Origin: Candidatus Sungiibacteriota bacterium
GTDB lineage: Bacteria; Patescibacteriota; Minisyncoccia; Sungbacterales; HO2-52-23
DNA length: 64,000 bases
Direction: 5' to 3'
Assembly: GCA_016432465.1 (NCBI GenBank)
Contig: CP066690.1
Location: 398,823 to 462,822 of the forward strand
The notes under the pieces: generated by a model
Database searches by the model: none
What the model was told of the DNA's origin: nothing
The model's input: the letters and a program-made list of their open reading frames with translations, nothing else
Shown: one piece after another, positions 1 through 64,000 of the stretch
Numbering within the stretch: the stretch's first letter is position 1
How the letters are laid out: each line of letters opens with the position of its first letter
Program-made: the position numbers and the translations under genes

Positions 1-305
1 ACTAATACCAGCCGTGAAGTTGACGCCAACTCTTCAAAAACTATAAATTGCGGGGCCGCTTCGCTCTCTACTCCGCGTCTGCCTCTTTATAGCGGCCAAC
101 CACTTCGTTTTAACACCAGCACTGGTTTTTACGGTTACGGCGGGGACCAGGAAACAGTTTTTGTGCGCAAAGTTGATATCCGGGTACCGCCGGACAACCC
201 CGACAGCGGCATTCCTGCGTCAGACCAGATGGATATTATTTCTACCATCACTTGGAACGAACACGGTACTCCCAAAAGTTTGGTGGTACGGGAAAGAATT
301 TATAA

Positions 306-863
306 TTGGCGATGAAAAACCACACAAAAAAACAGGGCTTCACTTTACTGGAAATGATAATTTCCATAGGAATTTTCTCTGTTCTTGTAATCGCATCCAT
401 AGGAGTTACGCTGGGCGTATCCAACGCCCAAATAAAAGCGGCCAATATTCAGGCGATCCTTGATTCCATACGCTTCTCTCTTGAACTTATAACCAAAGAA
501 ATGCGCACGGGCTCTGGGTATGCCGCAACTTCTTATGGCGCAGCCTGCGGCGGTGCATCGGGGTCAGAAATCAGCTTTACCACGGCCTTGGGCGAGTCGC
601 GCACTTATTATCTTAGTCCCGCAACCAAAACTATTATGCGCATGACCCAAACCACCAACTGCGTACAGGCCGTGCCTTTTAGTTCCGAGGAGGTAAATAT
701 TGATCGCCTGAATTTTGCGCTAAGCGGCTCGGCTTCCGGACCAAATGACGGCCAGCCGCGGGTTACTCTAACCATGAAGGCGCGCTCCAAAAGCCCAAAA
801 TACTATCTGGAGTCGTCCCTGGATTTACAAACCACCGTGGCTCAAAGATTACGTGACTTATGA
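306..863 (+). CDS. Type IV pilin / pseudopilin (prepilin-type N-terminal cleavage/methylation domain)
   Basis: N-terminus KKQGFTLLEMIISIGIFSVLV is the classic prepilin leader plus hydrophobic helix (G|FTLLE motif). Confidence 0.8.
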   Translation: MAMKNHTKKQGFTLLEMIISIGIFSVLVIASIGVTLGVSNAQIKAANIQAILDSIRFSLELITKEMRTGSGYAATSYGAACGGASGSEISFTTALGESRTYYLSPATKTIMRMTQTTNCVQAVPFSSEEVNIDRLNFALSGSASGPNDGQPRVTLTMKARSKSPKYYLESSLDLQTTVAQRLRDL

Positions 864-1246
864 AATCTTTACACAAAAATGGTATAACCCTGCTTTTGGT
901 GGTAGTCCTGCTCTCGGCTATTTTTTCCATAAGTCTTGGCATCTTTAACGTTGTTTTTGGAGAACTGCGTCTTTCCGGAGAAATTGCGGATTCTTTTACT
1001 GCTTTTTACGCCGCGGATCAGGGTATAGAAAAAATACTTTATCGCGACCGGGTCCAGCGCGAAGTCTGCACGACCGGAGGAGCCAACTGCTATACAGAGG
1101 GACCCACCGATATTCAGTCTGTCGGCTGCTATACTCTACGCATGAGCAAGGTCGGCGGCAACACAGAAATCGTCATCGCCGGACAATACCGCTGCGGCGC
1201 CAACCCCCAAAGAGTGGTAAAGCGCGGCTTTCAGGTGAACTACTAA
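860..1246 (+). CDS. Pilin-like / minor pseudopilin (N-terminal TM helix), hypothetical
   Basis: The start overlaps the upstream pilin stop. It has an N-terminal hydrophobic helix GITLLLVVVLLSAIF and a small size typical of minor pilins. Confidence 0.5.
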   Translation: MKSLHKNGITLLLVVVLLSAIFSISLGIFNVVFGELRLSGEIADSFTAFYAADQGIEKILYRDRVQREVCTTGGANCYTEGPTDIQSVGCYTLRMSKVGGNTEIVIAGQYRCGANPQRVVKRGFQVNY

Positions 1247-1250
1247 ACCT

Positions 1251-3032
1251 ATGCGTTTCTCCGAACTAGCAAAATATCTGGAAAAGTTGGAAAAAACCGC
1301 CTCCCGGAACGAAATGACCAAAATACTCGCCGAAGTACTCAAGGAAGCCGAGGAAGAGGAGATAGACAAAGTTTGTTATCTGCTTCTGGGAGAACTCCTT
1401 CCTGCGTATCGCGGAATAGAATTTAATATCGCCGAAAAAATAATGATACAAGTTCTGGCCGCAGCCTTGGAAGAATCTCCGAAAAAAATAACAAAACTTT
1501 ATAAGTCAAAAGGGGACCTTGGCGATGTGGCCTACGACCTGCTTTCTCAAAAAAGGAAACCAGCCAAACACCTAACTGCAGATAAGGTCTACAGTCAGCT
1601 GCTTAAAGTCTCCCAAGAAACAGGTACAGGAAGTCAGGAAAGAAAAATCAAAAAAATGGCCGAGCTTTTATCAGAACTTGACGCTCGTTCCGCCAAGTTT
1701 GTAGTCCGCATTCCGATAGGAAAAATGCGCCTGGGATTTTCAGACGCCACCCTTCTTGACGCCCTTTCCTTTATGCTCAAGGGGGATAAATCAGCGCGGA
1801 AAGAAATTGAACAGGCTTACAATGTCACCGCCGATATTGGGGCCATAGCAAAAATTGTCAAAAAATCCGGGCTTGGTTCGTTACAGCGCATAGAACCGCA
1901 TCCGGGCATACCCATACGTCCATCTCTGGCCGAAAGACTGCGCACGGTTGAAGAAGTGATTGAAAAGGCGGGCCCGGAAGTGGGGGTTGAACAAAAACTT
2001 GACGGATTTCGCACCCAAATCCACTTATGGAGAGAAGAAGGAGAGAAAAAAATCGCGCTATTTTCACGCAATCTTGAAAACACCACCGCTATGTTCCCCG
2101 AAATCGTTGCGGCGGCAAAAAAACTTCCTGTTCAGGAAGCTATTTTGGACGGCGAGACCATCGGCTATAACCCCAAATCAAATAAGTTTTCTCCTTTCCA
2201 GGAAACAGTGCAGAGGAAAAGAAAATATGATATTGAGGAGTTCGCCAAAAAAATTCCTTTAAGTATTTTCGTTTTTGATATCCTTTATCTCAACGGTAAG
2301 TCTCTTCTTGAGCGTCCCTTTAGGGAGAGGAGAAAAATAATAGAACGCGTTCTTCCGGAGAAAACAAAAGGAGCTCTGCGCCTTACTCCTCATAGAGTTA
2401 CCAAAGATCCCAATGTTATACTAAAAGAACTAAAAAGCAGTATTGCCGCGGGACTAGAGGGCGTCGTGGCCAAAAATCTTGACGCAGCGTATGAAGCCGG
2501 AAGCAGAGGATTTCACTGGATAAAATTAAAAGCAACCATGGCGGCTCTTGAAAAACTGCGCGGCGGAAAAAAGACAGAAACAAAAATTCTTGATACGATT
2601 GATTGCGTTGTTATGGGTGCCTATAAAGGACGGGGCAAGCGCGCCGTATTCGGCGTGGGGGGTTTGCTGCTCGGCATACGGGGACAGGACGGCCGTTACT
2701 ATTCTATTTCGCGCCTGGGCACAGGGCTTTCGGACGAACAGTTCCGTGAGGCGCACCGTCGCCTAGGAAAATTAAAAGTTAACACGGCGCCCAAAGAATA
2801 TATAGTGGACAAAGAGATTACACCCGACATCTGGGTCCGTCCTTCGCTGGTCGTAGAGATTCTGGCGGATGAGATTACTCTCTCACCACGGCATACGGCA
2901 GGAAGAAAAGGGACTAGCCGGGGATATTCGCTTCGTTTTCCGAGACTCGTTCGCTTCCGCGATGACAAAAACCCGGAGGACGCAACCACCGCGGAGGAAA
3001 TTAAAAAACTGTTTGCGGAACAAAAAAAATAG
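1251..3032 (+). CDS. ATP-dependent DNA ligase (LigI/archaeal-eukaryotic type)
   Basis: Adenylation motif EQKLDGFR (KxDG). It has a 593-aa layout with N-terminal DNA-binding, adenylation and OB domains, and ends in the stop TAG. Confidence 0.85.
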   Translation: MRFSELAKYLEKLEKTASRNEMTKILAEVLKEAEEEEIDKVCYLLLGELLPAYRGIEFNIAEKIMIQVLAAALEESPKKITKLYKSKGDLGDVAYDLLSQKRKPAKHLTADKVYSQLLKVSQETGTGSQERKIKKMAELLSELDARSAKFVVRIPIGKMRLGFSDATLLDALSFMLKGDKSARKEIEQAYNVTADIGAIAKIVKKSGLGSLQRIEPHPGIPIRPSLAERLRTVEEVIEKAGPEVGVEQKLDGFRTQIHLWREEGEKKIALFSRNLENTTAMFPEIVAAAKKLPVQEAILDGETIGYNPKSNKFSPFQETVQRKRKYDIEEFAKKIPLSIFVFDILYLNGKSLLERPFRERRKIIERVLPEKTKGALRLTPHRVTKDPNVILKELKSSIAAGLEGVVAKNLDAAYEAGSRGFHWIKLKATMAALEKLRGGKKTETKILDTIDCVVMGAYKGRGKRAVFGVGGLLLGIRGQDGRYYSISRLGTGLSDEQFREAHRRLGKLKVNTAPKEYIVDKEITPDIWVRPSLVVEILADEITLSPRHTAGRKGTSRGYSLRFPRLVRFRDDKNPEDATTAEEIKKLFAEQKK

Positions 3033-3051
3033 CTGACTGCTGCCAGTCAGC
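3032..3051. terminator. Bidirectional hairpin between convergent genes
   Basis: gctgactg-ctgc-cagtcagc lies immediately after the ligase stop. Confidence 0.45.
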
Positions 3052-3504
3052 TCACTTTCCCCTGTTGGATTCCAGCATGGAACAGATCTGGAAAAGAAGC
3101 TCAGCAGACTTTATAGCCTCCGTCACCCATGGTCCATAACCAATTTTTTTGTAGAGCTTTTCTGCATCCTGCAGATACTGTGCCGCCGGCTTTCCACAAC
3201 GGACATTATCCGAACTTGTTACAACCTCGGAACAGGTCTGAAAAAGAAGCGCGGACGACTTAATAGCCTCCGTCACCCATGGTCCATAACCAATTTTTTT
3301 GTAGAGCTTTTCTGCATCCTGCAGATACTGTGCCGCCGGCTTTCCACAACGGACATTATCCGAACTTGTTACAACTTGCGGGCTCGACGATACCCCTGAA
3401 TTCCCGTGAGCCGCAGAGGATACAGTAGGGAAACCCAGAAACACAATACTAATAATAAGTACCAGCGCTACTAACCTGTAACCCCTTCCCAAAACTGAAG
3501 TCAT
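3052..3504 (-). CDS. Small secreted protein with an internal tandem duplication (about 49 aa repeated twice)
   Basis: Signal-peptide-like N-terminus. The protein repeats VVTSSDNVRCGKPAAQYLQDAEKLYKKIGYGPWVTEAIKS twice, encoded by a 2 x 150-bp DNA tandem repeat. Confidence 0.55.
   Translation of the reverse strand: MTSVLGRGYRLVALVLIISIVFLGFPTVSSAAHGNSGVSSSPQVVTSSDNVRCGKPAAQYLQDAEKLYKKIGYGPWVTEAIKSSALLFQTCSEVVTSSDNVRCGKPAAQYLQDAEKLYKKIGYGPWVTEAIKSAELLFQICSMLESNRGK
3079..3378. repeat. Tandem direct repeat, 2 x 150 bp
   Basis: Bases 3079-3228 and 3229-3378 are near-identical and lie inside the minus-strand ORF 3052..3504. Confidence 0.85.
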
Positions 3505-3564
3505 GATATCCTCCTTTACGGGCGGTCATAACCGCCGTTAAAATAATATCAGATTATAAAGACA

Positions 3565-3855
3565 ATGTCAATATCACGTCAAGACATCGAGCATATCGCC
3601 AAACTTGCGCGTATAGAACTATCAGAATCCGAAAAACAAAAATTTGTGGGTGAACTCTCCGCCATTTTAGAATTTGTAAAAAAATTAAACGAGGTCAAAA
3701 CTGACATTGAATCCCTAAGCTACACAGCAGCGCACCACACCGTGATGCGTCCGGATACGCAGCAAGACACCGACCTTGAAGGAAGCTCTGTAGAATTACT
3801 GGCGGCTGTTCCGGAAAAAAAAGACTCTTGGGTAAAAGTTAAACCGGTATTTTAA
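3565..3855 (+). CDS. gatC: Asp/Glu-tRNA(Asn/Gln) amidotransferase subunit C
   Basis: 96 aa, with N-terminus ISRQDIEHIAKLARIELSESEKQKF typical of GatC. The gene is immediately followed by gatA with a 1-nt overlap. Confidence 0.85.
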   Translation: MSISRQDIEHIAKLARIELSESEKQKFVGELSAILEFVKKLNEVKTDIESLSYTAAHHTVMRPDTQQDTDLEGSSVELLAAVPEKKDSWVKVKPVF

Positions 3856-5285
3856 TGGCCACCCTTAACCAGCTTACAATTCAAGAAGCCGCCCTAGGAC
3901 TCCGGCAGAAAAAATTCTCCTCAACAGAGTTGGTGGCGGACTGTCTTACAGCGATAAAATCTAAAGACAAAGAACTGCACGCCTATCTTGAAGTGTTTGG
4001 GGACGCGCTGGACGAAGCAAAAAAAGCCGATGAGATGCTGCAAAACCATCATGCATTACCGCCGCTTTTGGGCATACCCATTGCTGTAAAAGATAATATT
4101 TTAGTTGAGGGAGAAATCTGCACCGCCGGATCAAAAATTTTAGAAAACTATGTTGCGAGTTATGACGCCACGGTAATAAAAAAACTAAAAGCGCAGGGCG
4201 CGATAATTATTGGGAAAACCAATCTGGATGAATTTGCCATGGGCTCCTCAACGGAAAATTCTGCTTTTGGCCCAACTAAAAATCCGCACGATACACGTCG
4301 CGTCCCCGGCGGCTCATCAGGAGGCTCTGCCGCAGCAGTTGCCGCGGATATGTGCATAGCGGCTTTGGGTTCCGATACCGGAGGCTCTATCCGTCAACCT
4401 GCATCCTTTTGCGGAATTGTGGGACTCAAACCGACGTACGGAAGAGTGTCTCGTCATGGCCTCATGGCCATGGCCTCCTCGCTTGACCAAATCGGGCCCC
4501 TGACCAAAACCGTGGAAGATGCCAAAACTCTATTTGAAGCTATCTGCGGCAGTGATGACTTTGATGCAACCTCATTTAAAAACCCACCGGAGAACAAACC
4601 CGTCAATACAGAGCTAAAAAATCTGCGGGTTGGTGTTCCCAAGGAATATTTTTCCCGGGGGCTTGATCGTGGGGTTGAAGAAGTAGTACGTCAGGCTCTA
4701 AAAAGAGTGGAGGGTGCTGGCGCACATATTGAAGAGTTAAGCCTTCAGCATTCCGAATACGCACTGGCTACCTATTATATAATAGTACCATCGGAGGTGT
4801 CGGCGAATCTTGCCCGTTATGACGGTATTCGTTACGGCCATCAAAATACTAAGGCGGATAGTCTTTTTGGGGTTTATGCCCAAACACGCGCCGAAGGACT
4901 AGGACACGAAGTAAAACGACGCATTATGCTTGGAACCCACGCCCTTTCTGCCGGTTATTACGACGCTTACTATTTAAAGGCGCAGAAAGTGCGCGGTTTA
5001 ATCAGACAAGATTTTGAAAATGCATTAAAAAAAGTTGACGTTATTATTGGTCCTACCACACCAACCACGGCTTTTAAATTTGATGAAAAAACCAGTGACC
5101 CGTTACAAATGTACCTTGCTGATATCTACACGGTTGCCGTAAATTTATCCGGCTTGCCCGCGCTATCCATGCCGGCAGGCAAGAGCAATAACTTACCTGT
5201 TGGTCTGCAACTTATTGGCCAATGGTTTGATGAGACCAACATATTATCCATTGCTTCTGAAATAGAAAAAAAAATTCATGCCTGA
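3855..5285 (+). CDS. gatA: Asp/Glu-tRNA(Asn/Gln) amidotransferase subunit A (amidase)
   Basis: Amidase signature GGSSGGSAAAVAA in a 476-aa protein. It is coupled to gatC. Confidence 0.9.
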   Translation: MATLNQLTIQEAALGLRQKKFSSTELVADCLTAIKSKDKELHAYLEVFGDALDEAKKADEMLQNHHALPPLLGIPIAVKDNILVEGEICTAGSKILENYVASYDATVIKKLKAQGAIIIGKTNLDEFAMGSSTENSAFGPTKNPHDTRRVPGGSSGGSAAAVAADMCIAALGSDTGGSIRQPASFCGIVGLKPTYGRVSRHGLMAMASSLDQIGPLTKTVEDAKTLFEAICGSDDFDATSFKNPPENKPVNTELKNLRVGVPKEYFSRGLDRGVEEVVRQALKRVEGAGAHIEELSLQHSEYALATYYIIVPSEVSANLARYDGIRYGHQNTKADSLFGVYAQTRAEGLGHEVKRRIMLGTHALSAGYYDAYYLKAQKVRGLIRQDFENALKKVDVIIGPTTPTTAFKFDEKTSDPLQMYLADIYTVAVNLSGLPALSMPAGKSNNLPVGLQLIGQWFDETNILSIASEIEKKIHA

Positions 5286-5922
5286 AACCTCCGGTCCCAA
5301 GTCATCTTCCGGCCCCGACCCCGCTGTTATGGCCATAACACTGCTTTTGGCACTTGGGGTTTTGGGTGTCTACCTCAATACTGTACTTAGTGAATATACC
5401 GGCTTTGTGGAATGGGTATACGCCAAAAATTGGGGTTTATTTTTCAGAATATTTCAAGTAAGCATCATCTTGCTGGATTTGGTGCTGTTAGTATTTTTGA
5501 TTTTTACCCTACGGAAACTTTTTTCTTTAAGACGCGTCCAGCCGGAAAAGGAAATTGTGCCTCACGTTATTACGCCCAAAGAAGAGGTTAAAGAATCTTG
5601 GGGGCATATTCGGGAACTCGCCAATTCCTCCAGCCCCTCGGACTGGAATATGGCAGTGCTTCGGGCTGACGCCCTTCTTGATGACATCCTTACGCACCTT
5701 GGCTATGAAGGCACTACACTTGCGGAACGCCTTAAAATCGTTGACCCCACCAAACTTCCTTCGCTGGAAAGAGCTTGGTCTAGCCACAGACTTCGCAACG
5801 CCATTGCGCATGACCCTCTGGAACAGCATACGCGCGAGACCATTATCCATGCACTGCGTTCCTATGAGCAAGCATTAAAAGAGCTGGGCATGATGGAGGA
5901 AGAAGAACAGGTTGACAAGTAA
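5278..5922 (+). CDS. Hypothetical membrane protein (N-terminal TM helices, soluble C-terminal domain)
   Basis: ORF overlapping the gatA stop. It has two hydrophobic segments and no recognisable motif. It occupies the position where gatB would be expected. Confidence 0.45.
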   Translation: MPETSGPKSSSGPDPAVMAITLLLALGVLGVYLNTVLSEYTGFVEWVYAKNWGLFFRIFQVSIILLDLVLLVFLIFTLRKLFSLRRVQPEKEIVPHVITPKEEVKESWGHIRELANSSSPSDWNMAVLRADALLDDILTHLGYEGTTLAERLKIVDPTKLPSLERAWSSHRLRNAIAHDPLEQHTRETIIHALRSYEQALKELGMMEEEEQVDK

Positions 5923-5943
5923 CAGTTTTTATATTATACTTTT

Positions 5944-6345
5944 TTGTGGGGTGGCCGGGGTGGATTACAGATGTCTCTACCGCCGCTGGAAGTCCTTTGG
6001 AAATTTTATGCAATTACTGGCCTGACTGTACTTTTGATCGTTTTTACGCCGCTTAAAAACTGGGGCTGGAAAAAGTGGTGGTATATTTTCTGCACATCAA
6101 GTTTTACGGACTATTTAAGCACTCTTCTTTTTGTTTATGTTTACGGCCTCGGTTGGCAGGCCGAAGGTAACGAAATTATACAAAAGTACGGAGCATCTTT
6201 TGGTTACCTCTTCGTGCTTAACCTGCATATGGTAGTGCCTGTATTGCTGGCTTATCTGGTTGGTTGTTGGTTAAACAGGGTTACACGATTGGGAGCCATA
6301 ACTCTTTTAGCCGTATTTTCTTTTTTGAATTTTACGCAACCTTAA
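5944..6345 (+). CDS. Hypothetical integral membrane protein
   Basis: 133 aa with about 4 predicted TM segments. Confidence 0.4.
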   Translation: MWGGRGGLQMSLPPLEVLWKFYAITGLTVLLIVFTPLKNWGWKKWWYIFCTSSFTDYLSTLLFVYVYGLGWQAEGNEIIQKYGASFGYLFVLNLHMVVPVLLAYLVGCWLNRVTRLGAITLLAVFSFLNFTQP

Positions 6346-6541
6346 GCAACGTTATTTATCCAGTTGTCGATATCTCACGCCTATTTGGCTAGCCGCGTCA
6401 ACAAACGCGGCATTTTTAAATCTTGTCCTGCACAATTTTGCGGACGCGAGAAAACGGATGGATTGCTTTTCTGCTAACTTGACATTATAATTTCCATGCG
6501 GGGTGAGGAGCAGTATGCCGGCAAGCCGGGACTCATAAACA

Positions 6542-6781
6542 ATGGTGTATTATGTTTACATTCTATATAGTGACCGGTTCGATCGATTTTACATTGGTCA
6601 AACCAATAATATAAATTTGAGGTTGCGACATCACAATTTTGGAAAATCCAGCTGGACAAAGAGTTATCGACCATGGAGACTAATTCATTCAGAGTCGTTC
6701 CAGACTCGTACCAAGGCCATGCAAAGAGAAAAGTACCTAAAATCTCTCAAGGATAAAAGATATCTGTTAAGATTTCTCTAA
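6542..6781 (+). CDS. GIY-YIG nuclease family protein (small stand-alone URI domain)
   Basis: VYYVYILYS...FYIGQTNN is a GIY-YIG motif in a 79-aa protein. Confidence 0.75.
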   Translation: MVYYVYILYSDRFDRFYIGQTNNINLRLRHHNFGKSSWTKSYRPWRLIHSESFQTRTKAMQREKYLKSLKDKRYLLRFL

Positions 6782-6917
6782 GCCGCCGAAGTATTCTGCT
6801 TTAAGCTGGAGTACTTCGGCGGGGTGGAGGAGCAGTACCTCGCCAGGCTCATAACCTGGAGGCGTCGGCGCACATCCGGCCCCCGCAATCCTTCGCTAAA
6901 GCTTCGGAATTGCTAGC

Positions 6918-6957
6918 GTCAAAAGGCAGCTCATATGAGCTGCCTTTTGACTTTTTT
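6918..6957. terminator. Strong hairpin terminator
   Basis: gtcaaaaggcagctcatatgagctgccttttgac followed by tttttt. It lies between GIY-YIG (+) and the TPM gene (-). Confidence 0.7.
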
Positions 6958-7012
6958 AAAATTTTAAAACGAGCCCGAACGAGCTCGCTTGTTTACTTAC
7001 GGTACAACGACC

Positions 7013-9382
7013 TTAAAAATCTCCGCCGCCGCCTCCACCGCCGCCGCCGCCAAAGTCTCCGCCGCCGCCTCCGCCACTATCAGAACCCCAACCACCTCCA
7101 CCACCGCTATCACTTGATCCGCTGTCTCCTCCTGACGAATAGCCTCCGCTGGAATAATCTCCGGAGGAGTGCGAATAATCTCCGGAGGAGTACCCACCAC
7201 CGCCTCCAATAACAACGACCGATGAACTTCCCCAACTTCTGCGGCTTGACTCATGTGCGTCTTCAACGTCGTCCTTGGCTTTAGAGTAGGCTTCGTTGCC
7301 TTTCTTTTGCCCTTTTTCGGCAAGAGAAATTTTGTCTTCAAAAACCAGGGCGGCCTGCGCACGTCCTAAATACTTTTGAGCATCAGAAAGGTAGCCCTTG
7401 GCCGAACTGCCTACGTCGTGTTTGTGGTCCTCAATATACTCTTGGGCTTTGGACACGGCTCGCTCTGCGTCACGCATTATGTTTTTGGCTTTGGCACGCA
7501 AACGCTCTGCGGCCTCATGCTCGCTTATCGCCTCAAGTAAAATTTCATCTGCGGTGTCGTTAGCTTCTTTGGCCAGTTTAACCACCAGTGGAAAATCTGG
7601 TTTCTCTTGGACCAATTCCTGCTTGGCCTTAACAACAACTCTCTCGGCTTTTCTTAACTCTGCTTCCACCGTATCCTTGATCTCATCATCGTACTGATGA
7701 ACGTAGTCCCGAGCCTTACGGATATCTACCTCTGCGGCAATAACTTCTTTTGACGCATCGCGTTCTGCAAGCGCAAGGCCCTTCTCGCGCTCATGAATTG
7801 AACGCAGAAGCGACTCCGCCTCATCAAGCCAAGTAGTTGCCTCTTTCAAACCTGCACGGGCCTTATCCCACTCCTGTTTATCCATGGAAACCATGGCCTG
7901 CAGCGTCATCGTGGTTCTCTCCGCACTCTCCACACGCTTTCTTGCTTCAGTGCCATTGCCGCGCACCGACTCCCACGAAGTCTTGGCATATTTTTCGCTA
8001 ATCCGGTCAAATACTTCTTTGGCAGCTGCAATCCCCGTATTAACAGTCTCTATGCGCCCGCTCGCGGCCACAATCCCGGTTGTAAGTTCCTGCTTGATTT
8101 TAGGAAGCTCCTCGGCCGACGTAACCGCCTTCTGAACCAATTCGCCCGCAGACAGGGCCGTTTTATGTGCTTCGCCATACCTTTTCTGCTGTATCGCTGA
8201 GTCCGCTTCCTTCAGTTTTGTTTGCGCTTGCAAAAGCAGGGTATCGGCTGTGCTGGTCAAAAACCCCTGCTTCCTTACTTCGGCAATATTTTGAGTGGCC
8301 GTGGTAATAGCAGTGTTAACCGCCGCCACAACTTTGGCAGAATCTGCTATCAGACTTGAAAGTTGAAACACACGCTTATTAATTTCGTCTTTGATGCCCC
8401 TTGCTTCGTAAAGCTTTGCCACTACCACGCCGTATGACTGGGCAATAGCTTCGTACTCGGCCACCGTTAGTCCCGGACGCTCTGGATCGTTAGCCGCCTG
8501 TCCTAAGCCGTGAAAATTTTCAGCAGCACTTGCAAAAAGTTTTTGCGCACGAACCATACCATCCCTAAGCGGCTCCGCGTCTTCTTCTGACACCTTGTTG
8601 ACCATCGCTCCAACCACTGCTTCAAGCGTTACAAGCTCGTCATCAAGAGTATTAATACGGGATGCCGCATCTTGTTTGGCCAACATAGCCTTTTGTCGGG
8701 CCGCACGCTGTCCTTCCCGACGCTTTAGGAAAGCACCCAGAAGCATTGCAAGCCCAACCAACACAATAAGACCAAGCATTAATTTCATTACTGTCCATAG
8801 TCCAGAATAATCTGTGGGTGCGGACGGCTGGTTTGGCTGCACCACCACTACTTGCGGACTAGGGGGTGGAGCCGGGGCAACCACGGGCGCTCTCATTTGT
8901 TGTTCCAGAAGTTCACCCACTGCATTTAAACCTTTCACCACGCCATCTGCCCATCTGCCGTCGCGGAAGCTCGGATTCATATGCTGAGTCCGAACCTTAT
9001 TCCATGCTCCATCCAAGGCTGGTTTCCACTCAGAACCGTAAAAGATTCCGGACTTTCTGGCTTGCGTTGCAACCATAAGTACTACAAGATTATTCTTTCT
9101 GTTTCCGTCCGTAGCCTGCCATGATGCGCACTGTCTCTCAACCTGTTTCTCATAGGCATCAATGTTGGCAGACCCGTTAAGGGTTTTACTGACCCTAACC
9201 CGCACCTCTGCTCCAGCGCTAACCAAACGCGCCGCAGCTTCTTCCAACCGTGCGCGGTCGTTGTTATCCAAGACTCCTGCGCTGTCGTAAACTCGGGTGT
9301 CACAAAATTCACTTGCATGTAAAACAGGGACAGCTAGGAAAAGACTAAAAAGCCCCACAATCAACACAAGAGATCTTTTCAA
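7013..9382 (-). CDS. TPM (TLP18.3/Psb32/MOLO-1) domain protein with TM helix, long coiled coil and Gly/Ser-rich C-terminal tail
   Basis: Signal peptide, then a TPM-like domain (YDSAGVL...LVVLMVATQARKSGIFYG). This is followed by a Pro-rich linker, a TM helix, about 450 aa of heptad-like charged repeats and a GGGGGDF tail. Confidence 0.65.
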   Translation of the reverse strand: MKRSLVLIVGLFSLFLAVPVLHASEFCDTRVYDSAGVLDNNDRARLEEAAARLVSAGAEVRVRVSKTLNGSANIDAYEKQVERQCASWQATDGNRKNNLVVLMVATQARKSGIFYGSEWKPALDGAWNKVRTQHMNPSFRDGRWADGVVKGLNAVGELLEQQMRAPVVAPAPPPSPQVVVVQPNQPSAPTDYSGLWTVMKLMLGLIVLVGLAMLLGAFLKRREGQRAARQKAMLAKQDAASRINTLDDELVTLEAVVGAMVNKVSEEDAEPLRDGMVRAQKLFASAAENFHGLGQAANDPERPGLTVAEYEAIAQSYGVVVAKLYEARGIKDEINKRVFQLSSLIADSAKVVAAVNTAITTATQNIAEVRKQGFLTSTADTLLLQAQTKLKEADSAIQQKRYGEAHKTALSAGELVQKAVTSAEELPKIKQELTTGIVAASGRIETVNTGIAAAKEVFDRISEKYAKTSWESVRGNGTEARKRVESAERTTMTLQAMVSMDKQEWDKARAGLKEATTWLDEAESLLRSIHEREKGLALAERDASKEVIAAEVDIRKARDYVHQYDDEIKDTVEAELRKAERVVVKAKQELVQEKPDFPLVVKLAKEANDTADEILLEAISEHEAAERLRAKAKNIMRDAERAVSKAQEYIEDHKHDVGSSAKGYLSDAQKYLGRAQAALVFEDKISLAEKGQKKGNEAYSKAKDDVEDAHESSRRSWGSSSVVVIGGGGGYSSGDYSHSSGDYSSGGYSSGGDSGSSDSGGGGGWGSDSGGGGGGDFGGGGGGGGGGDF

Positions 9383-9518
9383 GGTGCACCCCCCTTTGTT
9401 GATACCGATACAGCCCGGTATAAAAAACCAGGGCCTTTATAATTCTACAAAATATAATAACAATTGTCAACTGGCCGTAAATTAAAAATGGAGCCGTCCT
9501 CGGCTCCACGTTGCGCAG

Positions 9519-10217
9519 TTAGGCTTTGGTGGCCCCTGCGAGCTTTTTCTTCCGCTCCGCGATCTTCGCCTGCGCCAGCGCAACCGCTGCATCCTGACCA
9601 GACTTGTCACGGAAAGTTCCCAGGGCGCCCTCAAACTTTACATCTGCAACGTCGGCCTCACGCTGCATCCGGGCCACAACGTTGTCAACAGAAACCGTCT
9701 CCCCCGAAGCCACAATATCACTTGCCATCTTCATTGCGTGCGCAGCTTCTTCTTTGGCCTTGGTGGAATGTTCCATGGCCTCAAGCTGCTGAATGCGCTG
9801 AACCATTGCGGCGTGTTTGGCCTTGAGCGCAGACACAGCTTCTTTCATCTTCCCAGCAGTTGTCGTGGCTGACTCAAGCTCTTCTTTCTTGGCAACAAGA
9901 AGATTACTTACACCATCAAGCTCAACCTGTTTTGCCGTTGCTACGTGGTCATTGTTTGGATCGTCATCGCCCAGGATGAGGTTGATTGCCCCATCCAATT
10001 CTGTAACACGTCGTTCCAAAGTCCTCTGGTCACGTCCCAGCGTACGGACGTAACCCTCTGCTTCAGCAGCAGCAGCTTGAAGGTCCGTAAGCGAACCCTC
10101 AAGGTCACGCACATATTGCTTTACGGCACCGGTTGAATCCAGATCAACCACCGTATCTAGAAGTTTGTGGGCCCTACTAAGGAAAATAATCCGTGCCTTC
10201 TCAAAAAGACCAGCCAC
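9519..10217 (-). CDS. PspA/IM30 (phage shock protein A / Vipp1) family protein
   Basis: N-terminus MAGLFEKARIIFLSRAHKLLD plus a coiled-coil layout typical of PspA, in 232 aa. Confidence 0.75.
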   Translation of the reverse strand: MAGLFEKARIIFLSRAHKLLDTVVDLDSTGAVKQYVRDLEGSLTDLQAAAAEAEGYVRTLGRDQRTLERRVTELDGAINLILGDDDPNNDHVATAKQVELDGVSNLLVAKKEELESATTTAGKMKEAVSALKAKHAAMVQRIQQLEAMEHSTKAKEEAAHAMKMASDIVASGETVSVDNVVARMQREADVADVKFEGALGTFRDKSGQDAAVALAQAKIAERKKKLAGATKA

Positions 10218-10495
10218 GGTTCCTCCTTTCAGCCCTCAACGGGCTACTAACAGTCTAACAAAATTGGGGTGCATTGTCAAGGTTTTTTATGCGGAACGTA
10301 AGATACGTTACAGCGTGGCCGTTTCTTGCCCGCTGGCCGGAAAATTGGTATATTATTATAGAGTTGTGCCGGTGTAGCCCCGACGTAAAGTCGGGGGTCG
10401 GGATCCCGACCGTCAGCGTCGGGACTCATCCCACCTTTTGTGTCAGGGTAGCTCAGTCGGTAAGAGCGTGGCACTCATAACGCCAAGGTCGCTTG

Positions 10496-10631
10496 TCCCC
10501 CACCTATTCTGGATAAAACACAAATTAATACTAGGGCTGGGTAGCTCAGTTGGTAGAGCGAGGGAATCATAAACCCTAGGTCGTGGGTTCAATCCCCACC
10601 CCAGCCAAAACAATCCAGAATAGGTGGGGGA
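10496..10631. repeat. 16/17-bp perfect inverted repeat (tcccccacctattctgg / ccagaataggtggggga) enclosing a complete tRNA(CAT)
   Basis: Bases 10496-10512 and 10615-10631 are exact reverse complements. Confidence 0.75.
10535..10607 (+). tRNA. tRNA, anticodon CAT (Met/fMet or Ile2)
   Basis: Canonical cloverleaf: acceptor ggctggg/cccagcc, D arm gctcagttggtagagc, loop atCATaa, T arm gtgggttcaatccccac. No encoded CCA. Confidence 0.8.
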
Positions 10632-10727
10632 TGAAGTTCGATTCCCACCCCTGACAGTCAAAAAGATGGGAGGACAAACAAGCGTTAGGTCATAGGTTCA
10701 ATTCCTATCACCGGCACACGAAAAACC

Positions 10728-11051
10728 ATGGAACAACGTGAAGAATACTATTTACTGCCGGAGGAAAAATGGGCTCGGCGGATAGCAGAAAGGTCCCAAC
10801 TCTGGATATCCATTATTGAAGAGTCCGATATTGACCCCGAAGTTAAAAGAGGGTTGGTTGAACTTATAAAACTTAAAAGCGACAATAAAGCTATCTTGGG
10901 GGACTCGGTTGACGATTGGGCTTATACCACTATTAGCGCTCTGCTAACCAAGCTAACCAAGATAAAAAATGTCAGCCCCGCCGATAAGTCGGCATTATTT
11001 GAAAATATCCGGGACGATATTTGGAAATTTCATAAAGAATTAAACGAGTAG
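10728..11051 (+). CDS. Hypothetical protein
   Basis: 107-aa ORF between tRNA clusters with no recognisable motif. Confidence 0.4.
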   Translation: MEQREEYYLLPEEKWARRIAERSQLWISIIEESDIDPEVKRGLVELIKLKSDNKAILGDSVDDWAYTTISALLTKLTKIKNVSPADKSALFENIRDDIWKFHKELNE

Positions 11052-11234
11052 AACCGTGATTAAAAAAGTTAAGAGTAAGTATATCGTGCTTTCAGAGACT
11101 ACGGGGCGATCGTTTGGAACGTACAAAACCTTGGCCAAGGCCCAACGCCGCCTGCGGCAGATTGAATTCTTCAAAAAATTAAAACAAAATCCGGCGTTGG
11201 TAGGACGCGGGTAAAAAATCTTTAAGAAAAATCA

Positions 11235-11567
11235 ATGACCGCCGAAAAACCAGACGAAGAAAAACTAAACAAGGGGCTTCCTGACAGACAACTGCCGACC
11301 CAAGAGCAGATGCAAGAGGCGTTTAACACCGAGGGGCGCTTGATTGAAAAGCATCGCGAGTGGATTGCTTTAGTGTTGGATCTAGTCAGCAAGGGGGAAA
11401 TCTCGCCCAATGGTAAAGTAGAAATTCCTATTGATCCGGAAACGGAAACAATTCTTAAAGCAGACCTTAAAGACGGAAATATAAATACGCTGGCCATTCA
11501 TCTTATGGGCAAACAGGTTTTTTACATAGATTTTAGACGTTTACATCAATCGTTGCTGAAAAAATAA
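11235..11567 (+). CDS. Hypothetical protein
   Basis: 110-aa acidic ORF. Confidence 0.4.
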   Translation: MTAEKPDEEKLNKGLPDRQLPTQEQMQEAFNTEGRLIEKHREWIALVLDLVSKGEISPNGKVEIPIDPETETILKADLKDGNINTLAIHLMGKQVFYIDFRRLHQSLLKK

Positions 11568-11677
11568 AACAGTAGCGGCCGCGAGTATATCTAAACAAAG
11601 CCCTCCGCTTGTCCCTAATAAAACGGCCATTAGAAACAGCCGGAAGTATTCGTCTCCTTGCCCGCCCCGCTTATAGC

Positions 11678-11752
11678 GGGCCGTTAGAACAGCCTGGAGT
11701 GTTCGTCTCCTTGTCACGGAGAAGGTCACGGGTTCAAATCCCGTACGGCCCG
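11678..11752 (+). tRNA. tRNA-Asp(GTC)
   Basis: Acceptor gggccgt/acggccc, D stem gaac/gttc, anticodon arm tctcc-ttGTCac-ggaga, T arm acgggttcaaatcccgt. No CCA. Confidence 0.75.
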
Positions 11753-11770
11753 CTATGTGCGGGGTTCATA

Positions 11771-12109
11771 GAGAAGGTCACGGGTTCAAATCCCGTACGG
11801 GATTTGAGGGGGCGAAAGATAAAGTCTTTCGCGGGAAATTTAGCGAGCCAGTGAAACTGTGCGAGCGTTAAAAATTTCCCGGGGTTTGCCGAGGAGGCAA
11901 ACTGAAAAACGCAAACTTCTTTGCGTTTTGAAAACCCGGGGTCAAAGCACTGCTTTGACGGGCATTTTAGCGAGCCGTCCTGAGTTTATCGAAGGACGTG
12001 CGAGCGTTAAGAAATGCCCGGGAATTTGTCGAGGAGACAAATTCGAAGGAGCGCGAAGCCTGCCGGAGGCAGTGCGTAGCGCGGGTGAGGAAAAATCCCG
12101 TACGGCCCG
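11771..12109 (+). repeat. Long variant of the tRNA-associated structured repeat element, flanked by duplicated tRNA-Asp T-arm/3'-end segments
   Basis: Bases 11771-11800 duplicate the tRNA-Asp T arm. The internal 45-nt unit gcgagcgttaa.aaat.cccggg..tttg.cgaggag.caaa occurs twice. The hairpin aaaacgcaaacttctttgcgtttt is followed by gaaaaccc. The element ends gcgggtgagga, followed by aaaatcccgtacggcccg, which duplicates 11735-11752. Confidence 0.6.
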
Positions 12110-12283
12110 TAGATAAAATAAAGTGGTGGCGCAAGCTACCATTTTATTTTGTCTTATGGGCTAGGCGAGATTTGAAGGGTATTCCAAAACGCAAACTGCT
12201 TTGCGTTTTGGAAACCCAGTTGGGATCACGTGTATTAGTATGATAACTGAATAAAAGGAGCCACTTTTCTGTGGCTCGATGAT

Positions 12284-12556
12284 TCACTCCACCAATCTAT
12301 GATTCCTGTAGTAATATCGGGTCTCATTGAAGTTGCGAAGAGCAGCTGTGCATTCCACACATCCATAAGTCCACGTTGCTCCATGTTCTTCACAAAAATA
12401 TTTATCCAACGGGCCTTCTTTTTTCCCTACGATTATCGTCTTTCCGGACTTTTTTGAACCTGCCGCGCTCTGGCTTGCTGCTATCTTTTTCATCCCCTTC
12501 AACACATACGAACGATCCATTGCTATGATTACATATTCAGATATTGGTGTCAACAA
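12284..12556 (-). CDS. Hypothetical small Cys-containing protein
   Basis: 90-aa ORF; the real start is possibly at MDRSYVLKG. Confidence 0.3.
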   Translation of the reverse strand: MLTPISEYVIIAMDRSYVLKGMKKIAASQSAAGSKKSGKTIIVGKKEGPLDKYFCEEHGATWTYGCVECTAALRNFNETRYYYRNHRLVE

Positions 12557-12660
12557 AATGACCCAGACCGACCCCCATCAAATCGCTCTCTGGAAAAGAG
12601 CGCGAAAAAGTCTTACAATGCTTGCACAAGCAAGGTTTTAGACCAACTCACACCGCAGGG

Positions 12661-12689
12661 TTGACAGCACTTATTTTTCCTGCTAATAT
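12661..12689 (+). promoter_or_regulatory. Sigma70-like promoter (TTGACA-17-TAATAT)
   Basis: ttgaca gcacttatttttcctgc taatat lies 35 nt upstream of the ORF at 12724. Confidence 0.5.
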
Positions 12690-12723
12690 GTAAGACAGCA
12701 AATCTAGAGAAAACGGGGGCAAG

Positions 12724-13203
12724 ATGAATAAACTGCTTCTTGGAGTAGTGGTGTGCGCAGCAGCAATCGGTTTTTTGGTCGCACAAGCTCTGTCTAGTGA
12801 GCCAGAACAATTGAACCGATTAAATAGTGAGTTGGATGAACTTGAGGCATTTTCTAGTGTTGCTGTTGTGCAAATACGAAACAGTGATGTGTTGACAAAA
12901 GAGGAAAAAAATCAGTACGAAAAAGAATTTTTTTCTTTTGATAGGGCGTTGCTTGATGCACAGTTTAAGGTGTTGATCACTGCCGGTATATATGAAGCGG
13001 CTGAATTAAAGAAGCACGGAAAATTGGACGAACAAAAACTTGATCCGCTTATTGCGCTTCAACTTGCAGCTCTTAAAGACGCCGGCAAAACCCCACTTCA
13101 GTTCGTAGATGAAATGCTGCCAATAATTACAAATAGCGTCAATAAATTACAAAAAAGACGCAATGAACTTCAAAAAAAGTTTGATCCAAAACTGTCTCGG
13201 TAA
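12724..13203 (+). CDS. Hypothetical secreted protein
   Basis: N-terminal signal peptide LLLGVVVCAAAIGFLVAQA followed by a helical, charged protein. Confidence 0.45.
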   Translation: MNKLLLGVVVCAAAIGFLVAQALSSEPEQLNRLNSELDELEAFSSVAVVQIRNSDVLTKEEKNQYEKEFFSFDRALLDAQFKVLITAGIYEAAELKKHGKLDEQKLDPLIALQLAALKDAGKTPLQFVDEMLPIITNSVNKLQKRRNELQKKFDPKLSR

Positions 13204-13394
13204 GGCAGTTTTTCTTTCCTAAGCTATCATGAGTGATAGGGTAGGGGACTAAGCCACCACACCCTCATGCAGACAACTTCGGAATAAAGAAATACTCACT
13301 TTTACGCATAAAAGAGGCTAACGTCGTCTACTAACCTCCGACAGTTAGAAAACGGGTTGCTCACTTTTTTGAAATGAGCGAACCGTTTTTAAAA

Positions 13395-13424
13395 TTATCC
13401 ACCCAAACGAGTGGATAATTTTTG
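13395..13424 (+). terminator. Rho-independent terminator
   Basis: Hairpin ttatccacc-caaacga-gtggataa followed by ttttt. Confidence 0.5.
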
Positions 13425-13474
13425 CTTCAAATAGGGGTTTATTTAAATAAGAATTTCTGCTAAAATACCCGAAG

Positions 13475-14611
13475 ATGGAATTAGATATAGCACCAAAAAA
13501 AGAAGAGGAGTTAAGGGGAAAGCTCGCGAAAAAACACGACCCGGAAAGCGAACGACTGGTTCGTTTTCTTGCCATGCCCGATCTTTCCCGCACCACAGGA
13601 AGCCCTATTAATGAACTAGTACAGCGCATTATAAAGCTGAAGGATTTTGCGGACTTTGATATTATTCGGGTTCCGGAAATTGTGCCTGTGGATATAAGTT
13701 TTGATCTTTTTGATTTTCCGCAAGACCACCCGGCGCGCTCCCGGTCAGATACCTACTACGTGGACGAAAAACACATCCTGCGAACCCACACCACTATTAT
13801 GTGGTACTACTGGCTGAACGAGCCAGAAGTAAAAAGTAAAATTGAAAAAGGTAAAAGCATTGGTGCGTTATCATACGGGAAAGTGTACCGCAAAGACGAA
13901 ATAGACCGGCAGCATATGAACGTATTTCACCAGATGGATGGATGGTATCTTTGCCGGAAGGACGAAAAAATAATTACATCCGAAGATTTACAGAACGTGC
14001 TGGTTGAAATAGCCAAAGCGGTGTTTGGTAAGGACGTGAAATACCGCTTTAATGAAGATACGTTTCCGTATACGGACCCGAGTTTGGAAATGGAGATAGA
14101 AAAGAACGGAAAGTGGATTGAGGTACTGGGAAGTGGAGTAGTAAAGGGAAGCGTTCTTAAAAATTTGGGCGTTGACCCGAATCTTTATAACGGCTGGGCA
14201 TTCGGATTCGGCTTGGAGCGCTTGGCGATTGTAAGCATGGAACTGCCGGACATAAGATTGCTCTGGTCTGAGGACGAGCGCGTAAAAAAACAACTGCGCT
14301 TAGGAAATAAGTTTAAAGAAGTCAGTAAATTTCCCCCCATTACCCGCGACATTTCCTTTATTGTTGATAAAAACTTCATCCCCAATAATTATTTTGATCT
14401 GATAAGAGACATCGGCGGGAATATAGTTGAAGAGGTCCGGCTATTGGATAAATATGAAAATCCGGAAAAATTCGGCCCAGACAAAATAAGCTACACATAT
14501 CGAATCGTATACAGAAGCAACGAACGGACCCTCGAGACCAAAGGGGTAGATCCCATACAAGATAAGATATATCTGGAGACCAAAAAACAATTTAGGGCGG
14601 AACTTAGATAA
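13475..14611 (+). CDS. pheS: Phenylalanine--tRNA ligase alpha subunit
   Basis: Class II motif 3 FGFGLERLAI with upstream motifs. The 378-aa protein has N- and C-terminal extensions. Confidence 0.85.
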   Translation: MELDIAPKKEEELRGKLAKKHDPESERLVRFLAMPDLSRTTGSPINELVQRIIKLKDFADFDIIRVPEIVPVDISFDLFDFPQDHPARSRSDTYYVDEKHILRTHTTIMWYYWLNEPEVKSKIEKGKSIGALSYGKVYRKDEIDRQHMNVFHQMDGWYLCRKDEKIITSEDLQNVLVEIAKAVFGKDVKYRFNEDTFPYTDPSLEMEIEKNGKWIEVLGSGVVKGSVLKNLGVDPNLYNGWAFGFGLERLAIVSMELPDIRLLWSEDERVKKQLRLGNKFKEVSKFPPITRDISFIVDKNFIPNNYFDLIRDIGGNIVEEVRLLDKYENPEKFGPDKISYTYRIVYRSNERTLETKGVDPIQDKIYLETKKQFRAELR

Positions 14612-15426
14612 TGGGAAAAATAGTAAAGTATAAAAAAGTAATAGCAACATTCTCTGCGATTGCCTGGCTAGCTTTTATCTTTTCCGCTTTTAGGGGATTT
14701 CACTTTTGGTATGCAGGATTTGTCTTCTTTTTATGGCTAGCGCTCGGTTTGGTGAACTACGATAAGAATTCAAGCTTCTGGTTCTTAAAAAACAGGTTTG
14801 CTGGTTTCCTAAGATTCTTCCTTATCCTTGTATTCCTTTCTTTCGTTGCCGACTTTATTATGGGACAAAAGTTGGCAGTTCTCTGGTGGTATCCTCACTA
14901 TAATTCACTGGACGATTGGCTACGTCTTTACTTTATAATTTATCCGTTTGGCGGTCTTGCGGTACTTGAATTAGTTTATTTTTTGTCCGGAATTTTTGGC
15001 GAACGATTAAATTTTGTGCAGAGACCCTATACATATGCGCATCGCCTCACTGATAAATTAGATGTTGGTCTCTTGTTATCTATCCTAATTATCACGCTCC
15101 TTGCCATTGGCGGGCTTACGAGAGAATATGCAAATTTAGTCATCTGGGGATTTTTTGCCTGGATGTTTTTTGGAACTTTAAAGCTTAAATATCATATAGT
15201 CCATTGGGGACACTATGTCGCAATTCTAGTAACTGCATTGTTTATGTCAGTTTTCCTGCACGAGATTCCAAATGTCGGAGTCTTTGAGTGGCAGTATAAA
15301 AACGCCCCGAGTCTTAATCAAGAAATACTCGGAATTCCTCTTTGGGTAGTTCTGGGGTGGTACCTTCTTGTCCTAGGTATGGTTCGGATTTGGATGTATT
15401 TGGTGCTAAAACCTAGACAAAAATAG
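14611..15426 (+). CDS. Hypothetical polytopic membrane protein
   Basis: 271 aa with about 7 hydrophobic helices. It overlaps the pheS stop. Confidence 0.45.
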   Translation: MGKIVKYKKVIATFSAIAWLAFIFSAFRGFHFWYAGFVFFLWLALGLVNYDKNSSFWFLKNRFAGFLRFFLILVFLSFVADFIMGQKLAVLWWYPHYNSLDDWLRLYFIIYPFGGLAVLELVYFLSGIFGERLNFVQRPYTYAHRLTDKLDVGLLLSILIITLLAIGGLTREYANLVIWGFFAWMFFGTLKLKYHIVHWGHYVAILVTALFMSVFLHEIPNVGVFEWQYKNAPSLNQEILGIPLWVVLGWYLLVLGMVRIWMYLVLKPRQK

Positions 15427-15429
15427 CCA

Positions 15430-15458
15430 TTGAATTTCCCCTCAAATTTTGCTATACT
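15430..15458 (+). promoter_or_regulatory. Sigma70-like promoter (TTGAAT-17-TATACT, extended TG)
   Basis: ttgaat ttcccctcaaattttgc tatact lies upstream of gyrB. A leader inverted repeat atatccgccc...ggggcggatat lies at 15503-15541. Confidence 0.5.
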
Positions 15459-15572
15459 AAGATCGTACTCCTTGATTTAAAAATGGCGTATCTACACGCA
15501 ATATCCGCCCACGAATTCTGCTGAATTTGGGGCGGATATTGTTGTTATAATAATCGCCTGTGGACAACCAAA

Positions 15573-18500
15573 TTGGCAAAGAAAAAATCTAGGGCCAAAA
15601 CCAAAAAACGACTGCCCAAACGCCCTCCTCGTCAAAAAAGACGGACTATTAGGGCTGGGTCAAAAACCCCCACAACAAAATCCGGCGAATCGTATACAGC
15701 CAAAGACATTTATGTTTTGGAGGGACTAGAGCCGGTACGGAAACGTCCGGGAATGTATATCGGCTCAACCGGAGTTGACGGCCTGCATCATTTAATTTGG
15801 GAGGTGCTAGACAACAGTATTGACGAGGCTATGGCAGGATATGCCAAAAACGTCGCCATAACGCTTTTGGGGAACAATAAAGTAATGGTAATTGACGACG
15901 GTCGTGGAATACCGGTTGAAACACATAAACAAACAAAAAAATCGGCTTTAGAAACAGTAATGACCACGCTTCATGCCGGGGCCAAATTTGGAGGCGAGTC
16001 CTACAAGGTTTCCGGCGGACTTCACGGCGTAGGGGTTTCGGTTGTCAACGCTCTTTCTATTTGGATGAAAACGGAGGTGTGCCGTGACGGATATCAGTAT
16101 GCGCAGGAATATTCGCGCGGCAAACCCAAATATGCTGTAAAAAAAACGGGAAAGTGCCGAGGCTCCGGAACGGCAGTTACTTTTGAACCCGACCCAGAAG
16201 TATTTGAAAAAATACAGTTTGACTGGGAGCGAATCCTTGACCACATCAGACAACAGGCCTATCTCACCAAAGGAGTAAAAATTTCAGTGATTGACCGGCG
16301 AGAAGGCGGAAGGGCTAAAGATAATTCATCGCTCGAAACCCAATACTCGTTCTATTTTGAAGGTGGCATCATTTCCTATATTCAGTATCTCAACAGAAAC
16401 GAAGCACCCAAACACGAAAATATTTTTTATGTCTCTAAAGAGGCCGGTATCGACGGGAAAAAACTTTTAGTGGAGGCGGCTTTTCAGTATACGGACGATC
16501 TGCAAGGAAAAGAGGTTTCTTTTGCTAATAATATCCACACTGGCGAGGGCGGCATGCATCTTACCGGATTCCGTACCGCCCTAACACGCGCCTTAAACGA
16601 CTATGCCCGTAAAAATGAATACTTTAAAAAAGACGACGAAACACTTACCGGCGACGACGTACGCGAAGGAATTACTGCGATAATTTCTGTAAAATTGCGG
16701 GAGCCGCAGTTTGAAGGACAAACCAAGGCCAAACTTGGAAATCCCGAAGCGCGCACGGCCGTAGAAACAGTCGTGGGGGAATCAGTAAAAGAATGGCTGG
16801 AAAAATATCCGCGCGACGCGCAGGAAATTATTGGAAAAGCGCTTCTGGCGCAAAAAGCGCGAAAAGCTGCCAAGGCGGCGCGGGATACCGTACTGCGTAA
16901 AGGCGCGTTTGAGGGCCTAATGCTTCCGGGGAAACTTGCTGATTGCCAATCGCGCAATCCGGAGGAGTCGGAATTGTTTCTGGTGGAGGGGGATTCCGCA
17001 GGGGGCTGTTTTTCCGGAGACACAAAGATTGCCTTATTAGACGGACGCAATCTATCATTCAGAGAACTTATTCCAGAGGCAAGGGCTGGAAAAAAACATT
17101 ACTGTTACACCATGCGCAACGATGGAAGTATTAATATCGCTCAAATTGTAAATCCGCGTCTGACCAAAAGTAAAGCAGAAGTCATAAAAATTATCTTGGA
17201 TAACGACGAAGAAATTGTTTGTACCACAGATCATAAATTTATGTTGGCCGACGGCTCTTTTAAGGAGGCGCGGTGTCTGCAACCGCAAGATTCCCTTATG
17301 CCTCTATATCGTCAATTTTCTAAACTCGGAGGGCGAATCACTATTAAAGGATATGAGATGGTATACGACCCCCTTGAGCTCCGCTGGATTTTCACCCACC
17401 TTCTTTCTGACAGATATAATCTTGAACACAGCACCTACCTCGAAAGCGACGGCGCACATCGACACCACAAAGATTTTAACAAACTAAACAACAACCCAGA
17501 AAATATTATACGCCTCACCGATGAAAACCACTTAGAACTGCATCGGCGCTTAGCGAAAATGTTTCTTCATCGTCCAGAAATTCAGGCGAAAGCGACGGCT
17601 ACAAAACGCACGGCTACCTACCGAGAAATGGCACGCCAAAAGACACTTGAAAAAAAGGGGCTCTTTAGCAGAAACGCAAAAAAACAATGGGAAAATGATA
17701 CGTATAAACAATATATGTTGAAAAAGTTTCTGGAATTTTATAGGACACACGAGGAATATAGAAAAAAGAATAACCAGCTGCTTGATAAAATACAAAAGAA
17801 ATACTGGGCAGATGAGAAGAACAGAGAAAAACAGGCACTGCGGACAAAAGAATTTTTCATAACTAATCCGGACAGAAAAATACGGCTTGCCGAAATCGCA
17901 AAACAACAATGGAGAGATGAAAAACTGCTACGCTGGCGCGCGTCAAAAACGCGCGGGCAATGGACGCCGGAATTTCGAGTAAAACGATATGCTGCATATA
18001 ATCAGACGTATCTGCGCAAAGCCCTTGAAGTACTCAGGCAAATTTACGATAAATACGGGTCCGCCAGTGAACAGAAATACAACGAAATTCGCCAAAGGAC
18101 TGGTGATAGGAACTTAATTAGACTTTCAACAGTCTGCCAAAGGTTTTTTGAAAATGATCAAAAAAAACTTACAGAGGCAGTAATAAATTATAATCACAAG
18201 GTTAAAAAAGTAATTCCGTTAGCGGAGCATATAGATGTATACGACCTTGAAGTCCCGGAGACACACAACTTCGCACTGGCCTCCGGGGTGTTTGTCCATA
18301 ACAGCGCAAAGCAGGGCCGCGATAGAAAATTTCAGGCGATTCTGCCTCTTCGCGGAAAAATTTTAAATGTGGAAAAAGCGCGTCTGGACAAAATGCTCGC
18401 CTCCAAAGAAATTAAATCACTAATCATTGCTCTTGGCGCTGCCATTGGCGACGAATTTGACGAATCACGGCTCCGCTATCATCGCACCGTTATAATGACC

Positions 18501-18989
18501 GACGCTGACGTTGACGGCGCGCACATCCGAACCCTGCTTCTTACTCTTTTTTATCGCTATTTTCCAATCGTGGTTGAACGCGGTTACTTATATATAGCCC
18601 AACCGCCTTTGTATAGAATTCAGTCGGGGAGGGTTGTTCATTATGCCTATTCTGACGCGGAGAAAGATAAACTGGTTGCTGAATTTAAAAAGCAAAAATT
18701 AGAAACCAAACGCGTCCGGACAGAGGCTAAGGGTACCGAGGTGTCCGAAGAAGTAATGGAGGAAACAAAGGGTATTATTATTCAACGCTACAAAGGCTTG
18801 GGCGAGATGAATCCGTCCCAACTTTGGGAAACCACCATGGATCCGCAAATCCGTACCATGAAGCAGGTCACACTAGAAGACGCCACAGAAGCGGACAGAA
18901 TTTTTGATATTTTGATGGGGGACGAAGTGTTGCCGCGAAAGAAATTTATACAAACTCACGCCAAAGCAGTTAAAAATTTAGACATCTAA
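15573..18989 (+). CDS. gyrB: DNA gyrase subunit B, interrupted in-frame by an intein
   Basis: GHKL ATPase motifs (GLHHLIWEVLDNSIDEAMAGYA) and the TOPRIM motif EGDSAGG. C-terminal gyrB motifs are present. The protein is 1138 aa including a 432-aa intein. Confidence 0.9.
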   Translation: MAKKKSRAKTKKRLPKRPPRQKRRTIRAGSKTPTTKSGESYTAKDIYVLEGLEPVRKRPGMYIGSTGVDGLHHLIWEVLDNSIDEAMAGYAKNVAITLLGNNKVMVIDDGRGIPVETHKQTKKSALETVMTTLHAGAKFGGESYKVSGGLHGVGVSVVNALSIWMKTEVCRDGYQYAQEYSRGKPKYAVKKTGKCRGSGTAVTFEPDPEVFEKIQFDWERILDHIRQQAYLTKGVKISVIDRREGGRAKDNSSLETQYSFYFEGGIISYIQYLNRNEAPKHENIFYVSKEAGIDGKKLLVEAAFQYTDDLQGKEVSFANNIHTGEGGMHLTGFRTALTRALNDYARKNEYFKKDDETLTGDDVREGITAIISVKLREPQFEGQTKAKLGNPEARTAVETVVGESVKEWLEKYPRDAQEIIGKALLAQKARKAAKAARDTVLRKGAFEGLMLPGKLADCQSRNPEESELFLVEGDSAGGCFSGDTKIALLDGRNLSFRELIPEARAGKKHYCYTMRNDGSINIAQIVNPRLTKSKAEVIKIILDNDEEIVCTTDHKFMLADGSFKEARCLQPQDSLMPLYRQFSKLGGRITIKGYEMVYDPLELRWIFTHLLSDRYNLEHSTYLESDGAHRHHKDFNKLNNNPENIIRLTDENHLELHRRLAKMFLHRPEIQAKATATKRTATYREMARQKTLEKKGLFSRNAKKQWENDTYKQYMLKKFLEFYRTHEEYRKKNNQLLDKIQKKYWADEKNREKQALRTKEFFITNPDRKIRLAEIAKQQWRDEKLLRWRASKTRGQWTPEFRVKRYAAYNQTYLRKALEVLRQIYDKYGSASEQKYNEIRQRTGDRNLIRLSTVCQRFFENDQKKLTEAVINYNHKVKKVIPLAEHIDVYDLEVPETHNFALASGVFVHNSAKQGRDRKFQAILPLRGKILNVEKARLDKMLASKEIKSLIIALGAAIGDEFDESRLRYHRTVIMTDADVDGAHIRTLLLTLFYRYFPIVVERGYLYIAQPPLYRIQSGRVVHYAYSDAEKDKLVAEFKKQKLETKRVRTEAKGTEVSEEVMEETKGIIIQRYKGLGEMNPSQLWETTMDPQIRTMKQVTLEDATEADRIFDILMGDEVLPRKKFIQTHAKAVKNLDI
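17007..18302 (+). mobile_element. Intein (432 aa) with HNH-type homing endonuclease domain inside gyrB
   Basis: It starts with Cys right after EGDSAGG (CFSGDTKIALLDG, block A). It ends ...VFVHN followed by Ser (SAKQGRD). Its internal HNH-like motif is DGAHRHHKDFNKLNNNPENIIRLTDENHLELH. Confidence 0.8.
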
Positions 18990-18992
18990 TCC

Positions 18993-19814
18993 ATGCCGCA
19001 GTTTGAAGATTTTGGAGGAAAATTGCCGTTCTTTTTGAGGCGGCGCCAAGAGCAACAACCGAAGCAGGAAACATCATCTGAACGCCTTCAGCGTTTTATT
19101 GAGTTTGCCGCCTCCGAACTACGTCAAGAAGGAATAGCCGTTGACCAGAATTGCCGTATTGATATGGAGGCCTTTGCGGGTGTTTACTCCGCCCGGGTAA
19201 TTGCCGAAGACAAACAGGAAATTGAAAGAATGAAGGAGAAATGGCAGAAAAACATAGCTGGTGAGATCAAAGATAGTGAAGAATTTGAGAAATTAAAAAC
19301 TGCTATATTCTATAAAAACCTTAGGAACCACTTTGTGGTGGCCCGGGCTTCGCGATACGACGACATTAAAAATGGAGTGGACAACGTAATTATAGATAAA
19401 GAAAGCGGGGCCGTGGTCTGCGCCTTTGATGAGGTCGGGCAAACTTCCGGCAGCGACTATGAGGAGAAAAACCGCCGCATTCACGAAAAAAATGTCCATG
19501 AGCGCGGCGCAAAGCTGAAATACGGGATTATTTTTGAAACAGGCGGGAATCGTCCTACACCGAAACTGGAAAGACTTGATCATATACCAATTTTTTATCT
19601 CGCCCTTCCCCCAGCACACATCAGCGAGGGGCTAAGGAAATTTGATCCGGCCCTAGAACAGCAGTCCGACTACGAACAAAACCTTTTTACGTTTTTTATT
19701 GCCTCGCTTGAACAACAAATACAAAATCTTGAGCTTAAATCGCGGCAGCTTGCTGAACCTCTTCGGACGCGACTTAGTAAGTTCAGCGGCGCCCTTAAAA
19801 AACTGAAAAAGTAA
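18993..19814 (+). CDS. Hypothetical protein
   Basis: 273-aa ORF directly after gyrB with no recognisable motif. Confidence 0.4.
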   Translation: MPQFEDFGGKLPFFLRRRQEQQPKQETSSERLQRFIEFAASELRQEGIAVDQNCRIDMEAFAGVYSARVIAEDKQEIERMKEKWQKNIAGEIKDSEEFEKLKTAIFYKNLRNHFVVARASRYDDIKNGVDNVIIDKESGAVVCAFDEVGQTSGSDYEEKNRRIHEKNVHERGAKLKYGIIFETGGNRPTPKLERLDHIPIFYLALPPAHISEGLRKFDPALEQQSDYEQNLFTFFIASLEQQIQNLELKSRQLAEPLRTRLSKFSGALKKLKK

Positions 19815-19820
19815 AGTAGC

Positions 19821-19849
19821 TTGACAAGTGGTCCGTCCTTATCTATGCT
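19821..19849 (+). promoter_or_regulatory. Sigma70-like promoter (TTGACA-17-TATGCT) for secE
   Basis: ttgaca agtggtccgtccttatc tatgct lies about 45 nt upstream of secE. Confidence 0.55.
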
Positions 19850-19892
19850 GGATATAGAAAGGGGCCCGCGGGCCTTTTAAAAAGGCCGAAAA

Positions 19893-20075
19893 ATGAATAA
19901 ATTTATAACTTTCATAAAAGAATCACGGCTGGAACTCCAAAAAGTTACCTGGCCTACCCGTGAAGAAACTATCCGCTACACCATGACGGTTGTTGTTATT
20001 AGTGCGGTGGTGGCCATATTTTTGGGCGGTCTTGATTACATTTTTCAGTTTATTCTTAATAAGTTTATTTTATAA
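19893..20075 (+). CDS. secE: Preprotein translocase subunit SecE
   Basis: 60 aa; the motif ELQKVTWPTREETIRYT plus a C-terminal TM helix, and it lies upstream of nusG. Confidence 0.8.
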   Translation: MNKFITFIKESRLELQKVTWPTREETIRYTMTVVVISAVVAIFLGGLDYIFQFILNKFIL

Positions 20076-20079
20076 AAAT

Positions 20080-20466
20080 ATGCCCGAAAAAGAATTTGGT
20101 CAAAGAGAGGGTGGACTGCCATCCTATGATGAGGGAGAAGAAATACAGCGATTACTTGGGGGACCGTATCGGGAAAAATTTGTGCCGTCAGAAGAAATAC
20201 CCGATCCTAATGCTGCCATCCCGGGACAAACTGAAGAAAAAGAAGAACGACAGAAACGAGAATGGCTATTCGCTGAATTCAGCACCCTTACCGAAGAAAT
20301 GAAAACCACAATCCGCAAACAACTCCAAGAAGCAATTAAAGCACGGCCGGATTTAGATACATTTGCGACCGCTAAGTTTCTAATAGAGGGCGCCGTAAAA
20401 CAGGCCGAAGAGGAAGAGGAAGAAAGGAAAAGAAAGAAGGGTTGGAAAAGAAGTTCTCGAAACTAA
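20080..20466 (+). CDS. Hypothetical acidic protein inserted between secE and nusG
   Basis: In frame with the longer 19990 ORF, but the ATG at 20080 follows the secE stop. Glu-rich and low complexity. Confidence 0.4.
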   Translation: MPEKEFGQREGGLPSYDEGEEIQRLLGGPYREKFVPSEEIPDPNAAIPGQTEEKEERQKREWLFAEFSTLTEEMKTTIRKQLQEAIKARPDLDTFATAKFLIEGAVKQAEEEEEERKRKKGWKRSSRN

Positions 20467-20493
20467 ATAGATAGCTCCAAAATTTCGACAAAT

Positions 20494-21039
20494 ATGCCAA
20501 AACAAACATCGGAATTTGGCAGGAACTGGTACGCCGTGCACACTTATTCCGGATACGAAGACGCAGTGGCGCGAAACTTAAAACAGCGTATTGAGTCTAT
20601 GGGCATGGAGGATAAAATTTTTAATGTCCTCGTTCCTGTTGAAAAAAAGATAAAAATTAAAAATGGAAAAAGAAGGACGGTGGAAGAGAAAATCTACCCG
20701 GGTTATGTTTTGGTGGAAATGGTGGTAACCGACGACTCTTGGTACGTGGTACGAAACACCCCGCGCGTAACCGGGTTTGTGGGCGCGGGCACCACTCCTG
20801 CTCCGCTTTCCCAAGAAGAGATTGATGTCCTGCTCAAACGCATGGGACAAGAAGAGCCTAAATTCAAGATTGAGGTCAACGTCGGGGATCCGGTAAAAAT
20901 TATTGATGGTCCGTTTAAGGACTTTGACGGAAAAGTGGCCGAAGTTGATCAGGAGCGAGGGAAAATTAAGGTGTTAGTAAATATGTTTGGGCGCGACACG
21001 CCGGTGGAGTTGGATTCGCTGCAGATAAAGAAACTGTAA
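20494..21039 (+). CDS. nusG: Transcription termination/antitermination factor NusG
   Basis: NGN domain (WYAVHTYSGYE) and KOW motif (GDPVKIIDGPFKDFDGKV). Confidence 0.9.
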   Translation: MPKQTSEFGRNWYAVHTYSGYEDAVARNLKQRIESMGMEDKIFNVLVPVEKKIKIKNGKRRTVEEKIYPGYVLVEMVVTDDSWYVVRNTPRVTGFVGAGTTPAPLSQEEIDVLLKRMGQEEPKFKIEVNVGDPVKIIDGPFKDFDGKVAEVDQERGKIKVLVNMFGRDTPVELDSLQIKKL

Positions 21040-21072
21040 TTGTTTTATGTTAAATGTTCTAGGTTGATGTTT

Positions 21073-21221
21073 ATCCCCCCACCTTCCCAGAATACCCTAC
21101 AGCTTGGTCTACTCCGCCGAAGCAGCCAGCTCACGCTGCGAAGGCTGGACTGCGGGGATGAATGGGCGTCGTAGAAATCCTTCCCGCGGGGTCCAATACC
21201 CAACTGGGAAGGTGGGGGGAT
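21073..21221. repeat. 18-bp perfect inverted repeat pair (atccccccaccttcccag / ctgggaaggtggggggat) enclosing about 113 nt
   Basis: Bases 21073-21090 and 21204-21221 are exact reverse complements of each other. The same tcccccacc/ggtggggga ends are seen at 10496/10631 and 40960/40989. Confidence 0.7.
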
Positions 21222-21243
21222 TTATTGTTCTAAGTTCAAGTTA

Positions 21244-21618
21244 ATGGCAACCGGACTAGAAAACCTTTGGGTCTATAAGCTTGCCGAGGATTTAGAAATT
21301 CTTGTCTACGAAATTACTAAGGGCTTCCCAAGAGATGAGTTTTACAGAAGTATCGACCAACTGAAAAGATCTTCGGCCTCTGTCGCAAATAATATCGCGG
21401 AATCCTATCATAAGTCATCCGCAAAAGAGAAAATACGTTTTATAGATATCGCCATGGGAGAGGCCGAGGAAACCAAAAGAAATCTCATAAGATCGTTTCG
21501 CAAGGGTTTCGTTAAGGAGGATAGTAAGCAGATCGTTGATGAATACACAAAACTACTTAATGGACTCGGTGCTTATAGAAAATTCCTCTTGCTTGGAAAG
21601 ATAAAACCTAAACCTTAA
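21244..21618 (+). CDS. Four-helix-bundle protein (23S rRNA intervening-sequence protein family)
   Basis: The pattern VYKLAEDLEILVYEITKGFPRDEFYRSIDQLKRSSASVANNIAESY matches the TIGR02436-type family. The gene is inserted between nusG and rplK. Confidence 0.7.
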   Translation: MATGLENLWVYKLAEDLEILVYEITKGFPRDEFYRSIDQLKRSSASVANNIAESYHKSSAKEKIRFIDIAMGEAEETKRNLIRSFRKGFVKEDSKQIVDEYTKLLNGLGAYRKFLLLGKIKPKP

Positions 21619-21664
21619 CCAAAAACATTAAACCTTAACTTAAAACATTGGACATAAAACCAAA

Positions 21665-22087
21665 ATGGCTAAACTAGTAAAAACAATTATCAAACTCCAA
21701 ATTCCTGCCGGCAAAGCTACTCCCGCGCCGCCCGTAGGCACCGCCCTCGGACCGCACGGAGTAAATATCGGGGAGTTTGTAAAAAAATATAATGACGCCA
21801 CCGCCCAGATGGAAGGCGACGTTGTGCCGGTGGAAATTACGGTCTACGAGGACCGAACTTTTGATTTTAAACTAAAAACCCCGCCTGCTTCGGATCTTTT
21901 AAGAAAAGCGGCCTCGGTGGAAAAGGGTTCTGGGGAGCCGAATAAAAATAAAGTAGGCAGTGTAACACATGCCGATATTCGTAAAATAGCGGAGCGCAAA
22001 CTGGAGGACCTCAACGCCGAAACTATTGAAGCGGCAGAAAAGATTGTGGAGGGCACAGCCCGCTCCATGGGCATTGAGGTGAAATAA
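21665..22087 (+). CDS. rplK: 50S ribosomal protein L11
   Basis: [43 protein letters not shown] is the canonical L11 N-terminus. Confidence 0.9.
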
Positions 22088-22106
22088 TAAAACTTGCGTT
22101 TTAAAA

Positions 22107-22140
22107 AAGAAGCCTATAGAATTAAAGGGCTTCTTTAAAA
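22107..22140 (+). terminator. Hairpin terminator-like element after rplK
   Basis: aaagaagcc-tatagaattaaag-ggcttcttt followed by aaaa. Confidence 0.4.
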
Positions 22141-22153
22141 GTGGGGGCAGGAC

Positions 22154-23230
22154 ATGCCAGACCTGACCGAGGAACTTGATGCCCTTCAAAAAATTGAGGA
22201 CGATATTCAAAAATCCGCCCAGAATGAAAAACAAACCAGAGAAGCGTTGGATAAAAGCTGTAAAGAGCTTAAGGACAGAGCAGGGGCCGCTAGACGAAAA
22301 CTTATCGAGCGCATAAAGGGGGGCGAAACAACGGGCGATTCTATAAAAGACTTGGTGTTGGTAAGATATGGAGTTTTGGACGAAGAAAGAGAAAAGGTTT
22401 TCCGCGGGATTAACGAAAGACTCAAAAACCACCCCGGAGAATTTATTTTGATTCTTGAATGTCGCGAAGACACCTCTTGCTGCCACCCGCATCGACCCCA
22501 CAATGAGCTATGTTACCACCTTGAGATAGAAATTTTCTTAGGTGTACTAACAACGACCACTCCGGCGTTGATTCTGAATAGCCGCGACGGGTCCTGCGCC
22601 CTGCCAACAGTAAAATACGTGTACTGGCGCAACCAGTCTCTGTCGCAAAAACCAGAACTTAAAAAGGGAAACGTAAAGTTTGGTGGGTGGTATGATTTGG
22701 GCAACGATCTTGATCAGATCCTTAGACGTGAATCTATTGCCCGGAACTGGCAGGAACCCCTAAAAAAGTTAGAGATCTTTATTGGAGACGTGGAAGTTGT
22801 AGGCTGGTTTAGGGAGCCGGCACGACAACAAGCCCGTGACTCACACTACAGTGAGGCCTGCAAACTTCTGGGCCGCACAGCTACCGAGCTTCCTGAAGTA
22901 AAAGAGGAACTTGCACGGCATCAGACAAGAACAATTGAAGCCCTTATTAAACTTAGTCACGAACGCCTAATACTGTCTGCAGAGGTCGGCCTTTTGTATA
23001 GACGAGAAGGAGAAATACCGCTGGGAGGTGTAAATGTTGATACAATCTGTGTACCCGATAAAACCAATCCCCTTACAGCAACAATATTGCTACGTCAGCA
23101 GTTGGCTAAAGTTGAAGAAAATCTCATAAAAGAACTGGAAACCGCAGTAACTCTTGGTCTGGGAGATACACCCTCTATAAAAGAACTCTGTCGTCAGTTT
23201 GAAATTAAACTGTCGCAGCCGTCGAGCTAA
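22154..23230 (+). CDS. Hypothetical protein occupying the position where rplA normally follows rplK
   Basis: 358-aa ORF with a coiled-coil N-terminus and a Cys/His cluster CCHPHRPHNELCYH. It has no similarity to L1. Confidence 0.45.
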   Translation: MPDLTEELDALQKIEDDIQKSAQNEKQTREALDKSCKELKDRAGAARRKLIERIKGGETTGDSIKDLVLVRYGVLDEEREKVFRGINERLKNHPGEFILILECREDTSCCHPHRPHNELCYHLEIEIFLGVLTTTTPALILNSRDGSCALPTVKYVYWRNQSLSQKPELKKGNVKFGGWYDLGNDLDQILRRESIARNWQEPLKKLEIFIGDVEVVGWFREPARQQARDSHYSEACKLLGRTATELPEVKEELARHQTRTIEALIKLSHERLILSAEVGLLYRREGEIPLGGVNVDTICVPDKTNPLTATILLRQQLAKVEENLIKELETAVTLGLGDTPSIKELCRQFEIKLSQPSS

Positions 23231-23289
23231 GCTTGGCGGTTTTATTTTTTTATGCTAAACTTAACATGGTTTTTCTTGGGGGAGAATGG

Positions 23290-23922
23290 ATGATTCGCAT
23301 TGTCACTCTTACTGGCGCGTCTGGTTCTGGGAAATCTACCATTATAAAAGGAGTTTTGTCCGGCATACCGCGTCTGGTGGAGCTTGTTCGCAGCACCACA
23401 ACTCGTCTAAAACGCCCCAGTGATTTGGACGGCGAGTATGAATACATTTCCCGGCCCAAATTTGACGCTTGGGAAAAAAATGGCGTGTTTCTCTGGACAG
23501 TTGAAATGGTTGGGGTGGGCGACGAAAAGTACGGAACGCTTAAAACCCTTGTTGATTTTATCCTTAATAACCCCAAAGGAAAAATCGGCTTAATGCTCCT
23601 TAAGCCAGAAGCCGTGCTCACGCTTAAGTCCTATACCGAAGCAAAACTTGGCCAACAAGCATCAACTAAAATTGACAGCATCTTCATTAACTCTCCGCCC
23701 ACGGGCATACTGCGCGAGCGTATGCTAAAACGCGGGGATTCGGAAAAGTCAGTTGAGCGGCGCCTTGAAGAGTGCAAAGACTGGGACCACATTGCCCACA
23801 CCTCAAGAACTCCGGCCGGCGAAAGAACCATCAACCACTTCATAGACAACCATGAAGGCAGAGAAAATTTGGCCGTAGCTCACGTAATCCTTAGGATCCT
23901 GGAGCTAAGAAGACATGTTTGA
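23290..23922 (+). CDS. Guanylate-kinase-like P-loop nucleoside monophosphate kinase
   Basis: Walker A GASGSGKST, then STTTRLKRPSDLDGEYEYISRPKFDAWEKNGVFLW...YGT resembling Gmk. The RBS gggggag precedes the ATG at 23290. Confidence 0.6.
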   Translation: MIRIVTLTGASGSGKSTIIKGVLSGIPRLVELVRSTTTRLKRPSDLDGEYEYISRPKFDAWEKNGVFLWTVEMVGVGDEKYGTLKTLVDFILNNPKGKIGLMLLKPEAVLTLKSYTEAKLGQQASTKIDSIFINSPPTGILRERMLKRGDSEKSVERRLEECKDWDHIAHTSRTPAGERTINHFIDNHEGRENLAVAHVILRILELRRHV

Positions 23923-24002
23923 TCCCGCCAGAAGCGGGATCTTGTTTTTTGTAGAAAATTATTGCAGAATAACCATGTTCTTTAAAATCCAATGGGTGGA
24001 CT

Positions 24003-25622
24003 ATGCCACAAGATACGGGCTTTCTGCGGCCTGACGAGCTGCCGGATCTTCTTGCGAATTACTTGGAGAATTTAAATGACCCCGGAAAATTTCCCTTTAC
24101 CCGCGGAATCTATCCTTCCATGTATCGCGGGAAAAAACCCACCCTGCGGCAATTTGCGGGACACGGCCTGGCCCAAGACACCAATGAACGTTTTAAGACA
24201 ATCTTGGGTCTGGGCGGCGGCGGTCTTTCGGTTGCTTTTGATCTTCCTACGCTCATGGGGAAAGACCCGGACGACCCTCTGTCTCTGGGAACCGTGGGGA
24301 GCGAGGGTGTGGCCGTAACAACGCTGTATGACATGGAAAAACTTTTTGAAGGAATTCCCATTGATCAGATAACCGTCTCCATGACCATAAACGCTCCGGC
24401 TCCGATTATTTTTGCAATGTACATCGTGGCGGCAGAAAAACGCGGTGTAGCGCGAGCCCTCCTCGGGGGAACAATCCAAAACGATATCCTCAAAGAATAC
24501 ATCGCCCAAAAAGAGTGGCTTTTTCCTGTTGAAAAAGGAGTAAAATTCGCGGTTGATCCTATGGAATTTTGCGCCCGTCACATGCCTAAATGGCACCCCG
24601 TATCCATAAGCGGCTATCATATTCGGGAAGCGGGATCAAACGCGCTGCAGGAACTTGCCTATACTCTGGCCGACGGCATGTGTTACGTAGAAAAGTGCCT
24701 CGCCAGAGGACTGCGCCTTGAAGAGTTTGCTCCCCGCCTTTCTTTCTTTTTTGACGTCCACAATAATTTTTTTGAGGAGATTGCCAAACTTCGTGCCAGC
24801 CGCCGCCTGTGGGCAAAAATACTACGCGAGCGCTACCATGCCCCCCTTCCGGAATCATACGAAAATACCAAGGATCCGCGGCTGCAATCACTTTGGTGCA
24901 GAATCCATGCGCAAACCGCGGGATGCACCCTGACGCTTCAGGAACCAATGAATAATATCGTAAGGGTGGCGTATCAGGCGCTCGCCGCAATTCTGGGCGG
25001 AGCGCAGAGTGTGCATACCAACTCTTTTGACGAGGTTATTTGTACGCCCACAGAGAAGGCGCTGCGCCTTGCCATCCGCACCCAACAGATTCTGGTGCAT
25101 GAAACCGAAATCTGCGATTGGGTTGACCCCCTGGGCGGATCATGGCTGGTTGAATCTCTCACCGATAAACTGGAACAAAAAGCAAGAGAAGAAATTGCAT
25201 TGATTTACCGAAACCACGGGGGAATGGAGGGCGCAGTAAAGGCCTCCTACCCGCAAAGACAAATTGCCCGCGAGGCATATTATGACCAGAGGCGAGTGGA
25301 AAGAGGAGAACGAAAAGTTATCGGGGTCAACACTGCGGTTAACATAACACAGGAAGACGAGTTAGCAGATGTCCGTCGCGAGCTTCAAAAACGACGCGGT
25401 TTTGAAGAGCTCCATATTGAAAACGTAAGACGCATCAGGGCCGAACGCTCGCAGGAGGCAGTAGCGCGGGCGCTGGATGAGATAAGACGCGCTGCCGAAA
25501 CTAATTTGAACCTCATGCCCGTCCTGATTGAGGCCGTAAAAACTTATGCTACCTTAGGCGAGATTTGCCATGCGCTTCAGGACGTTTGGGGTTCTTATCA
25601 GGAACGGGAAACCCCCTACTAA
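24003..25622 (+). CDS. Methylmalonyl-CoA mutase family, large-subunit catalytic (substrate-binding) domain
   Basis: FTRGIYPSMYRGKKPTLRQFAGHG...GGGGLSVAFDLPTLMGKDPDDP is the MCM N-terminal signature. No B12-binding domain is found in the 539-aa ORF. Confidence 0.8.
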   Translation: MPQDTGFLRPDELPDLLANYLENLNDPGKFPFTRGIYPSMYRGKKPTLRQFAGHGLAQDTNERFKTILGLGGGGLSVAFDLPTLMGKDPDDPLSLGTVGSEGVAVTTLYDMEKLFEGIPIDQITVSMTINAPAPIIFAMYIVAAEKRGVARALLGGTIQNDILKEYIAQKEWLFPVEKGVKFAVDPMEFCARHMPKWHPVSISGYHIREAGSNALQELAYTLADGMCYVEKCLARGLRLEEFAPRLSFFFDVHNNFFEEIAKLRASRRLWAKILRERYHAPLPESYENTKDPRLQSLWCRIHAQTAGCTLTLQEPMNNIVRVAYQALAAILGGAQSVHTNSFDEVICTPTEKALRLAIRTQQILVHETEICDWVDPLGGSWLVESLTDKLEQKAREEIALIYRNHGGMEGAVKASYPQRQIAREAYYDQRRVERGERKVIGVNTAVNITQEDELADVRRELQKRRGFEELHIENVRRIRAERSQEAVARALDEIRRAAETNLNLMPVLIEAVKTYATLGEICHALQDVWGSYQERETPY

Positions 25623-25730
25623 CTAAAGGTCTTAGAAACCCCCACCACTTGGGGGTTTTGACTTATTGGTAAAGTTATTTAACAATGAGCCGGGGCGCGA
25701 ATAAGCTCTGATTGGAAAGGGGGAGATGGC

Positions 25731-26900
25731 ATGGACTTTAGTTTTACGGACGAGCAGCGAGCCATACAAAAATCCGTTCGTGAGTTTGTGGAACGCAACT
25801 TCCGAAAAGAACTCGTTGAGGAGTACGAACTTAAAGATGCGGAAAGTACGTCTTGGCCCTGGAAGCTCTTTGAAAAAATGGTTGAGGAACTGGGGGTTCA
25901 GGCAGCACCCATCCCCGAAGCATACGGTGGTCTGGGATTAGATACCGTAACATCAACCCTAATTATGGAGGAACTCTCCCGGGGGTGGACCGCCTTTGCT
26001 CTTTCGGCCTTTGCCGTTCCTTGTTCCCTTTACGCCTTCCCTATTTATACGTTCGGAACAATCAATCAGGCCGAACGTTTTGTTCTACCCCTAGTCAAAG
26101 GAGAAATTTTGGGCGGTTTTGCGCTAACCGAACCCAATGCCGGATCCTGGGCTGCTAACCAGCAAACCCGGGCCGAGCGCTACAGCAACGACGAGTATAG
26201 ACTAAATGGCACCAAAACATTTATTACCAACTGCGGTCTTGCCCAATACTATGTGGTGTTTGCCAGAACCGATTTTGTGCCCGGAAAACTTCATCAAGGA
26301 ATCTCCTGTTTTGTGGTGGACGGATGCAGGGCCGGTGTTGCCTCGCTTCCCATCAAAAAGTGGGGACAGAAAGCTTCACCCTTTGGAGAATTGGTTCTAA
26401 CCGATTGTTTTGTGTCCAAAGAAAATTTGATTGGAAAAGAGGGTGAAGGGTATAAAATCGCCATGGCCACTCTTGATAACGGACGCGTTTTCATTGCCGC
26501 CCAAGCTCTGGGTATTGCTCAAGCCGCTTATGAGGAGGCGCTTGGTTATGCCAACCAACGAATTGTTTTTGGAGAAAAATTAAGTTCCCTGCAGCTTACG
26601 CAGGAAAAAATTGCCGACATGCGGGTGAAACTTGAGGCATCACGCCTCCTAACCTACAAAGCCGCGTGGCTCAAAGATCAAGGACTGCCTTTTTCGGAGG
26701 AGGCCTCCATCGCCAAACTTTACGCTTCCGAATGTGCTTGCCAAATTGCGGATAGCGCCATACAGCTTCATGGCGGCTATGGCTACACTAAAGAATTTGC
26801 CGCAATGCGTTTGTGGATTGAAGCGCGGGCTCTGCCGCTTTACGAGGGCACCTCGGAAGTTCAACGTCTCAAGATTGCAAGAAAAAATATCTGTGAGTAA
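25731..26900 (+). CDS. Acyl-CoA dehydrogenase
   Basis: ACAD architecture: EAYGGLGLD, FALTEPNAGS and a C-terminal helical domain with QLHGGYGYTKEF. Confidence 0.85.
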   Translation: MDFSFTDEQRAIQKSVREFVERNFRKELVEEYELKDAESTSWPWKLFEKMVEELGVQAAPIPEAYGGLGLDTVTSTLIMEELSRGWTAFALSAFAVPCSLYAFPIYTFGTINQAERFVLPLVKGEILGGFALTEPNAGSWAANQQTRAERYSNDEYRLNGTKTFITNCGLAQYYVVFARTDFVPGKLHQGISCFVVDGCRAGVASLPIKKWGQKASPFGELVLTDCFVSKENLIGKEGEGYKIAMATLDNGRVFIAAQALGIAQAAYEEALGYANQRIVFGEKLSSLQLTQEKIADMRVKLEASRLLTYKAAWLKDQGLPFSEEASIAKLYASECACQIADSAIQLHGGYGYTKEFAAMRLWIEARALPLYEGTSEVQRLKIARKNICE

Positions 26901-27019
26901 AAAATTGTCCCGCTTACAGCAGGACGGCTTTTTAAATGCCTGTGCATAACTTTCATTGACGCCTATTACTCCGACTCCTAACCTAAAGTAAGCAACTTTA
27001 CTAAGAAGGGAGAAAGAAC

Positions 27020-27550
27020 ATGCGCGAGCAGCTGCGCGATACTGTATTTTGGGTTGTCACTCTTCTACATAGCGTCTTGGGAACTTGCAATCGCCTGCGT
27101 ACGGCATCGAGCGCCGAGAAAGACAAACGTCTTTATGGTTTTGGTTATAACGGCTCTCTCCCCGGACTCCCTCACTGCGATGACGTGGGACACCTGCTGA
27201 TTGAGGGGCATTGTTTACGGACGCGCCACGGCGAGAGAAACCTTATTGATAATACCCAAGATGAACATTTACGAGGATCACGGGTAAGAGTAATTGCCAC
27301 TCCTTGCATTAACTGCGTAAAAGACCTTGCCGCCAAAGAAGTTCGTGAGATCTTCTTTACCGGAAGCTACGCCAACGCCCTCGGGAAAGAGTTTATTGAA
27401 GAGATCTGCGCTCAAAAAGAAATTGCCCTGCAGCAAGTTCCCGTTGACTGGCAGGAAGCGCTGCAGACGATTTTGGACCGTCTGTCCGAACCGGGTGGAA
27501 TTTTATATAATTCGGGGTACAAACTCCGGGTGGTAAAAGAAAAATTATGA
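27020..27550 (+). CDS. dCMP/cytidine deaminase-like zinc-binding protein
   Basis: RHGERN...VIATPCINCVKDLAAKEVREIFF resembles the HxE / PCxxC deaminase motifs. Confidence 0.55.
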   Translation: MREQLRDTVFWVVTLLHSVLGTCNRLRTASSAEKDKRLYGFGYNGSLPGLPHCDDVGHLLIEGHCLRTRHGERNLIDNTQDEHLRGSRVRVIATPCINCVKDLAAKEVREIFFTGSYANALGKEFIEEICAQKEIALQQVPVDWQEALQTILDRLSEPGGILYNSGYKLRVVKEKL

Positions 27551-28128
27551 GACCTAGACTAATCATTGGCCTTTTAGGGCAAAAGGGCGCCGGAAAGGGC
27601 CTGCTGGTTAAGACTGTTTCCAAATTGCTGCCGCAACATCGCGTTGCGGCACTTCGTTTTTCTGACCCCTTGCGTGAAATTGTTTCCATCCTCGGAAAAG
27701 AAGAATCCAGAGAAAATCTGCAGGCCTTGGGCACGGCGCTGCGCAATGCCTTTGGAGAAGAGGGGGTATTAAATTCGGCGCTTAGGGTGCGGCTGGAAAA
27801 ACTTGACGCTGATATTGTCTTTTTTGACGGCATAAGAAAACAAAAAGAGGCGGAATTTATAAAGGAGCTGGGCGGCATACTTATTTTTATAGACGCCAGT
27901 GAGGAACTGCGCTTTAAAAGACGTTGCCTTAACGCCGAAAACGCGGATGAGGAGGGAATGACGCGGGAACAATTTCAAAAACAGGAGCTTGCGCCAACCG
28001 AGACCACCATCAGAACCATAGCCAACACCATGGCCGATACTGTTATTATTAACAACGGCACAATTGAGGAACTTGAAGAAAAAGCAAAATTACTCTTAAA
28101 TACCCATATCCACCCTAAGCTGGCTTAG
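27547..28128 (+). CDS. P-loop (d)NMP-kinase-like protein
   Basis: Walker A GLLGQKGAGKG; the start overlaps the upstream stop. Confidence 0.5.
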   Translation: MRPRLIIGLLGQKGAGKGLLVKTVSKLLPQHRVAALRFSDPLREIVSILGKEESRENLQALGTALRNAFGEEGVLNSALRVRLEKLDADIVFFDGIRKQKEAEFIKELGGILIFIDASEELRFKRRCLNAENADEEGMTREQFQKQELAPTETTIRTIANTMADTVIINNGTIEELEEKAKLLLNTHIHPKLA

Positions 28129-28137
28129 GAGAAACAA

Positions 28138-28926
28138 ATGGTACCCAATCCCTATCCCGGAAAATTTATCGTGCTGGAGGGTGTTGACGGCTCGGGTAAA
28201 ACAACCCAAACAGAACTTCTGGTTAACCACATTAGAAATGATGGCCTCGCTGTACTCAAAACCAAAGAGCCAACCGCCGACGGCATTTTCGGAAAACTGG
28301 TACGCTTCATTTATACCTGCGAGTCCCGATATGGGGGACTGCCGACTGAACTTGAAAAATGTATAAACGCCCCCACTTATCAGTTGATACGCGAAATGTC
28401 CGAGGAGGCCGCGCAACGCCGCCTAAAAGAGTTTGAAGATATTGCCGTTGAGTTAAAACAGGCAAATCACAATCGTCTTCCAAGATTGCTGCAGCTGGGC
28501 ATGACTTTTGACGGACATGATCATATGGTACGCGAAATTATTCCTGCTCTGGGGCAAGGAATAAATGTTATTTCCGATCGCTGGAGATTTTCCACCCCCG
28601 CTTATGCCGCAGCAGACGGTATGCGGTGGCGCGACTTCTGGATCCTGCAGGAGGAAATTCTGAAAGGGACGCTCATCAAACCGGATCTGGTTTTATTTTT
28701 GGAAATACCGGTAAGGGTTGGTTTGGAACGCTCGCTGGCCAAACAAGGTGGCCGGACAGAGTACTTTGATACCGCAGAAAGGATGGATAAAATCCAAAAA
28801 GCTTATCGCGACCTCTTCTTTGGTCTTAGCCTAGAATCCCTACTGGTTCAGAAACTGGACGGAACGCCGTCTCCGGAAATAGTACACAATCAAATCTGGC
28901 GCATGACAGAACCGCTTCTGACCTAA
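28138..28926 (+). CDS. tmk: Thymidylate kinase
   Basis: FIVLEGVDGSGKTTQ is the Tmk P-loop, with a downstream TKEPT region. Confidence 0.8.
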   Translation: MVPNPYPGKFIVLEGVDGSGKTTQTELLVNHIRNDGLAVLKTKEPTADGIFGKLVRFIYTCESRYGGLPTELEKCINAPTYQLIREMSEEAAQRRLKEFEDIAVELKQANHNRLPRLLQLGMTFDGHDHMVREIIPALGQGINVISDRWRFSTPAYAAADGMRWRDFWILQEEILKGTLIKPDLVLFLEIPVRVGLERSLAKQGGRTEYFDTAERMDKIQKAYRDLFFGLSLESLLVQKLDGTPSPEIVHNQIWRMTEPLLT

Positions 28927-29002
28927 CTTATCCACAACCCTCCCTTGAGGGTTGTTTTCCATCTATGCTACTCTGGCACAAGCACATTAAGAGGAAAACA
29001 CC

Positions 29003-29806
29003 ATGCGCATTGTTGAACCTAGAGTATTTCTAGTGGGAGAAACACGACTGATTGATGAAGAATTCAACGCGTATCTTGAGCACGTCGGCGCACCCGAGTG
29101 GCGTTCAATAAAATCGCAACAGTGTCCTGACGCGCCAACCGACATAGAAAAAATGCCCGAGATAATGGGCCGCCTCTGCTACCGAAGCTGGAAGCCCAAG
29201 CTTAACCCCAATGTTACCCGAGTGCGCGAGGGCAATGACGAGTACTTAAATAATATCCTTAAATCGGCCCACGGTTCGGTTCTGGAGCATAGCTTCATTA
29301 ACTTCATCTTTGCCAACGTGAGCCGCGTCTTCACTCACGAACTGGTGCGCCATCGAGTGGGGGTGGCCATATCGCAGGAAAGTCTTAGGTTTGTCCGCCT
29401 TGATAACCTTGGCTTCTGGCCGCCTTTGGTGCTTCGCGAGTATGCCGATGCCATAGACATTATGATGAAAACAGTGGGGGAGCTGGAAAAAGTGCAGGTT
29501 GAACTGGCTAAAATTCTGAAACTTGACGAACTAACCAAATTTGAACAAAAAAAGAAGCTGACCTCGGCCATGCGCCGCGTTGCCAACATTGGCCTTGCCA
29601 CCACCATTGGCTGGTCAGCCAACATTCGCACCCTGCGGCACGTGATTGAAATGAGAACAAATCCCGGAGCCGAAGAGGAAATCAGACTAGTATTTGGTCT
29701 GGTGGCGGAAAAACTTAAATCCCGCTACCCCAATCTTTTTGGGGACTACACCGTAGAAGTAATTGATGGCTTGCCATGGTATAAAACAGAGTATCGCAAA
29801 GTGTAA
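29003..29806 (+). CDS. thyX: FAD-dependent thymidylate synthase ThyX
   Basis: ThyX signature ELVRHRVGVAISQESLRF (RHRx7S). Confidence 0.85.
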   Translation: MRIVEPRVFLVGETRLIDEEFNAYLEHVGAPEWRSIKSQQCPDAPTDIEKMPEIMGRLCYRSWKPKLNPNVTRVREGNDEYLNNILKSAHGSVLEHSFINFIFANVSRVFTHELVRHRVGVAISQESLRFVRLDNLGFWPPLVLREYADAIDIMMKTVGELEKVQVELAKILKLDELTKFEQKKKLTSAMRRVANIGLATTIGWSANIRTLRHVIEMRTNPGAEEEIRLVFGLVAEKLKSRYPNLFGDYTVEVIDGLPWYKTEYRKV

Positions 29807-29943
29807 TCTGGCCACCGGCCAGATTTTTTTACAACTAACCCCCCCCCGCGATCGTGGCCGAGAGCTTAATCAAATATCTGTTGACAAAAAACAAGGGGGA
29901 GGCTAACATCAATTCAGTTATTTAAATATGCTGGGGGAAGCTC

Positions 29944-30633
29944 ATGCCTTACGTTCCAAGCGAAAAAACATCTCCGCCCGCAGACGATAGAAAAACCCTT
30001 GATCCGGCTATTGAAGCCGTTGCGCAAGAAGCCGCAGAGACAATTACGAATAATCTTTCCTTAATTCGGGTGTATAAAAATATATTCCTTTCGGTGGCTA
30101 GACTTTTGCGCGGTTTGCTTATAGACGGCCATCTCTCAACTGCTCCTGATGCCGAAGTTAAACTGGCGCAGGCCATATACGAAGTGGGTAAAAAATATGG
30201 TTATGAGGGCGCGCAGCTTGGCGAATTGAACTATTCTATTACACGATTTATTCAACGCGTTCCGCAAATCCTGGTAGAGATGGGCAGGTGGAAAGAGAGC
30301 GATGAATTGCGCTATTGGTCCGATGCTTCAATGACAGAGGCTTTAATCTGCGCCGCAGATGTTACAAAAGAATGGGGACTTGGAATAGGCGGCGTATTTG
30401 AAGATATCAAAGATGAACATAAAGAGCGCGTAAATAAGGCCTATGAAATCGCGCAGATTTTAAAGAGCGGGGACTGCTACGACACGCCTTATTACTCCCG
30501 TATAGTGGAGGTGGTGGACGAAGACGGAAATTTGATAGGACATCTATATGTAGCACTTAAGCGCGGTGAATCAACGCTAAATGTTGATCTTTTGCCGTAT
30601 CAGTTCGTCTTGAGAAAAAAGCCGCTTGCTTAG
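29944..30633 (+). CDS. Hypothetical protein
   Basis: 229-aa ORF followed by terminator hairpin. Confidence 0.4.
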   Translation: MPYVPSEKTSPPADDRKTLDPAIEAVAQEAAETITNNLSLIRVYKNIFLSVARLLRGLLIDGHLSTAPDAEVKLAQAIYEVGKKYGYEGAQLGELNYSITRFIQRVPQILVEMGRWKESDELRYWSDASMTEALICAADVTKEWGLGIGGVFEDIKDEHKERVNKAYEIAQILKSGDCYDTPYYSRIVEVVDEDGNLIGHLYVALKRGESTLNVDLLPYQFVLRKKPLA

Positions 30634-30659
30634 AACACATCTTTTCCACAGATTTTGAA

Positions 30660-30688
30660 CACGCAACTAACACTTGCGTGCTTTTTTC
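30660..30688 (+). terminator. Rho-independent terminator
   Basis: cacgcaactaacacttgcgtg followed by cttttttc. Confidence 0.6.
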
Positions 30689-31044
30689 TATTTTTGTCTA
30701 AATTTTGGAGTAGCAACGAACAAAATTTAGTAACAAAAATGAGAACCCCGCCCCAGTTTTGCCACTAATTTCACGTTAAAAACCCGAGCATCATGTAACC
30801 ACGAATACTATTGCGACGTGCGGTGGCCGGATAGGCCCACCCTCGGTGCGCGAAGCCCCGTCACCAAAATTTCGATTGTTTCTTTGGCTGCCCCGAATAA
30901 GCTGGCGGGATAAAGTTAGAGAAGCAGTAGAGTGTTCTTCTCCGGTTGGAGGAAAACATAAGCAGCTATCGAAATTTGGTGCGGGGCGAAGCACGCCGCG
31001 ATGCACTGGTTGCAAAACTGGTGCGGGGTTGCTACATTTCAGAT

Positions 31045-31329
31045 ATGAACCCCGTTAGAAACCGAGTTTTGTGGTCTGTGTATCTTCTGTCCAGCAAGAA
31101 AACGGGGAGGTGGTATATTGGGTCTAGTAGAGACTTGCGAAAAAGAATTTTAAGTCATAACTTGGGAAATAGTATATCAACAAAACATGGGATTCAGTGG
31201 AAGTTAGTTTATTGTGAAATAGGACTAAATAAAAACGATGCCCGTGCGAGGGAGAAATATCTCAAGTCCGGAATGGGCAGAAGATATTTAAAAAATCGTT
31301 TAAAATTCTTTTTCGCACAAGGTTTCTAA
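31045..31329 (+). CDS. GIY-YIG nuclease family protein (second copy)
   Basis: WSVYLLSSKKTGRWYIGSSRDLRKRILSHN is a GIY-YIG motif. The ORF track extends to 30946, but the ATG at 31045 gives a size like the first copy. Confidence 0.65.
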   Translation: MNPVRNRVLWSVYLLSSKKTGRWYIGSSRDLRKRILSHNLGNSISTKHGIQWKLVYCEIGLNKNDARAREKYLKSGMGRRYLKNRLKFFFAQGF

Positions 31330-31333
31330 CGGA

Positions 31334-31759
31334 GTGAAATCTGTAGTCATTTGCGGCTCACAACGCTATAAAAATGAGATTAAAAATTTCGCGGAGCGTC
31401 TCCGCAAACTCGGAGTTCCGGTTGTTTTTGAACCCAACTTTGAACGCCAGCGCAAGAAAATGCTCACCAAAGTAGAGTCAGAACGCCTTAAATCCAAGTC
31501 CTACCGCGACCGGGTGCCAGCCATGGTGCATGAGCATTTTGACCGCATCCGCAAAGCCGATGTCTGCTACGTTTATAATAAAGAGGGTTACCTTGGGGTA
31601 AACACCACGCTGGAACTTGGTTTTGCCCACGGCAAAAACATGGTGATTTATGCGCTGGAGCCGGAGAAGCCCATTGAACATGGTGGCGAGATTTGCCGCG
31701 ACATTCTATTTACCGAAATCATTGACAAACCGGACGAGCTTGTGAAAAGATTGATATAG
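31334..31759 (+). CDS. Nucleoside 2-deoxyribosyltransferase-like / dNMP N-glycosidase-like protein
   Basis: MKSVVICGSQRY...YLGVNTTLELGFAHGKNMVIYALEP resembles the Rossmann-like Nuc_deoxyrib_tr fold. A paralog lies at 33573. Confidence 0.45.
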   Translation: MKSVVICGSQRYKNEIKNFAERLRKLGVPVVFEPNFERQRKKMLTKVESERLKSKSYRDRVPAMVHEHFDRIRKADVCYVYNKEGYLGVNTTLELGFAHGKNMVIYALEPEKPIEHGGEICRDILFTEIIDKPDELVKRLI

Positions 31760-31778
31760 CACTTGCCAGAGAAGTAAT

Positions 31779-32300
31779 ATGCCAAAAATCTGCGACAACA
31801 AAAGCGTGGGAATACTGGTTTGGAACAAGGGAGAACTCTTAATGATTGAGCGAAGAAAGTACAACTTCGGGTTCGCGATCCCGGCCGGACATCAGGACGG
31901 AGATGACCCCGAAACTATCGCGAAAAAAGAACTTTTTGAAGAAGTTGGGCTTAAGACCGGGGGACTGGAAAAAAAACTTGAAATCGGTCTTCCCAATCCC
32001 TGCAAAAGAGAAGGCGGCGCGCAGCACGATTGGACCGTATTTGAAGCCAACGGATGGACAGGCGAAATAAAACCGTCTCAGGACGAGACCAAAAGCTACT
32101 TCTGGGCCGATCGGAAAAGAATTATTGAGCTCGCCGAACGACTTCAGGAATTTGCTAAATCCCAAGGGATTTCTCTGTCACCGGACGGCCACGACTTGCC
32201 TCGTCTGGTTGAAGCCTCCAATACCGACCCTGCTTGGCGGGAAAACCCGGGGCTTGAACCGCCTATGTACTTCTTATTTAAAGAGCTGGGAATTCTTTAA
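31779..32300 (+). CDS. NUDIX hydrolase
   Basis: Nudix box GHQDGDDPETIAKKELFEEVGL (Gx5Ex7REuxEExGu). Confidence 0.75.
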   Translation: MPKICDNKSVGILVWNKGELLMIERRKYNFGFAIPAGHQDGDDPETIAKKELFEEVGLKTGGLEKKLEIGLPNPCKREGGAQHDWTVFEANGWTGEIKPSQDETKSYFWADRKRIIELAERLQEFAKSQGISLSPDGHDLPRLVEASNTDPAWRENPGLEPPMYFLFKELGIL

Positions 32301-32356
32301 TCCCGCGCAAGCGGGATTTGCGTTTTATGAGGATCCGTGATATAGTTATATAATAA

Positions 32357-32740
32357 ATGCCTGTGGGGGTTGAGATGAAGGGTTGGAAAATACACACAAG
32401 TCCGGCTTTGATAACCATAGACGAAGACGAACTTCATTCTCTTCGCTATATCTTACTCTTTTGCAGAGAAAAATTTCTTTCCTGCTTCCTGAAAGACAAA
32501 GAACACAAAGAAGCAGAACTTCTTTTGTGGGATCTCCCGTTAATCCTTAGGGAAAGTTTTATTCCAAAGATAATGCCCTTGGCGGCCAGACTCTACCTTA
32601 CCCTTGCTACTCTGGGAATTTCCGCAATTAAACGCCGACAAACGCCGGAGTGCCAACACTGCGGCCGCGATAAAAATTGGCACATTGAATCACTAAAGAA
32701 AGTAATTGCCAACCTCAATCCCGTTTATAATAAAAACTAA
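32357..32740 (+). CDS. Hypothetical protein
   Basis: 127-aa ORF. Confidence 0.35.
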   Translation: MPVGVEMKGWKIHTSPALITIDEDELHSLRYILLFCREKFLSCFLKDKEHKEAELLLWDLPLILRESFIPKIMPLAARLYLTLATLGISAIKRRQTPECQHCGRDKNWHIESLKKVIANLNPVYNKN

Positions 32741-32766
32741 GACCCGCTGATGCGGGTCTTCTGAAT

Positions 32767-33504
32767 TTAAGGACGTCTGCTGCCGGGGACGTCAAAGCCA
32801 AGATGCGGCGAAAGAAGCTTGGGGCGTATACGGTCAATCAGCTGCAGGGCTCGCCACAAAACCCCCAAGGCATCAAGCTCTGTGGTGTCAATTACAACAT
32901 CAAAGTTGTCTGGAGCAAGGTGGTTTTTCAGACCATACAAACCGTCATAACGCCCCTGCTCAACCAAAACCCTTTTCTCCGTATCTTCCAAGATAGACTC
33001 GGTTGTTTTCCCTGAATTTTCTGCCCGTTCCAGCTGACGCAGCGCACCAACTTGGGGGTCAACCACGCAGCAGATGTTTATAAAAATCTTGTCTAGTGCC
33101 CGGCCTTCCTCGTGTAATTTTTTTGCTAAAAACCAAGCAATTCTTCCTTCGTGTACTCCACAATCCTTTTTCTCAAGAAACTCCATCTGCACCCAATCAA
33201 CCAACCGATCAAGTTCTGGGGGAAACTCCGCATAAGCCTGGGTTAACCTAGGCTGGGGGTTTATCAACCCAGACTCCATGGCCCTTGTTACTTCCTGTGG
33301 CGGCATAGCCAAAACCATTTCACGCCCCACCTCCTCAATTTTTGCCGTAAGCCAACGAATTACTCCACCGGAGTAATAGGGCGGGGGCCAATTAAGTTTT
33401 TTTGCTAGCTTTTTGCCAAACGTGGTAGAGCCAGATCCCGGAAAACCTGTTACCGTAATGCCTAAACGCTGCATGTAAACCCCGTAGCTTTGGTGCTGCC
33501 CCAA
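32767..33504 (-). CDS. P-loop nucleotide kinase-like protein (cytidylate-kinase-like N-terminus)
   Basis: ITVTGFPGSGSTTFGKKLAKKL is a Walker A motif. Confidence 0.5.
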   Translation of the reverse strand: MGQHQSYGVYMQRLGITVTGFPGSGSTTFGKKLAKKLNWPPPYYSGGVIRWLTAKIEEVGREMVLAMPPQEVTRAMESGLINPQPRLTQAYAEFPPELDRLVDWVQMEFLEKKDCGVHEGRIAWFLAKKLHEEGRALDKIFINICCVVDPQVGALRQLERAENSGKTTESILEDTEKRVLVEQGRYDGLYGLKNHLAPDNFDVVIDTTELDALGVLWRALQLIDRIRPKLLSPHLGFDVPGSRRP

Positions 33505-33572
33505 GCATCCTCTAACTTCTGTGCTAAGTCAATATTTTGTTTTTCCAAAAAATCTGGTATGTTTATGGTGCC

Positions 33573-34031
33573 ATGAAATCCGTAGTCTTTTGCTCAAGTC
33601 AAAGGTTCAAAAAAGACATGGAAGAGTTCGTTGCCGAACTTAAACGCTTAGCCAAGGAGCGAGATGCCCACGTTGTTGTTTTTGATCCGGAATTTGAAGA
33701 TCATCCGCACGAATTCAGAAACCAGCACGAAAAAGACAGATTACAAAACCCCATGTACCGCGCCACGGTTGCCGGCAAGGTTTATGATCATCTTTTCCGT
33801 AAAGTACGCGTGGCTGATGTTTGTTTTATCTTCAATAAAAATGGATACATCGGGGCCAACACCTCGGGGGAACTTTTTGCCGCAGCGGCTTTGGGTAAAA
33901 CCATCTATGCTCTAGACGATCGAACACTCATGGGTTCTTACCCGCATGATCTTTACGAGGAGCCCTCGCCCCGGAAATTAGTCCACGAGGTGATACCAAC
34001 CCCGGAAGAATTGCTGAAAAGGTTGTTATGA
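33573..34031 (+). CDS. Nucleoside 2-deoxyribosyltransferase-like paralog
   Basis: MKSVVFCSSQRFK...YIGANTSGELFAAAALGKTIYAL parallels the protein at 31334. Confidence 0.45.
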   Translation: MKSVVFCSSQRFKKDMEEFVAELKRLAKERDAHVVVFDPEFEDHPHEFRNQHEKDRLQNPMYRATVAGKVYDHLFRKVRVADVCFIFNKNGYIGANTSGELFAAAALGKTIYALDDRTLMGSYPHDLYEEPSPRKLVHEVIPTPEELLKRLL

Positions 34032-35233
34032 AAAGAATACTAGCCATAGAAACAAGCTGTGACGAAACCGCAATAGCCATTGCGGAATTTTTTGGCCCAA
34101 AAAGAAAACCGCAAATCAGAGTTCTTTCCAACATCATCTCCTCACAGGTAAAAATCCATGAAAAATTTGGAGGAGTGGTGCCGAACTTGGCCAAAAGAGA
34201 ACACCAGCGCAGTCTCGTACCAACTTTATTGCAGGCACTATCTGAAGCCGGGCGAAAAGATTTACGATTTAAGATTTACGATTTAAGAAAAACGCCAAAA
34301 CAGAAAATTCCTAAATCTAAAGTCTTAAATCTTAAATCTGTGCTGGCGCGCGAGCCGGAGCTTTTTAAACAATTCAATAAACGAATCGTGCCTCTCGTGT
34401 CCCCCAAGATAGACGCCATTGCCGTAACCTACGGGCCGGGGCTTGCGCCGGCCTTGTGGGTGGGCGTGAATTTCGCGCGGGCGCTTGCGTATCTTTGGGG
34501 CAAACCCCTGATTCCGGTCAATCACATGGCCGGCCATCTCTACTCCGCTTTTTTGCAAAAAAGCGGCGGCCTACAAGCTATCAAATTTCCCGCGCTCGCT
34601 CTGCTGGTCAGCGGCGGACACACCGAATTGGTACTTGTGGGGGGCGGCGGAAAATTTAAAATTCTTGGCGAGACATTGGACGATGCGGCTGGCGAGGCAT
34701 TTGATAAAGTTGCGAGACTTCTTGGGTTAGGGTATCCGGGGGGACCCGAAATTTCTCGGCTTGCCGATCGATTGAAGTCCGACTTCGACGGTTTTGAAGT
34801 CGGACTTCAGCGTATTAAACTGCCGCGGCCCATGACAAACTCAAAAGATTATAATTTTTCCTTTTCAGGATTGAAAACTGCGGTGTTTTACCTCGTGCGG
34901 GATTTGGGTGTAAAACGCGCGAAGAAACTCCGTCCTTTTATTGCCAAAGAATTTCAAGACGCTGTAGTGGATGTCCTCGTCAAAAAAACCATACGTGCCG
35001 CCAAAGAATATAAAGCAAAAACGGTGCTCTTGGGCGGCGGCGTTGCGGCAAACAAGCTTTTGCGCAGGAGACTTATCCGAACTGTAGCCCGCGAACTGTC
35101 AAACACCGAGTGTTTGACAGTGCCGCTTGGACTCTCGGGTGATAATGCCTTGATTATCGCTCTCGCCGCGTTTTTCGCCGGAAAGAAAAAAGCCCCGAGC
35201 AAAATCGGAGCTGATGCGAACGCCAAACTTTAA
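34028..35233 (+). CDS. tsaD: tRNA N6-adenosine threonylcarbamoyltransferase TsaD
   Basis: MKRILAIETSCDETAIAIAE plus HMAGH and the ASKH-fold layout. The 401-aa protein carries an internal low-complexity insertion. Confidence 0.85.
   Translation: MKRILAIETSCDETAIAIAEFFGPKRKPQIRVLSNIISSQVKIHEKFGGVVPNLAKREHQRSLVPTLLQALSEAGRKDLRFKIYDLRKTPKQKIPKSKVLNLKSVLAREPELFKQFNKRIVPLVSPKIDAIAVTYGPGLAPALWVGVNFARALAYLWGKPLIPVNHMAGHLYSAFLQKSGGLQAIKFPALALLVSGGHTELVLVGGGGKFKILGETLDDAAGEAFDKVARLLGLGYPGGPEISRLADRLKSDFDGFEVGLQRIKLPRPMTNSKDYNFSFSGLKTAVFYLVRDLGVKRAKKLRPFIAKEFQDAVVDVLVKKTIRAAKEYKAKTVLLGGGVAANKLLRRRLIRTVARELSNTECLTVPLGLSGDNALIIALAAFFAGKKKAPSKIGADANAKL
34257..34340 (+). repeat. Short direct and inverted repeats inside tsaD
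   Basis: gatttacgatttaa occurs twice, with inverted partners ctaaatctaaagtcttaaatcttaaatc. The region encodes DLRFKIYDLRK...KSKVLNLKS. Confidence 0.55.
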
Positions 35234-36780
35234 ACCCTTGCTGAAAGCCCTTGGGCCAGCTTAATTTCTTGCCCGTAATTTACGGTAAACGCGGTTTCGT
35301 GGCAGAGATAGTTAAAGAGCCACGCTGCTGAAGGCATGCCGGTGCCGGAACGACGCATTCCACCAAAGGGCAAATGAACTTCTGCGCCAATAGAGGGCAG
35401 ATTTACATACTTCAGACCGGCCCTACCCCTAATCTTAAACTCGCGCATCTTACGAAAGTCATTTGTAATCAGGGCCATGGAAAGGCCATATTCGTGATCA
35501 TTGGCAACATGCAATGCCTCATCAAAATCACGTACTGGTACAATCACCACGTTGGGCGTGAAAAATTCCTCGCGTAAAGCAAACGTAGTGGGCCGATACT
35601 GCATACGAAAAACATTGGGCAGAACATAAAGGCCGTGTCGTCCTCCCACGTAAGAAGTAAGACGTTCCGCTCCGTCAGCCAGTATTGTCCGTTCGCAGTC
35701 AAAATATTTTTCTACGGCCGCGTTATTAATCAGCGGACCGGCAAAGTTTTTGGGGTCAAACGGGTCACCAAAGCGTAACCTTTTTACCTTATCCAGAAAA
35801 AGTTGAGTAAATTCCGGCTCGATTGCTTCTTCTACAATAAGCATGTCCGCCGAAACACAACGCTGGTGGGCGGTCTTGAACGCCGAGAGAATAGAGGCGG
35901 CAACCGCAAGTTCTAAATCAGCATCTTTTAGTACGATGACCGAGTTTTTCCCGCCCATCTCACAAACGGCAAACTTATCAAAGTGCTCGGCGGTTTTCTT
36001 TTTTACCTCTGCGCCTACTGCATAAGAACCCGTAAAAAGCTGGCCCACCGTTCCGGGGTGCGATACAAGATAGCTCCCCACCTCTCCATCTCCGTGCACC
36101 AGATTAAGAACGCCCGGCGGCACTAAAGATGTATCTCTAATGGGTCCACGAGTTGCCTCATGAAAAAGCTCCACCAGACGCTGACCGCAAAGAGGCGTAT
36201 CTTCTGACGGCTTGAATACCACAGTATTCCCGGAAACCAGTGCCGGCCCGATCAGCCACGTCGGGATGGCAACAGGAAAATTCCACGGGGTGATTACTGT
36301 ACAAACACCGCGGGGACTAAGATAAGTTTCTGACTCCTTGTCGGGGATCTCCGAAGAAATTTTATGCCCTATAGGATGTCGGCCCCGACCTGCACAATAC
36401 TGCAGCATATGTATGGCCTCAACCACATCCGCACGTGCTTCATCAATATGTTTCCCGCTCTCGCGTGTTATCAGCTTTGCCAATCCTTCTTTATCTGCTT
36501 TCAAAAGCTGCACCCACTCATCAATGATTTCGGCACGCCTTACCCACGAGTAACGACGTGGATCACCCCAAATCGCCAGCGCGTCATTGGCAGCAGCAAC
36601 CGCAGAGTCAATCTCTTCTTTGGTAGCTTGCGGCGCATAACCAAGAACGGTCCCGGCTGCTGGTTCCCCAACTACAAAATCAGCGCGCATCGGACCCCAC
36701 ATACTGTTGATATAATTCCTGCCGTAAAGTACTTCCACCTTGTTCTCCTTTTCAAAGAGCGCACTTTGCGCCATAATCAA
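35230..36780 (-). CDS. Aldehyde dehydrogenase family protein
   Basis: 516 aa with an ALDH fold; the catalytic region includes [16 protein letters not shown]. Confidence 0.8.
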
Positions 36781-36800
36781 GTTAGCGACAAAATTTCGTT

Positions 36801-38864
36801 ATGTCAAGAGATCTTCCGACCCAATACAATCCAAAAGAAGTAGAGGAAAAAGTCTACCGGATGTGGGAAAAATCCGGATTTTTTGCGCCCGAGGCGCATC
36901 AGCCTCGGGCTGATAATCCGAACAGTAAAAAAACTTATGCCATCGCGCTCCCCCCGCCCAATATCACCGGCTCACTTCATCTGGGACATGCGCTGAACGC
37001 AACCATTCAGGATATCTTGATCCGCAAAAAACGGATGGAGGGATACAAAACCCTCTGGCTTCCGGGGACTGATCATGCGGGGATTGCCACCCAAAATGTG
37101 GTGGAGAAGGAACTCAAGAAGGGGGGTCTAACGCGCTACGATCTTGGGCGGGAAAAATTTTTAGAAAAAGTCTGGCAATGGAAAGAAAAATACGGGGATA
37201 TTATTTTGGGTCAGTTTAAAAAACTTGGCTGTTCTCTTGATTGGTCGCGTGCCCGCTTCACTATGGATAAGGAATATCAGAAAGCAGTAAAAACCGCCTT
37301 TCTTCATTACTACAAAAAGGGTTGGATTTATAGGGCCGAGCGCGTGGTAAATTGGTGCCCGCGTTGCGCGACCTCGCTCTCGGATCTGGAACTTGAGTAT
37401 CAAGAAATCAAAGGAACTCTTTACTATATAAATTACCCGCTGGCAAATGGCGGCGGGGTTATTACGGTGGCCACCACGCGGCCAGAAACCATGCTGGGAG
37501 ATACGGCAGTAGCCGTAAATCCCAATGACGCACGCTATAAAAAATTTATTGGTAAAGAGGTGGTGCTGCCGCTAAAAAACAGAAAAATACCCGTGGTAGC
37601 TGACAAGGCCGTAGACCCCAAGTTTGGCACTGGGGCCGTAAAAGTAACCCCGGCGCACGACTTGCTTGACGCCGAAATTGCCCAACGCCACAAACTTCCT
37701 GCGATTAAAGTAATCGGTATCAACGGACGGATGACCAAAGAGGCCGAGCCAATATGTATCGGCCTTACGGCAGGAGAGTGCAGAAAAAAAGTCGTAGAGG
37801 AACTCCGTACAAAAAACTTCCTTGAACGAGAGGAGCAATACACGCATAACGTCTCGGTGTGCTATCGCTGTTCCGCTAATATTGAGCCCCTTCCTTCACT
37901 CCAGTGGTTTTTGAAAATGGACAAGCTGTCCAAAACAGCAATCGGAGCGGTAAAATCTGGCAAAGTAAAATTTCATCCCAAACGCTGGGAAAAAGTGTAT
38001 CTTGATTGGTTAAAAAACGTCAGAGACTGGACTATTTCCCGCCAAATCTGGTGGGGACATAGAATACCGCTAAAGGGCACGGAGGATGTTCTAGACACCT
38101 GGTTTTCTTCCGCGCTTTGGCCGTTTGCGACTCTAGGCTGGCCCAAAAAAACCAAAGACCTCAAAACGTTTTACCCCACGCAGGTTCTCTCCACCGCACG
38201 TGACATAATAAACCTCTGGGTCAGCCGGATGATTTTTTCGGGCCTTGAGTTTACAAAAAAAGCTCCGTTTCAAGACGTAATAATACACGCCACCATTCTC
38301 ACCAAAGAAGGAAAACGGATGTCCAAGTCGCTCGGCACCGGCATAGACCCAATGGATTTGATTTCACGCTACGGCGCCGATGCGACCCGTTTTGGCTTAG
38401 TCTGGCAAGCTATGGGTGGACAAGATATTCATTGGTCGGAAGAGCATGTGATGGCCGGTAAAAAATTTGCGAACAAACTTTGGAACATAACCCGCTTTGT
38501 GTTGTTAAAAACTAACGGGGAAATAACGGTGCCCTCCAAGGTTTCACCCCAAAGCACAGAAAGTAAAAAGATTGTCTTAAAATTGAAAAAGGTTTCAGTT
38601 TCGGTTAGTACACTTATTGATCGCTATGAGTTCGGGCCGGCCCTGCATGAACTTTATGATTTTGTCTGGCACGATTTTGCCGATAAATATATTGAGTATT
38701 CAAAAAACAAAGACAACCCGGAAACAAAACAAGTCCTTTGTTATGTTTTGATAACCACCCTTAAGCTTTTGCACCCCCTTATGCCCCTTGTCACCGAAGG
38801 CCTGTGGGGAAATCTGCCTATAAAAGGTAAAAAATTATTAATTATTGAGTCATGGCCGCGGTAA
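36801..38864 (+). CDS. valS: Valine--tRNA ligase (short form)
   Basis: PPPNITGSLHLGHALN (HIGH) and GKRMSKSLGT (KMSKS). At 687 aa it lacks the long C-terminal coiled coil. Confidence 0.8.
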   Translation: MSRDLPTQYNPKEVEEKVYRMWEKSGFFAPEAHQPRADNPNSKKTYAIALPPPNITGSLHLGHALNATIQDILIRKKRMEGYKTLWLPGTDHAGIATQNVVEKELKKGGLTRYDLGREKFLEKVWQWKEKYGDIILGQFKKLGCSLDWSRARFTMDKEYQKAVKTAFLHYYKKGWIYRAERVVNWCPRCATSLSDLELEYQEIKGTLYYINYPLANGGGVITVATTRPETMLGDTAVAVNPNDARYKKFIGKEVVLPLKNRKIPVVADKAVDPKFGTGAVKVTPAHDLLDAEIAQRHKLPAIKVIGINGRMTKEAEPICIGLTAGECRKKVVEELRTKNFLEREEQYTHNVSVCYRCSANIEPLPSLQWFLKMDKLSKTAIGAVKSGKVKFHPKRWEKVYLDWLKNVRDWTISRQIWWGHRIPLKGTEDVLDTWFSSALWPFATLGWPKKTKDLKTFYPTQVLSTARDIINLWVSRMIFSGLEFTKKAPFQDVIIHATILTKEGKRMSKSLGTGIDPMDLISRYGADATRFGLVWQAMGGQDIHWSEEHVMAGKKFANKLWNITRFVLLKTNGEITVPSKVSPQSTESKKIVLKLKKVSVSVSTLIDRYEFGPALHELYDFVWHDFADKYIEYSKNKDNPETKQVLCYVLITTLKLLHPLMPLVTEGLWGNLPIKGKKLLIIESWPR

Positions 38865-39571
38865 TAGCAACTAATCTTGGTTATATCCTCCTTACTTTTA
38901 TCCCTCCGGTATTGTGGCTTTTGTTTTATTTGCGCGAAGACAGACACCCGGAACCAAAAGTTTTGTTAATAATTACTTTCTTGGGGGGCATTGCTGCGGC
39001 CCTTTTGGCGGCGGTGGTGGAAATTTTTCTCGTTGGCAAGGGTGGGGCCGTATCTTCTTTCATCACCTTGGAAAAAAACGCTCTTTTGTTCTTTTTGATA
39101 ATCGCCTTGGTGGAAGAATATATAAAATATCTTCCGGTAAAGCTGCTGATAACGAAGCGGCCAGACTTTGACGAACCGATAGATGCTATGATTTATATGA
39201 TGACGGCCGCCCTTGGTTTTGCGGCCATAGAAAATTCGCTTTTTATTATGCCGCTTTTCCGGGAGGGTATTTTTGCGGGACTCGAGGTGGCAGCTAACCG
39301 GTTTCTGGGCGCCAATCTCTTACACGCACTCTCCTCGGGAATAGTGGGATTCTTTTTGGCCCGCGCTTTTTTCTCGCCGCGCCATCACCATTTTGTTGCT
39401 CTGGGAGTCATAGTAGCTTCCATCTTGCATGCACTTTTTAACTATCTTATACTGGTAAGAGAACTATTGCCGCAGAGTACATTTTACATTATTCTTCTTC
39501 TTTCTATAATGGCGGTAATGGTGTTTATTGATTTTGAAAGATTAAAAAATAATCCAAAGACTAAAGACTAA
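38852..39571 (+). CDS. PrsW-like intramembrane protease family membrane protein
   Basis: Polytopic protein with ALVEEYIKYLP (EExxK) and FNYLIL motifs. Confidence 0.45.
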   Translation: MAAVIATNLGYILLTFIPPVLWLLFYLREDRHPEPKVLLIITFLGGIAAALLAAVVEIFLVGKGGAVSSFITLEKNALLFFLIIALVEEYIKYLPVKLLITKRPDFDEPIDAMIYMMTAALGFAAIENSLFIMPLFREGIFAGLEVAANRFLGANLLHALSSGIVGFFLARAFFSPRHHHFVALGVIVASILHALFNYLILVRELLPQSTFYIILLLSIMAVMVFIDFERLKNNPKTKD

Positions 39572-39615
39572 AGACAAAAACATCTGTCTTTCGTCCTTCG
39601 CCTTTCGGCGTTTTT

Positions 39616-40137
39616 ATGTCTACTTTTTTTGAAAAACTAACAGGCTCAAGGCAGCCTTTGGCGTCGCCAACTGACGAGATTGTGCCGTTGGAAGAAAAAA
39701 GGCAATCTAACAAAAAGCTGTCAATGCCCAAAGAAGAAATACCACGCGCCCATTTAAAGATTGAGTTGGAGGATAACCACCCGACGACGGATGAGCTACA
39801 GGAAGAGGAGGGCGAACTTACGGTTGATATTTACGATCGCGGCGATTCTGTTATCATTCAGTCTACGGTGGCCGGAGTAAGGCCGGAGGATCTAGACGTT
39901 TCCTTGACCAACGACACCGTTACCATCAGGGGTAGAAGGGAAAAAACCGAAGAGGTGGACGAGCCTAATTATTACTACAAGGAACTTTTTTGGGGAACAT
40001 TTTCACGCTCCGTAATTTTACCGGAGGAGATAGAAGAAGATATGGCGGAGGCATCCTTAAAACACGGCCTTCTCACTATAAGAATGCCTAAACGCCGCAA
40101 GGGGGTGGTACAAAAACTAAAGGTGAAAACTGTATAG
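39616..40137 (+). CDS. Hsp20/alpha-crystallin small heat-shock protein
   Basis: The ACD core TVDIYDRGDSVIIQSTVAGVRPEDLDVSL...LPEEIEEDMAEASLKHGLLTIRMPK. Confidence 0.8.
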   Translation: MSTFFEKLTGSRQPLASPTDEIVPLEEKRQSNKKLSMPKEEIPRAHLKIELEDNHPTTDELQEEEGELTVDIYDRGDSVIIQSTVAGVRPEDLDVSLTNDTVTIRGRREKTEEVDEPNYYYKELFWGTFSRSVILPEEIEEDMAEASLKHGLLTIRMPKRRKGVVQKLKVKTV

Positions 40138-40155
40138 ATATAACAATAACTAAAT

Positions 40156-40185
40156 CGCCAAGTCTGACTTGGTGGTTTTTTATTA
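40156..40185 (+). terminator. Rho-independent terminator built on the CCAAGTCTGACTTGG palindrome
   Basis: cgccaagtctgacttggtgg followed by ttttttatt, directly after hsp20. Confidence 0.65.
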
Positions 40186-40758
40186 CTGTTTCTTTTCTAT
40201 TTTACATACAACCGATTCGTCTGTATTTTTTGATGGCAGAACAAACTCCAAAACTCTTTCTATTATTTTTTCTCTTATTGGTATATCAAAATTGGCATTT
40301 TCAAGTTCTTTTACGATACTCTCGGATTTTTTTATGAGCTCATCCGGCACCGTATTTGTTTTCTGTCCGGCGACACTTAATATCCCCTGATTTTTTGGGG
40401 GGTTTATTTTTTTTGACGATACAGTGACGGTTTTTATTTCCTCAATGTTTTTCTTCAATTCTCCTATTAGTACCGCGCGTCTTTCTTTGGGGTCTTCCGG
40501 CAAGATCGCGTCCTCTACAAATTGTCTTATCTCCTGCCGGTCTCTGCGGCCGGCAATTCCAATGAAAGCCATTGCTTTTTCGCGAAAATCTGCGGGTAAG
40601 GAATACCAACCGATCGCAATAAAAACTAAAATAGCTAAAATAGTAACAAAAAATTTCATAACATGTCTTCTATTTAAAAATTCTAACAGCCCCGAAAGCC
40701 TCCTGCAAATCGACACACCCCCACACTCATACATGGGTGTGGGGCGGTATCTGCCCAC
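40183..40758 (-). CDS. Hypothetical membrane-anchored protein
   Basis: 191 aa with an N-terminal TM helix FFVTILAILVFIAIGWY. Confidence 0.4.
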   Translation of the reverse strand: MGRYRPTPMYECGGVSICRRLSGLLEFLNRRHVMKFFVTILAILVFIAIGWYSLPADFREKAMAFIGIAGRRDRQEIRQFVEDAILPEDPKERRAVLIGELKKNIEEIKTVTVSSKKINPPKNQGILSVAGQKTNTVPDELIKKSESIVKELENANFDIPIREKIIERVLEFVLPSKNTDESVVCKIEKKQ

Positions 40759-40959
40759 GAGCCCGAAAAGAGTCGAAGTCTCTCTTCCCGAAGGAAGTAA
40801 GACTTCGGCGTAATTTTTCAGAATGGTGAGTAGCTGTGTGGGGTGAGGGGTTTACTTCTTAAAAAAATTATGTTAGAATAGAGGTTACTCATCTGAAACC
40901 ACAACCTATAGCCCAGAGAGTTATAGTAGTACTTAAAGCCCTTTTACACCAAAAAATGA

Positions 40960-40989
40960 ATCCCCCCACCTTCCGGTTGGTGGGGGGAT
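40960..40989. repeat. Stand-alone hairpin with the tcccccacc/ggtggggga inverted-repeat ends
   Basis: atccccccacc-ttccggtt-ggtggggggat lies immediately upstream of the tRNA array. Confidence 0.6.
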
Positions 40990-40997
40990 GAACCTGC

Positions 40998-41072
40998 TGG
41001 GGGATCTGCTAATTGGCAGGCGACTGGACTTTGGATCCAGAGATGAAGGTTCGAATCCTTCTCCCCCAGCCA
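40998..41072 (+). tRNA. tRNA-Gln(TTG)
   Basis: Acceptor tggggga/tccccca with discriminator g and CCA. The anticodon arm is ctgga-cttTGga-tccag and the T arm is gaaggttcgaatccttc. Confidence 0.7.
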
Positions 41073-41111
41073 AGTCTGACTTGGCCCAGCCAACCTCTGA
41101 CAAAATCCTGC

Positions 41112-41187
41112 TGCAGGGTCGGATAACTGGCAATCCAACGGACTGTTAATCCGTACGATGAGGGTTCGAATCCCTCCCCTGCAGCCA
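41112..41187 (+). tRNA. tRNA-Asn(GTT)
   Basis: Acceptor tgcaggg/ccctgca, anticodon arm acgga-ctGTTaa-tccgt, T arm gagggttcgaatccctc, CCA encoded. Confidence 0.75.
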
Positions 41188-41215
41188 ATCCTACTAATAG
41201 ATAGGGGATTCGAGT

Positions 41216-41291
41216 TGGGAGGTCGTCTAACTGGTAGGACGCCGGGCCCTGAACTCGGAAACCGAAGGTTCGAACCCTTCCCTCCCAACCA
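41216..41291 (+). tRNA. tRNA-Gln(CTG), with an atypical anticodon loop
   Basis: Acceptor tgggagg/cctccca, anticodon arm ccggg-ccCTGaa-ctcgg, T arm gaaggttcgaacccttc, CCA encoded. Confidence 0.55.
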
Positions 41292-41345
41292 AGCTAATCT
41301 TGGCCAACCAATTTGCTTTGCGTAACCTGCTTGACCATTATCTGT

Positions 41346-41419
41346 TGCGGGGAGAGCTGGCGCTCCCACCGGTCTCATAAGCCGAGTGGCGTGCGGTTCA
41401 ATTCCGCCCTCCGCAACCA
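41346..41419 (+). tRNA. tRNA, anticodon CAT (Met/Ile2), with a short D arm
   Basis: Acceptor tgcgggg/ctccgca, loop ctCATaa, T arm tgcggttcaattccgcc, CCA encoded. Confidence 0.6.
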
Positions 41420-41429
41420 AACTCCATGT

Positions 41430-41507
41430 CAGGGTGTCGCCCAGTCCGGCCAGGGCGCTTGGCTTGGGACCAAGAGGTCGTAGGTTCAAATCCTACCACC
41501 CTGACCA
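41430..41507 (+). tRNA. tRNA-Pro(TGG)
   Basis: Acceptor cagggtg/caccctg, D stem gccc/gggc, anticodon arm cttgg-ctTGGga-ccaag, T arm gtaggttcaaatcctac, CCA. Confidence 0.75.
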
Positions 41508-41540
41508 ACTCTTTTTTGATAAATCAGGACGCGTTTCAGT

Positions 41541-41616
41541 GGGGCCGTAGCTCAGTTGGGAGAGCGCCTGACCTGCAATCAGGGGGTCGTCGGTTCAAGT
41601 CCGACCGGTTCCACCA
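41541..41616 (+). tRNA. tRNA-Ala(TGC)
   Basis: Acceptor ggggccg/cggttcc with the G3:U70 pair, anticodon arm cctga-ccTGCaa-tcagg, T arm gtcggttcaagtccgac, CCA. Confidence 0.8.
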
Positions 41617-41643
41617 AAAACTTTTGGATGCAGTTCAAACGGG

Positions 41644-41720
41644 GCGGGTGTGGCCGAATGGCTAAGGCGCCAGCCTTCCAAGTTGGTTTTTTGTGGGTTC
41701 GAGTCCCACCACCCGCTCCA
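41644..41720 (+). tRNA. tRNA-Trp(CCA)
   Basis: Acceptor gcgggtg/cacccgc, anticodon arm ccagc-ctTCCAa-gttgg, T arm gtgggttcgagtcccac, CCA. Confidence 0.7.
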
Positions 41721-41863
41721 AATTTGATAAGAGGGACTCGAAGGGTATTTTAAAAAGCAAATGTTTTTGCTTTTTAAAAACCCAGGCTCCGAAGGAGCGC
41801 GGAGCCTCCGACAGAAGTCGGAGTGCGAAGCGCGAGTGAGGAGGAGTCCCACCACCCGCTCCA
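41721..41863 (+). repeat. tRNA-associated structured repeat element (copy 1) with a 20-nt duplication of the tRNA-Trp 3' end
   Basis: Core gggactcgaagggtatttt + hairpin aaaaagcaaatgtttttgcttttt + aaaaccc + ggctccgaaggagcgcggagcc + tccgacagaagtcggag + tgcgaagcgcgagtgaggagg. Then gagtcccaccacccgctcca, identical to 41701-41720. Confidence 0.7.
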
Positions 41864-41893
41864 AGACTTTTCTTCCCAGAGTCGAATATCGGT

Positions 41894-41968
41894 GGTGACC
41901 TTGGCCGAGAGACGAGGCATCGGACTGTGGCTCCGAGCACGTGGGTTTGAATCCCATAGGTCACCCCA
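41894..41968 (+). tRNA. tRNA-His(GTG) with encoded G-1
   Basis: g-gtgacct...aggtcac-c-cca; anticodon arm tcgga-ctGTGgc-tccga; T arm gtgggtttgaatcccat. Confidence 0.75.
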
Positions 41969-41980
41969 ACCCCTTCTGGT

Positions 41981-42056
41981 GTGGCTGTCGCCGAAATGGA
42001 CAGGCGCCAGATTGCAAATCTGGTCTATGCGGGTTCGAATCCCGTCAGCCACTCCA
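41981..42056 (+). tRNA. tRNA-Cys(GCA)
   Basis: Acceptor gtggctg/cagccac, anticodon arm ccaga-ttGCAaa-tctgg, T arm gcgggttcgaatcccgt, CCA. Confidence 0.75.
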
Positions 42057-42086
42057 AATCTGATCAACCAAACCACTTGAATCCGG

Positions 42087-42162
42087 GCCACGGTAGCTCA
42101 GACGGTAGAGCGCTGGTCTGAAGAACCGGAGGTCGCTAGCTCGAAACTAGCCCGTGGCACCA
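42087..42162 (+). tRNA. tRNA-Phe(GAA)
   Basis: Acceptor gccacgg/ccgtggc, D arm gctcagacggtagagc, anticodon arm ctggt-ctGAAga-accgg, T arm gctagctcgaaactagc, CCA. Confidence 0.8.
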
Positions 42163-42173
42163 AGATTCCCTGC

Positions 42174-42252
42174 GGTGGCGTAGCTTAGCCAGGCCTAAAG
42201 CGCCGGCCCGTCAAGCCGGAGGTCACGGGTTCGAATCCCGTCGCCATCGCCA
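42174..42252 (+). tRNA. tRNA-Asp(GTC)
   Basis: Acceptor ggtggcg/cgccatc, anticodon arm ccggc-ccGTCaa-gccgg, T arm acgggttcgaatcccgt, disc g, CCA. Confidence 0.7.
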
Positions 42253-42284
42253 AGTCTGACTTGGCCATCGCCAAATCGTTGAGT

Positions 42285-42359
42285 GGGCGGTTAGCTCAGC
42301 GGAAGAGCATCTCGTTTACACCGAGGGGGTCGTAGGTTCAAATCCTACACCGCCCACCA
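42285..42359 (+). tRNA. tRNA-Val(TAC)
   Basis: Acceptor gggcggt/accgccc, D arm gctcagcggaagagc, anticodon arm tctcg-ttTACac-cgagg, T arm gtaggttcaaatcctac, CCA. Confidence 0.75.
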
Positions 42360-42412
42360 AGTCTGACTTGGCCCGCCAAACAACACACTAAAATTAATAA
42401 CGGTAGGACAGC

Positions 42413-42499
42413 GGGTCGGAGCGGTGATGGGTGACACCAGCGGACTCCAAATCCGTCGACCAAATGGTCTTGGGGGTTCGAATCCTCCCCGGCCCGCCA
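42413..42499 (+). tRNA. Class II (long variable arm) tRNA with anticodon CCA; its body is near-identical to tRNA-Tyr
   Basis: Acceptor gggtcgg/ccggccc. Its D arm gagcggtgatgggtgacaccagc is identical to the Tyr tRNA at 42637. The anticodon arm is gcgga-ctCCAaa-tccgt. Long variable arm, T arm gggggttcgaatcctcc, CCA. Confidence 0.5.
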
Positions 42500-42535
42500 A
42501 GTCTGACTTGGCCCGCCAACCCAAAAAAATCCAGT

Positions 42536-42612
42536 GTGCCGTTAACTCAGCCCGGTAGAGTTCCAGACTCTTAATCTGGGAGCCAGAGGTTCGAATCCTC
42601 TACGGCACACCA
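42536..42612 (+). tRNA. tRNA-Lys(CTT)
   Basis: Acceptor gtgccgt/acggcac, anticodon arm ccaga-ctCTTaa-tctgg, T arm agaggttcgaatcctct, CCA. Confidence 0.75.
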
Positions 42613-42636
42613 AGTCTAAACCGAAATATCAGAGGT

Positions 42637-42724
42637 GGGTGGGAGCGGTGATGGGTGACACCAGCGGACTGTAACTCCGTGGGACCAAAAATCCTTGTAG
42701 GTTCAAATCCTACCCCACCCACCA
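42637..42724 (+). tRNA. tRNA-Tyr(GTA), class II
   Basis: Acceptor gggtggg/cccaccc, anticodon arm gcgga-ctGTAac-tccgt, long variable arm, T arm gtaggttcaaatcctac, CCA. Confidence 0.75.
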
Positions 42725-42748
42725 AACCCAAACAATAGAAACTCTTGT

Positions 42749-42831
42749 GCCGGGGTGGTGGAATTGGTAGACACTGCGGACTTAGGATCCGCTGGGCAAC
42801 CGTGCAGGTTCGAGTCCTGTCCCCGGCACCA
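42749..42831 (+). tRNA. tRNA-Leu(TAG), class II
   Basis: Acceptor gccgggg/ccccggc, anticodon arm gcgga-ctTAGga-tccgc, long variable arm, T arm gcaggttcgagtcctgt, CCA. Confidence 0.75.
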
Positions 42832-42842
42832 GATTTCCAAGT

Positions 42843-43070
42843 CGCGGGATGGCGGAACTTGGCAGACGCTCCAGATCGAGGGTCTGGTGGGAAACCGTGA
42901 GGGTTAAAATCCCGTCGCCATCGCCAAGTCTGACCAAACGGGATTTGAAGGGTATTTCAAAACATGAATGTCTTCATGTTTTGAAAACCCGGGTTCCGAA
43001 GGAGCGCGGAGCCTCCGACAGAAGTCGGAGTGCGAAGCGCGGGTGAGGAAAAATCCCTCTCCCGCGACCA
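42843..43070 (+). tRNA. tRNA-Leu(GAG)-like class II gene interrupted within its T loop by a 144-nt insertion
   Basis: The 5' part (42843-42913) has acceptor cgcggga, anticodon arm ccaga-tcGAGgg-tctgg and T stem/loop gagggttaaaatccc. The matching 3' part, aaaatccctc-tcccgcg-a-cca, is at 43050-43070. Confidence 0.5.
42914..43057 (+). repeat. tRNA-associated structured repeat element (copy 2) inserted in a tRNA T loop, carrying a tRNA-Asp-like 3' fragment
   Basis: gtcgccatcgccaagtctgacc resembles the tRNA-Asp 3' end plus the palindrome. Then the core ggatttgaagggtatttcaaaacatgaatgtcttcatgttttgaaaacccgggttccgaaggagcgcggagcctccgacagaagtcggagtgcgaagcgcgggtgagga; flanked by duplicated aaaatccc. Confidence 0.65.
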
Positions 43071-43097
43071 CACAAATAATTGTGACCAGCAGACAGA

Positions 43098-43175
43098 GCA
43101 CCCGTAGCTCAATCGGACTAGAGCGTCTGCCCTGTAAGCAGAGGGTTGTCAGTTCAAATCTGACCGGGTGCTCCA
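43098..43175 (+). tRNA. tRNA-Thr(TGT)
   Basis: Acceptor gcacccg/cgggtgc, anticodon arm tctgc-ccTGTaa-gcaga, T arm gtcagttcaaatctgac, CCA. Confidence 0.7.
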
Positions 43176-43219
43176 CCAAGCTCAGCTTGGTCCATCAATC
43201 CAGAGCTTGATATTCCGGT

Positions 43220-43306
43220 GGTGGGATGGCTGAGTCTGGCTTAAGGCAGCGGTTTGCTAAACCGTGGGCGAAAGCCTCGAGGGTTCAAATCCTTCTCCCA
43301 CCGCCA
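43220..43306 (+). tRNA. tRNA-Ser(GCT), class II
   Basis: Acceptor ggtggga/tcccacc, anticodon arm gcggt-ttGCTaa-accgt, long variable arm, T arm gagggttcaaatccttc, CCA. Confidence 0.7.
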
Positions 43307-43372
43307 AGTCTAACTTGGCTGGGGCCAAGTCTGATTTGATCACCAAAAACGAATTTCTTTTTGAAAATCAGG

Positions 43373-43448
43373 GCGCCCATAGCTCAGCGAATAGAGCGCC
43401 CCGCTACGGACGGGGAGGTCGCGGGTTTAAATCCTGCTGGGCGCTCCA
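43373..43448 (+). tRNA. tRNA-Arg(ACG)
   Basis: Acceptor gcgccca/tgggcgc, anticodon arm ccccg-ctACGga-cgggg, T arm gcgggtttaaatcctgc, CCA. Confidence 0.75.
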
Positions 43449-43458
43449 AATGCTCGGT

Positions 43459-43536
43459 GCCCGAGTAGCCCAACTGGCAGAGGCAGCGGACTTAAAATCC
43501 GAAAAGTGGTGGGTTCGAATCCCCCCTCGGGCACCA
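43459..43536 (+). tRNA. tRNA with anticodon TAA (Leu-like acceptor and T arm) but no long variable arm
   Basis: Acceptor gcccgag/ctcgggc with disc a and CCA; anticodon arm gcgga-ctTAAaa-tccga; variable region only about 5 nt; 78 nt total. Confidence 0.45.
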
Positions 43537-43549
43537 AATACTACAAAAT

Positions 43550-43680
43550 GGGATTCGAAGGGTATTTCAAAACATGAATGTCTTCATGTTTTGAAAACCC
43601 GGGCTCCGAAGGAGCGCGGAGCCTCCGACAGAAGTCGGAGTGCAAAGCGCGGGTGAGGAGGAATCCCCCCTCGGGCACCA
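43550..43680 (+). repeat. tRNA-associated structured repeat element (copy 3) with a 20-nt duplication of the upstream tRNA 3' end
   Basis: The core matches copy 2 almost exactly (ggattcgaagggtatttcaaaacatgaatgtcttcatgttttgaaaacccgggctccgaagg...gcgggtgaggagg). It is followed by gaatcccccctcgggcacca, which is identical to 43517-43536. Confidence 0.7.
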
Positions 43681-43702
43681 AAAGCGTCAAAGGAAACGCG
43701 GT

Positions 43703-43778
43703 GCAGGGATAGCTCAGTTGGTAGAGCACTGGACCGATAATCCAGAGGTCGATGGTTCGAACCCATCTCCCTGTACCA
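43703..43778 (+). tRNA. tRNA-Ile(GAT)
   Basis: Acceptor gcaggga/tccctgt, anticodon arm ctgga-ccGATaa-tccag, T arm gatggttcgaacccatc, CCA. Confidence 0.7.
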
Positions 43779-43817
43779 ACCAAAGTTCTTTTTAAAAACA
43801 ACCAAAATCTGACGTGG

Positions 43818-43896
43818 GGGCCCGTAGCTCAGCCAGGACCAGAGCAGGGGACTTCTAATCCTCTGGCCGGAGGTTCAAATCCTCCCGGGCCTACCA
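43818..43896 (+). tRNA. tRNA-Arg(TCT)
   Basis: Acceptor gggcccg/cgggcct, anticodon arm gggga-ctTCTaa-tcctc, T arm ggaggttcaaatcctcc, CCA. Confidence 0.7.
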
Positions 43897-43914
43897 ATCC
43901 CCACAAACCAAAAC

Positions 43915-43950
43915 GGGCATGTCATAAAGACATGCCTTTTGTGTTTTTTG
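43915..43950 (+). terminator. Rho-independent terminator closing the tRNA array
   Basis: ggcatgtc-ataaa-gacatgcc followed by ttttgtgtttttt. Confidence 0.75.
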
Positions 43951-44106
43951 GGGGGGACAAAATAAAAAAAGGCATCGGTTGGTGTCGCAGACATTCCAGC
44001 CGCAGATATCATGGTGGGGTTTACGCGGATCAACCCTACTTTATTTTCATCACTTAGATTGCTCTGCGAACTTTTGTGAGGCGACTCTATGATTCACTAA
44101 CTTGAA

Positions 44107-44340
44107 TTAGTTCTTTATATCTTTGTGAACACGCTTAATCATGTTTTCTATCGTTTTGTTCAACCCGCCACTTTCAACAGCAAGTTCCCGTAAAATGTCG
44201 GCCTGATTAGCTGTATCATTCACTCCTAAAAGTTGGTTTAACAACCCAGAGACCCTTTTTTGTCTTTCTTGTGCTAATTCGGTCATGAAATTCAAATCTT
44301 CTTTTCTTTCAGATTCTTTATTTGTTGGCTGTTGCTCCAT
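44107..44340 (-). CDS. Hypothetical small protein
   Basis: 77-aa ORF. Confidence 0.35.
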   Translation of the reverse strand: MEQQPTNKESERKEDLNFMTELAQERQKRVSGLLNQLLGVNDTANQADILRELAVESGGLNKTIENMIKRVHKDIKN

Positions 44341-44491
44341 ACTATTCTGTTTATAGATTTATTTGATTTTAGACCTTTAATTAGGAAGGCCCTTATACTA
44401 AATCATAGTCAATAGCATTTATTTCTCTTGGTGGAGAATGTCTGGACAAGCGGCAAACTTTTGTACGCAGACTGTATGGAGTGATGATAAG

Positions 44492-45718
44492 TCAGTTTTT
44501 GGATTCAAATAGTTCTATCTCTCTGGGTTGTTGAGCACCAAACTCTTTAATAACCCCGCGCGCTGATTCTAATACTGCAGCTTTTATTCTAACGGCATCG
44601 GTTGTGACATTGGTTAGGCCGGAATCTCGCGGCCAGAGAATACCGATATTTACGCCTTTTTGCTTTTGTATAAACTCAAGCGATTTCCTAATTTGTTCTT
44701 TGATTCGTAAGAATTTTTCTACTGTTCCTAATGAAGCTGCTGGGATGACTTTGGAAGCTCCTTCGATAAGCTCCGATACGAGATATTCGCCGGGGGTCGT
44801 TTCAAATGCGTCCATTCGGTCAAAGGGTGTATTTGGTAAAATTAATATATCTGTCGGTTGAAATTGTTCAATCACTTTTTCAACCGGCATAGGATCAAAG
44901 GCTCCGTCAACATATCGTCCGTCATTCACCTCAACCGCTTTTCGATAAGCAATCGGGGCAGCCATAGAGGCATGAAACGGGCTTATCATATCGGGTGTAG
45001 CTGTTTTTACATCTATGAATTTCGATTTGAATGTCTTGGGATCAGTAACACCGACATAGAGTTCTTGCGGCGAATCCATAATCGCTTTTTGGTCAAGAGT
45101 TTTTGGACCGTGGCGCATTGCCTTGGCGATAAAATCGACGTTCATAATCTGATGTAAGCGCCTGAAATCAATAAAATCTTTTGTGGTGCACTCTTCATAA
45201 AAAAGAGAGGTTCCAATTTGTGCTTGCTCTTTCCCCGCTGAAAAATAGGCGGCTGTGCCGGCTCCGGCAGAAATACCCACTACAACATCAAATGCTCTAC
45301 CCAAACCAACTTCGTGCAATCCCAAGGCCTGTCCAGCGCTATAAGGACCCTTCATGCCTCCTCCTAGTATTAGGAGAACAAACTTTCGTGGCCTTTCTTC
45401 TTTACCGTCCCGTCTTTGGATAAGATGATCTAAAACCGACCTTAGATTTCTCTCCCAGGCTTGAAACTCTTCGGTTCTCCTCCGTTCAAAATCAGCATTA
45501 TCTCGCAGGGCCTCCTCGTGTGCAAAGTCCATTGCCGTCATTTGCGCTTTCCATCCGATTCCGCGTCTCCAGTCCATAACTTTTTGCAGCAGCCCCCGTT
45601 CATTAAACTCCTTTGCCATTTTCTCAAATCGCTGTTGATGAAATTCAAATTCTGCCGGAATCTCCTCGGCGGAGCCAGCTGTCTCCCTTTTTATATTATT
45701 TGGTGGGCCTTCTTTCAT
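44492..45718 (-). CDS. Patatin-like phospholipase family protein
   Basis: Oxyanion motif GGGMKG and a GxSxG motif (GISAGA), plus a downstream DGA/DGG-type region. Confidence 0.75.
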   Translation of the reverse strand: MKEGPPNNIKRETAGSAEEIPAEFEFHQQRFEKMAKEFNERGLLQKVMDWRRGIGWKAQMTAMDFAHEEALRDNADFERRRTEEFQAWERNLRSVLDHLIQRRDGKEERPRKFVLLILGGGMKGPYSAGQALGLHEVGLGRAFDVVVGISAGAGTAAYFSAGKEQAQIGTSLFYEECTTKDFIDFRRLHQIMNVDFIAKAMRHGPKTLDQKAIMDSPQELYVGVTDPKTFKSKFIDVKTATPDMISPFHASMAAPIAYRKAVEVNDGRYVDGAFDPMPVEKVIEQFQPTDILILPNTPFDRMDAFETTPGEYLVSELIEGASKVIPAASLGTVEKFLRIKEQIRKSLEFIQKQKGVNIGILWPRDSGLTNVTTDAVRIKAAVLESARGVIKEFGAQQPREIELFESKN

Positions 45719-45973
45719 AAAAAATGAAATAACTTGGCAAAATCTGGTACAAGTTGATCTATGGGATATTCTAAACTTTGCGCGAAATTTCTTTGAGCGA
45801 AACTGACCGCCTCCGCTTCCTGCCTGCGCCGAGGCTTCGGCGGGCAGGCGCTCCGGCGGGACGCTCCGCCTTCGTTGAAACTTCGGCGGACAGGTCGGGT
45901 GCGGCGGAATTCCTCCCTCACCTCGCCCTTGCGCCGCGCCCTCGCGAGAGGCCAGAATTTTTTCGCCGCCAAA

Positions 45974-47593
45974 TCAGATAATTTCAGCTTCTTTCAAAAC
46001 CTGTCTGACGCTTTTATTATAGTTATGAATTTTCTCCAAAGCTAGTCTCGCTTGTTTCTTACTGATAAATCCTACTGTAACTTCGCGCGCCAGACGCGTA
46101 GCGTCTGGATGAAAACCAAGCATTCGTCTTGCTTTATTTTCTGCCGCTTTTGCAAATAGACAAGAGTTTGCATTTGATTCAATCAACCTTTCGCCTCGTG
46201 GAATTTTCCACCCTAATTTTCTTAAAATCTTTCCCGTATCTTTAATTTTTCTTTGCAAAAGAAACGGCAGATGAACGATATAGACAGGCGGCTTGTTTTT
46301 GAATGGCTGTAATTTCCGAATCGCCGAAAAAACAAACTTTTTCGACTCACTATCTTGGCTTAATCCGGCCCACTCATTAATTCCGAGAATAATTACATTC
46401 ACCCCATGTTTTTGGGCTTCCCCGTAGTAGGCACGAACAATAAGCCGCCTGCATAGTTGGCAAGTTCTCACAAACGGGATTGTATGCTGGCATTTGATTG
46501 AATAGTGTCTTCTACCTTCCACATACCATTTTCTGAATTTCTCTTTCAGTTCTAAAGAATCATGCTCGGCATATAAATCTGCCGTTTTTTTAAAACAAGC
46601 ACGATCAACTGGACGCATATACTTTCTCGCATCTATTTTTTCATAATCAACACTCAATCTCTTTGCAACTTGTTTTGCTCTTGGGAAAATGTGCTTAGGG
46701 TAATAATGAGTGTCTAAGGAAAAAGCGAGAGGGGTAAAGCCCATGCTCTTAGTTTCATAGAGGGTTGCCGTGCTGTCCTTTCCGCCAGATATACCGACCA
46801 TTGCGTCATACTTACCCTTACCTGAATTTTTGAGCGAAAGTAAAAATTTCAACTCCTTTAGTAATGGAGTTTTGCTAAAATTTTTCACATATCGTTCGCA
46901 TACATCGCATAAACCAGATTTCCCGATAGTGTTGGATAAATTAGTGCTGGTATTCACACATTTTTTACACTCAACTACCTCGACTAACGCTCTAATTTGA
47001 GCAACAATTTCTTTTTGTTTAGTCACCGCTGTATTGAAAGATAGGTGAGCAATTTTTTCAACCTTGTTCGTTGAAAAAAGCCGCTCCTCAATTTGCCGCT
47101 CTTTTTCGGCATCCTTTTGTGAAAAACTTTCTCGTTTTGAAACACGCGCTGAAAGATGTTTATCGGGAGTTTTCAAATAGACAACAAGGTATCCATTCTT
47201 TTTGAAAAAAGTTGAGTTTCGGTAACCTCTAATTCCTGCAATAACAATAAATTTTCCAGGAAATCTTTCTTGATGGATATTGATTATTGTTTTCGCAATA
47301 ACCGCCGAGGAATAGCGGTTTTTGAGATAACTGAAAAAATTACGCGCCTTTTCGCGAGAAATCTTCTTATCAATTTTTGTCCCAAAAATTTTATTGATTT
47401 GTTGGATAAAACCATTTTCGTTTTCTGGCAATCTTTCTTTAATGGAAGCGGCAGGGTTGATAACTGTATCAAACGCTTCAATGTGTTTTGCTCTAGGAAA
47501 AGAAATCAAGAATAATTTGGCTATGGTCGTCTTGCCGCTTCCGGGGGCTCCGAAAACCGCTATTCCTTTGTATTTCATTTTTTGTCTTGTCAT
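45974..47593 (-). CDS. Fusion protein: N-terminal P-loop kinase-like domain, zinc ribbon, and C-terminal PP-loop ATPase of the TtcA/TtuA tRNA-thiolase type
   Basis: Walker A GAPGSGKTT, a CxxC...CxxC ribbon, the PP-loop GISGGKDS and the TtcA-like Cys motif RTCQLCRRL. Confidence 0.6.
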   Translation of the reverse strand: MTRQKMKYKGIAVFGAPGSGKTTIAKLFLISFPRAKHIEAFDTVINPAASIKERLPENENGFIQQINKIFGTKIDKKISREKARNFFSYLKNRYSSAVIAKTIINIHQERFPGKFIVIAGIRGYRNSTFFKKNGYLVVYLKTPDKHLSARVSKRESFSQKDAEKERQIEERLFSTNKVEKIAHLSFNTAVTKQKEIVAQIRALVEVVECKKCVNTSTNLSNTIGKSGLCDVCERYVKNFSKTPLLKELKFLLSLKNSGKGKYDAMVGISGGKDSTATLYETKSMGFTPLAFSLDTHYYPKHIFPRAKQVAKRLSVDYEKIDARKYMRPVDRACFKKTADLYAEHDSLELKEKFRKWYVEGRRHYSIKCQHTIPFVRTCQLCRRLIVRAYYGEAQKHGVNVIILGINEWAGLSQDSESKKFVFSAIRKLQPFKNKPPVYIVHLPFLLQRKIKDTGKILRKLGWKIPRGERLIESNANSCLFAKAAENKARRMLGFHPDATRLAREVTVGFISKKQARLALEKIHNYNKSVRQVLKEAEII

Positions 47594-48015
47594 AAAAAAT
47601 CACGTTGCAGAATTATTTTTGCTTTTCGTAACGCCTTTCCACGATGGCTTACTTTATTCTTTTCTTCCATCGTCATTTGAGCATTTGTTTTGTTAAGTTC
47701 CTCGTTGTAAAAAATTGGGTCATATCCGAAGCCGTTGTTGCCTATCGGTTCTAACGCGATTCTCCCTTCATAAATACCCTCACACGTTCTTACTTTGTCA
47801 TTGCTAGGATCATAAATTGCTATAGTCGCCCTAAAACGCGCTGTGCGTTTTTCCTCTGATACATTTTGAAGTTCGCTCAGCAATTTCCGATATCTATCCT
47901 CGTCTGTGCCCGGTGCGTACCTTGCGGTATATACGCCAGGCCTTCCATTCAGTATGTCAACTTCTAGGCCAGCATCTTCCGCAAGCGTTAGCAGAGGCGG
48001 ATCTGCCTTAGGCAC
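47590..48015 (-). CDS. RdgB/Ham1-family non-canonical NTP pyrophosphatase, N-terminally truncated
   Basis: AEDAGLEVDILNGRPGVYTARYA...FGYDPIF...SHRGKAL match the Ham1 middle and C-terminal motifs. Only 141 aa, with an in-frame stop 16 codons upstream of the GTG start. Confidence 0.6.
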   Translation of the reverse strand: MPKADPPLLTLAEDAGLEVDILNGRPGVYTARYAPGTDEDRYRKLLSELQNVSEEKRTARFRATIAIYDPSNDKVRTCEGIYEGRIALEPIGNNGFGYDPIFYNEELNKTNAQMTMEEKNKVSHRGKALRKAKIILQRDFL

Positions 48016-48126
48016 GACAAGTTTTTCTTTGGCGGCTATGCAGCCTCTTGGGTTAGTACTTCTTTAGTCTCGAGTTCCGGATAAGTTAAAATTATGAAAC
48101 CTTCGCCTTCTCCAAAAAATTCGACG

Positions 48127-48684
48127 TTAAATCCCATGTCTCCAAAAAAACTTTTCTATATCTTCTTTTGTCGCATCAGTAATTTCTTCGGCCGTAGAAA
48201 CTGGAACTCGACTATTTATCCAATCAATGATTATTTTGCCACCCGGAGCTATGACCCTTTTGTATTCTTCTACCATTTCGCGAGTAAGTTTACCGCCAGT
48301 TTTTTTAGTTATGTCTTCATCTGCGGCGTGGTATAACGCGCCTAATCGTTCGTATAAAACCTTAAAGAAGGCGGACTTAAATGGTAAATGATATGCATCA
48401 CTAGCAACTATATGAAAATTTAAATTCTTGTATTCATCTTGCGGCTTCTGTACGACAGATTTTCTATCTTTTGTTAGAGCAAAATCTGTCAAGAAAATTT
48501 CTGGATTATGAGATTTTTTTAGCGCACCAATAGCTTCGTCAAGATTTTTTAGAAATGCCCAGTCTTTCTTACCCGTGCTCACAGAAGACGCAAGAATTGA
48601 AATTTTTTCCTTTTGGATCATATCCAAAACTCCAGCCGATTCAAAAACCCTTAGCATTTCTTTGGCAAACTCCTCGGGACTCAA
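48127..48684 (-). CDS. SAM-dependent methyltransferase-like protein
   Basis: Class I MTase-like motifs FHIVASDAYHLPF and VIAPGGKIIID. Confidence 0.45.
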   Translation of the reverse strand: MSPEEFAKEMLRVFESAGVLDMIQKEKISILASSVSTGKKDWAFLKNLDEAIGALKKSHNPEIFLTDFALTKDRKSVVQKPQDEYKNLNFHIVASDAYHLPFKSAFFKVLYERLGALYHAADEDITKKTGGKLTREMVEEYKRVIAPGGKIIIDWINSRVPVSTAEEITDATKEDIEKFFWRHGI

Positions 48685-48916
48685 ATCATGTCTTTCGTCG
48701 GTCTCTGTGTATGGATATTCTCCGTAGTACTCTTGCCAAGATTCTTTGTAATTTTTTTCGCTCGTATGATTAAAGATTTTCTTTTCCCAAAATTAAAATA
48801 CAGTTCGAGCCGACCCCGAACAAATTTGCTTCACAAATTTAACGGGGCAAGTATTTTTACAGGTTCTTTGGCGGTTTTTATCAGCGCGGCGGAGCCGCGA
48901 TTTCGGAATTTCGCGA

Positions 48917-48987
48917 TGGACCCAGGGAGAATCGAACTCCCGCTTGCGCAATGCGAATGCGCCGTTATGCCACTTAACTATGGGCCC
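48917..48987 (-). tRNA. tRNA-Ala(CGC)
   Basis: On the minus strand: acceptor gggccca/tgggtcc with G3:U70, anticodon arm gcgca-ttCGCat-tgcgc, T arm gggagttcgattctccc. No CCA. Confidence 0.7.
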
Positions 48988-48989
48988 TA

Positions 48990-49844
48990 TCACAAATTTA
49001 ATTTATTCTCTAGCGCGATCTTTGGGTAGAGATCAGTAGGATAAATTTCAACCAATTTAATGCTTTGCTTCTTGCAGAAGTTTCTTTTTCTTCTAACCTC
49101 TCTGTCGTATCGCGGACTGTCTTTTAAAAGACCAAAATATTCAACGAAGGTATTTCCTATTACCCAATCCGCGCGGAAATTCGTATCAGGATATCTGGTT
49201 CCCTTTAAATGCACTATGCCCCGTTTAGTTAACCAATTATCAATTATTGCTTCAGAGATAGAATCACATAAGTGCCCGTCAGATGCTTTTGCATTCATTC
49301 TTTTATACATGCGGTGACCGTGAGACCGATGGGGTTTTAAACCAGCAGCTAGAATTGTATCATTCCAAGAACCAAAATGTTTCCTTCCAGCCTCTGAAAT
49401 ATTTCTTAACTCTCTCCTCACTGGTACTCTCTTAAGTTCTTTGTGGGCAAGGCGGATCAGTTTCAAGACTTCTTTAGCTGTAAATCGGGTCCTTGCCAAA
49501 TAACCGCATTTCCGTGAACAATATTTGCCGTCTCGTTTAAACGTATTTCCGCAGGATAAACATGCCGTAGGGAGTCTGATCCTCTTTGGAAACCTTCGAT
49601 TATTTACCTGAGCCGCACAGGATCGAGAACAATAGTTATGTGCTGAAATATCATTTGGCTGCCGAGTAAATTCCGTCATGCAGTTTCCACAATTTACTAT
49701 CCTTGCCTTTGTCTTATACTGAAATTCGCAACTTCGAGAGCAATAAAAATTATGCCCAAATTTTAAATTCTCGTTTATTCTACCCCGACTTCTATAAATC
49801 GGGTTAGAGCACTTATTACAAGAAACTTTATATAGCTTTTCCAT
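48990..49844 (-). CDS. Multi-zinc-ribbon protein with C-terminal DUF559/Vsr-like endonuclease-fold region
   Basis: At least five CxxC/CxxxC pairs in the N-terminal 130 aa. The C-terminus RADWVIGNTFVEYFG resembles PD-(D/E)xK Vsr/DUF559 proteins. Confidence 0.4.
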   Translation of the reverse strand: MEKLYKVSCNKCSNPIYRSRGRINENLKFGHNFYCSRSCEFQYKTKARIVNCGNCMTEFTRQPNDISAHNYCSRSCAAQVNNRRFPKRIRLPTACLSCGNTFKRDGKYCSRKCGYLARTRFTAKEVLKLIRLAHKELKRVPVRRELRNISEAGRKHFGSWNDTILAAGLKPHRSHGHRMYKRMNAKASDGHLCDSISEAIIDNWLTKRGIVHLKGTRYPDTNFRADWVIGNTFVEYFGLLKDSPRYDREVRRKRNFCKKQSIKLVEIYPTDLYPKIALENKLNL

Positions 49845-49985
49845 ACCTACAAATATACTCGGGATACCCGGATTTGCACCGGGGCTACTGACCCCCGAAG
49901 CCAGCGTGCTACTGTTACACCATATCCCGAAAATTTTGGCGGGGGGCGATGCATGTTGCCGCTACACTAATCCCCGACAACTAAG

Positions 49986-51131
49986 TTGACAACCATAATA
50001 ATAATATGTATTTTAGGTTCAGTAAAGCGCGTAGGGGGTCCTTTGAAAAAAATAATCCGTTTTACTCCCGGACCAACAGAAACACCGAATTGGGTATATC
50101 GTGCCATGCAGGATCATTCTATGCACCATTTCTCTAAAGAATACCAAAAATGCGCCGAAGAGGTACGAGAAAAACTAAGAAAACTTTTTGGCGCGCCCAA
50201 CGCCGAAGTTCTTTTCTTTTCGGCTGCCGGAAGCAACATGATGGAGGCAGTGCTTACCAACTTTTTGGAGCGCATAAATGACGTGGTTGGCGTCATCAAC
50301 ACCGGCAGCTTTGCAGATCGTTGGCGCACTATGGCTACACAACATAATGCAGAAATATTCGAATATAAAAAATTATGGGGACTGACCTACTCATATTCCG
50401 ATTTGGAACTTCTGCTTGATGTTCTGGCCGCACGTCCCAAACTTTTACTGGCGCAGGCGGCTGACACCTCAACGGGTATTCGTAACGATCTGAAAATTTT
50501 GGGCAGGCTGGCAAGAGCCCGTTCCCCCGCAACACTATTTGCGGTGGATGCGGTGCTTGAGGGCGGCATATCCAAAATTAAAATGGACGAAGACGATATT
50601 GACATTCTGATTGGGGCAAGCCAAAAAGCATTTGCGCTTCCTCCGGGGCTTGCTTACATTCTTTTGAACCCCCGCGCCCGGAAGGTACTGATGGAAAAGC
50701 CCCTTGGGTTTCCTGCTTGGCCGTTTAACTTCCAGCAAGAATTAAAATTTTTGAAAGAATGCGGGCGACCACGTTTTACCCCACCCATTGATCACGTTGC
50801 TGGACTCAATGCGGTCCTTGATTATATTCTGGAACGGGAAAGCAACTGGTATCTGCAACACAAGCTCCGTGCCGCAACATTACGCAGAGAACTGGTTCAG
50901 TTGGGGTTCGCGCTCTTTACGGCTGATACGCCGACCAACGGACTTAGTGTTTTAAGTGTTCCGGGTGATCAAAATTCCCAAGAAATTGCTGCGCAAGTTC
51001 TCCGGGAAGGATATCTCATAGCCCAGGGCCTTGGTCCGATTGAAAATTCCACTATCCGTATCGCCCACTTTGAAGGGACAAGAGAATATGACGAGGGATT
51101 GCTTACTGCTTTTAGGAAAATCTTGCGGTAA
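49986..51131 (+). CDS. Class V aminotransferase (serine-pyruvate / phosphoserine aminotransferase-like)
   Basis: IRFTPGPTETP...FFSAAGSNMMEAVLTNF. The true start is probably downstream of the hydrophobic MTTIIIICIL. Confidence 0.65.
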   Translation: MTTIIIICILGSVKRVGGPLKKIIRFTPGPTETPNWVYRAMQDHSMHHFSKEYQKCAEEVREKLRKLFGAPNAEVLFFSAAGSNMMEAVLTNFLERINDVVGVINTGSFADRWRTMATQHNAEIFEYKKLWGLTYSYSDLELLLDVLAARPKLLLAQAADTSTGIRNDLKILGRLARARSPATLFAVDAVLEGGISKIKMDEDDIDILIGASQKAFALPPGLAYILLNPRARKVLMEKPLGFPAWPFNFQQELKFLKECGRPRFTPPIDHVAGLNAVLDYILERESNWYLQHKLRAATLRRELVQLGFALFTADTPTNGLSVLSVPGDQNSQEIAAQVLREGYLIAQGLGPIENSTIRIAHFEGTREYDEGLLTAFRKILR

Positions 51132-51166
51132 TCTCTATTCCGCCATCAAATTGTGGCGGATTTATT

Positions 51167-53047
51167 TTACACGGGTTTAGGATAAATAATGGGCTCTATC
51201 TTGGCGCGGGTTGAAATAATGAGCCTGCGAATCTCGCGTACAAAACCAGCACCGGTACTTTTGGGTTCTGCCTCTGCCTCATCAAGTAATTGGGCAAGTT
51301 TATAAAAGGGGCTGTTTTCCACATTCTCGGCCAATTCCAGTTCCCGGGTAGACCAAATATCGTCTGGTTCCTGCAAACCAAACTTAGTAAAAATGTCTTT
51401 TGACTTATCAGAAAAAATGTGCCAAATATCAGTCAGCTTTATACGCACTTCTTGTTTTTGTCCGACATTCAATGGGTCATTTCTTTTTAATTCCTGACAT
51501 GATTTTAATGCCGCGCCCAAAAGATATGCGCTCTTTAAGAGCCGATCAAGTCCGGTAAGACTTTGCAATTGAAATGTGCGAATCTCAATTCCCAGTGTGG
51601 CCCCAAGTTCAAGTTCATAACCCAGGCGTTCCTTAACCCCCCCCCGCCCATTAATAGTCCAGCCCGGATACTTGGAAAGATAGGGCCTAAGCAGACGTTT
51701 ACCCCTTGTGCTCCAAGCGCTGGCCTCAAGAACACGAGCAAGAAGGTAGGCGTTTCCCCCGCCTTCCACTTCCACTCCGCCAATAGTAAGGTGCATAGCA
51801 TGTCGCTGGTCTTCACGGTTTATAAGGTCCATGGCAATCAACGCCTGAACTTCTTTGGAGAGCGTAAAATAATTTCTTACGGGCTTGTGCGCAAACTCCC
51901 AAAATCCATCGCCTCCTCTGGGAACTCCCAATTTTTCAACCCCATGATACGGTTGCCGCTTCTCCTCAATAATTTGTTCTCGCTTTCTCATCCACTCCTC
52001 TTGTTCGTACCATTCCCACCCAGAAAATCCCTGCGGCTTTCTTGCGAGTTCTGGTGGAAGCACAGAATGAGCACGAATCTCAATTTCAATTCCCAGTGTC
52101 GGCGCATAGGGTGACGGATTTTCCTCGCGATATTCCAGCCAGTGACGTCGCAAAAATTTCGTATCATCTTTTTCCGGCTCCTCCTTTATTTTTTTTTCTT
52201 TTCGTGCCTCGTGGCGAAGACGCCTTACTACTTCTAGTCTGCTCTCTACTTCCTGAATATTGCCCTCGGCGTAGAAGTCGCTAATAACACGATCTGTAGC
52301 TTCCGGTGCGTATTCTGGCCCTGCGTACAGTGATCTTGGATTTTCTATAAAGAAGTTTTCTAGCTCGCGTTCAAGGCGTCTCGGGTTAAGCTCCTGCCAG
52401 TAATATTCAATGGTCGCTGGGCCAAAAGAAAATGGTTCCTGGTTATTTTCTTGCAAAAATTCATTTATTTTTGAGATGGCGACAACAAACTTGTCAATAT
52501 CCCGGGCTCGCATCCTTATTGCCATAAGGACCCTAAAAATATCTTGAAGGTCATAGATGTACCAAAAATCTGACTCTGGGAAATAGGGAGATTCTGATTT
52601 CTCTTTCCTGACAAAAGTGGTCAAATCGTCAATTGTCTCCTCTGTCCCAATTCTCTGCAGAATTTCAAAGATGGCTATCTTTTTTGACCTATCGGGTTCC
52701 CGGACTATTTTGTCCTTTGTTAAAACTTTGCTTATTCTTTTCGCCTCGTTAGGGGTCGCGCAGAAGAAGAGCCAGTTTAACTCACAATACAGCCGGCGGC
52801 TCGCGACCGGATCTTCAGAAACCAGATCCCTTTCAATCATTTCCAATATGTATTGGGCCGCCCTTCTTCCCTCAACGCGCAACCGGCGTCTTAACTCAAT
52901 AACACCGCCATCCCAAAAGATTTTAAGGGATTTATCACCTATATCCTCTATTAGTTCTTGAAGTCTGGTTTTGTCCTCCGGTGTAATAACAATCTCCCCA
53001 GACTCTTCGTCTTGGGTTTCCGGTTGTAGTTGTTCACGAATGGGCAT
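51167..53047 (-). CDS. Large hypothetical protein with repeated LGIEIE/LGIEIR motifs
   Basis: 626-aa ORF; TLGIEIEIRAH and ATLGIEIRTFQ are reminiscent of GxExE Mg-binding strands. Confidence 0.4.
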   Translation of the reverse strand: MPIREQLQPETQDEESGEIVITPEDKTRLQELIEDIGDKSLKIFWDGGVIELRRRLRVEGRRAAQYILEMIERDLVSEDPVASRRLYCELNWLFFCATPNEAKRISKVLTKDKIVREPDRSKKIAIFEILQRIGTEETIDDLTTFVRKEKSESPYFPESDFWYIYDLQDIFRVLMAIRMRARDIDKFVVAISKINEFLQENNQEPFSFGPATIEYYWQELNPRRLERELENFFIENPRSLYAGPEYAPEATDRVISDFYAEGNIQEVESRLEVVRRLRHEARKEKKIKEEPEKDDTKFLRRHWLEYREENPSPYAPTLGIEIEIRAHSVLPPELARKPQGFSGWEWYEQEEWMRKREQIIEEKRQPYHGVEKLGVPRGGDGFWEFAHKPVRNYFTLSKEVQALIAMDLINREDQRHAMHLTIGGVEVEGGGNAYLLARVLEASAWSTRGKRLLRPYLSKYPGWTINGRGGVKERLGYELELGATLGIEIRTFQLQSLTGLDRLLKSAYLLGAALKSCQELKRNDPLNVGQKQEVRIKLTDIWHIFSDKSKDIFTKFGLQEPDDIWSTRELELAENVENSPFYKLAQLLDEAEAEPKSTGAGFVREIRRLIISTRAKIEPIIYPKPV

Positions 53048-53067
53048 GGTTGATTAGTCCTAAACTA

Positions 53068-54645
53068 TTATTTAACATAATATTTTGCCTTGATCCCCGA
53101 AATTCTTTCGTCTTCGGTCATCTCCACCTTAGTTTCTGCCACCTCGGCGATCTTTACAAGCTCCTCATCCGAAAGCTTGCCGAGTTCTTGAATACGCGCC
53201 TCAAGTTTTTCTTTGGTGTTTTTTGTTGGTTCGTCAATAACTTCCTGCAGCAAAACTTCAAGCACGTGTCCTACTTTCGGCCCCGGAGAAATTTCTAAAA
53301 TCCTCATAACATCCTCGCCGTTTACTTTAAGCATTTTGGGCGTTGGCGCCTCTTCCTCCCGCAAAATTTTCTCAACACGAAACTGAAAGTGGCGCAGACG
53401 ATAGGGAACGGCTTTAGGCACACCCATACCCATCCGGTCACAAATCCGCACTTTAACTAAATCCTCCATATTTTCTGCGCCCACGTGACGTATAAGTCTC
53501 CGAACCGATGAATCAGTAATTCCTTCGTCCGGATCGTACTTAAAAAGATGCCAGCGAATGAGTTTGGCAATTTTCTCAATAGCGGCGTGTGGAAAATGGA
53601 GCCGCCCTAAAATCGCAGTGGCCATTTTTGCGCCCACCACATCATGCCCGTAAAAAGTCCATTCGTTATTTTTCATCGGACCTTTGGTGGCCGGCTTTCC
53701 AACGTCGTGCAGAAGCGCGGCAATCCGAACATCAAGCGGAAACTTGGATTTAGCGCCGTACTCCAACGCCTTCAGGTTGTGTTCCCAGATTGTAAAAATT
53801 TTTGGCCGGTTTTCTACGCCGATTCCTTCTTCAACTTCAGACAAAAAGTGCTTAAGAAGACCAAGCTCGTGCAGCAACTCAACCCCTTCTTTGGCTTGGG
53901 GCGTCCCAAGAATTTTTATAAACTCGTCCCGAATGCGCTCTTTGGCAATAAAGGTTAGGCTGCCGGCGTTATGTAAAATTGCCTCGCGCGTTTTCTCTTC
54001 AATTTCCCAGCCAGAGACTGGTCCGCCTTGGGCGGAAAGCTCCACAGCAAATCGCACTGCCCTTATCATGCGCAGAGCGTCTTCCTCAAATCTTTTTTCC
54101 GGATCGCCCACGGCGCGGATCAATTTTTTTTCTAAATCTTTTTGTCCTTCATGGGGATCAACCAGACTTAAATCAAGCGCCATGGCAATCGCATTTATGG
54201 TAAAATCGCGCCGCGATAAATCCTCTTCCAGCGTTTCGGCAAATCTTACCGAGTCGGGGTGTCTCTTGTCGGTATACTTCCCTTCAGCGCGAAAAGTGGT
54301 AATTTCAATTTCTTGAAGAGTCTGGTCTTTAGATTCTGTTCTTACGGTTACCGTGAGAAACTTATTTTCGTAAAAAGCTCCGGCCCCGACGTCGGGAGTC
54401 GGGGTCCCGACTTCTTTACCCACTTCAAGAATGGGGCGTCGGGAAAAAAGTTTCAAAATTTCTTCGGGTTTGGCCGAAGTAGTTACATCCCAATCTTTGG
54501 GCTTCTCGCCCCTTAATAAATCCCGTACGCATCCACCAACAATAAACGCTTGGTGGCCAGCGTTTTGTAGGGCACTGATTATGCTATGTACCTCTTGAGG
54601 AATTTCTATGTTTTTACGTTTCATCCTTAGTTGATAATACCCCAA
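53068..54645 (-). CDS. cca: CCA-adding enzyme (tRNA nucleotidyltransferase) with HD domain
   Basis: Pol-beta head AFIVGGCVRDLLRGEKPKDWDVTT and HD motif LLHDVGK. The start may be the internal Met 7 codons downstream. Confidence 0.8.
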   Translation of the reverse strand: MGYYQLRMKRKNIEIPQEVHSIISALQNAGHQAFIVGGCVRDLLRGEKPKDWDVTTSAKPEEILKLFSRRPILEVGKEVGTPTPDVGAGAFYENKFLTVTVRTESKDQTLQEIEITTFRAEGKYTDKRHPDSVRFAETLEEDLSRRDFTINAIAMALDLSLVDPHEGQKDLEKKLIRAVGDPEKRFEEDALRMIRAVRFAVELSAQGGPVSGWEIEEKTREAILHNAGSLTFIAKERIRDEFIKILGTPQAKEGVELLHELGLLKHFLSEVEEGIGVENRPKIFTIWEHNLKALEYGAKSKFPLDVRIAALLHDVGKPATKGPMKNNEWTFYGHDVVGAKMATAILGRLHFPHAAIEKIAKLIRWHLFKYDPDEGITDSSVRRLIRHVGAENMEDLVKVRICDRMGMGVPKAVPYRLRHFQFRVEKILREEEAPTPKMLKVNGEDVMRILEISPGPKVGHVLEVLLQEVIDEPTKNTKEKLEARIQELGKLSDEELVKIAEVAETKVEMTEDERISGIKAKYYVK

Positions 54646-54978
54646 AAGGCTGTACTTGACAAACTTATATTTTAAGAGTATAATGAATAGTAAGGCTTTG
54701 GCTCTTTTTTTTGTTCTAATTTGTTCTAGTCTGCTCTAATTTATTTTAATCTGCTTTTCCTGTTCTTCCTGACCGCACCTCCAGGGGGTGCGGGGTACTC
54801 CTCCGCCTACTAAAAGAAGGTGGGGGATAAAACCACTCCATTTCTATTGTCTGGTTCCCGAAAGGGAACAATGGCAGTGGCCTGTCTTGCCGCACGGTGC
54901 GGTAAGACAACCCCGCAACCCGGTCCGATTCTAATCGGACCACAGCGTCCCGACCCAGTCGGGACAGGAGGTGCGCCA

Positions 54979-55278
54979 ATGACCAAGACAGACGCTCCGC
55001 AGCTCGAAGCCGACCTGCGGTACCAAGCCACCATCCACTATGTGGATGAGGCTGGGTACCCGCATGTCGCCCGCGGTAGACGGCTGGCAGAGCCGTTTAT
55101 CGTAGGACAGGACGAACACGGTCGACACGTCGCTATCCCCATGGAGGCGATACGGTCGATCGACGTCGACGATGAACTCGTGGTTGGAGGGCTCTGGGAG
55201 CCGCTCCGGCGCGAGACCACCATCGTCGCCCACTGGCGCAGCGCGCCGTGGGGTGAGCTGGTGCGGTTGACACCGTAG
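54979..55278 (+). CDS. Hypothetical ORF inside a GC-rich island
   Basis: ATG at 54979 (MTKTDAPQLEAD...). GC-rich third positions unlike the rest of the window. Confidence 0.3.
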   Translation: MTKTDAPQLEADLRYQATIHYVDEAGYPHVARGRRLAEPFIVGQDEHGRHVAIPMEAIRSIDVDDELVVGGLWEPLRRETTIVAHWRSAPWGELVRLTP

Positions 55279-55416
55279 CCAGTTCACACGCGCAACCCAA
55301 CCCCCATGGCTCCACGCCGTGGGGGTTACGCTTTATCAATTATCGTTGCTATTACTGCGGTCGTGTTGATTGATTCCAGACAAAAAATGAAGTAAAATTT
55401 GAAAATGCGCCTATAG

Positions 55417-55480
55417 CTCAACTGGACAGAGCACCTGCCTTCGAAGCAGGGGGTTCCGGGTTCGAGTCCTGGTAGGCGCG
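55417..55480 (+). tRNA. tRNA-Arg(TCG)
   Basis: Acceptor gcgccta/taggcgc, anticodon arm cctgc-ctTCGaa-gcagg, T arm ccgggttcgagtcctgg. No CCA. Confidence 0.75.
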
Positions 55481-55485
55481 ATTTA

Positions 55486-55510
55486 AAAACGGCGATACGC
55501 GCCGTTTTTA
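55486..55510 (+). terminator. Rho-independent terminator
   Basis: aaaacggcg-atac-gcgccgtttt followed by ta. Confidence 0.65.
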
Positions 55511-55617
55511 AATAGCACTTTTATGGACGACGTTAGAACCTCGCTTGCGATATAAATTTGATATATTTTACCCACGGTATACTATATAAACAGCAATTTT
55601 AATCTGGAGGATATGAC

Positions 55618-56118
55618 ATGTCCGAAAAGTTCTTTGAAATGGCTAGACAGCGCAGTCAAGACTCTACCTGCCTTAAAACTAAAACCGGTGTGGTGATTAT
55701 CAAAAATGGTCAAAAGGTTTCTTCCGGTTGCAATCTATGCGCCCCTGAGGGGCACATTCATGGCGATGTCGTATCTGACTGCCCGAGGATGTCAACCAAA
55801 ACTGGAACGGGGTATGAATTATGCAAACCAATACATGCCGAGGTTATGGCGTGTCTTAATATCAGACCAAATCGTACTCCAAAAGAGTTGGCACAATTCG
55901 CAAGCCATATTAATCCGGCAAGGGAAGCAATACTAAGGGCTTTCACGCCGGATGAAAGAAAACGACTTGCGGGGGCAACTTTGTACCTCGTTGGCCACTA
56001 TTGGGCTTGTGAAGGTTGCCGTAAGTTTGCCGAAGCAGTAGGTATAACCGACATACAATTTGACGAACTCACCGGAAAAGAAACGGAAGATCGCTATAAA
56101 GCAACCAAGATAACATAA
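55618..56118 (+). CDS. Cytidine/dCMP deaminase family zinc-binding protein
   Basis: HAEVMAC ... LYLVGHYWACEGCRKFAEAVGI are the HAE and CxxC zinc ligand motifs. Confidence 0.7.
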   Translation: MSEKFFEMARQRSQDSTCLKTKTGVVIIKNGQKVSSGCNLCAPEGHIHGDVVSDCPRMSTKTGTGYELCKPIHAEVMACLNIRPNRTPKELAQFASHINPAREAILRAFTPDERKRLAGATLYLVGHYWACEGCRKFAEAVGITDIQFDELTGKETEDRYKATKIT

Positions 56119-56410
56119 GTGTGTCTTGAGCCGTCGTAAATAAACACGGCGGCTTTTTGTTAGAACCTCCGCCTAACGATCAAAGTACCGTTTAGGTTTC
56201 AGAAGAATTGGGGGTTCTAACACCATATCGTTGCCCGCTTGCCCTGCCGTAGCTTTATGCGAAGGCGGGTATGGGGAAATGGAATTTTTTATTGCCGAAA
56301 AATGAAATCTTCTGAAAAAGAAACAGTTTTTTAATGGTTGGACAGAGGTTCTAACAAAAAATAAAAAAACCCGCAAGATGTTATCTTGAACGGGTTGGCG
56401 ACTGGCGGTT

Positions 56411-56665
56411 TTACCGCGTTATGAGTATAGAATGATCTGAATGTCCTTTCCGGACGAAAGATTGTTTTGTTTTGCTGTCATAATCTATGTGCCATTTGTG
56501 TCCGTTTTTGCAGGTGGCGTCCATTCTCGGGCAGAGACAATGGGTTTCCAAAGTACTTCCGCACTCCGGGCAGAGATAATAAGTTTTCTTTTTACTGTAA
56601 GGTTTCATTCTCTCGTTATAAGCATAAGCAGCCTTGCCCTTTACGATTTTGTCTAACCAACCCAT
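56411..56665 (-). CDS. Small zinc-ribbon protein
   Basis: 84 aa with YYLCPECGS...HCLCPR...CKNGHKWH. Confidence 0.45.
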   Translation of the reverse strand: MGWLDKIVKGKAAYAYNERMKPYSKKKTYYLCPECGSTLETHCLCPRMDATCKNGHKWHIDYDSKTKQSFVRKGHSDHSILITR

Positions 56666-56860
56666 TTATATCCTCCTTTTTGTTGGCTTAAGAACTGGAA
56701 CTAAACACATCCTAACAGTTCTCCAGAATTTCTACAACAAAAAGAGTATGGGTATATTCATCAAAATTTCTAACTTGTTTTCTCGCGGCGTCTAACAGTT
56801 TTCTAAAGCTCAACTAACGCCTCGAGAGAGATTCTAACCTCGTCTATAAAAGTGCGATTT

Positions 56861-56886
56861 AAAAACGGCGACACGCGCCGTTTTGT
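56861..56886. terminator. Hairpin terminator (near-copy of the one at 55486)
   Basis: aaaacggcgacacgcgccgtttt abutting the stop of the minus-strand gene at 56886. Confidence 0.55.
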
Positions 56887-57875
56887 TACCCCTTAAAACC
56901 TTCGGATGTTTTCAGTCTGTCCTCTGCGTCCGGACTGTACTGACGCTCCATCTCCTGATATTGCTCAACGTCAACTGTTTTCATAAAACTTTCCATGGGA
57001 TGACCGGCGAGTTTCTGCTTGAGTTCAATAATGGCCCCAATACCGCGCTCGCGAAATGCCTTGGCTAACTCATAAACCGCACGTGTGTTTTCAAGGAGCG
57101 AAGGATAGGTAGTAAAAAGGAACTTATAACCCAACTCATTAAGCTCTTCTTGGGTGACCACGTCCTCTTCCAAATGCCACGCAAATGATGCTGAAACATT
57201 GAAACTTAACACGGCCTGCGGATGAACGCGACGTACACCCTCGGCAAAAGCTGTAGCGCTTTTTCGGTCGGGCCGCGGAAACTCGCACCACACCGAGTCA
57301 GCACCGGCATCAAGATAGGCCACTCCGCGGGCTACTACTTCTTCCATATCCCCGCCGAGAACCGGATCTTTTTTGGATCCTGCGGCGCCAAAAGCGTCGG
57401 TGCGGGCAATAATAAAGCGCGTAGGATCAATCTCGTCTCTAATTTTCAGCGCAAGACGCAGCTTCCCCAAAAATTCATTGCGGCCCAATACTGCTTTGCC
57501 GGCTATGTGGCCGCAGCGTTTGGGATATTTTTGATCCTCAAGGTGAAGACCCGCAACCGGAGTTGTGCCCAAAAACTCACTAACCGTACGCTTCACATTC
57601 AGGACTGACCCGTAGCCATCGTCAATATCGGCAATCACCGGAACAGAAACTGCACGGCTAATAAGACGTGCATGCTCAAGCATCTCGGTCATAGTAAGAA
57701 CGCCCATGTCTGGCCACCCCTTCATGCCGGCAGCAGCGTATCCGCCCGCATAAATACACTCCTGACCCGCCAGAGCCGCAACCTTAGCACTTATTACGCT
57801 CTCTACGCCAAAAGCCAATACGCCTTCGGGCCGTAAAATTAATTCTCTAAATCTAGTGCCAAGACTCTTACTCAT
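56886..57875 (-). CDS. Isocitrate lyase / PEP mutase superfamily enzyme (2-methylisocitrate lyase or PEP phosphomutase-like)
   Basis: Family signature KRCGHIAGK (K-[KR]-C-G-H) and VPVIADIDDGYG. Confidence 0.75.
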   Translation of the reverse strand: MSKSLGTRFRELILRPEGVLAFGVESVISAKVAALAGQECIYAGGYAAAGMKGWPDMGVLTMTEMLEHARLISRAVSVPVIADIDDGYGSVLNVKRTVSEFLGTTPVAGLHLEDQKYPKRCGHIAGKAVLGRNEFLGKLRLALKIRDEIDPTRFIIARTDAFGAAGSKKDPVLGGDMEEVVARGVAYLDAGADSVWCEFPRPDRKSATAFAEGVRRVHPQAVLSFNVSASFAWHLEEDVVTQEELNELGYKFLFTTYPSLLENTRAVYELAKAFRERGIGAIIELKQKLAGHPMESFMKTVDVEQYQEMERQYSPDAEDRLKTSEGFKG

Positions 57876-57974
57876 GGGTCGTACCTCCGAGGTGAGACTC
57901 TTTAAATTATAACAAAAAAACTATCATGTTCAAATAATAAAGGCGGGCGTCCTGCCCGCTTTCCACGACTATGA

Positions 57975-58748
57975 CTATGCAAATTTTTCAATGACCGTGG
58001 CTATATGATCAACCGTATTTTTAACTAAGTCTGTGGCGTCTTCAATCGCGTGGGAAAGAATTACCCACTCACCAAGCAGCAGGTCGGAACGGGTTAAGGC
58101 TTGGCCGGGTTTTTCTATAAGAAACTGGTAGTAGAGGTCACGTATTCCGCCCTCGCCGTCCCAGAACTCATCAGCCTGATTTTCAAGGGCATGAATTACC
58201 GAGTGCACCTCCGGCATTCTTTGGGACTTGGAAAGATGTTTAATCGCGCGGGGAAGCTCTTTGGTTGCTGCCGCTAAAACCCGTGTCAGCTTTTCGGTTG
58301 GGAGAAGCAATGGGTCAAAAATTTTAAAAGATCCCATGAGTCTTTTGGATAAAACAGCCATTCGCTTTCCAACCGAGTCAACCGTGTCAATTATATCATC
58401 AAGGTTTCGGGCAAGAAGTATTATATCCTCACGGTCAATTGGAGTAACGAAGCGGTGCGCAACGGTTTCGTAAACTATACGCAGATAGTCATCTCCGGCG
58501 ACCTCAATCTCTTTCAGCTGTGGGTAGAGAACGACGGCCTGACTAGGTTGAGAAACCATAACGCCGAGGATTTTTGCTGCTTGTCCAACAAGGATGACCT
58601 GCTGACTAAAAAGTTCAAAGAAGTCGTCGCCTTTTTTTAAAAAAATCTTTCTTGTCAGGCTGGAAAATGACGAACCAATGCCCACTGCCCTTATCCCCCA
58701 TGACCGTAAGTCCACCGTAACATCAAATTGACGATCTTGCAAGGTCAA
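57975..58748 (-). CDS. DUF47 (PhoU-like, phosphate-transport-regulator-related) family protein
   Basis: KKGDDFFELFSQQVILVGQAA...FVTPIDREDIILLARNLDDIID matches the DUF47 pattern. Confidence 0.65.
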   Translation of the reverse strand: MTLQDRQFDVTVDLRSWGIRAVGIGSSFSSLTRKIFLKKGDDFFELFSQQVILVGQAAKILGVMVSQPSQAVVLYPQLKEIEVAGDDYLRIVYETVAHRFVTPIDREDIILLARNLDDIIDTVDSVGKRMAVLSKRLMGSFKIFDPLLLPTEKLTRVLAAATKELPRAIKHLSKSQRMPEVHSVIHALENQADEFWDGEGGIRDLYYQFLIEKPGQALTRSDLLLGEWVILSHAIEDATDLVKNTVDHIATVIEKFA

Positions 58749-58882
58749 GATAAAATTACCTTGGTTTAGGCCACGTCTCGACCCTGGTCGGGACTCAACC
58801 GGCCCCGCACTGAAATCCTAGCTCAATCTGTAAATTTACAGGTAGCCCCCCATAGCTTAATTGGCCCCGCACTAAAATTTAT

Positions 58883-58955
58883 CCGTCCCTAGCTCAACTG
58901 GTAGAGCAGCTCCCTCTTAAGGAGACGGTTCCGAGTTCGAGTCTCGGGGGACGGA
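58883..58955 (+). tRNA. tRNA-Lys(CTT), second copy
   Basis: Acceptor ccgtccc/gggacgg, D arm gctcaactggtagagc, anticodon arm gctcc-ctCTTaa-ggaga, T arm ccgagttcgagtctcgg. No CCA. Confidence 0.7.
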
Positions 58956-59075
58956 CTGGATAAATTTAGTACGGGGTAAACGCCGCAGCTCCGTGGGTTA
59001 CAGGCCTGCCCCGCATACAGCTATGCTGTTGTGTGGGGTTCAACTCCTGGTGGGGGAAAATAAAAAAAGTCAGGC

Positions 59076-59819
59076 TTATTTGCCGAACAGCGCTGGAGAT
59101 GGAATTTTCAATTCTCGTCCATCAATTTTTACAACACTTATTTCTATTTCTACATAGATCGTTTCGGCGCCTTGTTCGAAATCCTCAATTGGTATACCCC
59201 TTATGTCCCTTCTCACTTTAAATATTTTATAACTAACTACCCCCTCATACCTCCGTAGCGGCTTCGTTTGATAATCTTTTAAGTAATCAGCGAGTTCGTT
59301 TGTCGGTATAAGCAGGTTGACCTTGAAGATGAACCAAATATGTTGTTTTGTTTCGGTGGACTCGTTGCGTTTAGTCGTTCTCCATATATTCAACGGCTCT
59401 TCAGAAACCCCTATTTCGTAACTTATCCAGGACCACGCCTCCGATTCTTTCTCGGGAGAGACAGGAAACGTACCAATCCACAGTCCGCTAAAATAATTGG
59501 TTTCTCCATGTTCTACGATAATTTTTCTGTTGCGTAAGTCGTCTCCTGCAAATACCACCATAATTTTGTTATTATCAGAATCAACCTGGGGGTTGACATC
59601 AATAATTTTTAGCGTCTTTATCAATGCATCAGGTGTAAACACCGTATTATCAGCGGCTGCCCAAGACGATATCGTCATCAATGAAAGTATAAATAACGCA
59701 GTGGCCCAAGTTTTCACGCCAGCTCCCTCTATCTTTGTTAAATACCCAATAAGAAAGTAGCATACTGGGTAGAAAACTGCAAACAGTAATTCTTCCGAGA
59801 TCCGGTTCCCCGCCTCCAC
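59076..59819 (-). CDS. Hypothetical protein with N-terminal hydrophobic segment
   Basis: 247-aa ORF. Confidence 0.4.
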   Translation of the reverse strand: MEAGNRISEELLFAVFYPVCYFLIGYLTKIEGAGVKTWATALFILSLMTISSWAAADNTVFTPDALIKTLKIIDVNPQVDSDNNKIMVVFAGDDLRNRKIIVEHGETNYFSGLWIGTFPVSPEKESEAWSWISYEIGVSEEPLNIWRTTKRNESTETKQHIWFIFKVNLLIPTNELADYLKDYQTKPLRRYEGVVSYKIFKVRRDIRGIPIEDFEQGAETIYVEIEISVVKIDGRELKIPSPALFGK

Positions 59820-59894
59820 CTTAAATTACGGCGGGCAGGCAAGGGAAGTCTGACTTCTCAAGTAGCTCCTACGGGAGGTTAAAATATTATATCC

Positions 59895-60170
59895 ATGGAA
59901 AACCCCGAATCAGAGTTAGAAAAAAGACAACGTCTTAGACAAAAACTCCAAGAAGCCGCAACCGAATATAAAGAGAACCCAGACAAAGGATGGGCACATA
60001 TTGGTTTTCTCGTCAGAAAAAAAGATACTGACGAATTTGAGGTGTGGTATTATGAACCGCGACAAATCGCTGATGTGACTGAGGCCGAGGTGGTTTTTGC
60101 TGAAGGAGACACTTTCTCTGTAGAATTCGTTGAAGATGTTTTGTTGCTGGAGAAAACAAACCAGCATTAA
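59895..60170 (+). CDS. Hypothetical small protein
   Basis: 91-aa ORF. Confidence 0.35.
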   Translation: MENPESELEKRQRLRQKLQEAATEYKENPDKGWAHIGFLVRKKDTDEFEVWYYEPRQIADVTEAEVVFAEGDTFSVEFVEDVLLLEKTNQH

Positions 60171-60354
60171 AGTGCGGCTACCAATTCCTTACAAAAGCAA
60201 CCGGAGAAATCCCAGAAATCACCCCCAAAGCGGTTCTAACTTCGTCCACCCAGCTCAGCCGGGTCCAGTAGGACGGACAAAATTTATGTTGACTTATTTG
60301 TGGGCAAATGCTACTACCAACTTAGCTTCTTGAAAACCAAAAAAGGAGCTAAAG

Positions 60355-60948
60355 ATGTCCGCTACGCATAGTGGTGGCGACGCCACGGTCAAAGACTTTT
60401 TGGAAACAATTCTTTTGGAGGGAGAGAGGCTGGTTGCTGAACACGTCAGGATCCCGGAACCCAAACACGCCGAATTACTAAGTTTTGAAGCTGGTTTCAG
60501 GGATACCTACTTTGGCTCCCTGCGAGAAGAGCTTTTAACTAAATTGCACACCCGCCAAGATCCTTATAAATTCATTCGGGGCGTATTTAGTTCCATAAAA
60601 AGCAAAAAGTTTTTAATGACCCTTGAGGGCAATTCCGAGGACCTGTCGCACGACGGAATTCTAAAACTGGCTGGGATAAAAATACTGCAAGCCCTTTTAG
60701 GCACGGCTCTCCACAGCCAAGGACGTTTTGCCTCTGATTTTTCTGAAGATATGGACAAGGTTGAAAGGTTGCTCGGCATGTGGATGGAAACCGGGTTGGA
60801 AATGCCCAAAGAAGAAGAAATAACTCTGCGCAGGGAACTCGCTAAATCCTTAATAGACCCCGATTCCGTATTTGAGCTTCTTAAAGAGAGCGCCGCGGCC
60901 CGGCGCGGAGAAAACAAGGACAAAAAAGACCCCGGACAGTATCTGTAA
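60355..60948 (+). CDS. Hypothetical protein
   Basis: 197-aa ORF. Confidence 0.4.
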   Translation: MSATHSGGDATVKDFLETILLEGERLVAEHVRIPEPKHAELLSFEAGFRDTYFGSLREELLTKLHTRQDPYKFIRGVFSSIKSKKFLMTLEGNSEDLSHDGILKLAGIKILQALLGTALHSQGRFASDFSEDMDKVERLLGMWMETGLEMPKEEEITLRRELAKSLIDPDSVFELLKESAAARRGENKDKKDPGQYL

Positions 60949-60990
60949 TCATAGAGAGAGACCCAATGGGTCTTTCTTTTAAATTTCGCC

Positions 60991-61296
60991 TTGCAAAGTG
61001 GGATGGGTTATGATAATATGGCGGCAATGGCCCTTACCAACAAAGATAAATCAAAATTAATAGAAAAGTTCCGGACGCACGGGAAAGACACGGGGTCAAC
61101 CGAGGTACAGATTGCAATTTTGACCGAAGAAATAAATCGCCTGACCGGACATCTGAAGAAAAATCCCAAAGACAATCATTCCCGTAGGGGGCTTTTAGGG
61201 ATGGTCTCGCAGCGAAAAAAGTTGCTTGATTATCTAAAGGAGTCCAGCGTCCGCCGCTATAACAGCCTGATTAAAAAACTCGGGCTCAAACGATAA
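60991..61296 (+). CDS. rpsO: 30S ribosomal protein S15
   Basis: [36 protein letters not shown] is the canonical S15 sequence; the start is probably the internal Met (MALTNKDKS). Confidence 0.85.
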
Positions 61297-61811
61297 TGTC
61301 AATCATCAAACATAAAGCCCAGCGCGTTGCGGTTCTGATTGACGTGCAAAACATGTATCATTCAGCCAAGAATCTTTATAATGCACGGGTTAACTTCAAA
61401 GAAGTCGTAAAGTCCGTCGTGGCGGGACGCGAACTCGTACGCGCCATTGCTTACGTTATAAGGACAGAGTCCGGCGAAGAAAAACCATTTCTTGAGGCCT
61501 TAACCAAAGTAGGGATTGAAACCAAAATAAAAGACCTGCAGATATTTCCCGGGGGAATGAAAAAAGCCGACTGGGACGTGGGCATGGCCATAGACGCGGT
61601 CAGACTTGCGGACTCTTTTATAAACGCCGTAATTCTGGTCAGTGGGGACGGGGATTTTGTGCCGCTGGTAGAGCATCTAAAGGGAAAGGGCATACAGGTT
61701 GAGGTGGTTGCTTTTGCACGCTCTACTTCTCAAAGATTGCAGGAGGCGGCTGAAGACTTTCTGGATCTTGGGTCTGATCCGAGGAAATTTCTTTTAAAAA
61801 TTAGTAAATAA
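61296..61811 (+). CDS. NYN/LabA-like domain protein
   Basis: RVAVLIDVQNMYHSAK...VSGDGDFVPLVEHLK are NYN motifs. Confidence 0.7.
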   Translation: MSIIKHKAQRVAVLIDVQNMYHSAKNLYNARVNFKEVVKSVVAGRELVRAIAYVIRTESGEEKPFLEALTKVGIETKIKDLQIFPGGMKKADWDVGMAIDAVRLADSFINAVILVSGDGDFVPLVEHLKGKGIQVEVVAFARSTSQRLQEAAEDFLDLGSDPRKFLLKISK

Positions 61812-61940
61812 AGGGTGCGGGAGAAGCGGTAAGGCGAAACATCCAAAGAAACAACAGATCATTCGTTTATGGCCGTGAGGTTTCGCGGCTATAAATGAAT
61901 GATCTCTCGCCCTCACGCGATCCCGACATCTATTTTATAC
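61812..61940 (+). promoter_or_regulatory. Structured pnp leader (long inverted repeat, candidate RNase III / autoregulatory hairpin)
   Basis: gatcattcgtttat ... ataaatgaatgatc is a 14-bp inverted repeat enclosing a second hairpin, between rpsO/NYN and pnp. Confidence 0.45.
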
Positions 61941-64000
61941 GTGGACGTAAAAAATTATTCGCATACCCTTGGGGGTAAAACATTTACTATTTCTCTTACC
62001 AACTGGGCCGAGCAGGCCAACGGTTCAGTTTTGGTTAGACTGGGAGATACTTTGGTGCTGGCCACGGCCGTGATGGGTCTGCAACCGCGCGAGGGGGGAG
62101 ATTTTTTCCCGCTGACCGTTGAGTACGAAGAAAAGTTTTACGCTGCCGGAAAAATTTTGGGCTCCCGTTTTATAAAAAGGGAAACCCGGCCTTCGGAGGA
62201 GGCCACGCTTGCGGCCCGCCTGATTGATCGCTCCATCCGGCCCAGATTTGATATGCGCATGCGAAACGAGGTGCAAATAGTGGTAACGGTTCTTTCGGTT
62301 GATGATCAAAACGACCCGGATGTGCTGGCGCTTCTTGCTTCTTCCCTTGCGCTTTCGCTCTCCAACATCCCGTGGCAGGGACCAACTGCCGGAGTGCGCG
62401 TAGGACGCGTTGACGGAAACTTCGTGCTCAACCCTCTTTATGAGGAAAGGGGCCGCGCCGATCTTGATATGGTGGTATCCGGAACCAAAGAAAGAATTAA
62501 CATGCTTGAAGCAAGCGCCAACGAAATTTCGGAGGAGGACTTTGCATCTGCCGCAGAATGGGGATTTGGTTTTCTGAAGGAGCTTATAGAGTTTGAAAAT
62601 GAAATAATTAAAGAAAACGTGCAGGAAAAAATGGAAGTACGGCTGCTTAGCGCGCCGCAGGAACTAAAAGATCTTCTTAAAAAAGAGTTTTCTTCACGGC
62701 TTGAGGAAGCGTTGTATCAAAGGGGTAAGAAAGCCGCACGCTATGGAGAAAAAGCGGCAATAAAAGACGAGTGGTTGGGGCGGGCCCAAGATAAATATCC
62801 GGAACTTTTCCAAAAAAACGCTGCGGAGTTTTTGCTTGATGAGGAAGTAAATGAAATCCTCCACCGTCGCATTATTGAAAAGGGGGAAAGGCCAGACGGC
62901 AGAAAGCCAGACGAGCTTCGTTCTCTTGGGGCCGAGGTTGGCGTTCTGCCGCGCGTCCACGGATCGGGCCTGTTTATGCGCGGCGAGACGCATGCCTTGG
63001 CTACCCTTACCCTTGGCGCGCCCGGAGACGAGCAAATTGTAGAGGGAATGGAGGTACGCACCAAAAAACGGTTGCTCCTGCATTACAACTTTCCGCCCTA
63101 TTCCACCGGCGAGATAAAACCCATGCGTGGACCGGGCCGCAGAGAAATAGGACATGGAGCGCTTGCCGGACGAGCCATTGCTCCGCTTATACCTTCTAAG
63201 GAAGAATTTCCTTATACATTGCGGGTTGTCTCAGAAATCCTTTCCTCCAACGGCTCCTCTTCCATGGCTTCGGTGTGCGGCGCGTCGCTTGCTCTTATGG
63301 ATGCTGGCGTACCTATTAAAAAAGCGGCGGCTGGTGCGGCCATGGGTCTCGTGTTAAATAAAAAAGGAGAATACAGGGTACTTACCGACATTCAGGGGCC
63401 GGAGGATCATCACGGCGACATGGATTTTAAGGTCGCTGGGACCAAAGACGGCATCACGGCTGTGCAAATGGATGTAAAAATTGAAGGAATAAACTTTGAC
63501 ATGCTTAAAGACACGCTGCGCCAGGCCCTTAAGTCGCGCTTGGAAATTCTTGGCGTTATGAATTCTGTGCTGGACGCGCCGCGACCAGAACTTTCGCCGT
63601 GGGCCCCTCGCGTAAATATTATTAAAATCAATCCGGAGAAAATCGGAGCGCTTATTGGCCCCGGCGGAAAAGTTATAAATGACATTATTGCGCAGACCGG
63701 AGCCGAAATAGACATTGAGGACGACGGCACTGTCTACATCACTTCTGAAACAGAGGACGGCATGAAAAAGGCCTTATCTTTGGTAAAACAAATTACTAGA
63801 GAAATTAAGCCGGGCGAGCTGATGGAGGGAAGGGTTACAAGAATTCTTGACTTCGGAGCCATGGTAGAGGTCGGCCCGCGTCAAGATGGACTGGTCCACA
63901 TATCAGAACTTGCTCCGTGGCATGTGGAAAAAGTAACTGATATAGTAAGAATGGGCGACGTTATTCCGGTCAAAGTAAAAAACATTGACGAGCAGGGCCG
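61941..64000 (+). CDS. pnp: Polyribonucleotide nucleotidyltransferase (PNPase), 5' partial, runs off the window
   Basis: GTG start, then MDVKNYSHTLGGKTFTISLTNWAEQANGSVLV..., RNase PH domains, KH (IGPGGKVIND) and the start of S1. Confidence 0.85.
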   Translation, partial: MDVKNYSHTLGGKTFTISLTNWAEQANGSVLVRLGDTLVLATAVMGLQPREGGDFFPLTVEYEEKFYAAGKILGSRFIKRETRPSEEATLAARLIDRSIRPRFDMRMRNEVQIVVTVLSVDDQNDPDVLALLASSLALSLSNIPWQGPTAGVRVGRVDGNFVLNPLYEERGRADLDMVVSGTKERINMLEASANEISEEDFASAAEWGFGFLKELIEFENEIIKENVQEKMEVRLLSAPQELKDLLKKEFSSRLEEALYQRGKKAARYGEKAAIKDEWLGRAQDKYPELFQKNAAEFLLDEEVNEILHRRIIEKGERPDGRKPDELRSLGAEVGVLPRVHGSGLFMRGETHALATLTLGAPGDEQIVEGMEVRTKKRLLLHYNFPPYSTGEIKPMRGPGRREIGHGALAGRAIAPLIPSKEEFPYTLRVVSEILSSNGSSSMASVCGASLALMDAGVPIKKAAAGAAMGLVLNKKGEYRVLTDIQGPEDHHGDMDFKVAGTKDGITAVQMDVKIEGINFDMLKDTLRQALKSRLEILGVMNSVLDAPRPELSPWAPRVNIIKINPEKIGALIGPGGKVINDIIAQTGAEIDIEDDGTVYITSETEDGMKKALSLVKQITREIKPGELMEGRVTRILDFGAMVEVGPRQDGLVHISELAPWHVEKVTDIVRMGDVIPVKVKNIDEQG

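Follow-up and report, generated by a model that had tools for sequence, protein, structure and literature searches.

Archaeal tRNA genes can carry multiple or non-canonical introns, or can be split or tri-split, as in Thermoproteales, Nanoarchaeum and Caldivirga, and in archaeal tRNA-Trp the intron itself codes for a functional RNA, of the box C/D type. Integrative elements of tRNA genes (phages and islands) are kilobases in length, carry an integrase gene and give rise to a second copy of the 3' part of the tRNA alone, and SegB of phage T4 is a free-standing homing endonuclease that drives the inheritance of neighbouring tRNA genes. Intervening sequences of the type present in rRNA are, to our knowledge, not known for tRNA. 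Group I introns have been described in the anticodon loops of bacterial tRNA genes, including position 35/36 of tRNA-Asn and tRNA-Asp of Patescibacteria (PMC13011429).

In this study, we analysed a 64,000-nucleotide stretch of DNA from a Candidatus Sungiibacteriota bacterium (the window) and confirmed that an intact tRNA(CAT) gene lies in the halves of a second tRNA gene, which lies in the halves of a third (the CAT nest). All the elements of this arrangement given in a preliminary description were present, some at slightly shifted coordinates. The tRNA-in-tRNA arrangement was shown to recur in this genome and in many other Patescibacteria/CPR; no description of such nests was found in a literature search, and they appear to be undescribed so far. 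As in the archaeal intron-containing and split tRNAs, loops (D arm, anticodon loop and T arm) are interrupted by hairpin inserts, sometimes several per gene, and the halves are joined by a long GC-rich helix. In contrast to the archaeal genes, the nests are bacterial, have no bulge-helix-bulge at their junctions, carry as cargo a complete tRNA with the same anticodon, and have many defective outer copies; we know of no splicing endonuclease for bacterial nests of this kind. With the group I introns the nests share the phylum, the anticodon-loop target (often between 34/35 and 36/37) and a gene that is missed by standard tRNA finders. The nest inserts differ in being 100-290 nt long, in lacking a group I core or any Rfam match, and mostly in having no U before the 5' junction; since 72-77 nt of each insert is taken up by the cargo tRNA, the inserts are too short for a group I core. 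The features of the window are listed in Table 1.

Table 1. Nest layers, palindromic elements and armed tRNA genes, with positions counted from the first letter of the window
Feature	Position	Strand	Sequence features and basis
Promoter-like site TTGCCC-17-TATATT, TG-extended	10326..10354	+	Consensus scan; approximately 13 nt upstream of outermost shell
Outermost shell, 5' part	10368..10429	+	GCCGGTG, TA GCC, hairpin inserts, anticodon-loop remnant CTCAT
Layer-2 insert, 5' arm CATCCCACCTTTT	10427..10439	+	Paired with 10661-10673 in minimum-free-energy fold
Middle shell, 5' part, acceptor GTCAGGG	10442..10490	+	Rfam tRNA 27.0 bits, below the 29-bit gathering score
Left arm of palindromic element carrying the inner tRNA	10491..10514	+	Perfect repeat 10496-10514; aligns with arms at 21073-21090 and 40960-40970
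Innermost tRNA(CAT), acceptor GGCTGGG	10535..10607	+	ARAGORN; Rfam 66.6 bits
Right arm of palindromic element, ATCCAGAATAGGTGGGGGATGAAG	10613..10636	+	Inverted repeat with left arm
Middle shell, 3' part	10636..10656	+	G53, T loop TTCGATT, T-stem 3' strand CCCAC, acceptor CCCTGAC, discriminator A
Layer-2 insert, 3' arm AAAAGATGGGAGG	10661..10673	+	Sequence reading; minimum-free-energy fold
Outermost shell, 3' part	10680..10716	+	AA GCGTT AGGTC ATAGG-TTCAATT-CCTAT CACCGGC A
Second nest, tRNA-Asp	11624..11807	+	Repeats D1 94%, D2 88%; inverted repeats
Second palindromic element copy, ATCCCCCCACCTTCCCAG ... CTGGGAAGGTGGGGGGAT	21073..21221	+	Aligned with CAT element; structure z -4.8
Third element copy, no cargo, ATCCCCCCACC-TTCCGGTT-GGTGGGGGGAT	40960..40989	+	8 nt upstream of 24-tRNA array
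Half nest, tRNA-Pro(cgg)	49859..49976	-	Intact tRNA-Pro with fragment and arm in front
Armed tRNA-Lys(ctt)	58865..58976	+	CCCCG...CGGGG-type arms 58865-58882 / 58960-58976; z -3.2

The innermost gene, described earlier as a canonical tRNA(CAT), was called intact by ARAGORN and matched the Rfam tRNA family (RF00005, gathering score 29 bits), whereas the 5' part of the middle shell alone scored below that threshold. The innermost gene does not encode CCA and is the only functional-looking gene within the CAT nest. The inverted repeat around it is indeed perfect, with 100% complementarity, and is 19 nt long (10496-10514 / 10613-10631) instead of the 16 bp first reported, growing to approximately 22-24 bp when G-T pairs are counted. 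The leader-trailer duplex reaches -42.6 kcal/mol (z -8.9).

These arms belong to an element with three copies within 64 kb, which have the common ends ATCCCCC(C)ACCTWYC and carry a tRNA, a structured sequence or nothing. The 113-nt structured cargo at 21073-21221 matched neither tRNA nor any Rfam family, and SRP RNA was rejected as its identity, with no Rfam match at E <= 10. The right-arm ending GGTGGGGG(G)ATGAA is common to the CAT element and the copy at 40979-40993, and GGTGGGGG occurred 9 times in the window against 2.06 expected; CCYGCCYGCC was not enriched there as a dispersed repeat. Among the 28 tRNAs of the window, leader-trailer pairing was found only in the CAT, Lys and Asp singletons. 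The arms as a general pre-tRNA processing stalk of this genome were thus rejected, 24-25 of the 28 tRNAs being without such pairing. A CCA-adding enzyme is encoded within the window, and the nested tRNAs are without encoded CCA.

In the 5' part of the middle shell, the acceptor strand, the D arm, the anticodon arm (CTCATAA) and the variable region (AGGTC) are those of a canonical CAT tRNA. Its acceptor strands pair as originally noted (gtcaggg/ccctgac), TGTCAGGG at 10441-10448 with CCCTGACA at 10649-10656. The 49-nt 5' piece and the 21-nt 3' piece were 100% identical, with zero substitutions, to an intact stand-alone gene in three other groundwater contigs (L235, L237 and L240), and the middle shell is therefore a derived, disrupted copy of a real tRNA. 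Exact copies of the 21-mer of its 3' end were found at 15 metagenome loci, where the 21-mer usually terminates an intact tRNA; approximately 10 of the 15 had an uninterrupted tRNA without arms. The break lies directly after AGGTC, at position 48/49, in agreement with the proposed interruption between variable region and T arm. What did not hold for a complete interrupted tRNA was the T stem, which has no usable 5' strand: the shell lacks T50-G53 when the element ends are set by its other copies, and the GTGG able to supply this strand sits within the arm of the inserted element and is common to the other element copies. Removal of the element in one piece gave no tRNA by ARAGORN, and a three-piece join gave a perfect tRNA identical to the intact genes elsewhere.

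The outermost layer is broken within the anticodon loop (CTCAT/AA). Its 3' part comprises loop positions 37-38, the 3' strand of the anticodon stem, the variable region, a perfect T arm, the acceptor strand and the discriminator. The gccggtg/caccggc pairing noted before was found, with GCCGGTG starting at 10368 and not at 10370, as part of a 10-bp acceptor helix between TGTGCCGGTG (10365-10374) and CACCGGCACA (10709-10718). In place of the D and anticodon arms there are GTCGGG/CCCGAC hairpins; the inserts of the 5' part are CCCCGACGTAAAGTCGGGG at 10378-10396, identical to a hairpin within the outer tRNA of another locus (L129), a palindrome at 10396-10411, and TCCCGAC-CGTCAGC-GTCGGGA at 10404-10424. 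The anticodon stem is unpaired (CGGGA against GCGTT), and the shell, when joined and even when trimmed, gave no tRNA by ARAGORN. Between the middle and outermost layers, the layer-2 arms pair at 11 of 13 positions and form a second closing helix, absent from the preliminary description; they are of the CCCACC type, as in L014, L036 and L050.

Taken as a whole, the RNA fold of 10360-10725 had an energy of -159.6 kcal/mol against -111.5 +/- 5.3 kcal/mol for shuffles (z -9.1), and three T-loop motifs closer than one tRNA length occurred once in the window and in none of 100 shuffles. The three CAT layers shared only 73-82% identity, differed in their acceptor and anticodon stems, and may be different functional species, among which Met and Ile2 are indistinguishable here. 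The promoter-like site upstream is likely the start of a single transcript over the whole nest, on evidence that is weak because the three sites of the region are not above the number in shuffles (2.1 +/- 1.5). That strain variants of one tRNA locus were mis-stitched around the inverted repeat during assembly is hardly credible. Several Logan contigs do stop at approximately 10488, at the inverted repeat, and all the data derive from metagenome assemblies; however, an independent Logan contig (run SRR12113419) covers the locus and is identical across all 510 nt between the genes flanking the nest, the same architecture was present within long contigs of scores of independent assemblies made by different assemblers, and the layers follow one another in order and in register with tRNA structure.

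Two further candidates were rejected. A tmRNA-like outer shell was found by neither ARAGORN nor Rfam, and its acceptor has no G3:U70. A phage origin, prompted by the 28 tRNAs, was rejected since the genes are cellular and phage similarity is confined to the tRNAs. A Candidatus Sungiibacteriota MAG encodes, on a 923-kb contig, a protein 100% identical to the neighbouring PspA, which had no match in the viral scan, and the exact arm 19-mer had no match in viral contigs. In a synteny search, PspA homologs with 55-67% identity (L011-L013) had no adjoining tRNA, and no homolog of the downstream 107-aa ORF was found.

The second nest of the window has an outer tRNA-Asp 5' part at 11624-11660 (anticodon-loop end TTG), a leader (11661-11677), an intact tRNA-Asp (11678-11752), a trailer (11753-11765) and an outer 3' part at 11766-11800 (TCAT AGAGA AGGTC followed by the T arm), with a perfect 11+11 palindrome (11786-11807) in place of the outer 3' acceptor strand. 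Inner and outer copies are 85-94% identical, and the joined outer copy gave no tRNA by ARAGORN. In front of the intact tRNA-Pro of the half nest lie an orphan 5' fragment of Pro type (49976-49947, positions 1-31) and, after it, the C-rich arm CCCCCCGCCAAAATTTT (49946-49930); a 3' partner of the fragment was not found there. The armed tRNA-Lys(ctt) is surrounded by tRNA-like debris.

Directly adjoining the half nest is a homing-endonuclease-like ORF (48990-49844), whose C-terminal domain resembles I-Bth0305I (3r3p) with a Foldseek probability of 1.00, a target TM-score of 0.73-0.75 and an E-value of 0.056-0.064. An endonuclease-like ORF beside a tRNA gene is reminiscent of SegB. No homolog was present at the CAT and Asp nests or at 220 other loci, nest loci included, which speaks against a homing endonuclease as the general driver; the 284-aa family is syntenic and conserved in the fashion of a housekeeping gene.

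A pattern scan over 185,579 species genomes matched at least 120 loci. Among the matches listed in which the second T stem was paired at 5 of 5 positions, nests accounted for 25 of the 31 labelled CPR as against 16 of the 64 others, and most of the non-CPR matches listed resembled classical integrative elements in tRNA genes. The 25 CPR nests were divided into 18 complete ones and 7 with acceptor mismatches, in a sample biased to intact outer copies because the filter demanded a paired acceptor and T stem. Wherever the outer anticodon was readable (Thr, Val, Ile, Pro, Asp, Met and Ala), it was the same as the inner one. In the acceptor and T stems, 22 of 23 nests had 2-8 differences between inner and outer copy that changed both sides and kept the pair, the exception being L119, where the stems are identical; over the 23 nests, there were 93 such differences against 6 one-sided changes. 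These compensatory differences are taken to show that the inner and outer copies evolved independently.

The arms pair in most nests, and the median leader-trailer z in the other genomes was -3.3 for 23 nested tRNAs against -0.1 for 29 neighbouring tRNAs. Related arm motifs (CCCCGTTA...TAACGGGGCAAG and CCYGCCYGCC...GGCRGGCRGG) recur across tRNA types and lineages. Palindromes of the same arm type but without cargo were found only within outer shells; CCTGCCTGCCGGCAGGCAGG occupies one D-arm site in three loci (L014, L057 and L098), a site that in L049 is taken by a version with cargo. The outer tRNA of L129 retains 21 of 21 stem pairs in spite of three inserts, and the whole anticodon arm is gone from the outer copies of L036, L050, L085 and L111. 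A conserved junction, YT/TTCACCCCG...CGGGG/CA/AG/NAN, with a covarying 4-bp helix was found in L028, L065 and L077 and could be a selected RNA motif.

Such a junction raises the question of whether the shells function. The inserts would then be bacterial tRNA intervening sequences with tRNA cargo, removed at the RNA level either by an endonuclease and ligase yet to be named, or by cuts of RNase P, RNase Z or RNase III without religation, leaving a two-piece tRNA held by helices, and each transcript would yield two or three tRNAs. The latter route would be akin to the intervening sequences of 23S and 16S rRNA, which are extended stem-loops in loops of a stable RNA, are co-transcribed and are cut without religation; unlike in rRNA, a cut anticodon loop would end decoding, and a break there cannot decode without ligation. 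We regard functional shells as quite improbable, although many outer copies are split precisely, without loss or gain of a base (Thr TTCG/TAA, Ile CTGA/TAA, Pro, Asp TTG/TCAT and the outermost CAT layer), outer stems have frequently survived whole in spite of several inserts (L129 and L052), the three-piece middle join matches intact genes, and the insert arms always pair, their sequences varying while complementarity stays. The junction of L028, L065 and L077 can also be drawn as helix, 3-nt bulge, 4-bp helix, 3-nt bulge and helix, with one covarying pair; however, cuts at this bulge-helix-bulge-like motif would give no 7-nt anticodon loop. On inspection of the window junctions (10425-10441/10657-10681, 10488-10496/10631-10640 and 11656-11666/11760-11770) there was no bulge-helix-bulge, the arms abutting internal loops and not offset bulges. 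No Rfam intron or ribozyme was found, Intron_gpI being absent at E <= 10 over 9500-12500 and at E <= 1 at eight nest loci, and no RtcB/EndA-type gene was found by Pfam in 38 ORFs of the window, a set that left out shorter ORFs and several of 150-230 aa. Lesions in the window also lie outside the hairpin inserts (T-stem strand, anticodon stem and outer Asp acceptor strand), approximately one quarter of the CPR nests have acceptor mismatches, and several outer copies have no anticodon arm. Very improbable in our estimate is the stronger form, in which a protein- or RNase-based pathway of Patescibacteria removes hairpin-armed inserts, whole tRNAs included, so that the transcript matures into two or three tRNAs; such removal would parallel, in Bacteria, the splicing of multi-intron tRNAs in Archaea or the fragmentation of rRNA. 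If the shells do yield tRNAs, protein-dependent tRNA splicing in Bacteria becomes a reopened question.

The nests may instead have arisen in place, with neither a mobile element nor horizontal transfer, by palindrome-driven rearrangement (template switching, snap-back repair or partial duplication of a tRNA gene and its flanks) followed by decay of the pseudo-copy. We consider this unlikely. The Asp nest fits it, with the high identity of its two copies and a palindrome that overwrote the outer 3' end, as do the identical stems of L119; arm sequences are genome-specific and present at other sites, and no mobility gene was found. Duplication and decay are nevertheless unable to produce the compensatory differences in stems that still pair on both sides, seen in 22 of 23 nests. 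The divergence of the CAT layers in identity and stems, and the related arm motifs shared across tRNA types and lineages, also speak against an origin in place.

On balance, we consider it probable that palindromic-arm tRNA cassettes entered resident genes for the same tRNA, replaced them and left decaying shells, so that only the innermost gene works. This reading is favoured because the middle, outermost and outer Asp shells have lesions that no single excision mends, and because the arm is a repeated element and is specific to nested tRNAs. With regard to the choice between introns, pseudogenes and a mobile cassette left undecided by the preliminary description, disrupted genes with an inserted cassette are thus preferred to intron-containing tRNAs. 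Like integrative elements, the cassettes would target the anticodon or T loop, preserve the function of the tRNA and leave displaced fragments; they differ in delivering a whole tRNA in approximately 100-150 nt, with the 5' and 3' remnants flanking within 70-170 nt, and no integrase was found by Pfam in the 38 ORFs scanned. The CAT element has terminal inverted repeats and multiple copies with the same ends, and resembles MITEs, REP and the Rickettsia palindromic elements, which are short, non-coding and bounded by terminal inverted repeats, occur in several copies with or without cargo, and can occupy genes for structured RNAs. In contrast to MITEs, no target-site duplication or cognate transposase was found, and the cargo is a functional-looking tRNA that matches the disrupted target. 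Mobility has no direct sign, given that neither the CAT nor the Asp nest has a transposase, integrase or endonuclease within it or next to it and that no target-site duplication or direct repeat was seen to flank the inserts, whose element ends are uncertain by a few nucleotides. Some outer copies are suspiciously intact (L129, the middle exons of the window, and the outermost acceptor and T arm), which makes selection possible in place of youth.

Under the cassette reading, a short cassette consisting of a complete CAT tRNA gene (the middle shell, GTCAGGG) between two complementary arms would first have struck the anticodon loop of the resident CAT gene (outermost, GCCGGTG). Later, a second cassette, the recurring palindromic element carrying the present tRNA (GGCTGGG), would have struck the middle gene where its variable region meets the T stem. 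Each insertion would have destroyed its target while supplying a working gene for the same tRNA, and could therefore be tolerated even by a tiny genome, in which most tRNA genes exist as single copies. The old resident promoter probably drives transcription of the whole nest, and the arms and old acceptor strands would zip into a single extended helix, from which the innermost tRNA alone may be freed by RNase P together with an endonuclease or exonuclease acting at the 3' side, to be finished by the CCA-adding enzyme encoded in the window. The shells would be by-products, decaying through more hairpin insertions, small deletions and palindrome formation.

For genome analysis, standard tRNA finders report the inner gene and miss the shells, and the inverted repeats break short-read assemblies; inferences on completeness or genetic code that are based on the tRNAs of CPR genomes could be affected. 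If the favoured reading is true, the smallest bacterial genomes have their tRNA genes overwritten from within: a tiny cassette enters a gene that it can replace, captures the promoter and leaves the earlier versions behind as a layered record. Horizontal tRNA replacement would then have a new route, and the cassette would represent a new type of minimal selfish element, one whose cargo renders its insertion harmless.

The preliminary description of a nested CAT locus was borne out by ARAGORN and Rfam, in which the canonical inner tRNA(CAT) was the sole tRNA called there, and by the pairing of the repeats and acceptor strands around it. The perfect inverted repeat flanking this tRNA measures 19 nt, and three more G-T or A-T pairs lengthen the pairing. 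The acceptor strands of the middle and outer layers are complementary as described, and a further helix closes the outer insert (Table). The 366-nt nest region folded at -159.6 kcal/mol, compared with -111.5 in shuffles (z -9.1), and its three T-loop motifs at 50- and 60-nt spacing had zero occurrences in shuffles.

The 5' and 3' parts of each shell, or split tRNA copy, were aligned to a reference tRNA. The middle shell is a complete tRNA paralog with its break after AGGTC (48/49), in agreement with the proposed tRNA interrupted between the variable region and the T arm. In three metagenomic loci (L235, L237 and L240) an intact, free-standing tRNA gene matched it at 100% identity over the 5'-terminal 49 nt and the 3'-terminal 21 nt. 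The 3' 21-mer was found at 15 loci, most of which have an uninterrupted, arm-less gene, often clustered as initiator, Asp and that tRNA; given these intact counterparts, the disrupted state is therefore derived. A candidate for the T-stem 5' strand, GTGG, lies within the right arm (one of the complementary flanks of the insert) and is followed by 8 extra nt. As a right arm ending GGTGGGGG(G)ATGAA is common to the two further copies of this palindromic element, the GTGG-bearing arm was assigned to the element; with this assignment four bases of the shell are gone and no tRNA was called by ARAGORN.

What remains of the outermost shell is, in its 5' part, the acceptor strand, TA-GCC and ...CTCAT and, in its 3' part, AA-GCGTT-AGGTC, a T arm free of mismatches and the acceptor strand. 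GTCGGG/CCCGAC hairpins lie between the two 5' remnants TA-GCC and ...CTCAT. The anticodon stem is unpaired, and ARAGORN called no tRNA in the joined parts.

Table. Positions of the nests, tRNA features and neighbouring reading frames in the window
Feature	Position	Strand	Characteristics
Initiator-like tRNA	6818-6888		C1 opposite A72; loop CTCATAA; T loop GCACATC instead of TTCAAAT; called by ARAGORN, below Rfam gathering score
Outer-layer acceptor strands	10365-74 / 10709-18		TGTGCCGGTG / CACCGGCACA
Hairpin in outermost shell	10378-96		Identical one inside the outer tRNA of L129, another genome
Helix closing outer insert	10427-39 / 10661-73		CATCCCACCTTTT / AAAAGATGGGAGG
Middle-layer acceptor strands	10441-48 / 10649-56		TGTCAGGG / CCCTGACA
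Inverted repeat	10496-10514 / 10613-10631		Perfect
Inner tRNA(CAT)	10535-10607		66.6 bits
ORF	10728-11051		Only itself matched among 5.8 billion proteins
ORF	11235-11567		No match in Pfam search
tRNA-Asp nest	11624-11807	+	Intact gene at 11678-11752
PheRS and GyrB	13475-14611 and 15573-18989		PheRS single-chain, class II core and FDX-ACB domain, mitochondrial-type architecture; GyrB interrupted by intein
Element copy	21073-21221		113-nt structured cargo (enclosed sequence), z -4.8; no tRNA, no Rfam family match
Element copy	40960-40989		
24-tRNA array	40998-43896		Its Asp and Lys tRNAs, the two aligned, encode 3' CCA
Array tRNA, anticodon CCA	42412-42499		8-bp acceptor stem, long variable arm; best Rfam family tRNA-Sec (48 bits, gathering score 47); tRNA-Trp, 87 nt, in ARAGORN
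Hairpin downstream of tRNA-Ala(cgc)	~48822-48855	-	CCCCGTTAAATTTG-TGAAG-CAAATTTGTTCGGGG; arm type matches cassettes of CPR genomes L048, L065, L111 and L130
284-aa ORF	48990-49844	-	Between tRNA-Pro(cgg) and tRNA-Ala(cgc)
Half nest, tRNA-Pro(cgg)	49859-49976	-	Orphan Pro-like 5' fragment and C-rich arm precede intact tRNA
Armed tRNA-Lys(ctt)	58865-58976	+	tRNA at 58883; CCCCG...CGGGG arms, surrounded by debris

The tRNA-Asp nest came to light in a search of the window for pairs of T arms spaced by less than the length of a tRNA; its intact gene lies inside a copy 85-94% identical to it. This outer copy is interrupted between TTG and TCAT of the anticodon loop, its 3' acceptor strand is overwritten by a palindrome, and the leader-trailer helix is 13 bp. 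Among the 28 tRNAs of the window, pairing flanks were restricted to the nested or armed singletons, and the 24-tRNA array had none. Asp(gtc) and Lys(ctt) each occur as one array copy and one armed or nested singleton of very different sequence, the latter without CCA. The array tRNA with the Trp anticodon is Sec-like or 'allo-tRNA'-like in shape, and the 113-nt cargo may be a small RNA outside the Rfam families.

The genes of the window are of ordinary chromosomal kinds (DNA ligase, GatA, PheRS, GyrB, LeuRS, TsaD and CCA-adding enzyme), and a phage origin was rejected on this gene content. A PspA-like protein encoded next to the CAT nest has a 100% identical counterpart on a 923-kb contig of a Candidatus Sungiibacteriota (CPR/Patescibacteria) MAG. 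The two ORFs between the CAT and Asp nests may not be genes; the Asp-CAT tRNA spacing in related contigs is only 16-50 nt. The 284-aa ORF contains three CxxC...YCSxxC zinc ribbons and the PF18780 homing-endonuclease-associated repeat, and its C-terminal domain (AlphaFold, pLDDT 86.6) resembles the I-Bth0305I catalytic domain (3r3p) in Foldseek (probability 1.00, target TM-score 0.73-0.75, E-value 0.056-0.064). Its homologs number more than 360, with 50-60% identity among the matches listed; those with names are from Patescibacteria, and synteny with tRNA-Pro(cgg), the CCA-adding enzyme and tRNA-Arg(tcg) is conserved.

A scan across 185,579 species, each represented by a single genome, looked for a T loop with AGGTC and a second T arm 20-48 nt downstream and gave at least 120 loci; the second T stem paired 5/5 in about 100 of the 121 matches listed. 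An automatic filter for an intact inner tRNA and an upstream 7-nt complement of the downstream acceptor, biased toward intact outers, was passed by 27 among the matches listed, most with TAGCTC after the complement; 3-4 without tRNA-like continuation looked spurious, leaving about 24. With taxon labels as given by submitters, among the listed matches whose second T stem was perfect, nests accounted for 25 of the 31 labelled CPR (18 complete and 7 showing acceptor mismatches) and for 16 of the 64 others. Non-CPR and viral matches mostly resembled classical att-site duplications, and a few viral nests were of a different style.

Inner and outer anticodons were the same in every nest with a readable outer. 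The split usually lies in the anticodon loop; in some nests the insert takes the place of the entire anticodon arm or interrupts the D arm. The insert reads arm, linker, tRNA, linker, arm. Leader-trailer pairing had a median z of -3.3 for nested tRNAs versus -0.1 for neighbouring tRNAs. Arm ends belonged to a small number of motif families (CCCCG(TTA)...(TAA)CGGGGCAAG; CCYGCCYGCC...GGCRGGCRGG; CCCCCCACC...GGTGGGGGG), whereas arm interiors varied freely, and palindromes with the same ends and no cargo were confined to outer shells. Three layers were also found in another genome (L099, 2880-3177), where arms CCCCGCCCCTTTT / AAAAGGGGCGGGG surround a two-layer Thr(CGT) nest, with an orphan variable region, T arm and acceptor (TGCGGGC) downstream.

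Other arrangements were also observed. L049 (CAZMGC010000038.1, ~6110-6362) has a tRNA-bearing cassette in the D arm between TAGA and GCG, a site holding the empty palindrome CCTGCCTGCCGGCAGGCAGG in L014, L057 and L098. The phage contigs L134 and L154 have nests without arms. In L170, an IMG/VR giant-virus MAG, a complete tRNA-Leu(TAA) occupies the anticodon-loop region of a tRNA-Thr(TGT)-like gene (1626-1801), a nest whose two isoacceptors differ, here in a virus that infects eukaryotes.

The CAT nest is very unlikely to be an assembly artefact, since the intergenic 510 nt were identical throughout in an independently assembled contig from another sequencing run and other nests were found in the genome scan; the inverted repeat is the breakpoint of several other contigs, as expected of short-read graphs. 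Local palindrome-driven rearrangement, with which the Asp nest and L119 are compatible, is an unlikely origin, being incompatible with the compensatory differences in other nests: in 22 of 23 nests, the acceptor and T stems of the inner tRNA differ from those of the outer by 2-8 changes that affect both strands and preserve pairing, so that inner and outer evolved independently as tRNAs and are not recent local duplicates.

It is less probable still that the shells are true introns or fragmented yet functional tRNAs, despite several outers being split to the exact base and fully paired around multiple inserts, zero substitutions in the middle exons of the window, and one recurring junction class with a covarying 4-bp helix. 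The bulge-helix-bulge motif was absent from the window junctions, no ribozyme or intron family was found, and the shells of the window carry lesions beyond repair by any single excision. No description of bacterial tRNA genes nested in tRNA genes was found in full-text literature searches, the nearest published work concerning group I introns at position 35/36 of Patescibacteria tRNAs (PMC13011429).

A weakly supported promoter-like site immediately upstream of the outermost shell suggests that the whole nest may be one transcript. Together with the CCA-adding enzyme gene in the window and the lack of encoded CCA in the nested tRNAs, it suggests that the inner tRNA would be freed through RNase P cleavage and 3' processing. 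The nests fit small tRNA-bearing cassettes inserted in the resident gene encoding the same tRNA, and the range of shells from clean to badly damaged fits shell decay. In single-copy tRNA genes, insertions would survive only if a replacement tRNA were brought along, which would account for the matching anticodons, for empty palindromes occurring only in already dead shells, and for the build-up of layers.

Follow-up and report, generated by a model that had tools for sequence, protein, structure and literature searches.

Nucleotide synthesis is generally absent in bacteria of the Candidate Phyla Radiation, CPR (PMC7304191), and a dense island of nucleotide-handling genes in one of their chromosomes raises the question of what such genes do there. 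The window analyzed here, a 64,000-nucleotide stretch of contig CP066690.1, carries such an island at positions 27020–34031 (Table 1). An initial annotation had described it as a dense nucleotide-handling island with duplicated deoxyribosyltransferase-like genes, a description borne out by family scans and by coordinates, all of the named genes being found at their positions. Two rather than the claimed three hypothetical ORFs are present (29944–30633, which encodes a DUF6899 protein, and 32357–32740), and the second deaminase reported at 55618 is confirmed (Pfam 4e-9; motifs HAE and CxxC). A Candidatus Sungiibacteriota MAG encodes, on a 923 kb contig, proteins with 100% identity to those of the island; the host is a tiny groundwater bacterium of this lineage (Parcubacteria, CPR). 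The interpretation that we favor, with about even confidence, is that the island joins a thymidylate/dNMP-kinase supply block to a salvage or sanitation module leading from NTP to NMP and further to base and sugar-phosphate, as a housekeeping function of Paceibacteria. The dNMP salvage or base-handling module suggested earlier for a reduced organism finds support in outline, as judged by the CPR host, the conserved chromosomal cluster of thymidylate and NMP-kinase genes and the membership of the paired "MKSVV" proteins in the NDT/DNPH1 superfamily.

Table 1. Features of the island (27020–34031, dCMP deaminase to NDT-like B, in gene order) and the nearby guanylate kinase gene; positions are those of the window.
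Feature	Coordinates	Strand	Details
Guanylate kinase Gmk	23233..23922	+	Part of the same conserved block in relatives (context of L008/L009)
dCMP deaminase (ComEB/Dcd type), 176 aa	27020..27550	+	HGE and PCINC (PCxxC) zinc/catalytic motifs
P-loop dNMP-kinase-like protein (UPF0200/PRK08356 type), 193 aa	27547..28128	+	
Thymidylate kinase Tmk, 262 aa	28138..28926	+	TIGR00041 100.3 bits vs. cut-off 83; Pfam 1.3e-27
Flavin-dependent thymidylate synthase ThyX, 267 aa	29003..29806	+	TIGR02170 93.1 bits vs. cut-off 87.9; Pfam Thy1 5e-33
DUF6899 protein, 229 aa	29944..30633	+	Pfam PF21840 1.4e-7
Non-coding stretch with unusually stable predicted fold, 5' of GIY-YIG gene	30780..31060	+	
Small GIY-YIG (URI-domain) protein, ~94 aa	31045..31329	+	ORF open from 30946; Pfam GIY-YIG 7.5e-13, residues 43-108 of long ORF
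NDT-like paralogue A (NDT-A), 141 aa	31334..31759	+	GTG start; divergent NDT/DNPH1-superfamily; N-terminus MKSVVICGSQRY
Nudix hydrolase, 173 aa	31779..32300	+	Pfam NUDIX 3.5e-11, 43.7 vs. cut-off 21
Orphan ORF, 127 aa	32357..32740	+	Elsewhere in same genome called from 32375, 121 aa
Cytidylate-kinase-like (Cmk-like) P-loop protein, 245 aa	32767..33504	-	Archaeal-type (d)CMP kinase TIGR02173 3.9e-12, under cut-off; Pfam Cytidylate_kin2 4e-6
NDT-like paralogue B (NDT-B), 152 aa	33573..34031	+	ATG start; N-terminus MKSVVFCSSQRF

The first part of the island closely follows the canonical bacterial thymidylate pathway (ComEB/Dcd, ThyX, Tmk), with all three genes present, in order and on one strand, and with ThyX and Tmk exceeding their equivalog cut-offs. 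Differences are confined to the physical linkage with the NDT-like/Nudix module and to the deaminase, which is divergent (HGE vs. HAE) and scores below the ComEB cut-off (79 bits, E 3e-22; Pfam 24.6 vs. cut-off 25; PHROG dCMP deaminase 2.6e-8); many of the related loci have a homologue of it in the same block. The deaminase stop is overlapped by 4 nt by the start of the dNMP-kinase-like gene, whose product matches PHROG_139 dNMP kinase (1e-20), PRK08356 (2.6e-20) and PDB 3LW7/3H0K (1.4e-7), and a terminator scan placed a terminator-like hairpin 3' of ThyX (29805-29825). The Cmk-like protein has a non-canonical Walker A motif (GFPGSGSTT, Lys to Ser), a substitution shared with the L008 orthologue, and, lacking this lysine, the protein may be a "kinase" in name only. 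Gmk is parted from the block here by an inserted methylmalonyl-CoA mutase/acyl-CoA dehydrogenase pair, neither member of which was found in our comparison set of 77 related loci (species representatives, all from one class of CPR bacteria, Paceibacteria).

These assignments bear directly on the speculative suggestion that the island serves to produce or preserve a non-canonical base in DNA, by analogy with phage pathways combining NDT-like proteins, kinases and thymidylate-synthase homologues. The gene mix is superficially similar to phage nucleotide-modification clusters, the P-loop kinase matches a phage dNMP kinase family, and homologues of DUF6899 occur on 14 predicted viral contigs of IMG/VR (with a Nudix ORF nearby in two and a P-loop kinase in one). 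Nevertheless, a check for phage-like context revealed chromosomal surroundings (rplK, Gmk, TsaD, LeuRS, tRNAs) that are syntenic across many cellular species, ThyX and Tmk score as ordinary enzymes, and ThyX can be replaced by ThyA+DHFR. The NDT-like proteins had no PHROG or PADLOC matches and were absent from viral contigs and GenBank phages, while family scans of the block detected no hydroxymethylase, glycosyl- or amino-transferase, other base-decorating transferase, PurZ or DpdA-like protein. Hypermodification therefore found no support and appears extremely improbable.

The most unusual components are the two NDT-like proteins, which share 38% identity (E 4e-31) and represent two orthologous families, with 277 homologues of NDT-A (75-91% identical, all named "hypothetical") and 362 of NDT-B (65-84% identical, annotated "hypothetical"). 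A Pfam check of this pair and of the ORFs at 29944 and 32357 returned DUF6899 for the former ORF, no match for the latter, and for the pair sub-threshold similarity to Nuc_deoxyrib_tr (PF05014; E 0.044 and 14.4 bits for A, 6e-4 and 20.3 bits for B, cut-off 28.8), a model that 44 of 58 representatives of the NDT-like family reach at E<=0.01. The family profile matches Bacillus psychrosaccharolyticus NDT (6EVS, 1.6e-4), and an AlphaFold2 model of NDT-B of moderate confidence (pLDDT 75) retrieves NDTs, DNPH1 and YtoQ by Foldseek, albeit as weak matches (TM 0.45-0.56). Taken together, profiles and model indicate that both proteins are real, if divergent, members of the NDT/DNPH1 superfamily.

Comparison with characterized enzymes suggests which branch of this superfamily may be the closest in function. 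Nucleoside 2-deoxyribosyltransferases (PF05014; Lactobacillus NDT/PDT, CtNDT, BpNDT, DpNDT) provide the top structural and profile matches (8PQS, 7O62, 6EVS) and share the core "...AD-(x)n-G-x-x-T-x-x-E-L-G-(F/Y)-A", but the island proteins lack the YFAGPLF motif, have His in place of the catalytic Asp, and would act on a substrate bearing a 5'-phosphate. With DNPH1/Rcl (2'-deoxynucleoside 5'-phosphate N-hydrolase) and the CMP/hmCMP N-glycosidases MilB/BcmB they share the flavodoxin-like fold class (Foldseek 9IA6, 4KXL, 4P5D), an aligned nucleophile Glu, and neighboring genes for a deaminase and for an NTP pyrophosphatase, reminiscent of nucleotide-pool sanitation; the family profile also touches the CMP N-glycosidase 4JEN (E 0.1), whereas single-sequence searches with the island proteins gave no match to DNPH1 or MilB. 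Among the conserved residues of NDT-B (Glu100, His73, Ser9, Arg11, Gly94), Glu100, which has an equivalent in NDT-A, as does His73, aligns with the nucleophile, and Gly94, the one position invariant in the family, corresponds to Gly100 of DNPH1, a phosphate contact, in family-DNPH1 alignments of low hhalign probability (8-41%). The N-terminal VVFCSSQR, of the family form F-C-(G/S)-S-x-R, aligns with YFCGSIR of DNPH1, a "CGSxR" phosphate loop of DNPH1/MilB type. In DNPH1, the 5'-phosphate is bound by the main-chain NH groups of Ile29, Arg30, Gly31 and Gly100 (PMC10483697), and Arg11 is the counterpart of MilB Arg23 and DNPH1 Arg30 (PMC10603095). Differences from these glycosidases include Val or Ile family-wide at the position of catalytic Tyr24 (Phe in MilB), His73 aligned to the catalytic Asp of NDTs and replacing, or within one residue of, the general-acid Asp80 of DNPH1, Tyr instead of Ser98, a 30-40 residue helical insert with a conserved E-K-x-R-L, and two obligatorily co-occurring paralogues instead of a homodimer. 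Since two of the three residues defining NDT/DNPH1 catalysis (Tyr and Asp) are absent, the chemistry could be altered or lost. We infer that the function of the pair would be closer to the nucleotide N-glycosidases DNPH1 and MilB than to the Lactobacillus nucleoside transferases; the label "deoxyribosyltransferase-like" is thus upheld for the superfamily, but not in the sense of plain deoxyribosyltransferases, given the replaced catalytic residues and the N-glycosidase-like loop.

Base transfer is an alternative: the pair could exchange bases on deoxynucleosides, as classical NDTs do, or directly on dNMPs, which would let cells that subsist on scavenged DNA bring their four dNMP pools into balance ahead of the neighboring kinases, with paralogues differing in base preference as do PDT and NDT of lactobacilli. 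Superfamily membership, the retained nucleophile Glu, a covalent-intermediate mechanism that permits both hydrolysis and transfer (PMC10603095, PMC10483697), four NMP-kinase-like genes in the block and two paralogues kept side by side are all compatible with transfer. We nonetheless regard it as unlikely, because the β1 loop has the form seen in nucleotide glycosidases and not the YFAGPLF of nucleoside transferases, the catalytic Tyr and Asp of transferases are missing, and close linkage to a Nudix or MazG pyrophosphatase and a DERA-like aldolase is better suited to breakdown.

This linkage emerges from the comparison of related loci. Dozens of Paceibacteria species share the typical order rplK - (Dcd) - Tmk - (ThyX, or ThyA+DHFR) - (DUF6899) - (NDT-A) - Nudix - NDT-B. 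Of 58 loci with upstream room, 41 have Nudix as the gene directly before NDT-B, and 25 of 33 have it directly after NDT-A, HMM searches further raising the number of Nudix/NDT-like neighbors found; with the Tmk/Dcd/ThyX block recurring by rplK, this clustering is not due to chance. All loci come from one CPR class with strong general synteny (rplK ... TsaD-LeuRS-PrsW), and in such tiny genomes adjacency partly reflects shared ancestry. That it reflects nothing else, the gene order being merely inherited in small, slowly rearranging genomes with no functional module, seems very unlikely: the Nudix/NDT-like pair persists amid differing neighbors (L006/L016, L061, L063, L075, L078), a complete Niyogibacteria genome carries ThyA+DHFR in place of ThyX in the same block, which argues for selection on function and not for shared ancestry alone, and protein fusions mirror the pairing independently. 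One uncharacterized fusion (P0337) unites two NDT-like domains with MazG, equivalent to the parts of NDT-A, Nudix and NDT-B, although its pyrophosphohydrolase is the all-alpha MazG instead of Nudix and its sequence is remoter (E ~1e-9 to the profile); in a DUF6899 homologue (P0521), DUF6899 is joined to Nudix. Tandem NDT-like duplications occur in ~17 of the best 150 family representatives. In two loci (L082, L085), NDT-A-like genes (57-61% identical to NDT-A) lie directly 3' of a DERA-like aldolase; this neighbor is located within a NeuB/cytidylyltransferase/HAD sugar cluster, so that clade may serve glycan synthesis and not nucleotide catabolism.

Across genomes, NDT-A (72.5% identity) and NDT-B (65.3%) show a degree of conservation similar to that of ribosomal protein L11 (~70%) and exceed Nudix (45%), Dcd (41%) and Tmk (29%), which points to strong purifying selection on both. 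Such conservation is odd for a small-molecule catabolic enzyme, and there may be a macromolecular partner. It also counts in favor of a reading in which the NDT-like proteins act on a macromolecule or dinucleotide, either as TIR/SLOG-like NAD(P)+/NMN or ADP-ribose glycohydrolases with an ADP-ribose/NADH Nudix, or as a nucleotide-sensing or nucleic-acid-binding housekeeping factor. ADP-ribose and NADH are common Nudix substrates, one NDT-B orthologue is named "CD-NTase-associated protein 12/Pycsar effector TIR domain" protein in UniRef, the fold search also touches the SARM1 TIR domain and viral TIR/SLOG proteins, and NDT-B is translationally coupled to TsaD in the window (its stop overlaps the TsaD start at 34028). 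We consider this quite improbable, as neither protein has a TIR or SLOG Pfam match, ThsB_TIR or TIR_2 is touched weakly by 1 of 58 representatives vs. 44 for PF05014, PADLOC yields no matches, the block is anchored to thymidylate and not NAD genes, and TsaD adjacency is limited to close relatives.

The remaining features are heterogeneous. DUF6899 is a conserved Parcubacteria family (485 homologues, many invariant residues) with a predicted fold of six long helices and a small C-terminal sheet (AlphaFold2, pLDDT 89) that has no significant match in PDB. The gene is followed by a terminator-like hairpin (30660-30680) within a strongly structured non-coding region (30634-31044). The stretch 5' of the GIY-YIG gene (30780-31060) has a minimum free energy of -114.4 kcal/mol vs. 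-87.9 +/- 5.2 for shuffles (z -5.1 on the plus and -3.8 on the minus strand), with no match in Rfam and no similar DNA found in related loci. The GIY-YIG gene likely starts at the ATG at 31045 and, compared with related genomes, has probably been inserted; relatives with DUF6899 and NDT-A have a gap of ~200 bp between them (e.g., L012, L018), and GIY-YIG genes vary in position (L013, L062, L081, L084). The orphan ORF had no family match in scans and no homologue among the 77 loci, and is a doubtful or lineage-specific gene. Nudix, which begins 20 nt past NDT-A, has a variant Nudix box (...KELFEEVGL) and is followed by another terminator-like hairpin (32299-32318).

Overall, in the salvage or sanitation reading that we favor, the unusual part of the island is the conserved NDT-A - Nudix - NDT-B module, which often has DUF6899 in front of it. 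Nudix would yield (d)NMPs from (d)NTPs, whether canonical or damaged/modified, a coupling of NDT-like proteins to an NTP pyrophosphatase suggested by the MazG fusion, the Nudix linkage and the DUF6899-Nudix fusion. NDT-A and NDT-B, whose pairing is suggested by the tandem duplications, may form a hetero-oligomer cutting the N-glycosidic bond of nucleoside 5'-monophosphates (NMP or dNMP, normal or modified) via a covalent Glu intermediate, with His as a putative general acid replacing the usual Asp. The free base would return to salvage and (deoxy)ribose-5-phosphate would enter central metabolism, a sugar-phosphate product being suggested by the adjacent DERA-like aldolase. Alongside, dCMP deaminase would provide dUMP, ThyX dTMP and Tmk dTDP, while the broad dNMP-kinase-like protein, the Cmk-like protein and the nearby Gmk would phosphorylate other salvaged (d)NMPs. 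The block as a whole would thereby supply and curate deoxynucleotides in cells incapable of de novo nucleotide synthesis.

The ORF listing and family scans upheld the gene list and coordinates of the initial annotation for the island of nucleotide-handling genes, which extends over 27020-34031 from a dCMP deaminase to the second of two 'MKSVV' proteins, members of the nucleoside deoxyribosyltransferase (NDT)/DNPH1 superfamily referred to here as NDT-A and NDT-B. The exception is the count of three hypotheticals, which is reduced to two ORFs, the 410 bp between the DUF6899 gene and the GIY-YIG start being non-coding. Of these two, the ORF at 29944 belongs to a Pfam family (DUF6899), and the ORF at 32357 has neither a family match nor detectable relatives.

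Features of the island and of other parts of the window discussed in the text
Feature	Position	Strand	Characteristics
Single-chain PheRS	13475-14611	+	mitochondrial-type / 'PheS-related SrmL'-like; class II core and FDX-ACB anticodon-binding domain
GyrB	15573-18989	+	split by intein; Intein_splicing domain at residues 495-910
Acyl-CoA/aldehyde metabolism insertions	24003-26900 and 35230-36780		methylmalonyl-CoA mutase large subunit, acyl-CoA dehydrogenase, aldehyde dehydrogenase; local GC slightly raised (0.51)
ComEB-type dCMP deaminase	27020-27550	+	HGE and PCINC (PCxxC) motifs; ComEB 79 bits (cut-off 219); Pfam 24.6 (cut-off 25); PHROG dCMP deaminase 2.6e-8
P-loop protein	27547-28128	+	nearest to phage/archaeal dNMP-kinase-like proteins (PHROG_139 1e-20; PRK08356 2.6e-20; PDB 3LW7 1.4e-7)
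Tmk	28138-28926	+	above NCBIfam equivalog cut-off (TIGR00041, 100.3 vs. 83.25 bits); canonical P-loop GVDGSGKTT
ThyX	29003-29806	+	above NCBIfam equivalog cut-off (TIGR02170, 93.1 vs. 87.9 bits)
DUF6899 protein	29944-30633	+	Pfam PF21840
Structured non-coding stretch	30780-31060		highly stable predicted fold, -114 kcal/mol; z -5.1 (+ strand), z -3.8 (- strand)
Small GIY-YIG protein	open from 30946, likely ATG 31045, end 31329	+	Pfam GIY-YIG
NDT-A	31334-31759	+	'MKSVV' paralogue
Nudix	31779-32300	+	Pfam NUDIX (43.7 vs. cut-off 21.1 bits); closest PDB entry NUDX1 (E 0.009)
Orphan ORF	32357-32740	+
Cmk-like protein	32767-33504	-	TIGR02173 (d)CMP kinase 3.9e-12, under cut-off
NDT-B	33573-34031	+	'MKSVV' paralogue; stop overlaps TsaD start
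tRNA array	40998-43896	+	21 tRNA genes in 2.9 kb, most amino acids
tRNA with CCA (Trp) anticodon	42412-42496	+	85-87 nt; long variable arm
539-aa fusion	45974-47593	-	P-loop kinase-like domain and PP-loop ATPase (WbuX/QueC-like)
RdgB/HAM1 XTP/dITP diphosphatase	47590-48015	-	spans model positions about 62-181 only
CDA-fold deaminase	55618-56118	+	HAE … CEGC; long insertion

The thymidylate genes of the island are ordinary, and its left half would provide the usual dCMP to dUMP to dTMP to dTDP route together with NMP kinases, as expected given that bacteria of the CPR kind are generally unable to synthesise nucleotides (PMC7304191). The ThyX translation contains RHRVGVAISQESLRF, in agreement with the RHR...SxxSxR signature, and the deaminase motifs and scores mark a probable divergent member of the ComEB/Dcd group. 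Two of the remaining genes deviate from their family patterns: the Nudix box (…GHQDGDDPETIAKKELFEEVGL), as compared with Gx5Ex7REUxEExGU, has Lys for Arg and is one residue shorter, and the Walker A motif of the Cmk-like protein (GFPGSGSTT, also in the orthologue from related locus L008) has Ser for the invariant Lys, which is retained as GxGKS in more distant homologues, so that this protein may not be a conventional kinase. Terminator-like hairpins 3' of ThyX, DUF6899, Nudix and the Cmk-like gene suggest four transcription units, namely Dcd-kinase-Tmk-ThyX, DUF6899, (GIY)-NDT-A-Nudix and NDT-B-TsaD. A search of 86 related loci returned no DNA similar to the structured stretch that precedes the GIY-YIG gene; a conserved GIY-YIG-associated RNA was considered and rejected, since Rfam has no match for the stretch and a counterpart is lacking in L081, a locus where GIY-YIG also precedes NDT-A.

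NDT-A and NDT-B are 38% identical to each other (E 4e-31) and represent two orthologous families (277 clusters at 75-91% identity and 362 clusters at 65-84%, respectively), in which every cluster is annotated as 'hypothetical'. The NDT-like family is small, as only 561 clusters at E<=1e-3 emerged when 1.84 billion representatives were searched exhaustively with the profile. Neither protein reaches the PF05014 gathering threshold of 28.8 bits (14.4 bits, E 0.044 for NDT-A; 20.3 bits, E 6e-4 for NDT-B); among 58 diverse representatives of the family, 44 match PF05014 at E<=0.01 (best E 3.3e-11) and 11 match PF15891. Foldseek comparison of an AF2 model of NDT-B (pLDDT 75) returned 7M5H, CtNDT, DpNDT, BpNDT, YtoQ and DNPH1 as top matches, as well as an uncharacterised E. 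faecalis protein, with probabilities of about 1.0 and TM scores of just 0.45-0.56; the protein thus shows the flavodoxin-like alpha/beta fold typical of the NDT superfamily. PDB searches with NDT-A, NDT-B or a 13-sequence profile gave noise, and NDTs were reached solely by the 58-sequence profile (Bacillus psychrosaccharolyticus NDT, 6EVS, E 1.6e-4). Thus, membership in the superfamily is established, whereas membership in the NDT family (PF05014) is not. Two unannotated proteins occupy a Nudix-adjacent slot in related loci (L006, 9175-9936, 253 aa, unrecognised by Pfam; L087, 5760-6827, 355 aa), and NDT-like motifs (…SGGSAFELAY…; IYIAMPLT … SPGVINELREA) are discernible in them by eye; in the 355-aa protein, which stands in the NDT-A slot of a Niyogibacteria genome and is not detected by the family HMM, they are in the C-terminal half.

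In NDT/DNPH1 enzymes, the nucleophile Glu forms the covalent intermediate and the general-acid Asp protonates the leaving base. The nucleophile (...G-x-x-x-E-L-G-(Y/F)-A) is present in both paralogues, where it is invariant (Glu100 in NDT-B, to which all residue numbers of the family refer), is at least 90% conserved in the 58 representatives and aligns with the nucleophile Glu of 6EVS, 8PQP, 4HX9 and DNPH1 (Glu104). The general-acid Asp (LlNDT Asp72, CtNDT Asp62, the 'NDL' Asp of 6EVS) is, by contrast, an invariant His73 in both paralogues, and His takes this position in most of the wider family as well. The catalytic Tyr of the first strand (YFAGPLF in NDTs) is found in 0 of the 58 representatives, which have (V/I)-V-(I/F)-C-(G/S)-S instead. 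With the Asp replaced and the Tyr absent, a reading of these proteins as plain deoxyribosyltransferases is not supported. Compared with the catalytic triad of DNPH1 and MilB (Tyr24, which is Phe17 in MilB, Asp80 and Glu104; PMC10603095, PMC10483697), only the Glu is kept, Tyr24 being Val or Ile throughout the family and Asp80 corresponding to His73 or an adjacent residue. The 'YFCGSIR' loop of DNPH1 has its counterpart in (V/I)-V-(I/F)-C-(G/S)-S-x-(R/K), and a profile alignment of low probability places C7/S9/R11 with DNPH1 C26/S28/R30, Tyr92 with Ser98 and Gly94, the sole invariant column of the family, with Gly100. In DNPH1 the 5'-phosphate is held by main-chain NH groups of Ile29, Arg30, Gly31 and Gly100 (PMC10483697), and in MilB the equivalent of Arg30, Arg23, coordinates the phosphate (PMC10603095). 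The alignment of family residues with these catalytic and phosphate sites suggests a nucleoside-5'-monophosphate as the substrate, which may be of the ribo or the deoxyribo type, as no Tyr or Phe is present to read the 2' position, and we infer from the conserved residues that NDT-A and NDT-B would use a form of the double-displacement mechanism that relies on Glu and His.

Comparative analysis of 77 loci from species-representative genomes, retrieved with the NDT-like profile and searched for homologues of the island genes by tblastn and iterated HMMs, revealed a consensus order rplK - (Dcd) - Tmk - (ThyX) - (DUF6899) - (NDT-A) - Nudix - (Cmk-like) - NDT-B. Of the 58 loci with room upstream of NDT-B, 41 have a same-strand Nudix gene there whose end is no more than 1.6 kb away (median gap ~150 bp); for NDT-A, 25 of 33 loci have a Nudix gene whose start is no more than 400 bp downstream, and HMMs add further cases. 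Gene order merely inherited, with no functional module behind it, appears highly improbable to us: the Nudix/NDT-like pairing is kept despite changed neighbours (in L006/L016, L061, L063, L075 and L078), and a complete Niyogibacteria genome (rplK-Tmk-ThyA-DHFR-DUF6899-x-Nudix-Dcd-NDT-B) has a non-orthologous thymidylate synthase in the same place, which speaks for a functional link of the Nudix/NDT-like genes to thymidylate synthesis. Over the same set of genomes, NDT-A (72.5% identity) and NDT-B (65.3%) are conserved on par with ribosomal protein L11 (about 70%) and far above Tmk (29%), Dcd (41%) and Nudix (45%). Some features are specific to the lineage of this genome. GIY-YIG genes occur at varying positions in four of the 77 loci, so the copy in the window looks like an insertion; none of the 77 loci has a counterpart of the methylmalonyl-CoA mutase, the acyl-CoA dehydrogenase or the orphan ORF, and for the aldehyde dehydrogenase there is a single weak match (29% identity, L068). 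The mutase and the two dehydrogenases, which interrupt the conserved block, are unusual for a CPR genome and may have been laterally acquired.

Fusions and neighbours among homologues provide further clues. Among the 150 top-ranking family representatives, about 17 are tandem NDT-like duplications, and one homologous protein (P0337) consists of two NDT-like domains followed by MazG, a parts list equal to NDT-A plus NDT-B plus an NTP pyrophosphatase; these cases support a pairing of NDT-A with NDT-B and their coupling to NTP to NMP hydrolysis. L082 and L085 encode NDT-A-like proteins (57-61% identity to NDT-A) immediately after a protein of 251-253 aa that has deoxyribose-phosphate aldolases as its sole PDB relatives (best 3R12, E 2.3e-5; the alignment includes the region of the Schiff-base Lys), a neighbourhood that would fit a (deoxy)ribose-5-phosphate product. 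The same clusters (L082 7229-9997; L085 6469-10638) combine this DERA-like aldolase with a NeuB-cupin protein, HAD phosphatase, CMP-sugar-type cytidylyltransferase and GFO/IDH/MocA oxidoreductase, and another homologue (P0259) is a NeuB-NDT fusion; hence, this NDT-A-like clade may feed a sugar pathway, with a hint of a nucleotide-derived sugar-phosphate entering a Kdo/sialic-acid-like route. A literature search returned nothing on NDT-like/Nudix modules in Patescibacteria and nothing informative on YtoQ.

Overall, the salvage module proposed by the initial annotation is supported in outline (thymidylate genes, NMP kinases and a CPR host). For the right half of the island, the preferred reading is a route in which the Nudix enzyme would convert NTP to NMP and NDT-A/NDT-B would split NMP into base and sugar-5-phosphate, a reading to which we assign about an even chance. 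Its purpose might be the recovery of bases and pentose phosphate or, as for DNPH1, the removal of non-canonical nucleotides arriving with scavenged nucleic acids. That NDT-A and NDT-B carry out base exchange and not hydrolysis is, in our estimate, unlikely. Activity directed at NAD/ADP-ribose or a macromolecule is suggested by the TIR-type name of one UniRef entry and is very unlikely; ThsB_TIR and TIR_2 each match one of the 58 representatives, and the NDT-like proteins of the window match no TIR or SLOG family in Pfam and nothing in PADLOC. A more far-reaching Nudix-fed scheme, in which NDT-A and NDT-B form a hetero-oligomer and use the Glu/His pair for dNMP base exchange (as a deoxyribose-5-phosphate transferase) or as a selective N-glycosidase, so that Paceibacteria could rebalance and clean the dNMP pool derived from scavenged DNA, with DUF6899 as a further component of new fold, is distinctly unlikely as a whole; if true, it would represent a previously undescribed, near-universal nucleotide-economy step in CPR bacteria, conserved at the level of ribosomal proteins.

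The DUF6899 family of Parcubacteria is well conserved, with numerous invariant residues (in MPYVPS..., GELNY, ELRYW, GVFEDIKDEYK and KSGDCYDTPYY). Its model (pLDDT 89) comprises six long helices and a three-stranded sheet and has no significant neighbour in PDB (best E 0.24, weak ferritin-like bundles), which leaves a MazG-like or dimeric-dUTPase-like all-alpha pyrophosphatase unsupported. In nine loci the gene lies between the one for thymidylate synthase and those for NDT-A/Nudix, and two other genomes have it elsewhere; one homologue (P0521) is fused to a Nudix domain. DUF6899 is a probable accessory of nucleotide metabolism; a literature search returned no paper on it. Homologues at 35-52% identity are carried by 14 predicted viral IMG/VR contigs (up to 181 kb), on which other proteins of the window have no tblastn match at E<=1e-5, and HMM matches are confined to Nudix-containing ORFs near DUF6899 (L090, L101) and a P-loop kinase (L102). 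Neither DUF6899 nor two ORFs neighbouring it on an IMG/VR contig have a match among GenBank phages.

The window itself is part of a cellular CPR chromosome. NDT-A and DUF6899 are identical (100%) to HYW89_02255 and HYW89_02245 of a Candidatus Sungiibacteriota MAG (923 kb contig), close homologues are all from Parcubacteria/Patescibacteria groundwater genomes, and the window also encodes rplK, Gmk, GatA, aminoacyl-tRNA synthetases, GyrB, TsaD, the CCA-adding enzyme and 28 tRNA genes. NDT-like relatives are absent from IMG/VR contigs and GenBank phages, PHROGs and PADLOC have no match for the NDT-like proteins, DUF6899 or the orphan ORF, and none of the island's 12 genes encodes a base-modifying enzyme (dNMP hydroxymethylase, PurZ, DpdA, glycosyl- or amino-acyl transferase). 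The role in DNA hypermodification raised as a speculative alternative is not supported by any positive evidence and is extremely improbable.

Several features elsewhere in the window are of separate interest. The tight tRNA array is notable given a genome size of about 0.9 Mb. The sole tRNA of the window with the CCA anticodon matches Rfam tRNA-Sec (48 bits vs. a gathering score of 47), with anticodon CCA and not UCA, and may be a tRNA-Trp of an unusual, class-II-like or allo-tRNA-like type. The single-chain PheRS is slightly under both NCBIfam cut-offs. Besides the intein in GyrB, an intein may be present in the 574-aa ThyX orthologue of L008/L009. Further nucleotide-related genes outside the island are the RdgB/HAM1 ORF, whose start may be mis-set or which may be truncated, and the 539-aa fusion that follows it. 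The second deaminase reported at 55618 was confirmed as a CDA-fold protein; it has no NCBIfam match, and its gene, which immediately follows that of a tRNA-Arg(TCG), is outside the conserved block.

The CPR/Patescibacteria account for a large share of bacterial diversity and are thought to live on host or environmental nucleotides, and their nucleotide-processing enzymes have mostly been inferred from a few known pathways. Together with DUF6899, the NDT-A/Nudix/NDT-B module represents a strongly conserved and uncharacterised variant within a known enzyme superfamily, and the block reveals two uncharacterised families of the NDT superfamily and a fold orphan, DUF6899, tied physically to thymidylate synthesis and Nudix, all three families ranking with the best-conserved proteins of the Paceibacteria. 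If NDT-A and NDT-B are Glu/His nucleotide N-glycosidases or transferases, they would fill a gap in the CPR nucleotide economy, add to the catalytic range of the superfamily to which belong NDTs (nucleoside-analogue biocatalysis) and DNPH1 (a cancer-therapy target), and provide testable markers for salvage-dependent lifestyles.

Follow-up and report, generated by a model that had tools for sequence, protein, structure and literature searches.

The window, by which the whole 64-kb stretch of DNA analysed is meant, belongs to a Patescibacteria (CPR) chromosome, the host LeuRS sharing 68% identity with those of Harrisonbacteria and Paceibacterota MAGs. Its main feature here is a tRNA array on the plus strand (40998-43896) of 27 genes, including 24 ARAGORN tRNAs, an uncalled Met-like gene and a disrupted tRNA-Leu(GAG), all of which encode CCA; the tRNAs elsewhere in the window mostly lack an encoded CCA, and the Asp and Lys tRNAs of the array share just 74% and 69% identity, respectively, with those outside it. 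A gene for a CCA-adding enzyme is present at 53068-54645. Over 38032-41814 and 43614-45791, Logan assemblies built independently from several SRA runs match the window with 100% identity, and the region is therefore not an assembly artefact.

A 15-nt palindrome, CCAAGTCTGACTTGG, composed of 7-base inverted halves around one central base (7-1-7) and with 53% G+C, occurs in five exact copies in the window (40158, 41070, 42250, 42357 and 42497), and sequences with up to three mismatches to it number 16 against 1.6 expected from shuffles, none of 100 shuffles having given 16. As claimed in the initial annotation, the last four exact copies lie at tRNA ends: according to ARAGORN they begin at position 74 of tRNA-Gln(ttg), tRNA-Asp, tRNA-Val and a Trp(cca)-like tRNA, with positions 74-76 formed by their first CCA, and the probability that at least four of five copies fall by chance on any of the 28 tRNA ends is 1.8e-13. 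The copies identified, all on the plus strand, are the following:

40158-40172, plus strand: exact palindrome at the tip of the hsp20 intrinsic terminator stem, with a T-run at 40176-40181 and without flanking direct repeat
41070-41092, plus strand: tRNA-Gln(ttg); N73, exact palindrome (41070-41084), repeat CCCAG (41085-41089), CCA
41289-41310, plus strand: tRNA-Gln(ctg); N73, decayed variant CCAAGCTAATCTTGG, repeat CCAA, CCA
42054-42077, plus strand: tRNA-Cys; N73, degenerate copy CCAAATCTGATCAACCAAA, 5-nt repeat CCACT
42250-42273, plus strand: tRNA-Asp; N73, exact palindrome, repeat CCATCG, CCA
42357-42378, plus strand: tRNA-Val; N73, exact palindrome, CCCGCCA, the same as in the Trp trailer and differing by one base from the Val end
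42497-42518, plus strand: Trp(cca)-like tRNA; N73, exact palindrome, repeat CCCG, CCA
42610-42617, plus strand: partial copy CCAAGTCT 3′ of tRNA-Lys
42924-42934, plus strand: partial copy CCAAGTCTGAC within the disrupted tRNA-Leu(GAG), travelling with the 3′ end of tRNA-Asp
43176-43194, plus strand: tRNA-Thr; variant CCAAGCTCAGCTTGG 3′ of the tRNA CCA, then repeat TCCA
43304-43339, plus strand: tRNA-Ser; two decayed tandem copies, CCAAGTCTAACTTGG and CCAAGTCTGATTTGA

The left junction is always exactly N73, with the exception of tRNA-Thr, where it is A76; this variant, in which two compensatory pair changes leave the palindrome perfect, had been noted before, but it starts at 43176 instead of 43173 and follows a separate tRNA CCA, and the partial copy of the disrupted tRNA-Leu(GAG), likewise already recognized, starts at 42924 rather than 42921. 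The transcribed strand carries the central T of the palindrome in all copies that were not selected for that orientation. The reappearance of the tRNA end downstream of the palindrome, which had been proposed as a general feature, holds for Gln (CCCAG plus CCA), Asp (CCATCG plus CCA), Trp (CCCG plus CCA) and Gln(ctg) (CCAA plus CCA), but not for Val, whose CCCGCCA is the Trp version as compared with its own CCCACCA, nor for Ser at 43304, where no clear repeat is found.

Copies in other genomes and their direct repeats

The same 15-mer is present 3′ of tRNA-Ser (gga, gct) or tRNA-Ala (ggc, cgc, tgc) in eight unrelated metagenome contigs from different samples, recovered by a scan for an upstream T-loop plus the exact 15-mer, which gives neither tRNA enrichment outside the window nor conservation of the 15-mer. 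Most of the neighbouring tRNAs in these contigs are without encoded CCA, and the layout is N73, CCAAGTCTGACTTGG, a repeat of the last 4-5 nt through N73, and the native trailer. The repeat bases are intact in 8/8, though the DNA immediately 3′ is unalignable, and several of the Ala and Ser copies may be descendants of one ancestral event each. When all tRNA-linked exact copies are considered, 11 of 13 have an abutting repeat of at least 4 nt, compared with 2 of 80 chance occurrences of the 15-mer in viral contigs, which served as the control (Fisher p = 9.5e-11). These repeats end at N73 and vary by tRNA (TCCA, CTCCG, CCCAG, CCATCG, CCCG), their length being 4-6 nt, or 4-7 nt if the GG at the end of the palindrome is assigned to the repeat.

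In a Harrisonbacteria MAG (JACPTS010000001), a copy not linked to a tRNA gene lies in a terminator loop and is flanked by the 6-nt repeat CGAAAG; the direct repeat is absent at the hsp20 copy and at one terminator copy of locus L004, and a tandem double copy of the palindrome is found in L085. Decayed copies comprise Gln(ctg), Ser, Lys, Cys and the first Ala of L084. The distribution is sporadic as well: the palindrome is present at tRNA-Ala(cgc) in L084 and absent from it in L088, L089 and the window (48917), and the LeuRS-anchored loci L002-L081 (~1.25 Mb, mostly titled Patescibacteria and some from other phyla) contain zero copies except in L004.

A second structured element at tRNA 3′ ends

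An unannotated structured element of ~110 nt is also present at tRNA 3′ ends of the window, with a 7-nt complement of the host tRNA T-loop on its 5′ side and 17-20 nt of the tRNA end duplicated on its 3′ side:

41733-41863, plus strand: copy 1, after tRNA-Gly; GGGACTC complementary to the T-loop, ~104-nt core, 20-nt copy of tRNA positions 57-76
42940-43070, plus strand: copy 2, inside tRNA-Leu(GAG), the tRNA being completed only by the 3′ end downstream of the element
43550-43680, plus strand: copy 3, after tRNA-Leu(taa)
11799-12109, plus strand: long version (~310 nt), after a CCA-less tRNA-Asp, with tRNA positions 57-73 duplicated as its last 17 nt

In 5/5 copies, and with three different sequences, the 7 nt immediately preceding hairpin P2 complement the host tRNA in its T-loop half. 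In 40100-44100 and 10350-12350, the Rfam 15 covariance models, whose scope included self-cleaving ribozymes, group I introns and retron msr, gave matches to tRNA models alone, even at E up to 10. The ends of the element do not carry the 15-nt palindrome, and no copy of the element was found in the eight palindrome-bearing metagenome contigs or in L004. In tRNA-Leu(GAG), a half palindrome sits directly 5′ of the element. Orphan 3′ fragments of tRNAs are also present in the window, as is a nested tRNA, and 3′ of tRNA-Asp, at 11787-11808, there is a snap-back palindrome of 22 nt with perfect pairing, TCAAATCCCGTACGGGATTTGA.

Origin of the palindrome

Judged from its sequence, the combination of the palindrome with a repeat of the tRNA end is best read as the mark of a tiny mobile insertion, and not of an ordinary tRNA trailer. 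With a probability of roughly 55%, CCAAGTCTGACTTGG would be a non-autonomous miniature element of a Patescibacteria lineage, palindromic and inserting with a target-site duplication. Its sequence, position, direct repeats, occurrence at different tRNAs and in different contigs, series of decayed copies and predicted hairpin are shown, and mobility itself is inferred. The initial annotation had offered a tiny insertion at CCA ends and a processing or termination hairpin as alternatives; the former is the better supported of the two, although in a modified form, because the presence of the 15-mer at N73 in genomes with CCA-less neighbours (the Ala and Ser cases) indicates that the insertion comprises the entire palindrome, which supplies its own CCA, and that it enters after N73 and not after an existing CCA. 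The element would enter at a staggered DNA break, with a strong preference for the junction immediately 3′ of the discriminator base N73, and fill-in would produce the 4-6-base direct repeat of the target. Insertion at this point would leave the tRNA gene intact, with a gene-encoded CCA gained from the element. Copies would be co-transcribed in the tRNA trailer and fold as a 6-7-bp hairpin containing the CCA, and an RNase Z-type cut at N73 with subsequent action of the CCA-adding enzyme would render the insertion harmless. An enzyme acting in trans may move the element, and the copies would later decay by point mutation, pile up in tandem at one site or occasionally be co-opted as terminator stems. 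Several observations do not favor this interpretation. The constant orientation of the central T is not predicted by double-strand cut-and-paste and counts against it; the variable length of the repeat (4-6 nt) and the repeat-less terminator copies of hsp20 and L004 would also weigh against an insertion element, as would the lack of mobility genes in the scanned ORFs, no transposase, integrase or reverse transcriptase having been detected in 56 ORFs of the window searched with Pfam (~20 short ORFs being left out) or beside the copies in L088 and L089. In addition, 15 bp is, to our knowledge, below the size of every element whose enzymology is known.

The palindrome could instead be a functional trailer hairpin, an RNA signal that sequesters the CCA or marks pre-tRNA 3′ processing or termination, maintained by selection and spread by recombination, with the short repeat as a piece of the signal or a by-product; this is possible, if unlikely. 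In folding predictions the hairpin directly follows the acceptor stem and adjoins an intact cloverleaf, compensatory changes preserve its pairing in three variants, those of Thr, L004 (TCAAGTCTGACTTGA) and L084 (CCACTTCAGACGTGG), and the invariable strand of the central T, as well as the 8/8 intact metagenome repeats beside unalignable DNA, would be consistent with such a signal. A G+C-containing hairpin with a T-run directly 3′ of it on the transcribed strand, the criterion for an intrinsic terminator, is present at hsp20 (40152-40181), L004:17065 and L004:20048, and at the first two the 15-mer is predicted to work as the terminator stem; for hsp20, where palindrome and T-run had already been proposed to form the terminator, the prediction gives a stem at 40152-40178 with -13.3 kcal/mol and z = -4.6. 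The processing or termination role is partly supported by the fold, the compensatory changes, the oriented T and the terminators at hsp20 and in the Harrisonbacteria MAG; none of the tRNA-linked copies, however, has a T-run 3′ of the hairpin. Nor is such a hairpin general in Patescibacteria trailers: none abuts N73 among 128 tRNAs of the other LeuRS-anchored loci (mostly Patescibacteria), and most tRNAs of the palindrome-bearing genomes are likewise without it. The decayed copies of the array point to weak constraint, and the hairpin is not strictly maintained; a CCA-less tRNA gene has no evident need for a CCA-sequestering hairpin, and the 6-nt repeat around the terminator-loop copy and the tandem of L085 would be left unexplained.

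A templated insertion without dedicated machinery, by template switching or microhomology repair at highly transcribed tRNA genes, appears quite improbable. The hairpin would be copied from another copy and synthesis would restart a few bases upstream, generating the repeat, in agreement with its variable length, with the 23 nt of the Val trailer, which reproduce the Trp trailer exactly, with the Asp 3′ end and half palindrome copied into tRNA-Leu(GAG), and with the snap-back palindrome after tRNA-Asp. Possible microhomology of 1-3 nt at the right junction in Ala (GG), Trp (GG), Asp (G) and L004 (G) is nevertheless absent in Ser, Gln and Thr, the left junction is fixed at N73 (A76 in Thr), and a donor copy would be needed in each distinct genome with the identical 15-mer.

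Still less probable is that the palindrome represents the scar or solo end that a larger tRNA-3′-end element, either the ~110-nt element or an integrase-borne island, left behind when it was excised or deleted. The other events at tRNA 3′ ends of the window (17-20-nt duplications around the structured element, orphan 3′ fragments and the nested tRNA) and the half palindrome directly before the ~110-nt element in tRNA-Leu(GAG) would fit this origin; the eight metagenome contigs and L004, however, have the palindrome without a larger element, the larger element has ends without the palindrome, and an opened DNA hairpin end would yield a flank-derived palindrome of even length and not a constant odd 15-mer. 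That the palindrome is a signal of the DNA-uptake type or the site of a dimeric DNA-binding protein, near tRNA genes by chance, is hardly credible in spite of the symmetric 7-1-7 structure, the copies located in terminators, where Neisseria uptake sequences occur paired, and a pilin-like gene at 306-863, since the variants alter the sequence yet keep the pairing, as expected of a hairpin in nucleic acid and not of a sequence read by a protein, the copies are sparse and cluster at tRNA position 74, and the flanking direct repeats are unaccounted for.

Relation to known elements

GC-rich PstI palindromes flanking Neurospora mitochondrial tRNA genes were reportedly described by Yin, Heckman and RajBhandary in 1981, who are said to have proposed them as processing signals. 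The GC clusters of yeast mitochondria (e.g. GC42) are palindromes flanked by short direct repeats that also occur as tandem arrays and lack their own transposase (PMC4478555). The palindrome shares with both its nature of short, sporadic, dispersed hairpin with short direct repeats, in single and tandem copies, and with the GC clusters the lack of its own transposase; it differs from the mitochondrial elements in being bacterial rather than part of an AT-rich organelle genome, shorter (15 nt versus ~18-42 nt) and not GC-rich, in its placement at one nucleotide (after N73), where it brings CCA, and in its target repeat, which is 4-6 nt of the acceptor end and not a fixed di- or trinucleotide. 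REP/REPIN sequences are short extragenic palindromes mobilised by RAYT transposases, with a 5′ GTAG-type tetranucleotide and hundreds of copies, and REPs move as doublets without target duplication (PMC3116915). Both are short, repeated, non-autonomous palindromes, often at gene 3′ ends, that form transcript hairpins, but the palindrome has no GTAG or constant tetranucleotide, its flanks being the tRNA end (left) and its repeat (right), and it has direct repeats and a preference for tRNA ends; a Pfam scan of 56 ORFs of the window revealed no RAYT (Y1 HUH transposase) gene.

MITEs are ~50-500 bp long, with a parent IS having the same ends and a duplication of fixed length. The palindrome resembles them in its terminal inverted repeats (7 bp), target-site duplication and non-coding nature, and differs in its 15 bp and variable duplication (4-6 bp), with no parent IS in the window or the loci examined. 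Small dispersed repeats of 21-27 nt in Nostoc and other cyanobacteria were reportedly inferred to be mobile from insertions into homologous sequence (Elhai et al., 2008, Genome Research); they are also very small, palindromic and without known enzyme, but from another phylum and of other sequence, and specificity for tRNA 73/74 is not reported for them. At tRNA att sites, repeats of the tRNA 3′ end of ~15 nt or longer surround a kilobase-scale integrase-encoding element, and the tRNA gene is preserved, as it is here. A tyrosine-integrase att site was rejected for the palindrome, 4-6-nt repeats around 15 nt being far too small and no integrase having been found in the scanned ORFs.

A tentative and rather doubtful extension is that Patescibacteria harbor a mobile system directed to tRNA ends, comprising the 15-nt CCA-donating hairpin and the ~110-nt T-loop-guided element, both moved by one machinery that reads the tRNA 3′ end; if so, this might use single-stranded DNA or a tRNA-primed or tRNA-templated step. 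IS200/IS605 elements read their target by a base-pairing guide 5′ of a subterminal hairpin, are moved by a Y1 transposase in trans, and have neither terminal inverted repeats nor target duplication. For the ~110-nt element, considered as a possible relation to the IS200/IS605 type (PATE), the 7-nt T-loop complement 5′ of a hairpin might correspond to such a guide; a 17-20-nt tRNA-end repeat is present, and no transposase was found in the scanned ORFs. From integrase att sites the element departs in its total of ~130 nt, in an extra inverted copy of the T-loop half and in that no integrase was found, whereas it resembles them in that the repeat starts in the T-loop (position 57).

Palindrome copies at tRNA 3′ ends

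The palindrome CCAAGTCWGACTTGG, made of two 7-base inverted halves around a central T, occurs five times in exact form (CCAAGTCTGACTTGG) in the window, and 16 matches are obtained when up to three mismatches are allowed, against a mean of 1.6 in shuffled controls, none of which reaches 16. Its position at the CCA of tRNAs, reported in the initial annotation, is confirmed: four of the five exact copies (tRNA-Gln(ttg), tRNA-Asp, tRNA-Val and the Trp-like tRNA) start at position 74, the first base of CCA, for which the probability of hitting tRNA ends by chance is ~2e-13, a figure that refers to this window alone. The fifth forms the stem of the hsp20 terminator, as had also been described. Two starts required correction, that of the Thr variant from 43173 to 43176, where a separate CCA precedes it, and that of a partial copy from 42921 to 42924. 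The duplication of the tRNA end behind the palindrome stands for CCCAG+CCA, CCATCG+CCA, CCCG+CCA and the Gln(ctg) variant CCAA+CCA, but not for the Val trailer, which has the Trp repeat. The copies also include a decay series, CCAAGTCTAACTTGG, CCAAGCTAATCTTGG, CCAAGTCT... and CCAAATCTGAT... with the repeat CCACT at tRNA-Cys, and a decayed copy in the metagenome contig L084 reads CCACTTCAGACGTGG, then TCCAC.

The dense tRNA array (40998–43896, plus strand) contains 24 genes called by ARAGORN, together with a disrupted tRNA-Leu(GAG) and, at 41346–41419, a Met(CAT)-like tRNA that encodes CCA, has a very short D-arm and is missed by both ARAGORN and Rfam. An assembly artefact is ruled out for the array, because the window sequence recurs without a difference over most of this region in independently assembled data of several sequencing runs. 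All array tRNAs encode CCA, which is mostly absent from the tRNAs elsewhere in the window (6818, 11678, 48917, 49858, 55406, 58883), and the array tRNA-Asp shares only 74% identity with the Asp gene outside the array, the array tRNA-Lys only 69% with its non-array counterpart; the array is therefore probably an acquired, second and partly redundant tRNA set. Its G+C content is 55%, compared with 47% for the window.

Metagenome contigs were scanned for a T-loop followed at the correct spacing by the exact 15-mer, a search conditioned on both tRNA context and sequence, and eight contigs from different samples were retrieved, whose exact matches are pre-selected for identity and so give no measure of 15-mer conservation. 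The palindrome abuts tRNA-Ser (gga, gct) or tRNA-Ala (ggc, cgc, tgc) in 8/8 contigs, and in all eight the bases right after it repeat the end of that tRNA. The adjacent tRNA genes are mostly without encoded CCA, and the repeat stops at the discriminator base (N73), after which the native trailer follows, as in GGTCCA / palindrome / TCCA / caacaag and CCTCCG / palindrome / CTCCG / cttgac. Because the repeat ends at N73 beside mostly CCA-less tRNAs, the inserted unit, judging from these junctions, is the full palindrome including its CCA, sited after N73 and accompanied by a 4–6-nt direct repeat. The window array conforms to this layout, with the native CCA coming after the repeat; the exception is the Thr variant, sited after A76 with the repeat TCCA. 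Several of the Ala and Ser copies may have a common ancestry.

In viral contigs the bare 15-mer was found 80 times, and these are regarded as chance occurrences because they lie in coding sequence of unrelated phages; no T-loop-linked palindrome was found in the viral contigs searched. Direct repeats of at least 4 nt accompany 11 of 13 tRNA-linked exact copies vs 2 of the 80 viral ones (Fisher p = 9.5e-11). One viral contig (L174, IMGVR_UViG_3300042934_000707, 2013–2039) has an apparently chance 15-mer in phage coding sequence with a 6-nt direct repeat, AATCGG, of which ~0.02 would be expected among 80 occurrences; no tRNA is close by.

Insertion, trailer hairpin or template switching

The favored reading, with a probability of roughly 0.55, is that the 15-mer is a miniature non-autonomous insertion element that would enter at a staggered break and thereby produce a short target-site duplication. 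The 73/74 junction would be its strongly preferred target, where insertion would be harmless because all sequence beyond N73 can be trimmed off and CCA added again; a CCA-adding enzyme gene is present in the window (53068–54645). Insertion with target duplication, one of the two options first put forward, is supported by the repeats, by the decay series, by filled and empty sites at tRNA-Ala(cgc), where the 15-mer is present in L084 and missing from the metagenome contigs L088 and L089 and from the window, and by copies in two other loci. In a Harrisonbacteria MAG (L004), one copy of the 15-mer lies in a terminator hairpin loop with the 6-nt repeat CGAAAG, away from tRNAs, and in the metagenome contig L085 two units stand in tandem, consistent with a second insertion at the same N73 site. 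The original proposal is modified as to the site, which would lie directly after N73 and not after a pre-existing CCA. A scan of 56 window ORFs and of the surroundings of the L088 and L089 copies revealed no gene for a transposase, integrase or reverse transcriptase.

The other original option, a processing or termination hairpin, may be either a rival of insertion or complementary to it, and is rather unlikely. The predicted fold is a 6–7-bp stem next to an intact cloverleaf; pairing is kept by double changes in the Thr variant (CCAAGCTCAGCTTGG), in L004 (TCAAGTCTGACTTGA) and in the L084 variant at pair 4–12; every copy not selected for that feature has its central T on the transcribed strand; and two non-tRNA copies are terminator stems. 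The kept pairing, the strand of the T and the use in terminators argue for a nucleic-acid hairpin, as single-stranded DNA or RNA, and not for a duplex site read by a protein. The same features lend some weight to the functional option. In the tRNA trailers of the LeuRS-anchored loci no hairpin abuts N73, and terminator hairpins begin at least 7 nt downstream. Among 128 other tRNAs there is no sign of a general CPR tendency to put a hairpin right behind N73. Among these loci (L002–L081, ~1.25 Mb, mostly titled Patescibacteria with some other phyla), no 15-mer was found except in L004, and in the 80 loci LeuRS is without an adjacent tRNA array. Neither the 15-mer nor any account of comparable elements in CPR was found in the literature searched. 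In the metagenome contigs L083 (360–620) and L086, the trailers of adjacent CCA-less tRNA-Arg and tRNA-Ser share another repeated motif (...TTCGC...GCTCAGYGCAAGCRC...), and one of these trailers contains the hairpin GCCCCGCTTAGCGGGGC.

Replication template switching is a serious alternative source of the 15-mer insertions, yet an improbable one; the variable repeat length, the 1–3-nt junction microhomology in some copies and the copying of the Trp trailer at Val are in its favor. Self-primed (snap-back) hairpin extension predicts the complement of the tRNA end, whereas a direct repeat is observed, and opening of DNA hairpin ends predicts an even-length, flank-derived palindrome, in contrast with the 15-mer, which is constant and of odd length. 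The idea of an RNase P minihelix mimic (hairpin + NCCA) fits tRNA-Ala only, with its repeat TCCA, and fails for Ser, Gln and Asp, and a tendency of N73 to pair with the base that opens the repeat does not reach significance when the C-richness of acceptor 3′ strands is allowed for.

The closest known systems are the palindromic hairpin elements of organelles. In Neurospora mitochondria, PstI palindromes resembling GC clusters flank tRNA genes. The yeast mitochondrial GC clusters have AG or ACT flanking repeats and occur singly and in tandem without a transposase (PMC4478555). Next come bacterial REP/REPIN sequences (PMC3116915), MITEs and the cyanobacterial small dispersed repeats. The 15-mer differs from all of these in its length of 15 nt, its bacterial setting, its placement at N73 with single-nucleotide precision, its donation of CCA and its acceptor-end repeat. 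If the insertion reading is true, few mobile sequences known from bacteria would be as small as the 15-mer, which would moreover hit the discriminator/CCA boundary with the precision of a single nucleotide, in a phylum for which, to our knowledge, there is no cultured genetics. It would also provide one route from CCA-less to CCA-encoding tRNA genes, make tRNA 3′ ends insertion hot spots in reduced genomes, and offer annotators an explanation for unexpected 'CCA' calls, repeated acceptor ends and disrupted tRNA genes, such as Leu(GAG), in CPR metagenome bins.

The ~110-nt element

A second, larger structured element, so far without annotation, is also associated with tRNA 3′ ends.

Copies and remnants of the ~110-nt element (window coordinates, except for L090)
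41733–41863: ~130-nt copy after tRNA-Gly
42940–43070: ~130-nt copy interrupting tRNA-Leu(GAG)
43550–43680: ~130-nt copy after tRNA-Leu(taa)
11799–12109: long version of ~310 nt after a CCA-less tRNA-Asp, inner module triplicated
12167–12219: solo 5′ half
41205–41215: 10-nt remnant after tRNA-Asn
L090, 2895–3022, minus strand: copy after a CCA-less tRNA-Leu(cag) in an unrelated Logan contig

Each copy is laid out as tRNA, a 12–14-nt trailer, a 7-nt segment, the conserved core and a copy of the tRNA end, 17–20 nt long and covering positions 57–73 (57–76 if CCA is encoded). The 7-nt segment can base-pair, in 5/5 copies, with the 3′ half of the host tRNA T-loop and the start of the T-stem, with GGGACTC, GGGATTC and GGGATTT opposite GAGTCCC, GAATCCC and AAATCCC. 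The core is predicted to form a three-way junction, with 10 covarying base pairs in an alignment of four sequences only. On this sequence evidence, the simplest reading is that of another non-autonomous element, which would pick its tRNA by T-loop base pairing; this hints at base-pairing-guided targeting, of interest for programmable insertion.

The L090 copy came from a protein-database search with spurious ORFs overlapping the element or the array, which brought no other gain. No further copies were found with a covariance model in ~1.06 Mb of mostly Patescibacteria loci or with nhmmer in ~1.37 Mb, the core was not found in viral contigs, where a 17-mer taken from the element gives 45 chance matches, and GTDB genome contigs contained no exact core. 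Rfam, at gathering thresholds and at E up to 10, returned tRNA matches only, which leaves both the palindrome and the ~110-nt element unexplained by any known ribozyme, intron or sRNA. A hammerhead-like core was discarded, as GUGAGGA differs from CUGAUGA at essential positions, and so was a TnpB-type guide RNA, for which the element's own locus would be the target.

The tRNA-Leu(GAG) gene (42843–43070) consists of a 5′ part up to the T-loop, a tRNA-Asp 3′ end with half a palindrome, the ~110-nt element and its own 3′ end; ARAGORN calls tRNA-Leu(gag) only when the 5′ part is joined to the 3′ copy behind the element, and leaves the chimera uncalled.

Other tRNA structures and genes in the window

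A tRNA of 87 nt with a long variable arm and the anticodon CCA (Trp; 42413–42499) is 80% identical to the adjacent tRNA-Tyr (42637–42724), with the D-arm in common, and scores 48 bits in Rfam against a threshold of 47 for tRNA-Sec; these features suggest descent from a tRNA-Tyr whose anticodon was switched. Perfect 19-bp inverted repeats (10496–10514, 10613–10631) delimit an insert that interrupts a Met(CAT) tRNA-like gene at 10442–10656 and holds a complete second tRNA-Met with CCA (10535–10607); without the insert, the split gene is a weak ARAGORN tRNA-Met. An orphan tRNA 3′ fragment follows at 10688–10719. At 11770–11808, a partial second tRNA-Asp T-arm and its own reverse complement adjoin each other, giving a perfect palindrome of 22 nt, TCAAATCCCGTACGGGATTTGA, that resembles the mark of a snap-back event.

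The window is part of a Patescibacteria (CPR) chromosome, and its housekeeping genes encode LeuRS, PheRS alpha, GyrB with an intein (15573–18989), NusG, ribosomal protein L11, TsaD and the CCA-adding enzyme. The best identity of LeuRS is 68%, to MAGs titled Candidatus Harrisonbacteria, Candidatus Paceibacterota, uncultured Candidatus Saccharibacteria and Spirochaetia (top row). An ORF of the 23S-rRNA-intervening-sequence family (21244–21618) lies between nusG and the L11 gene.
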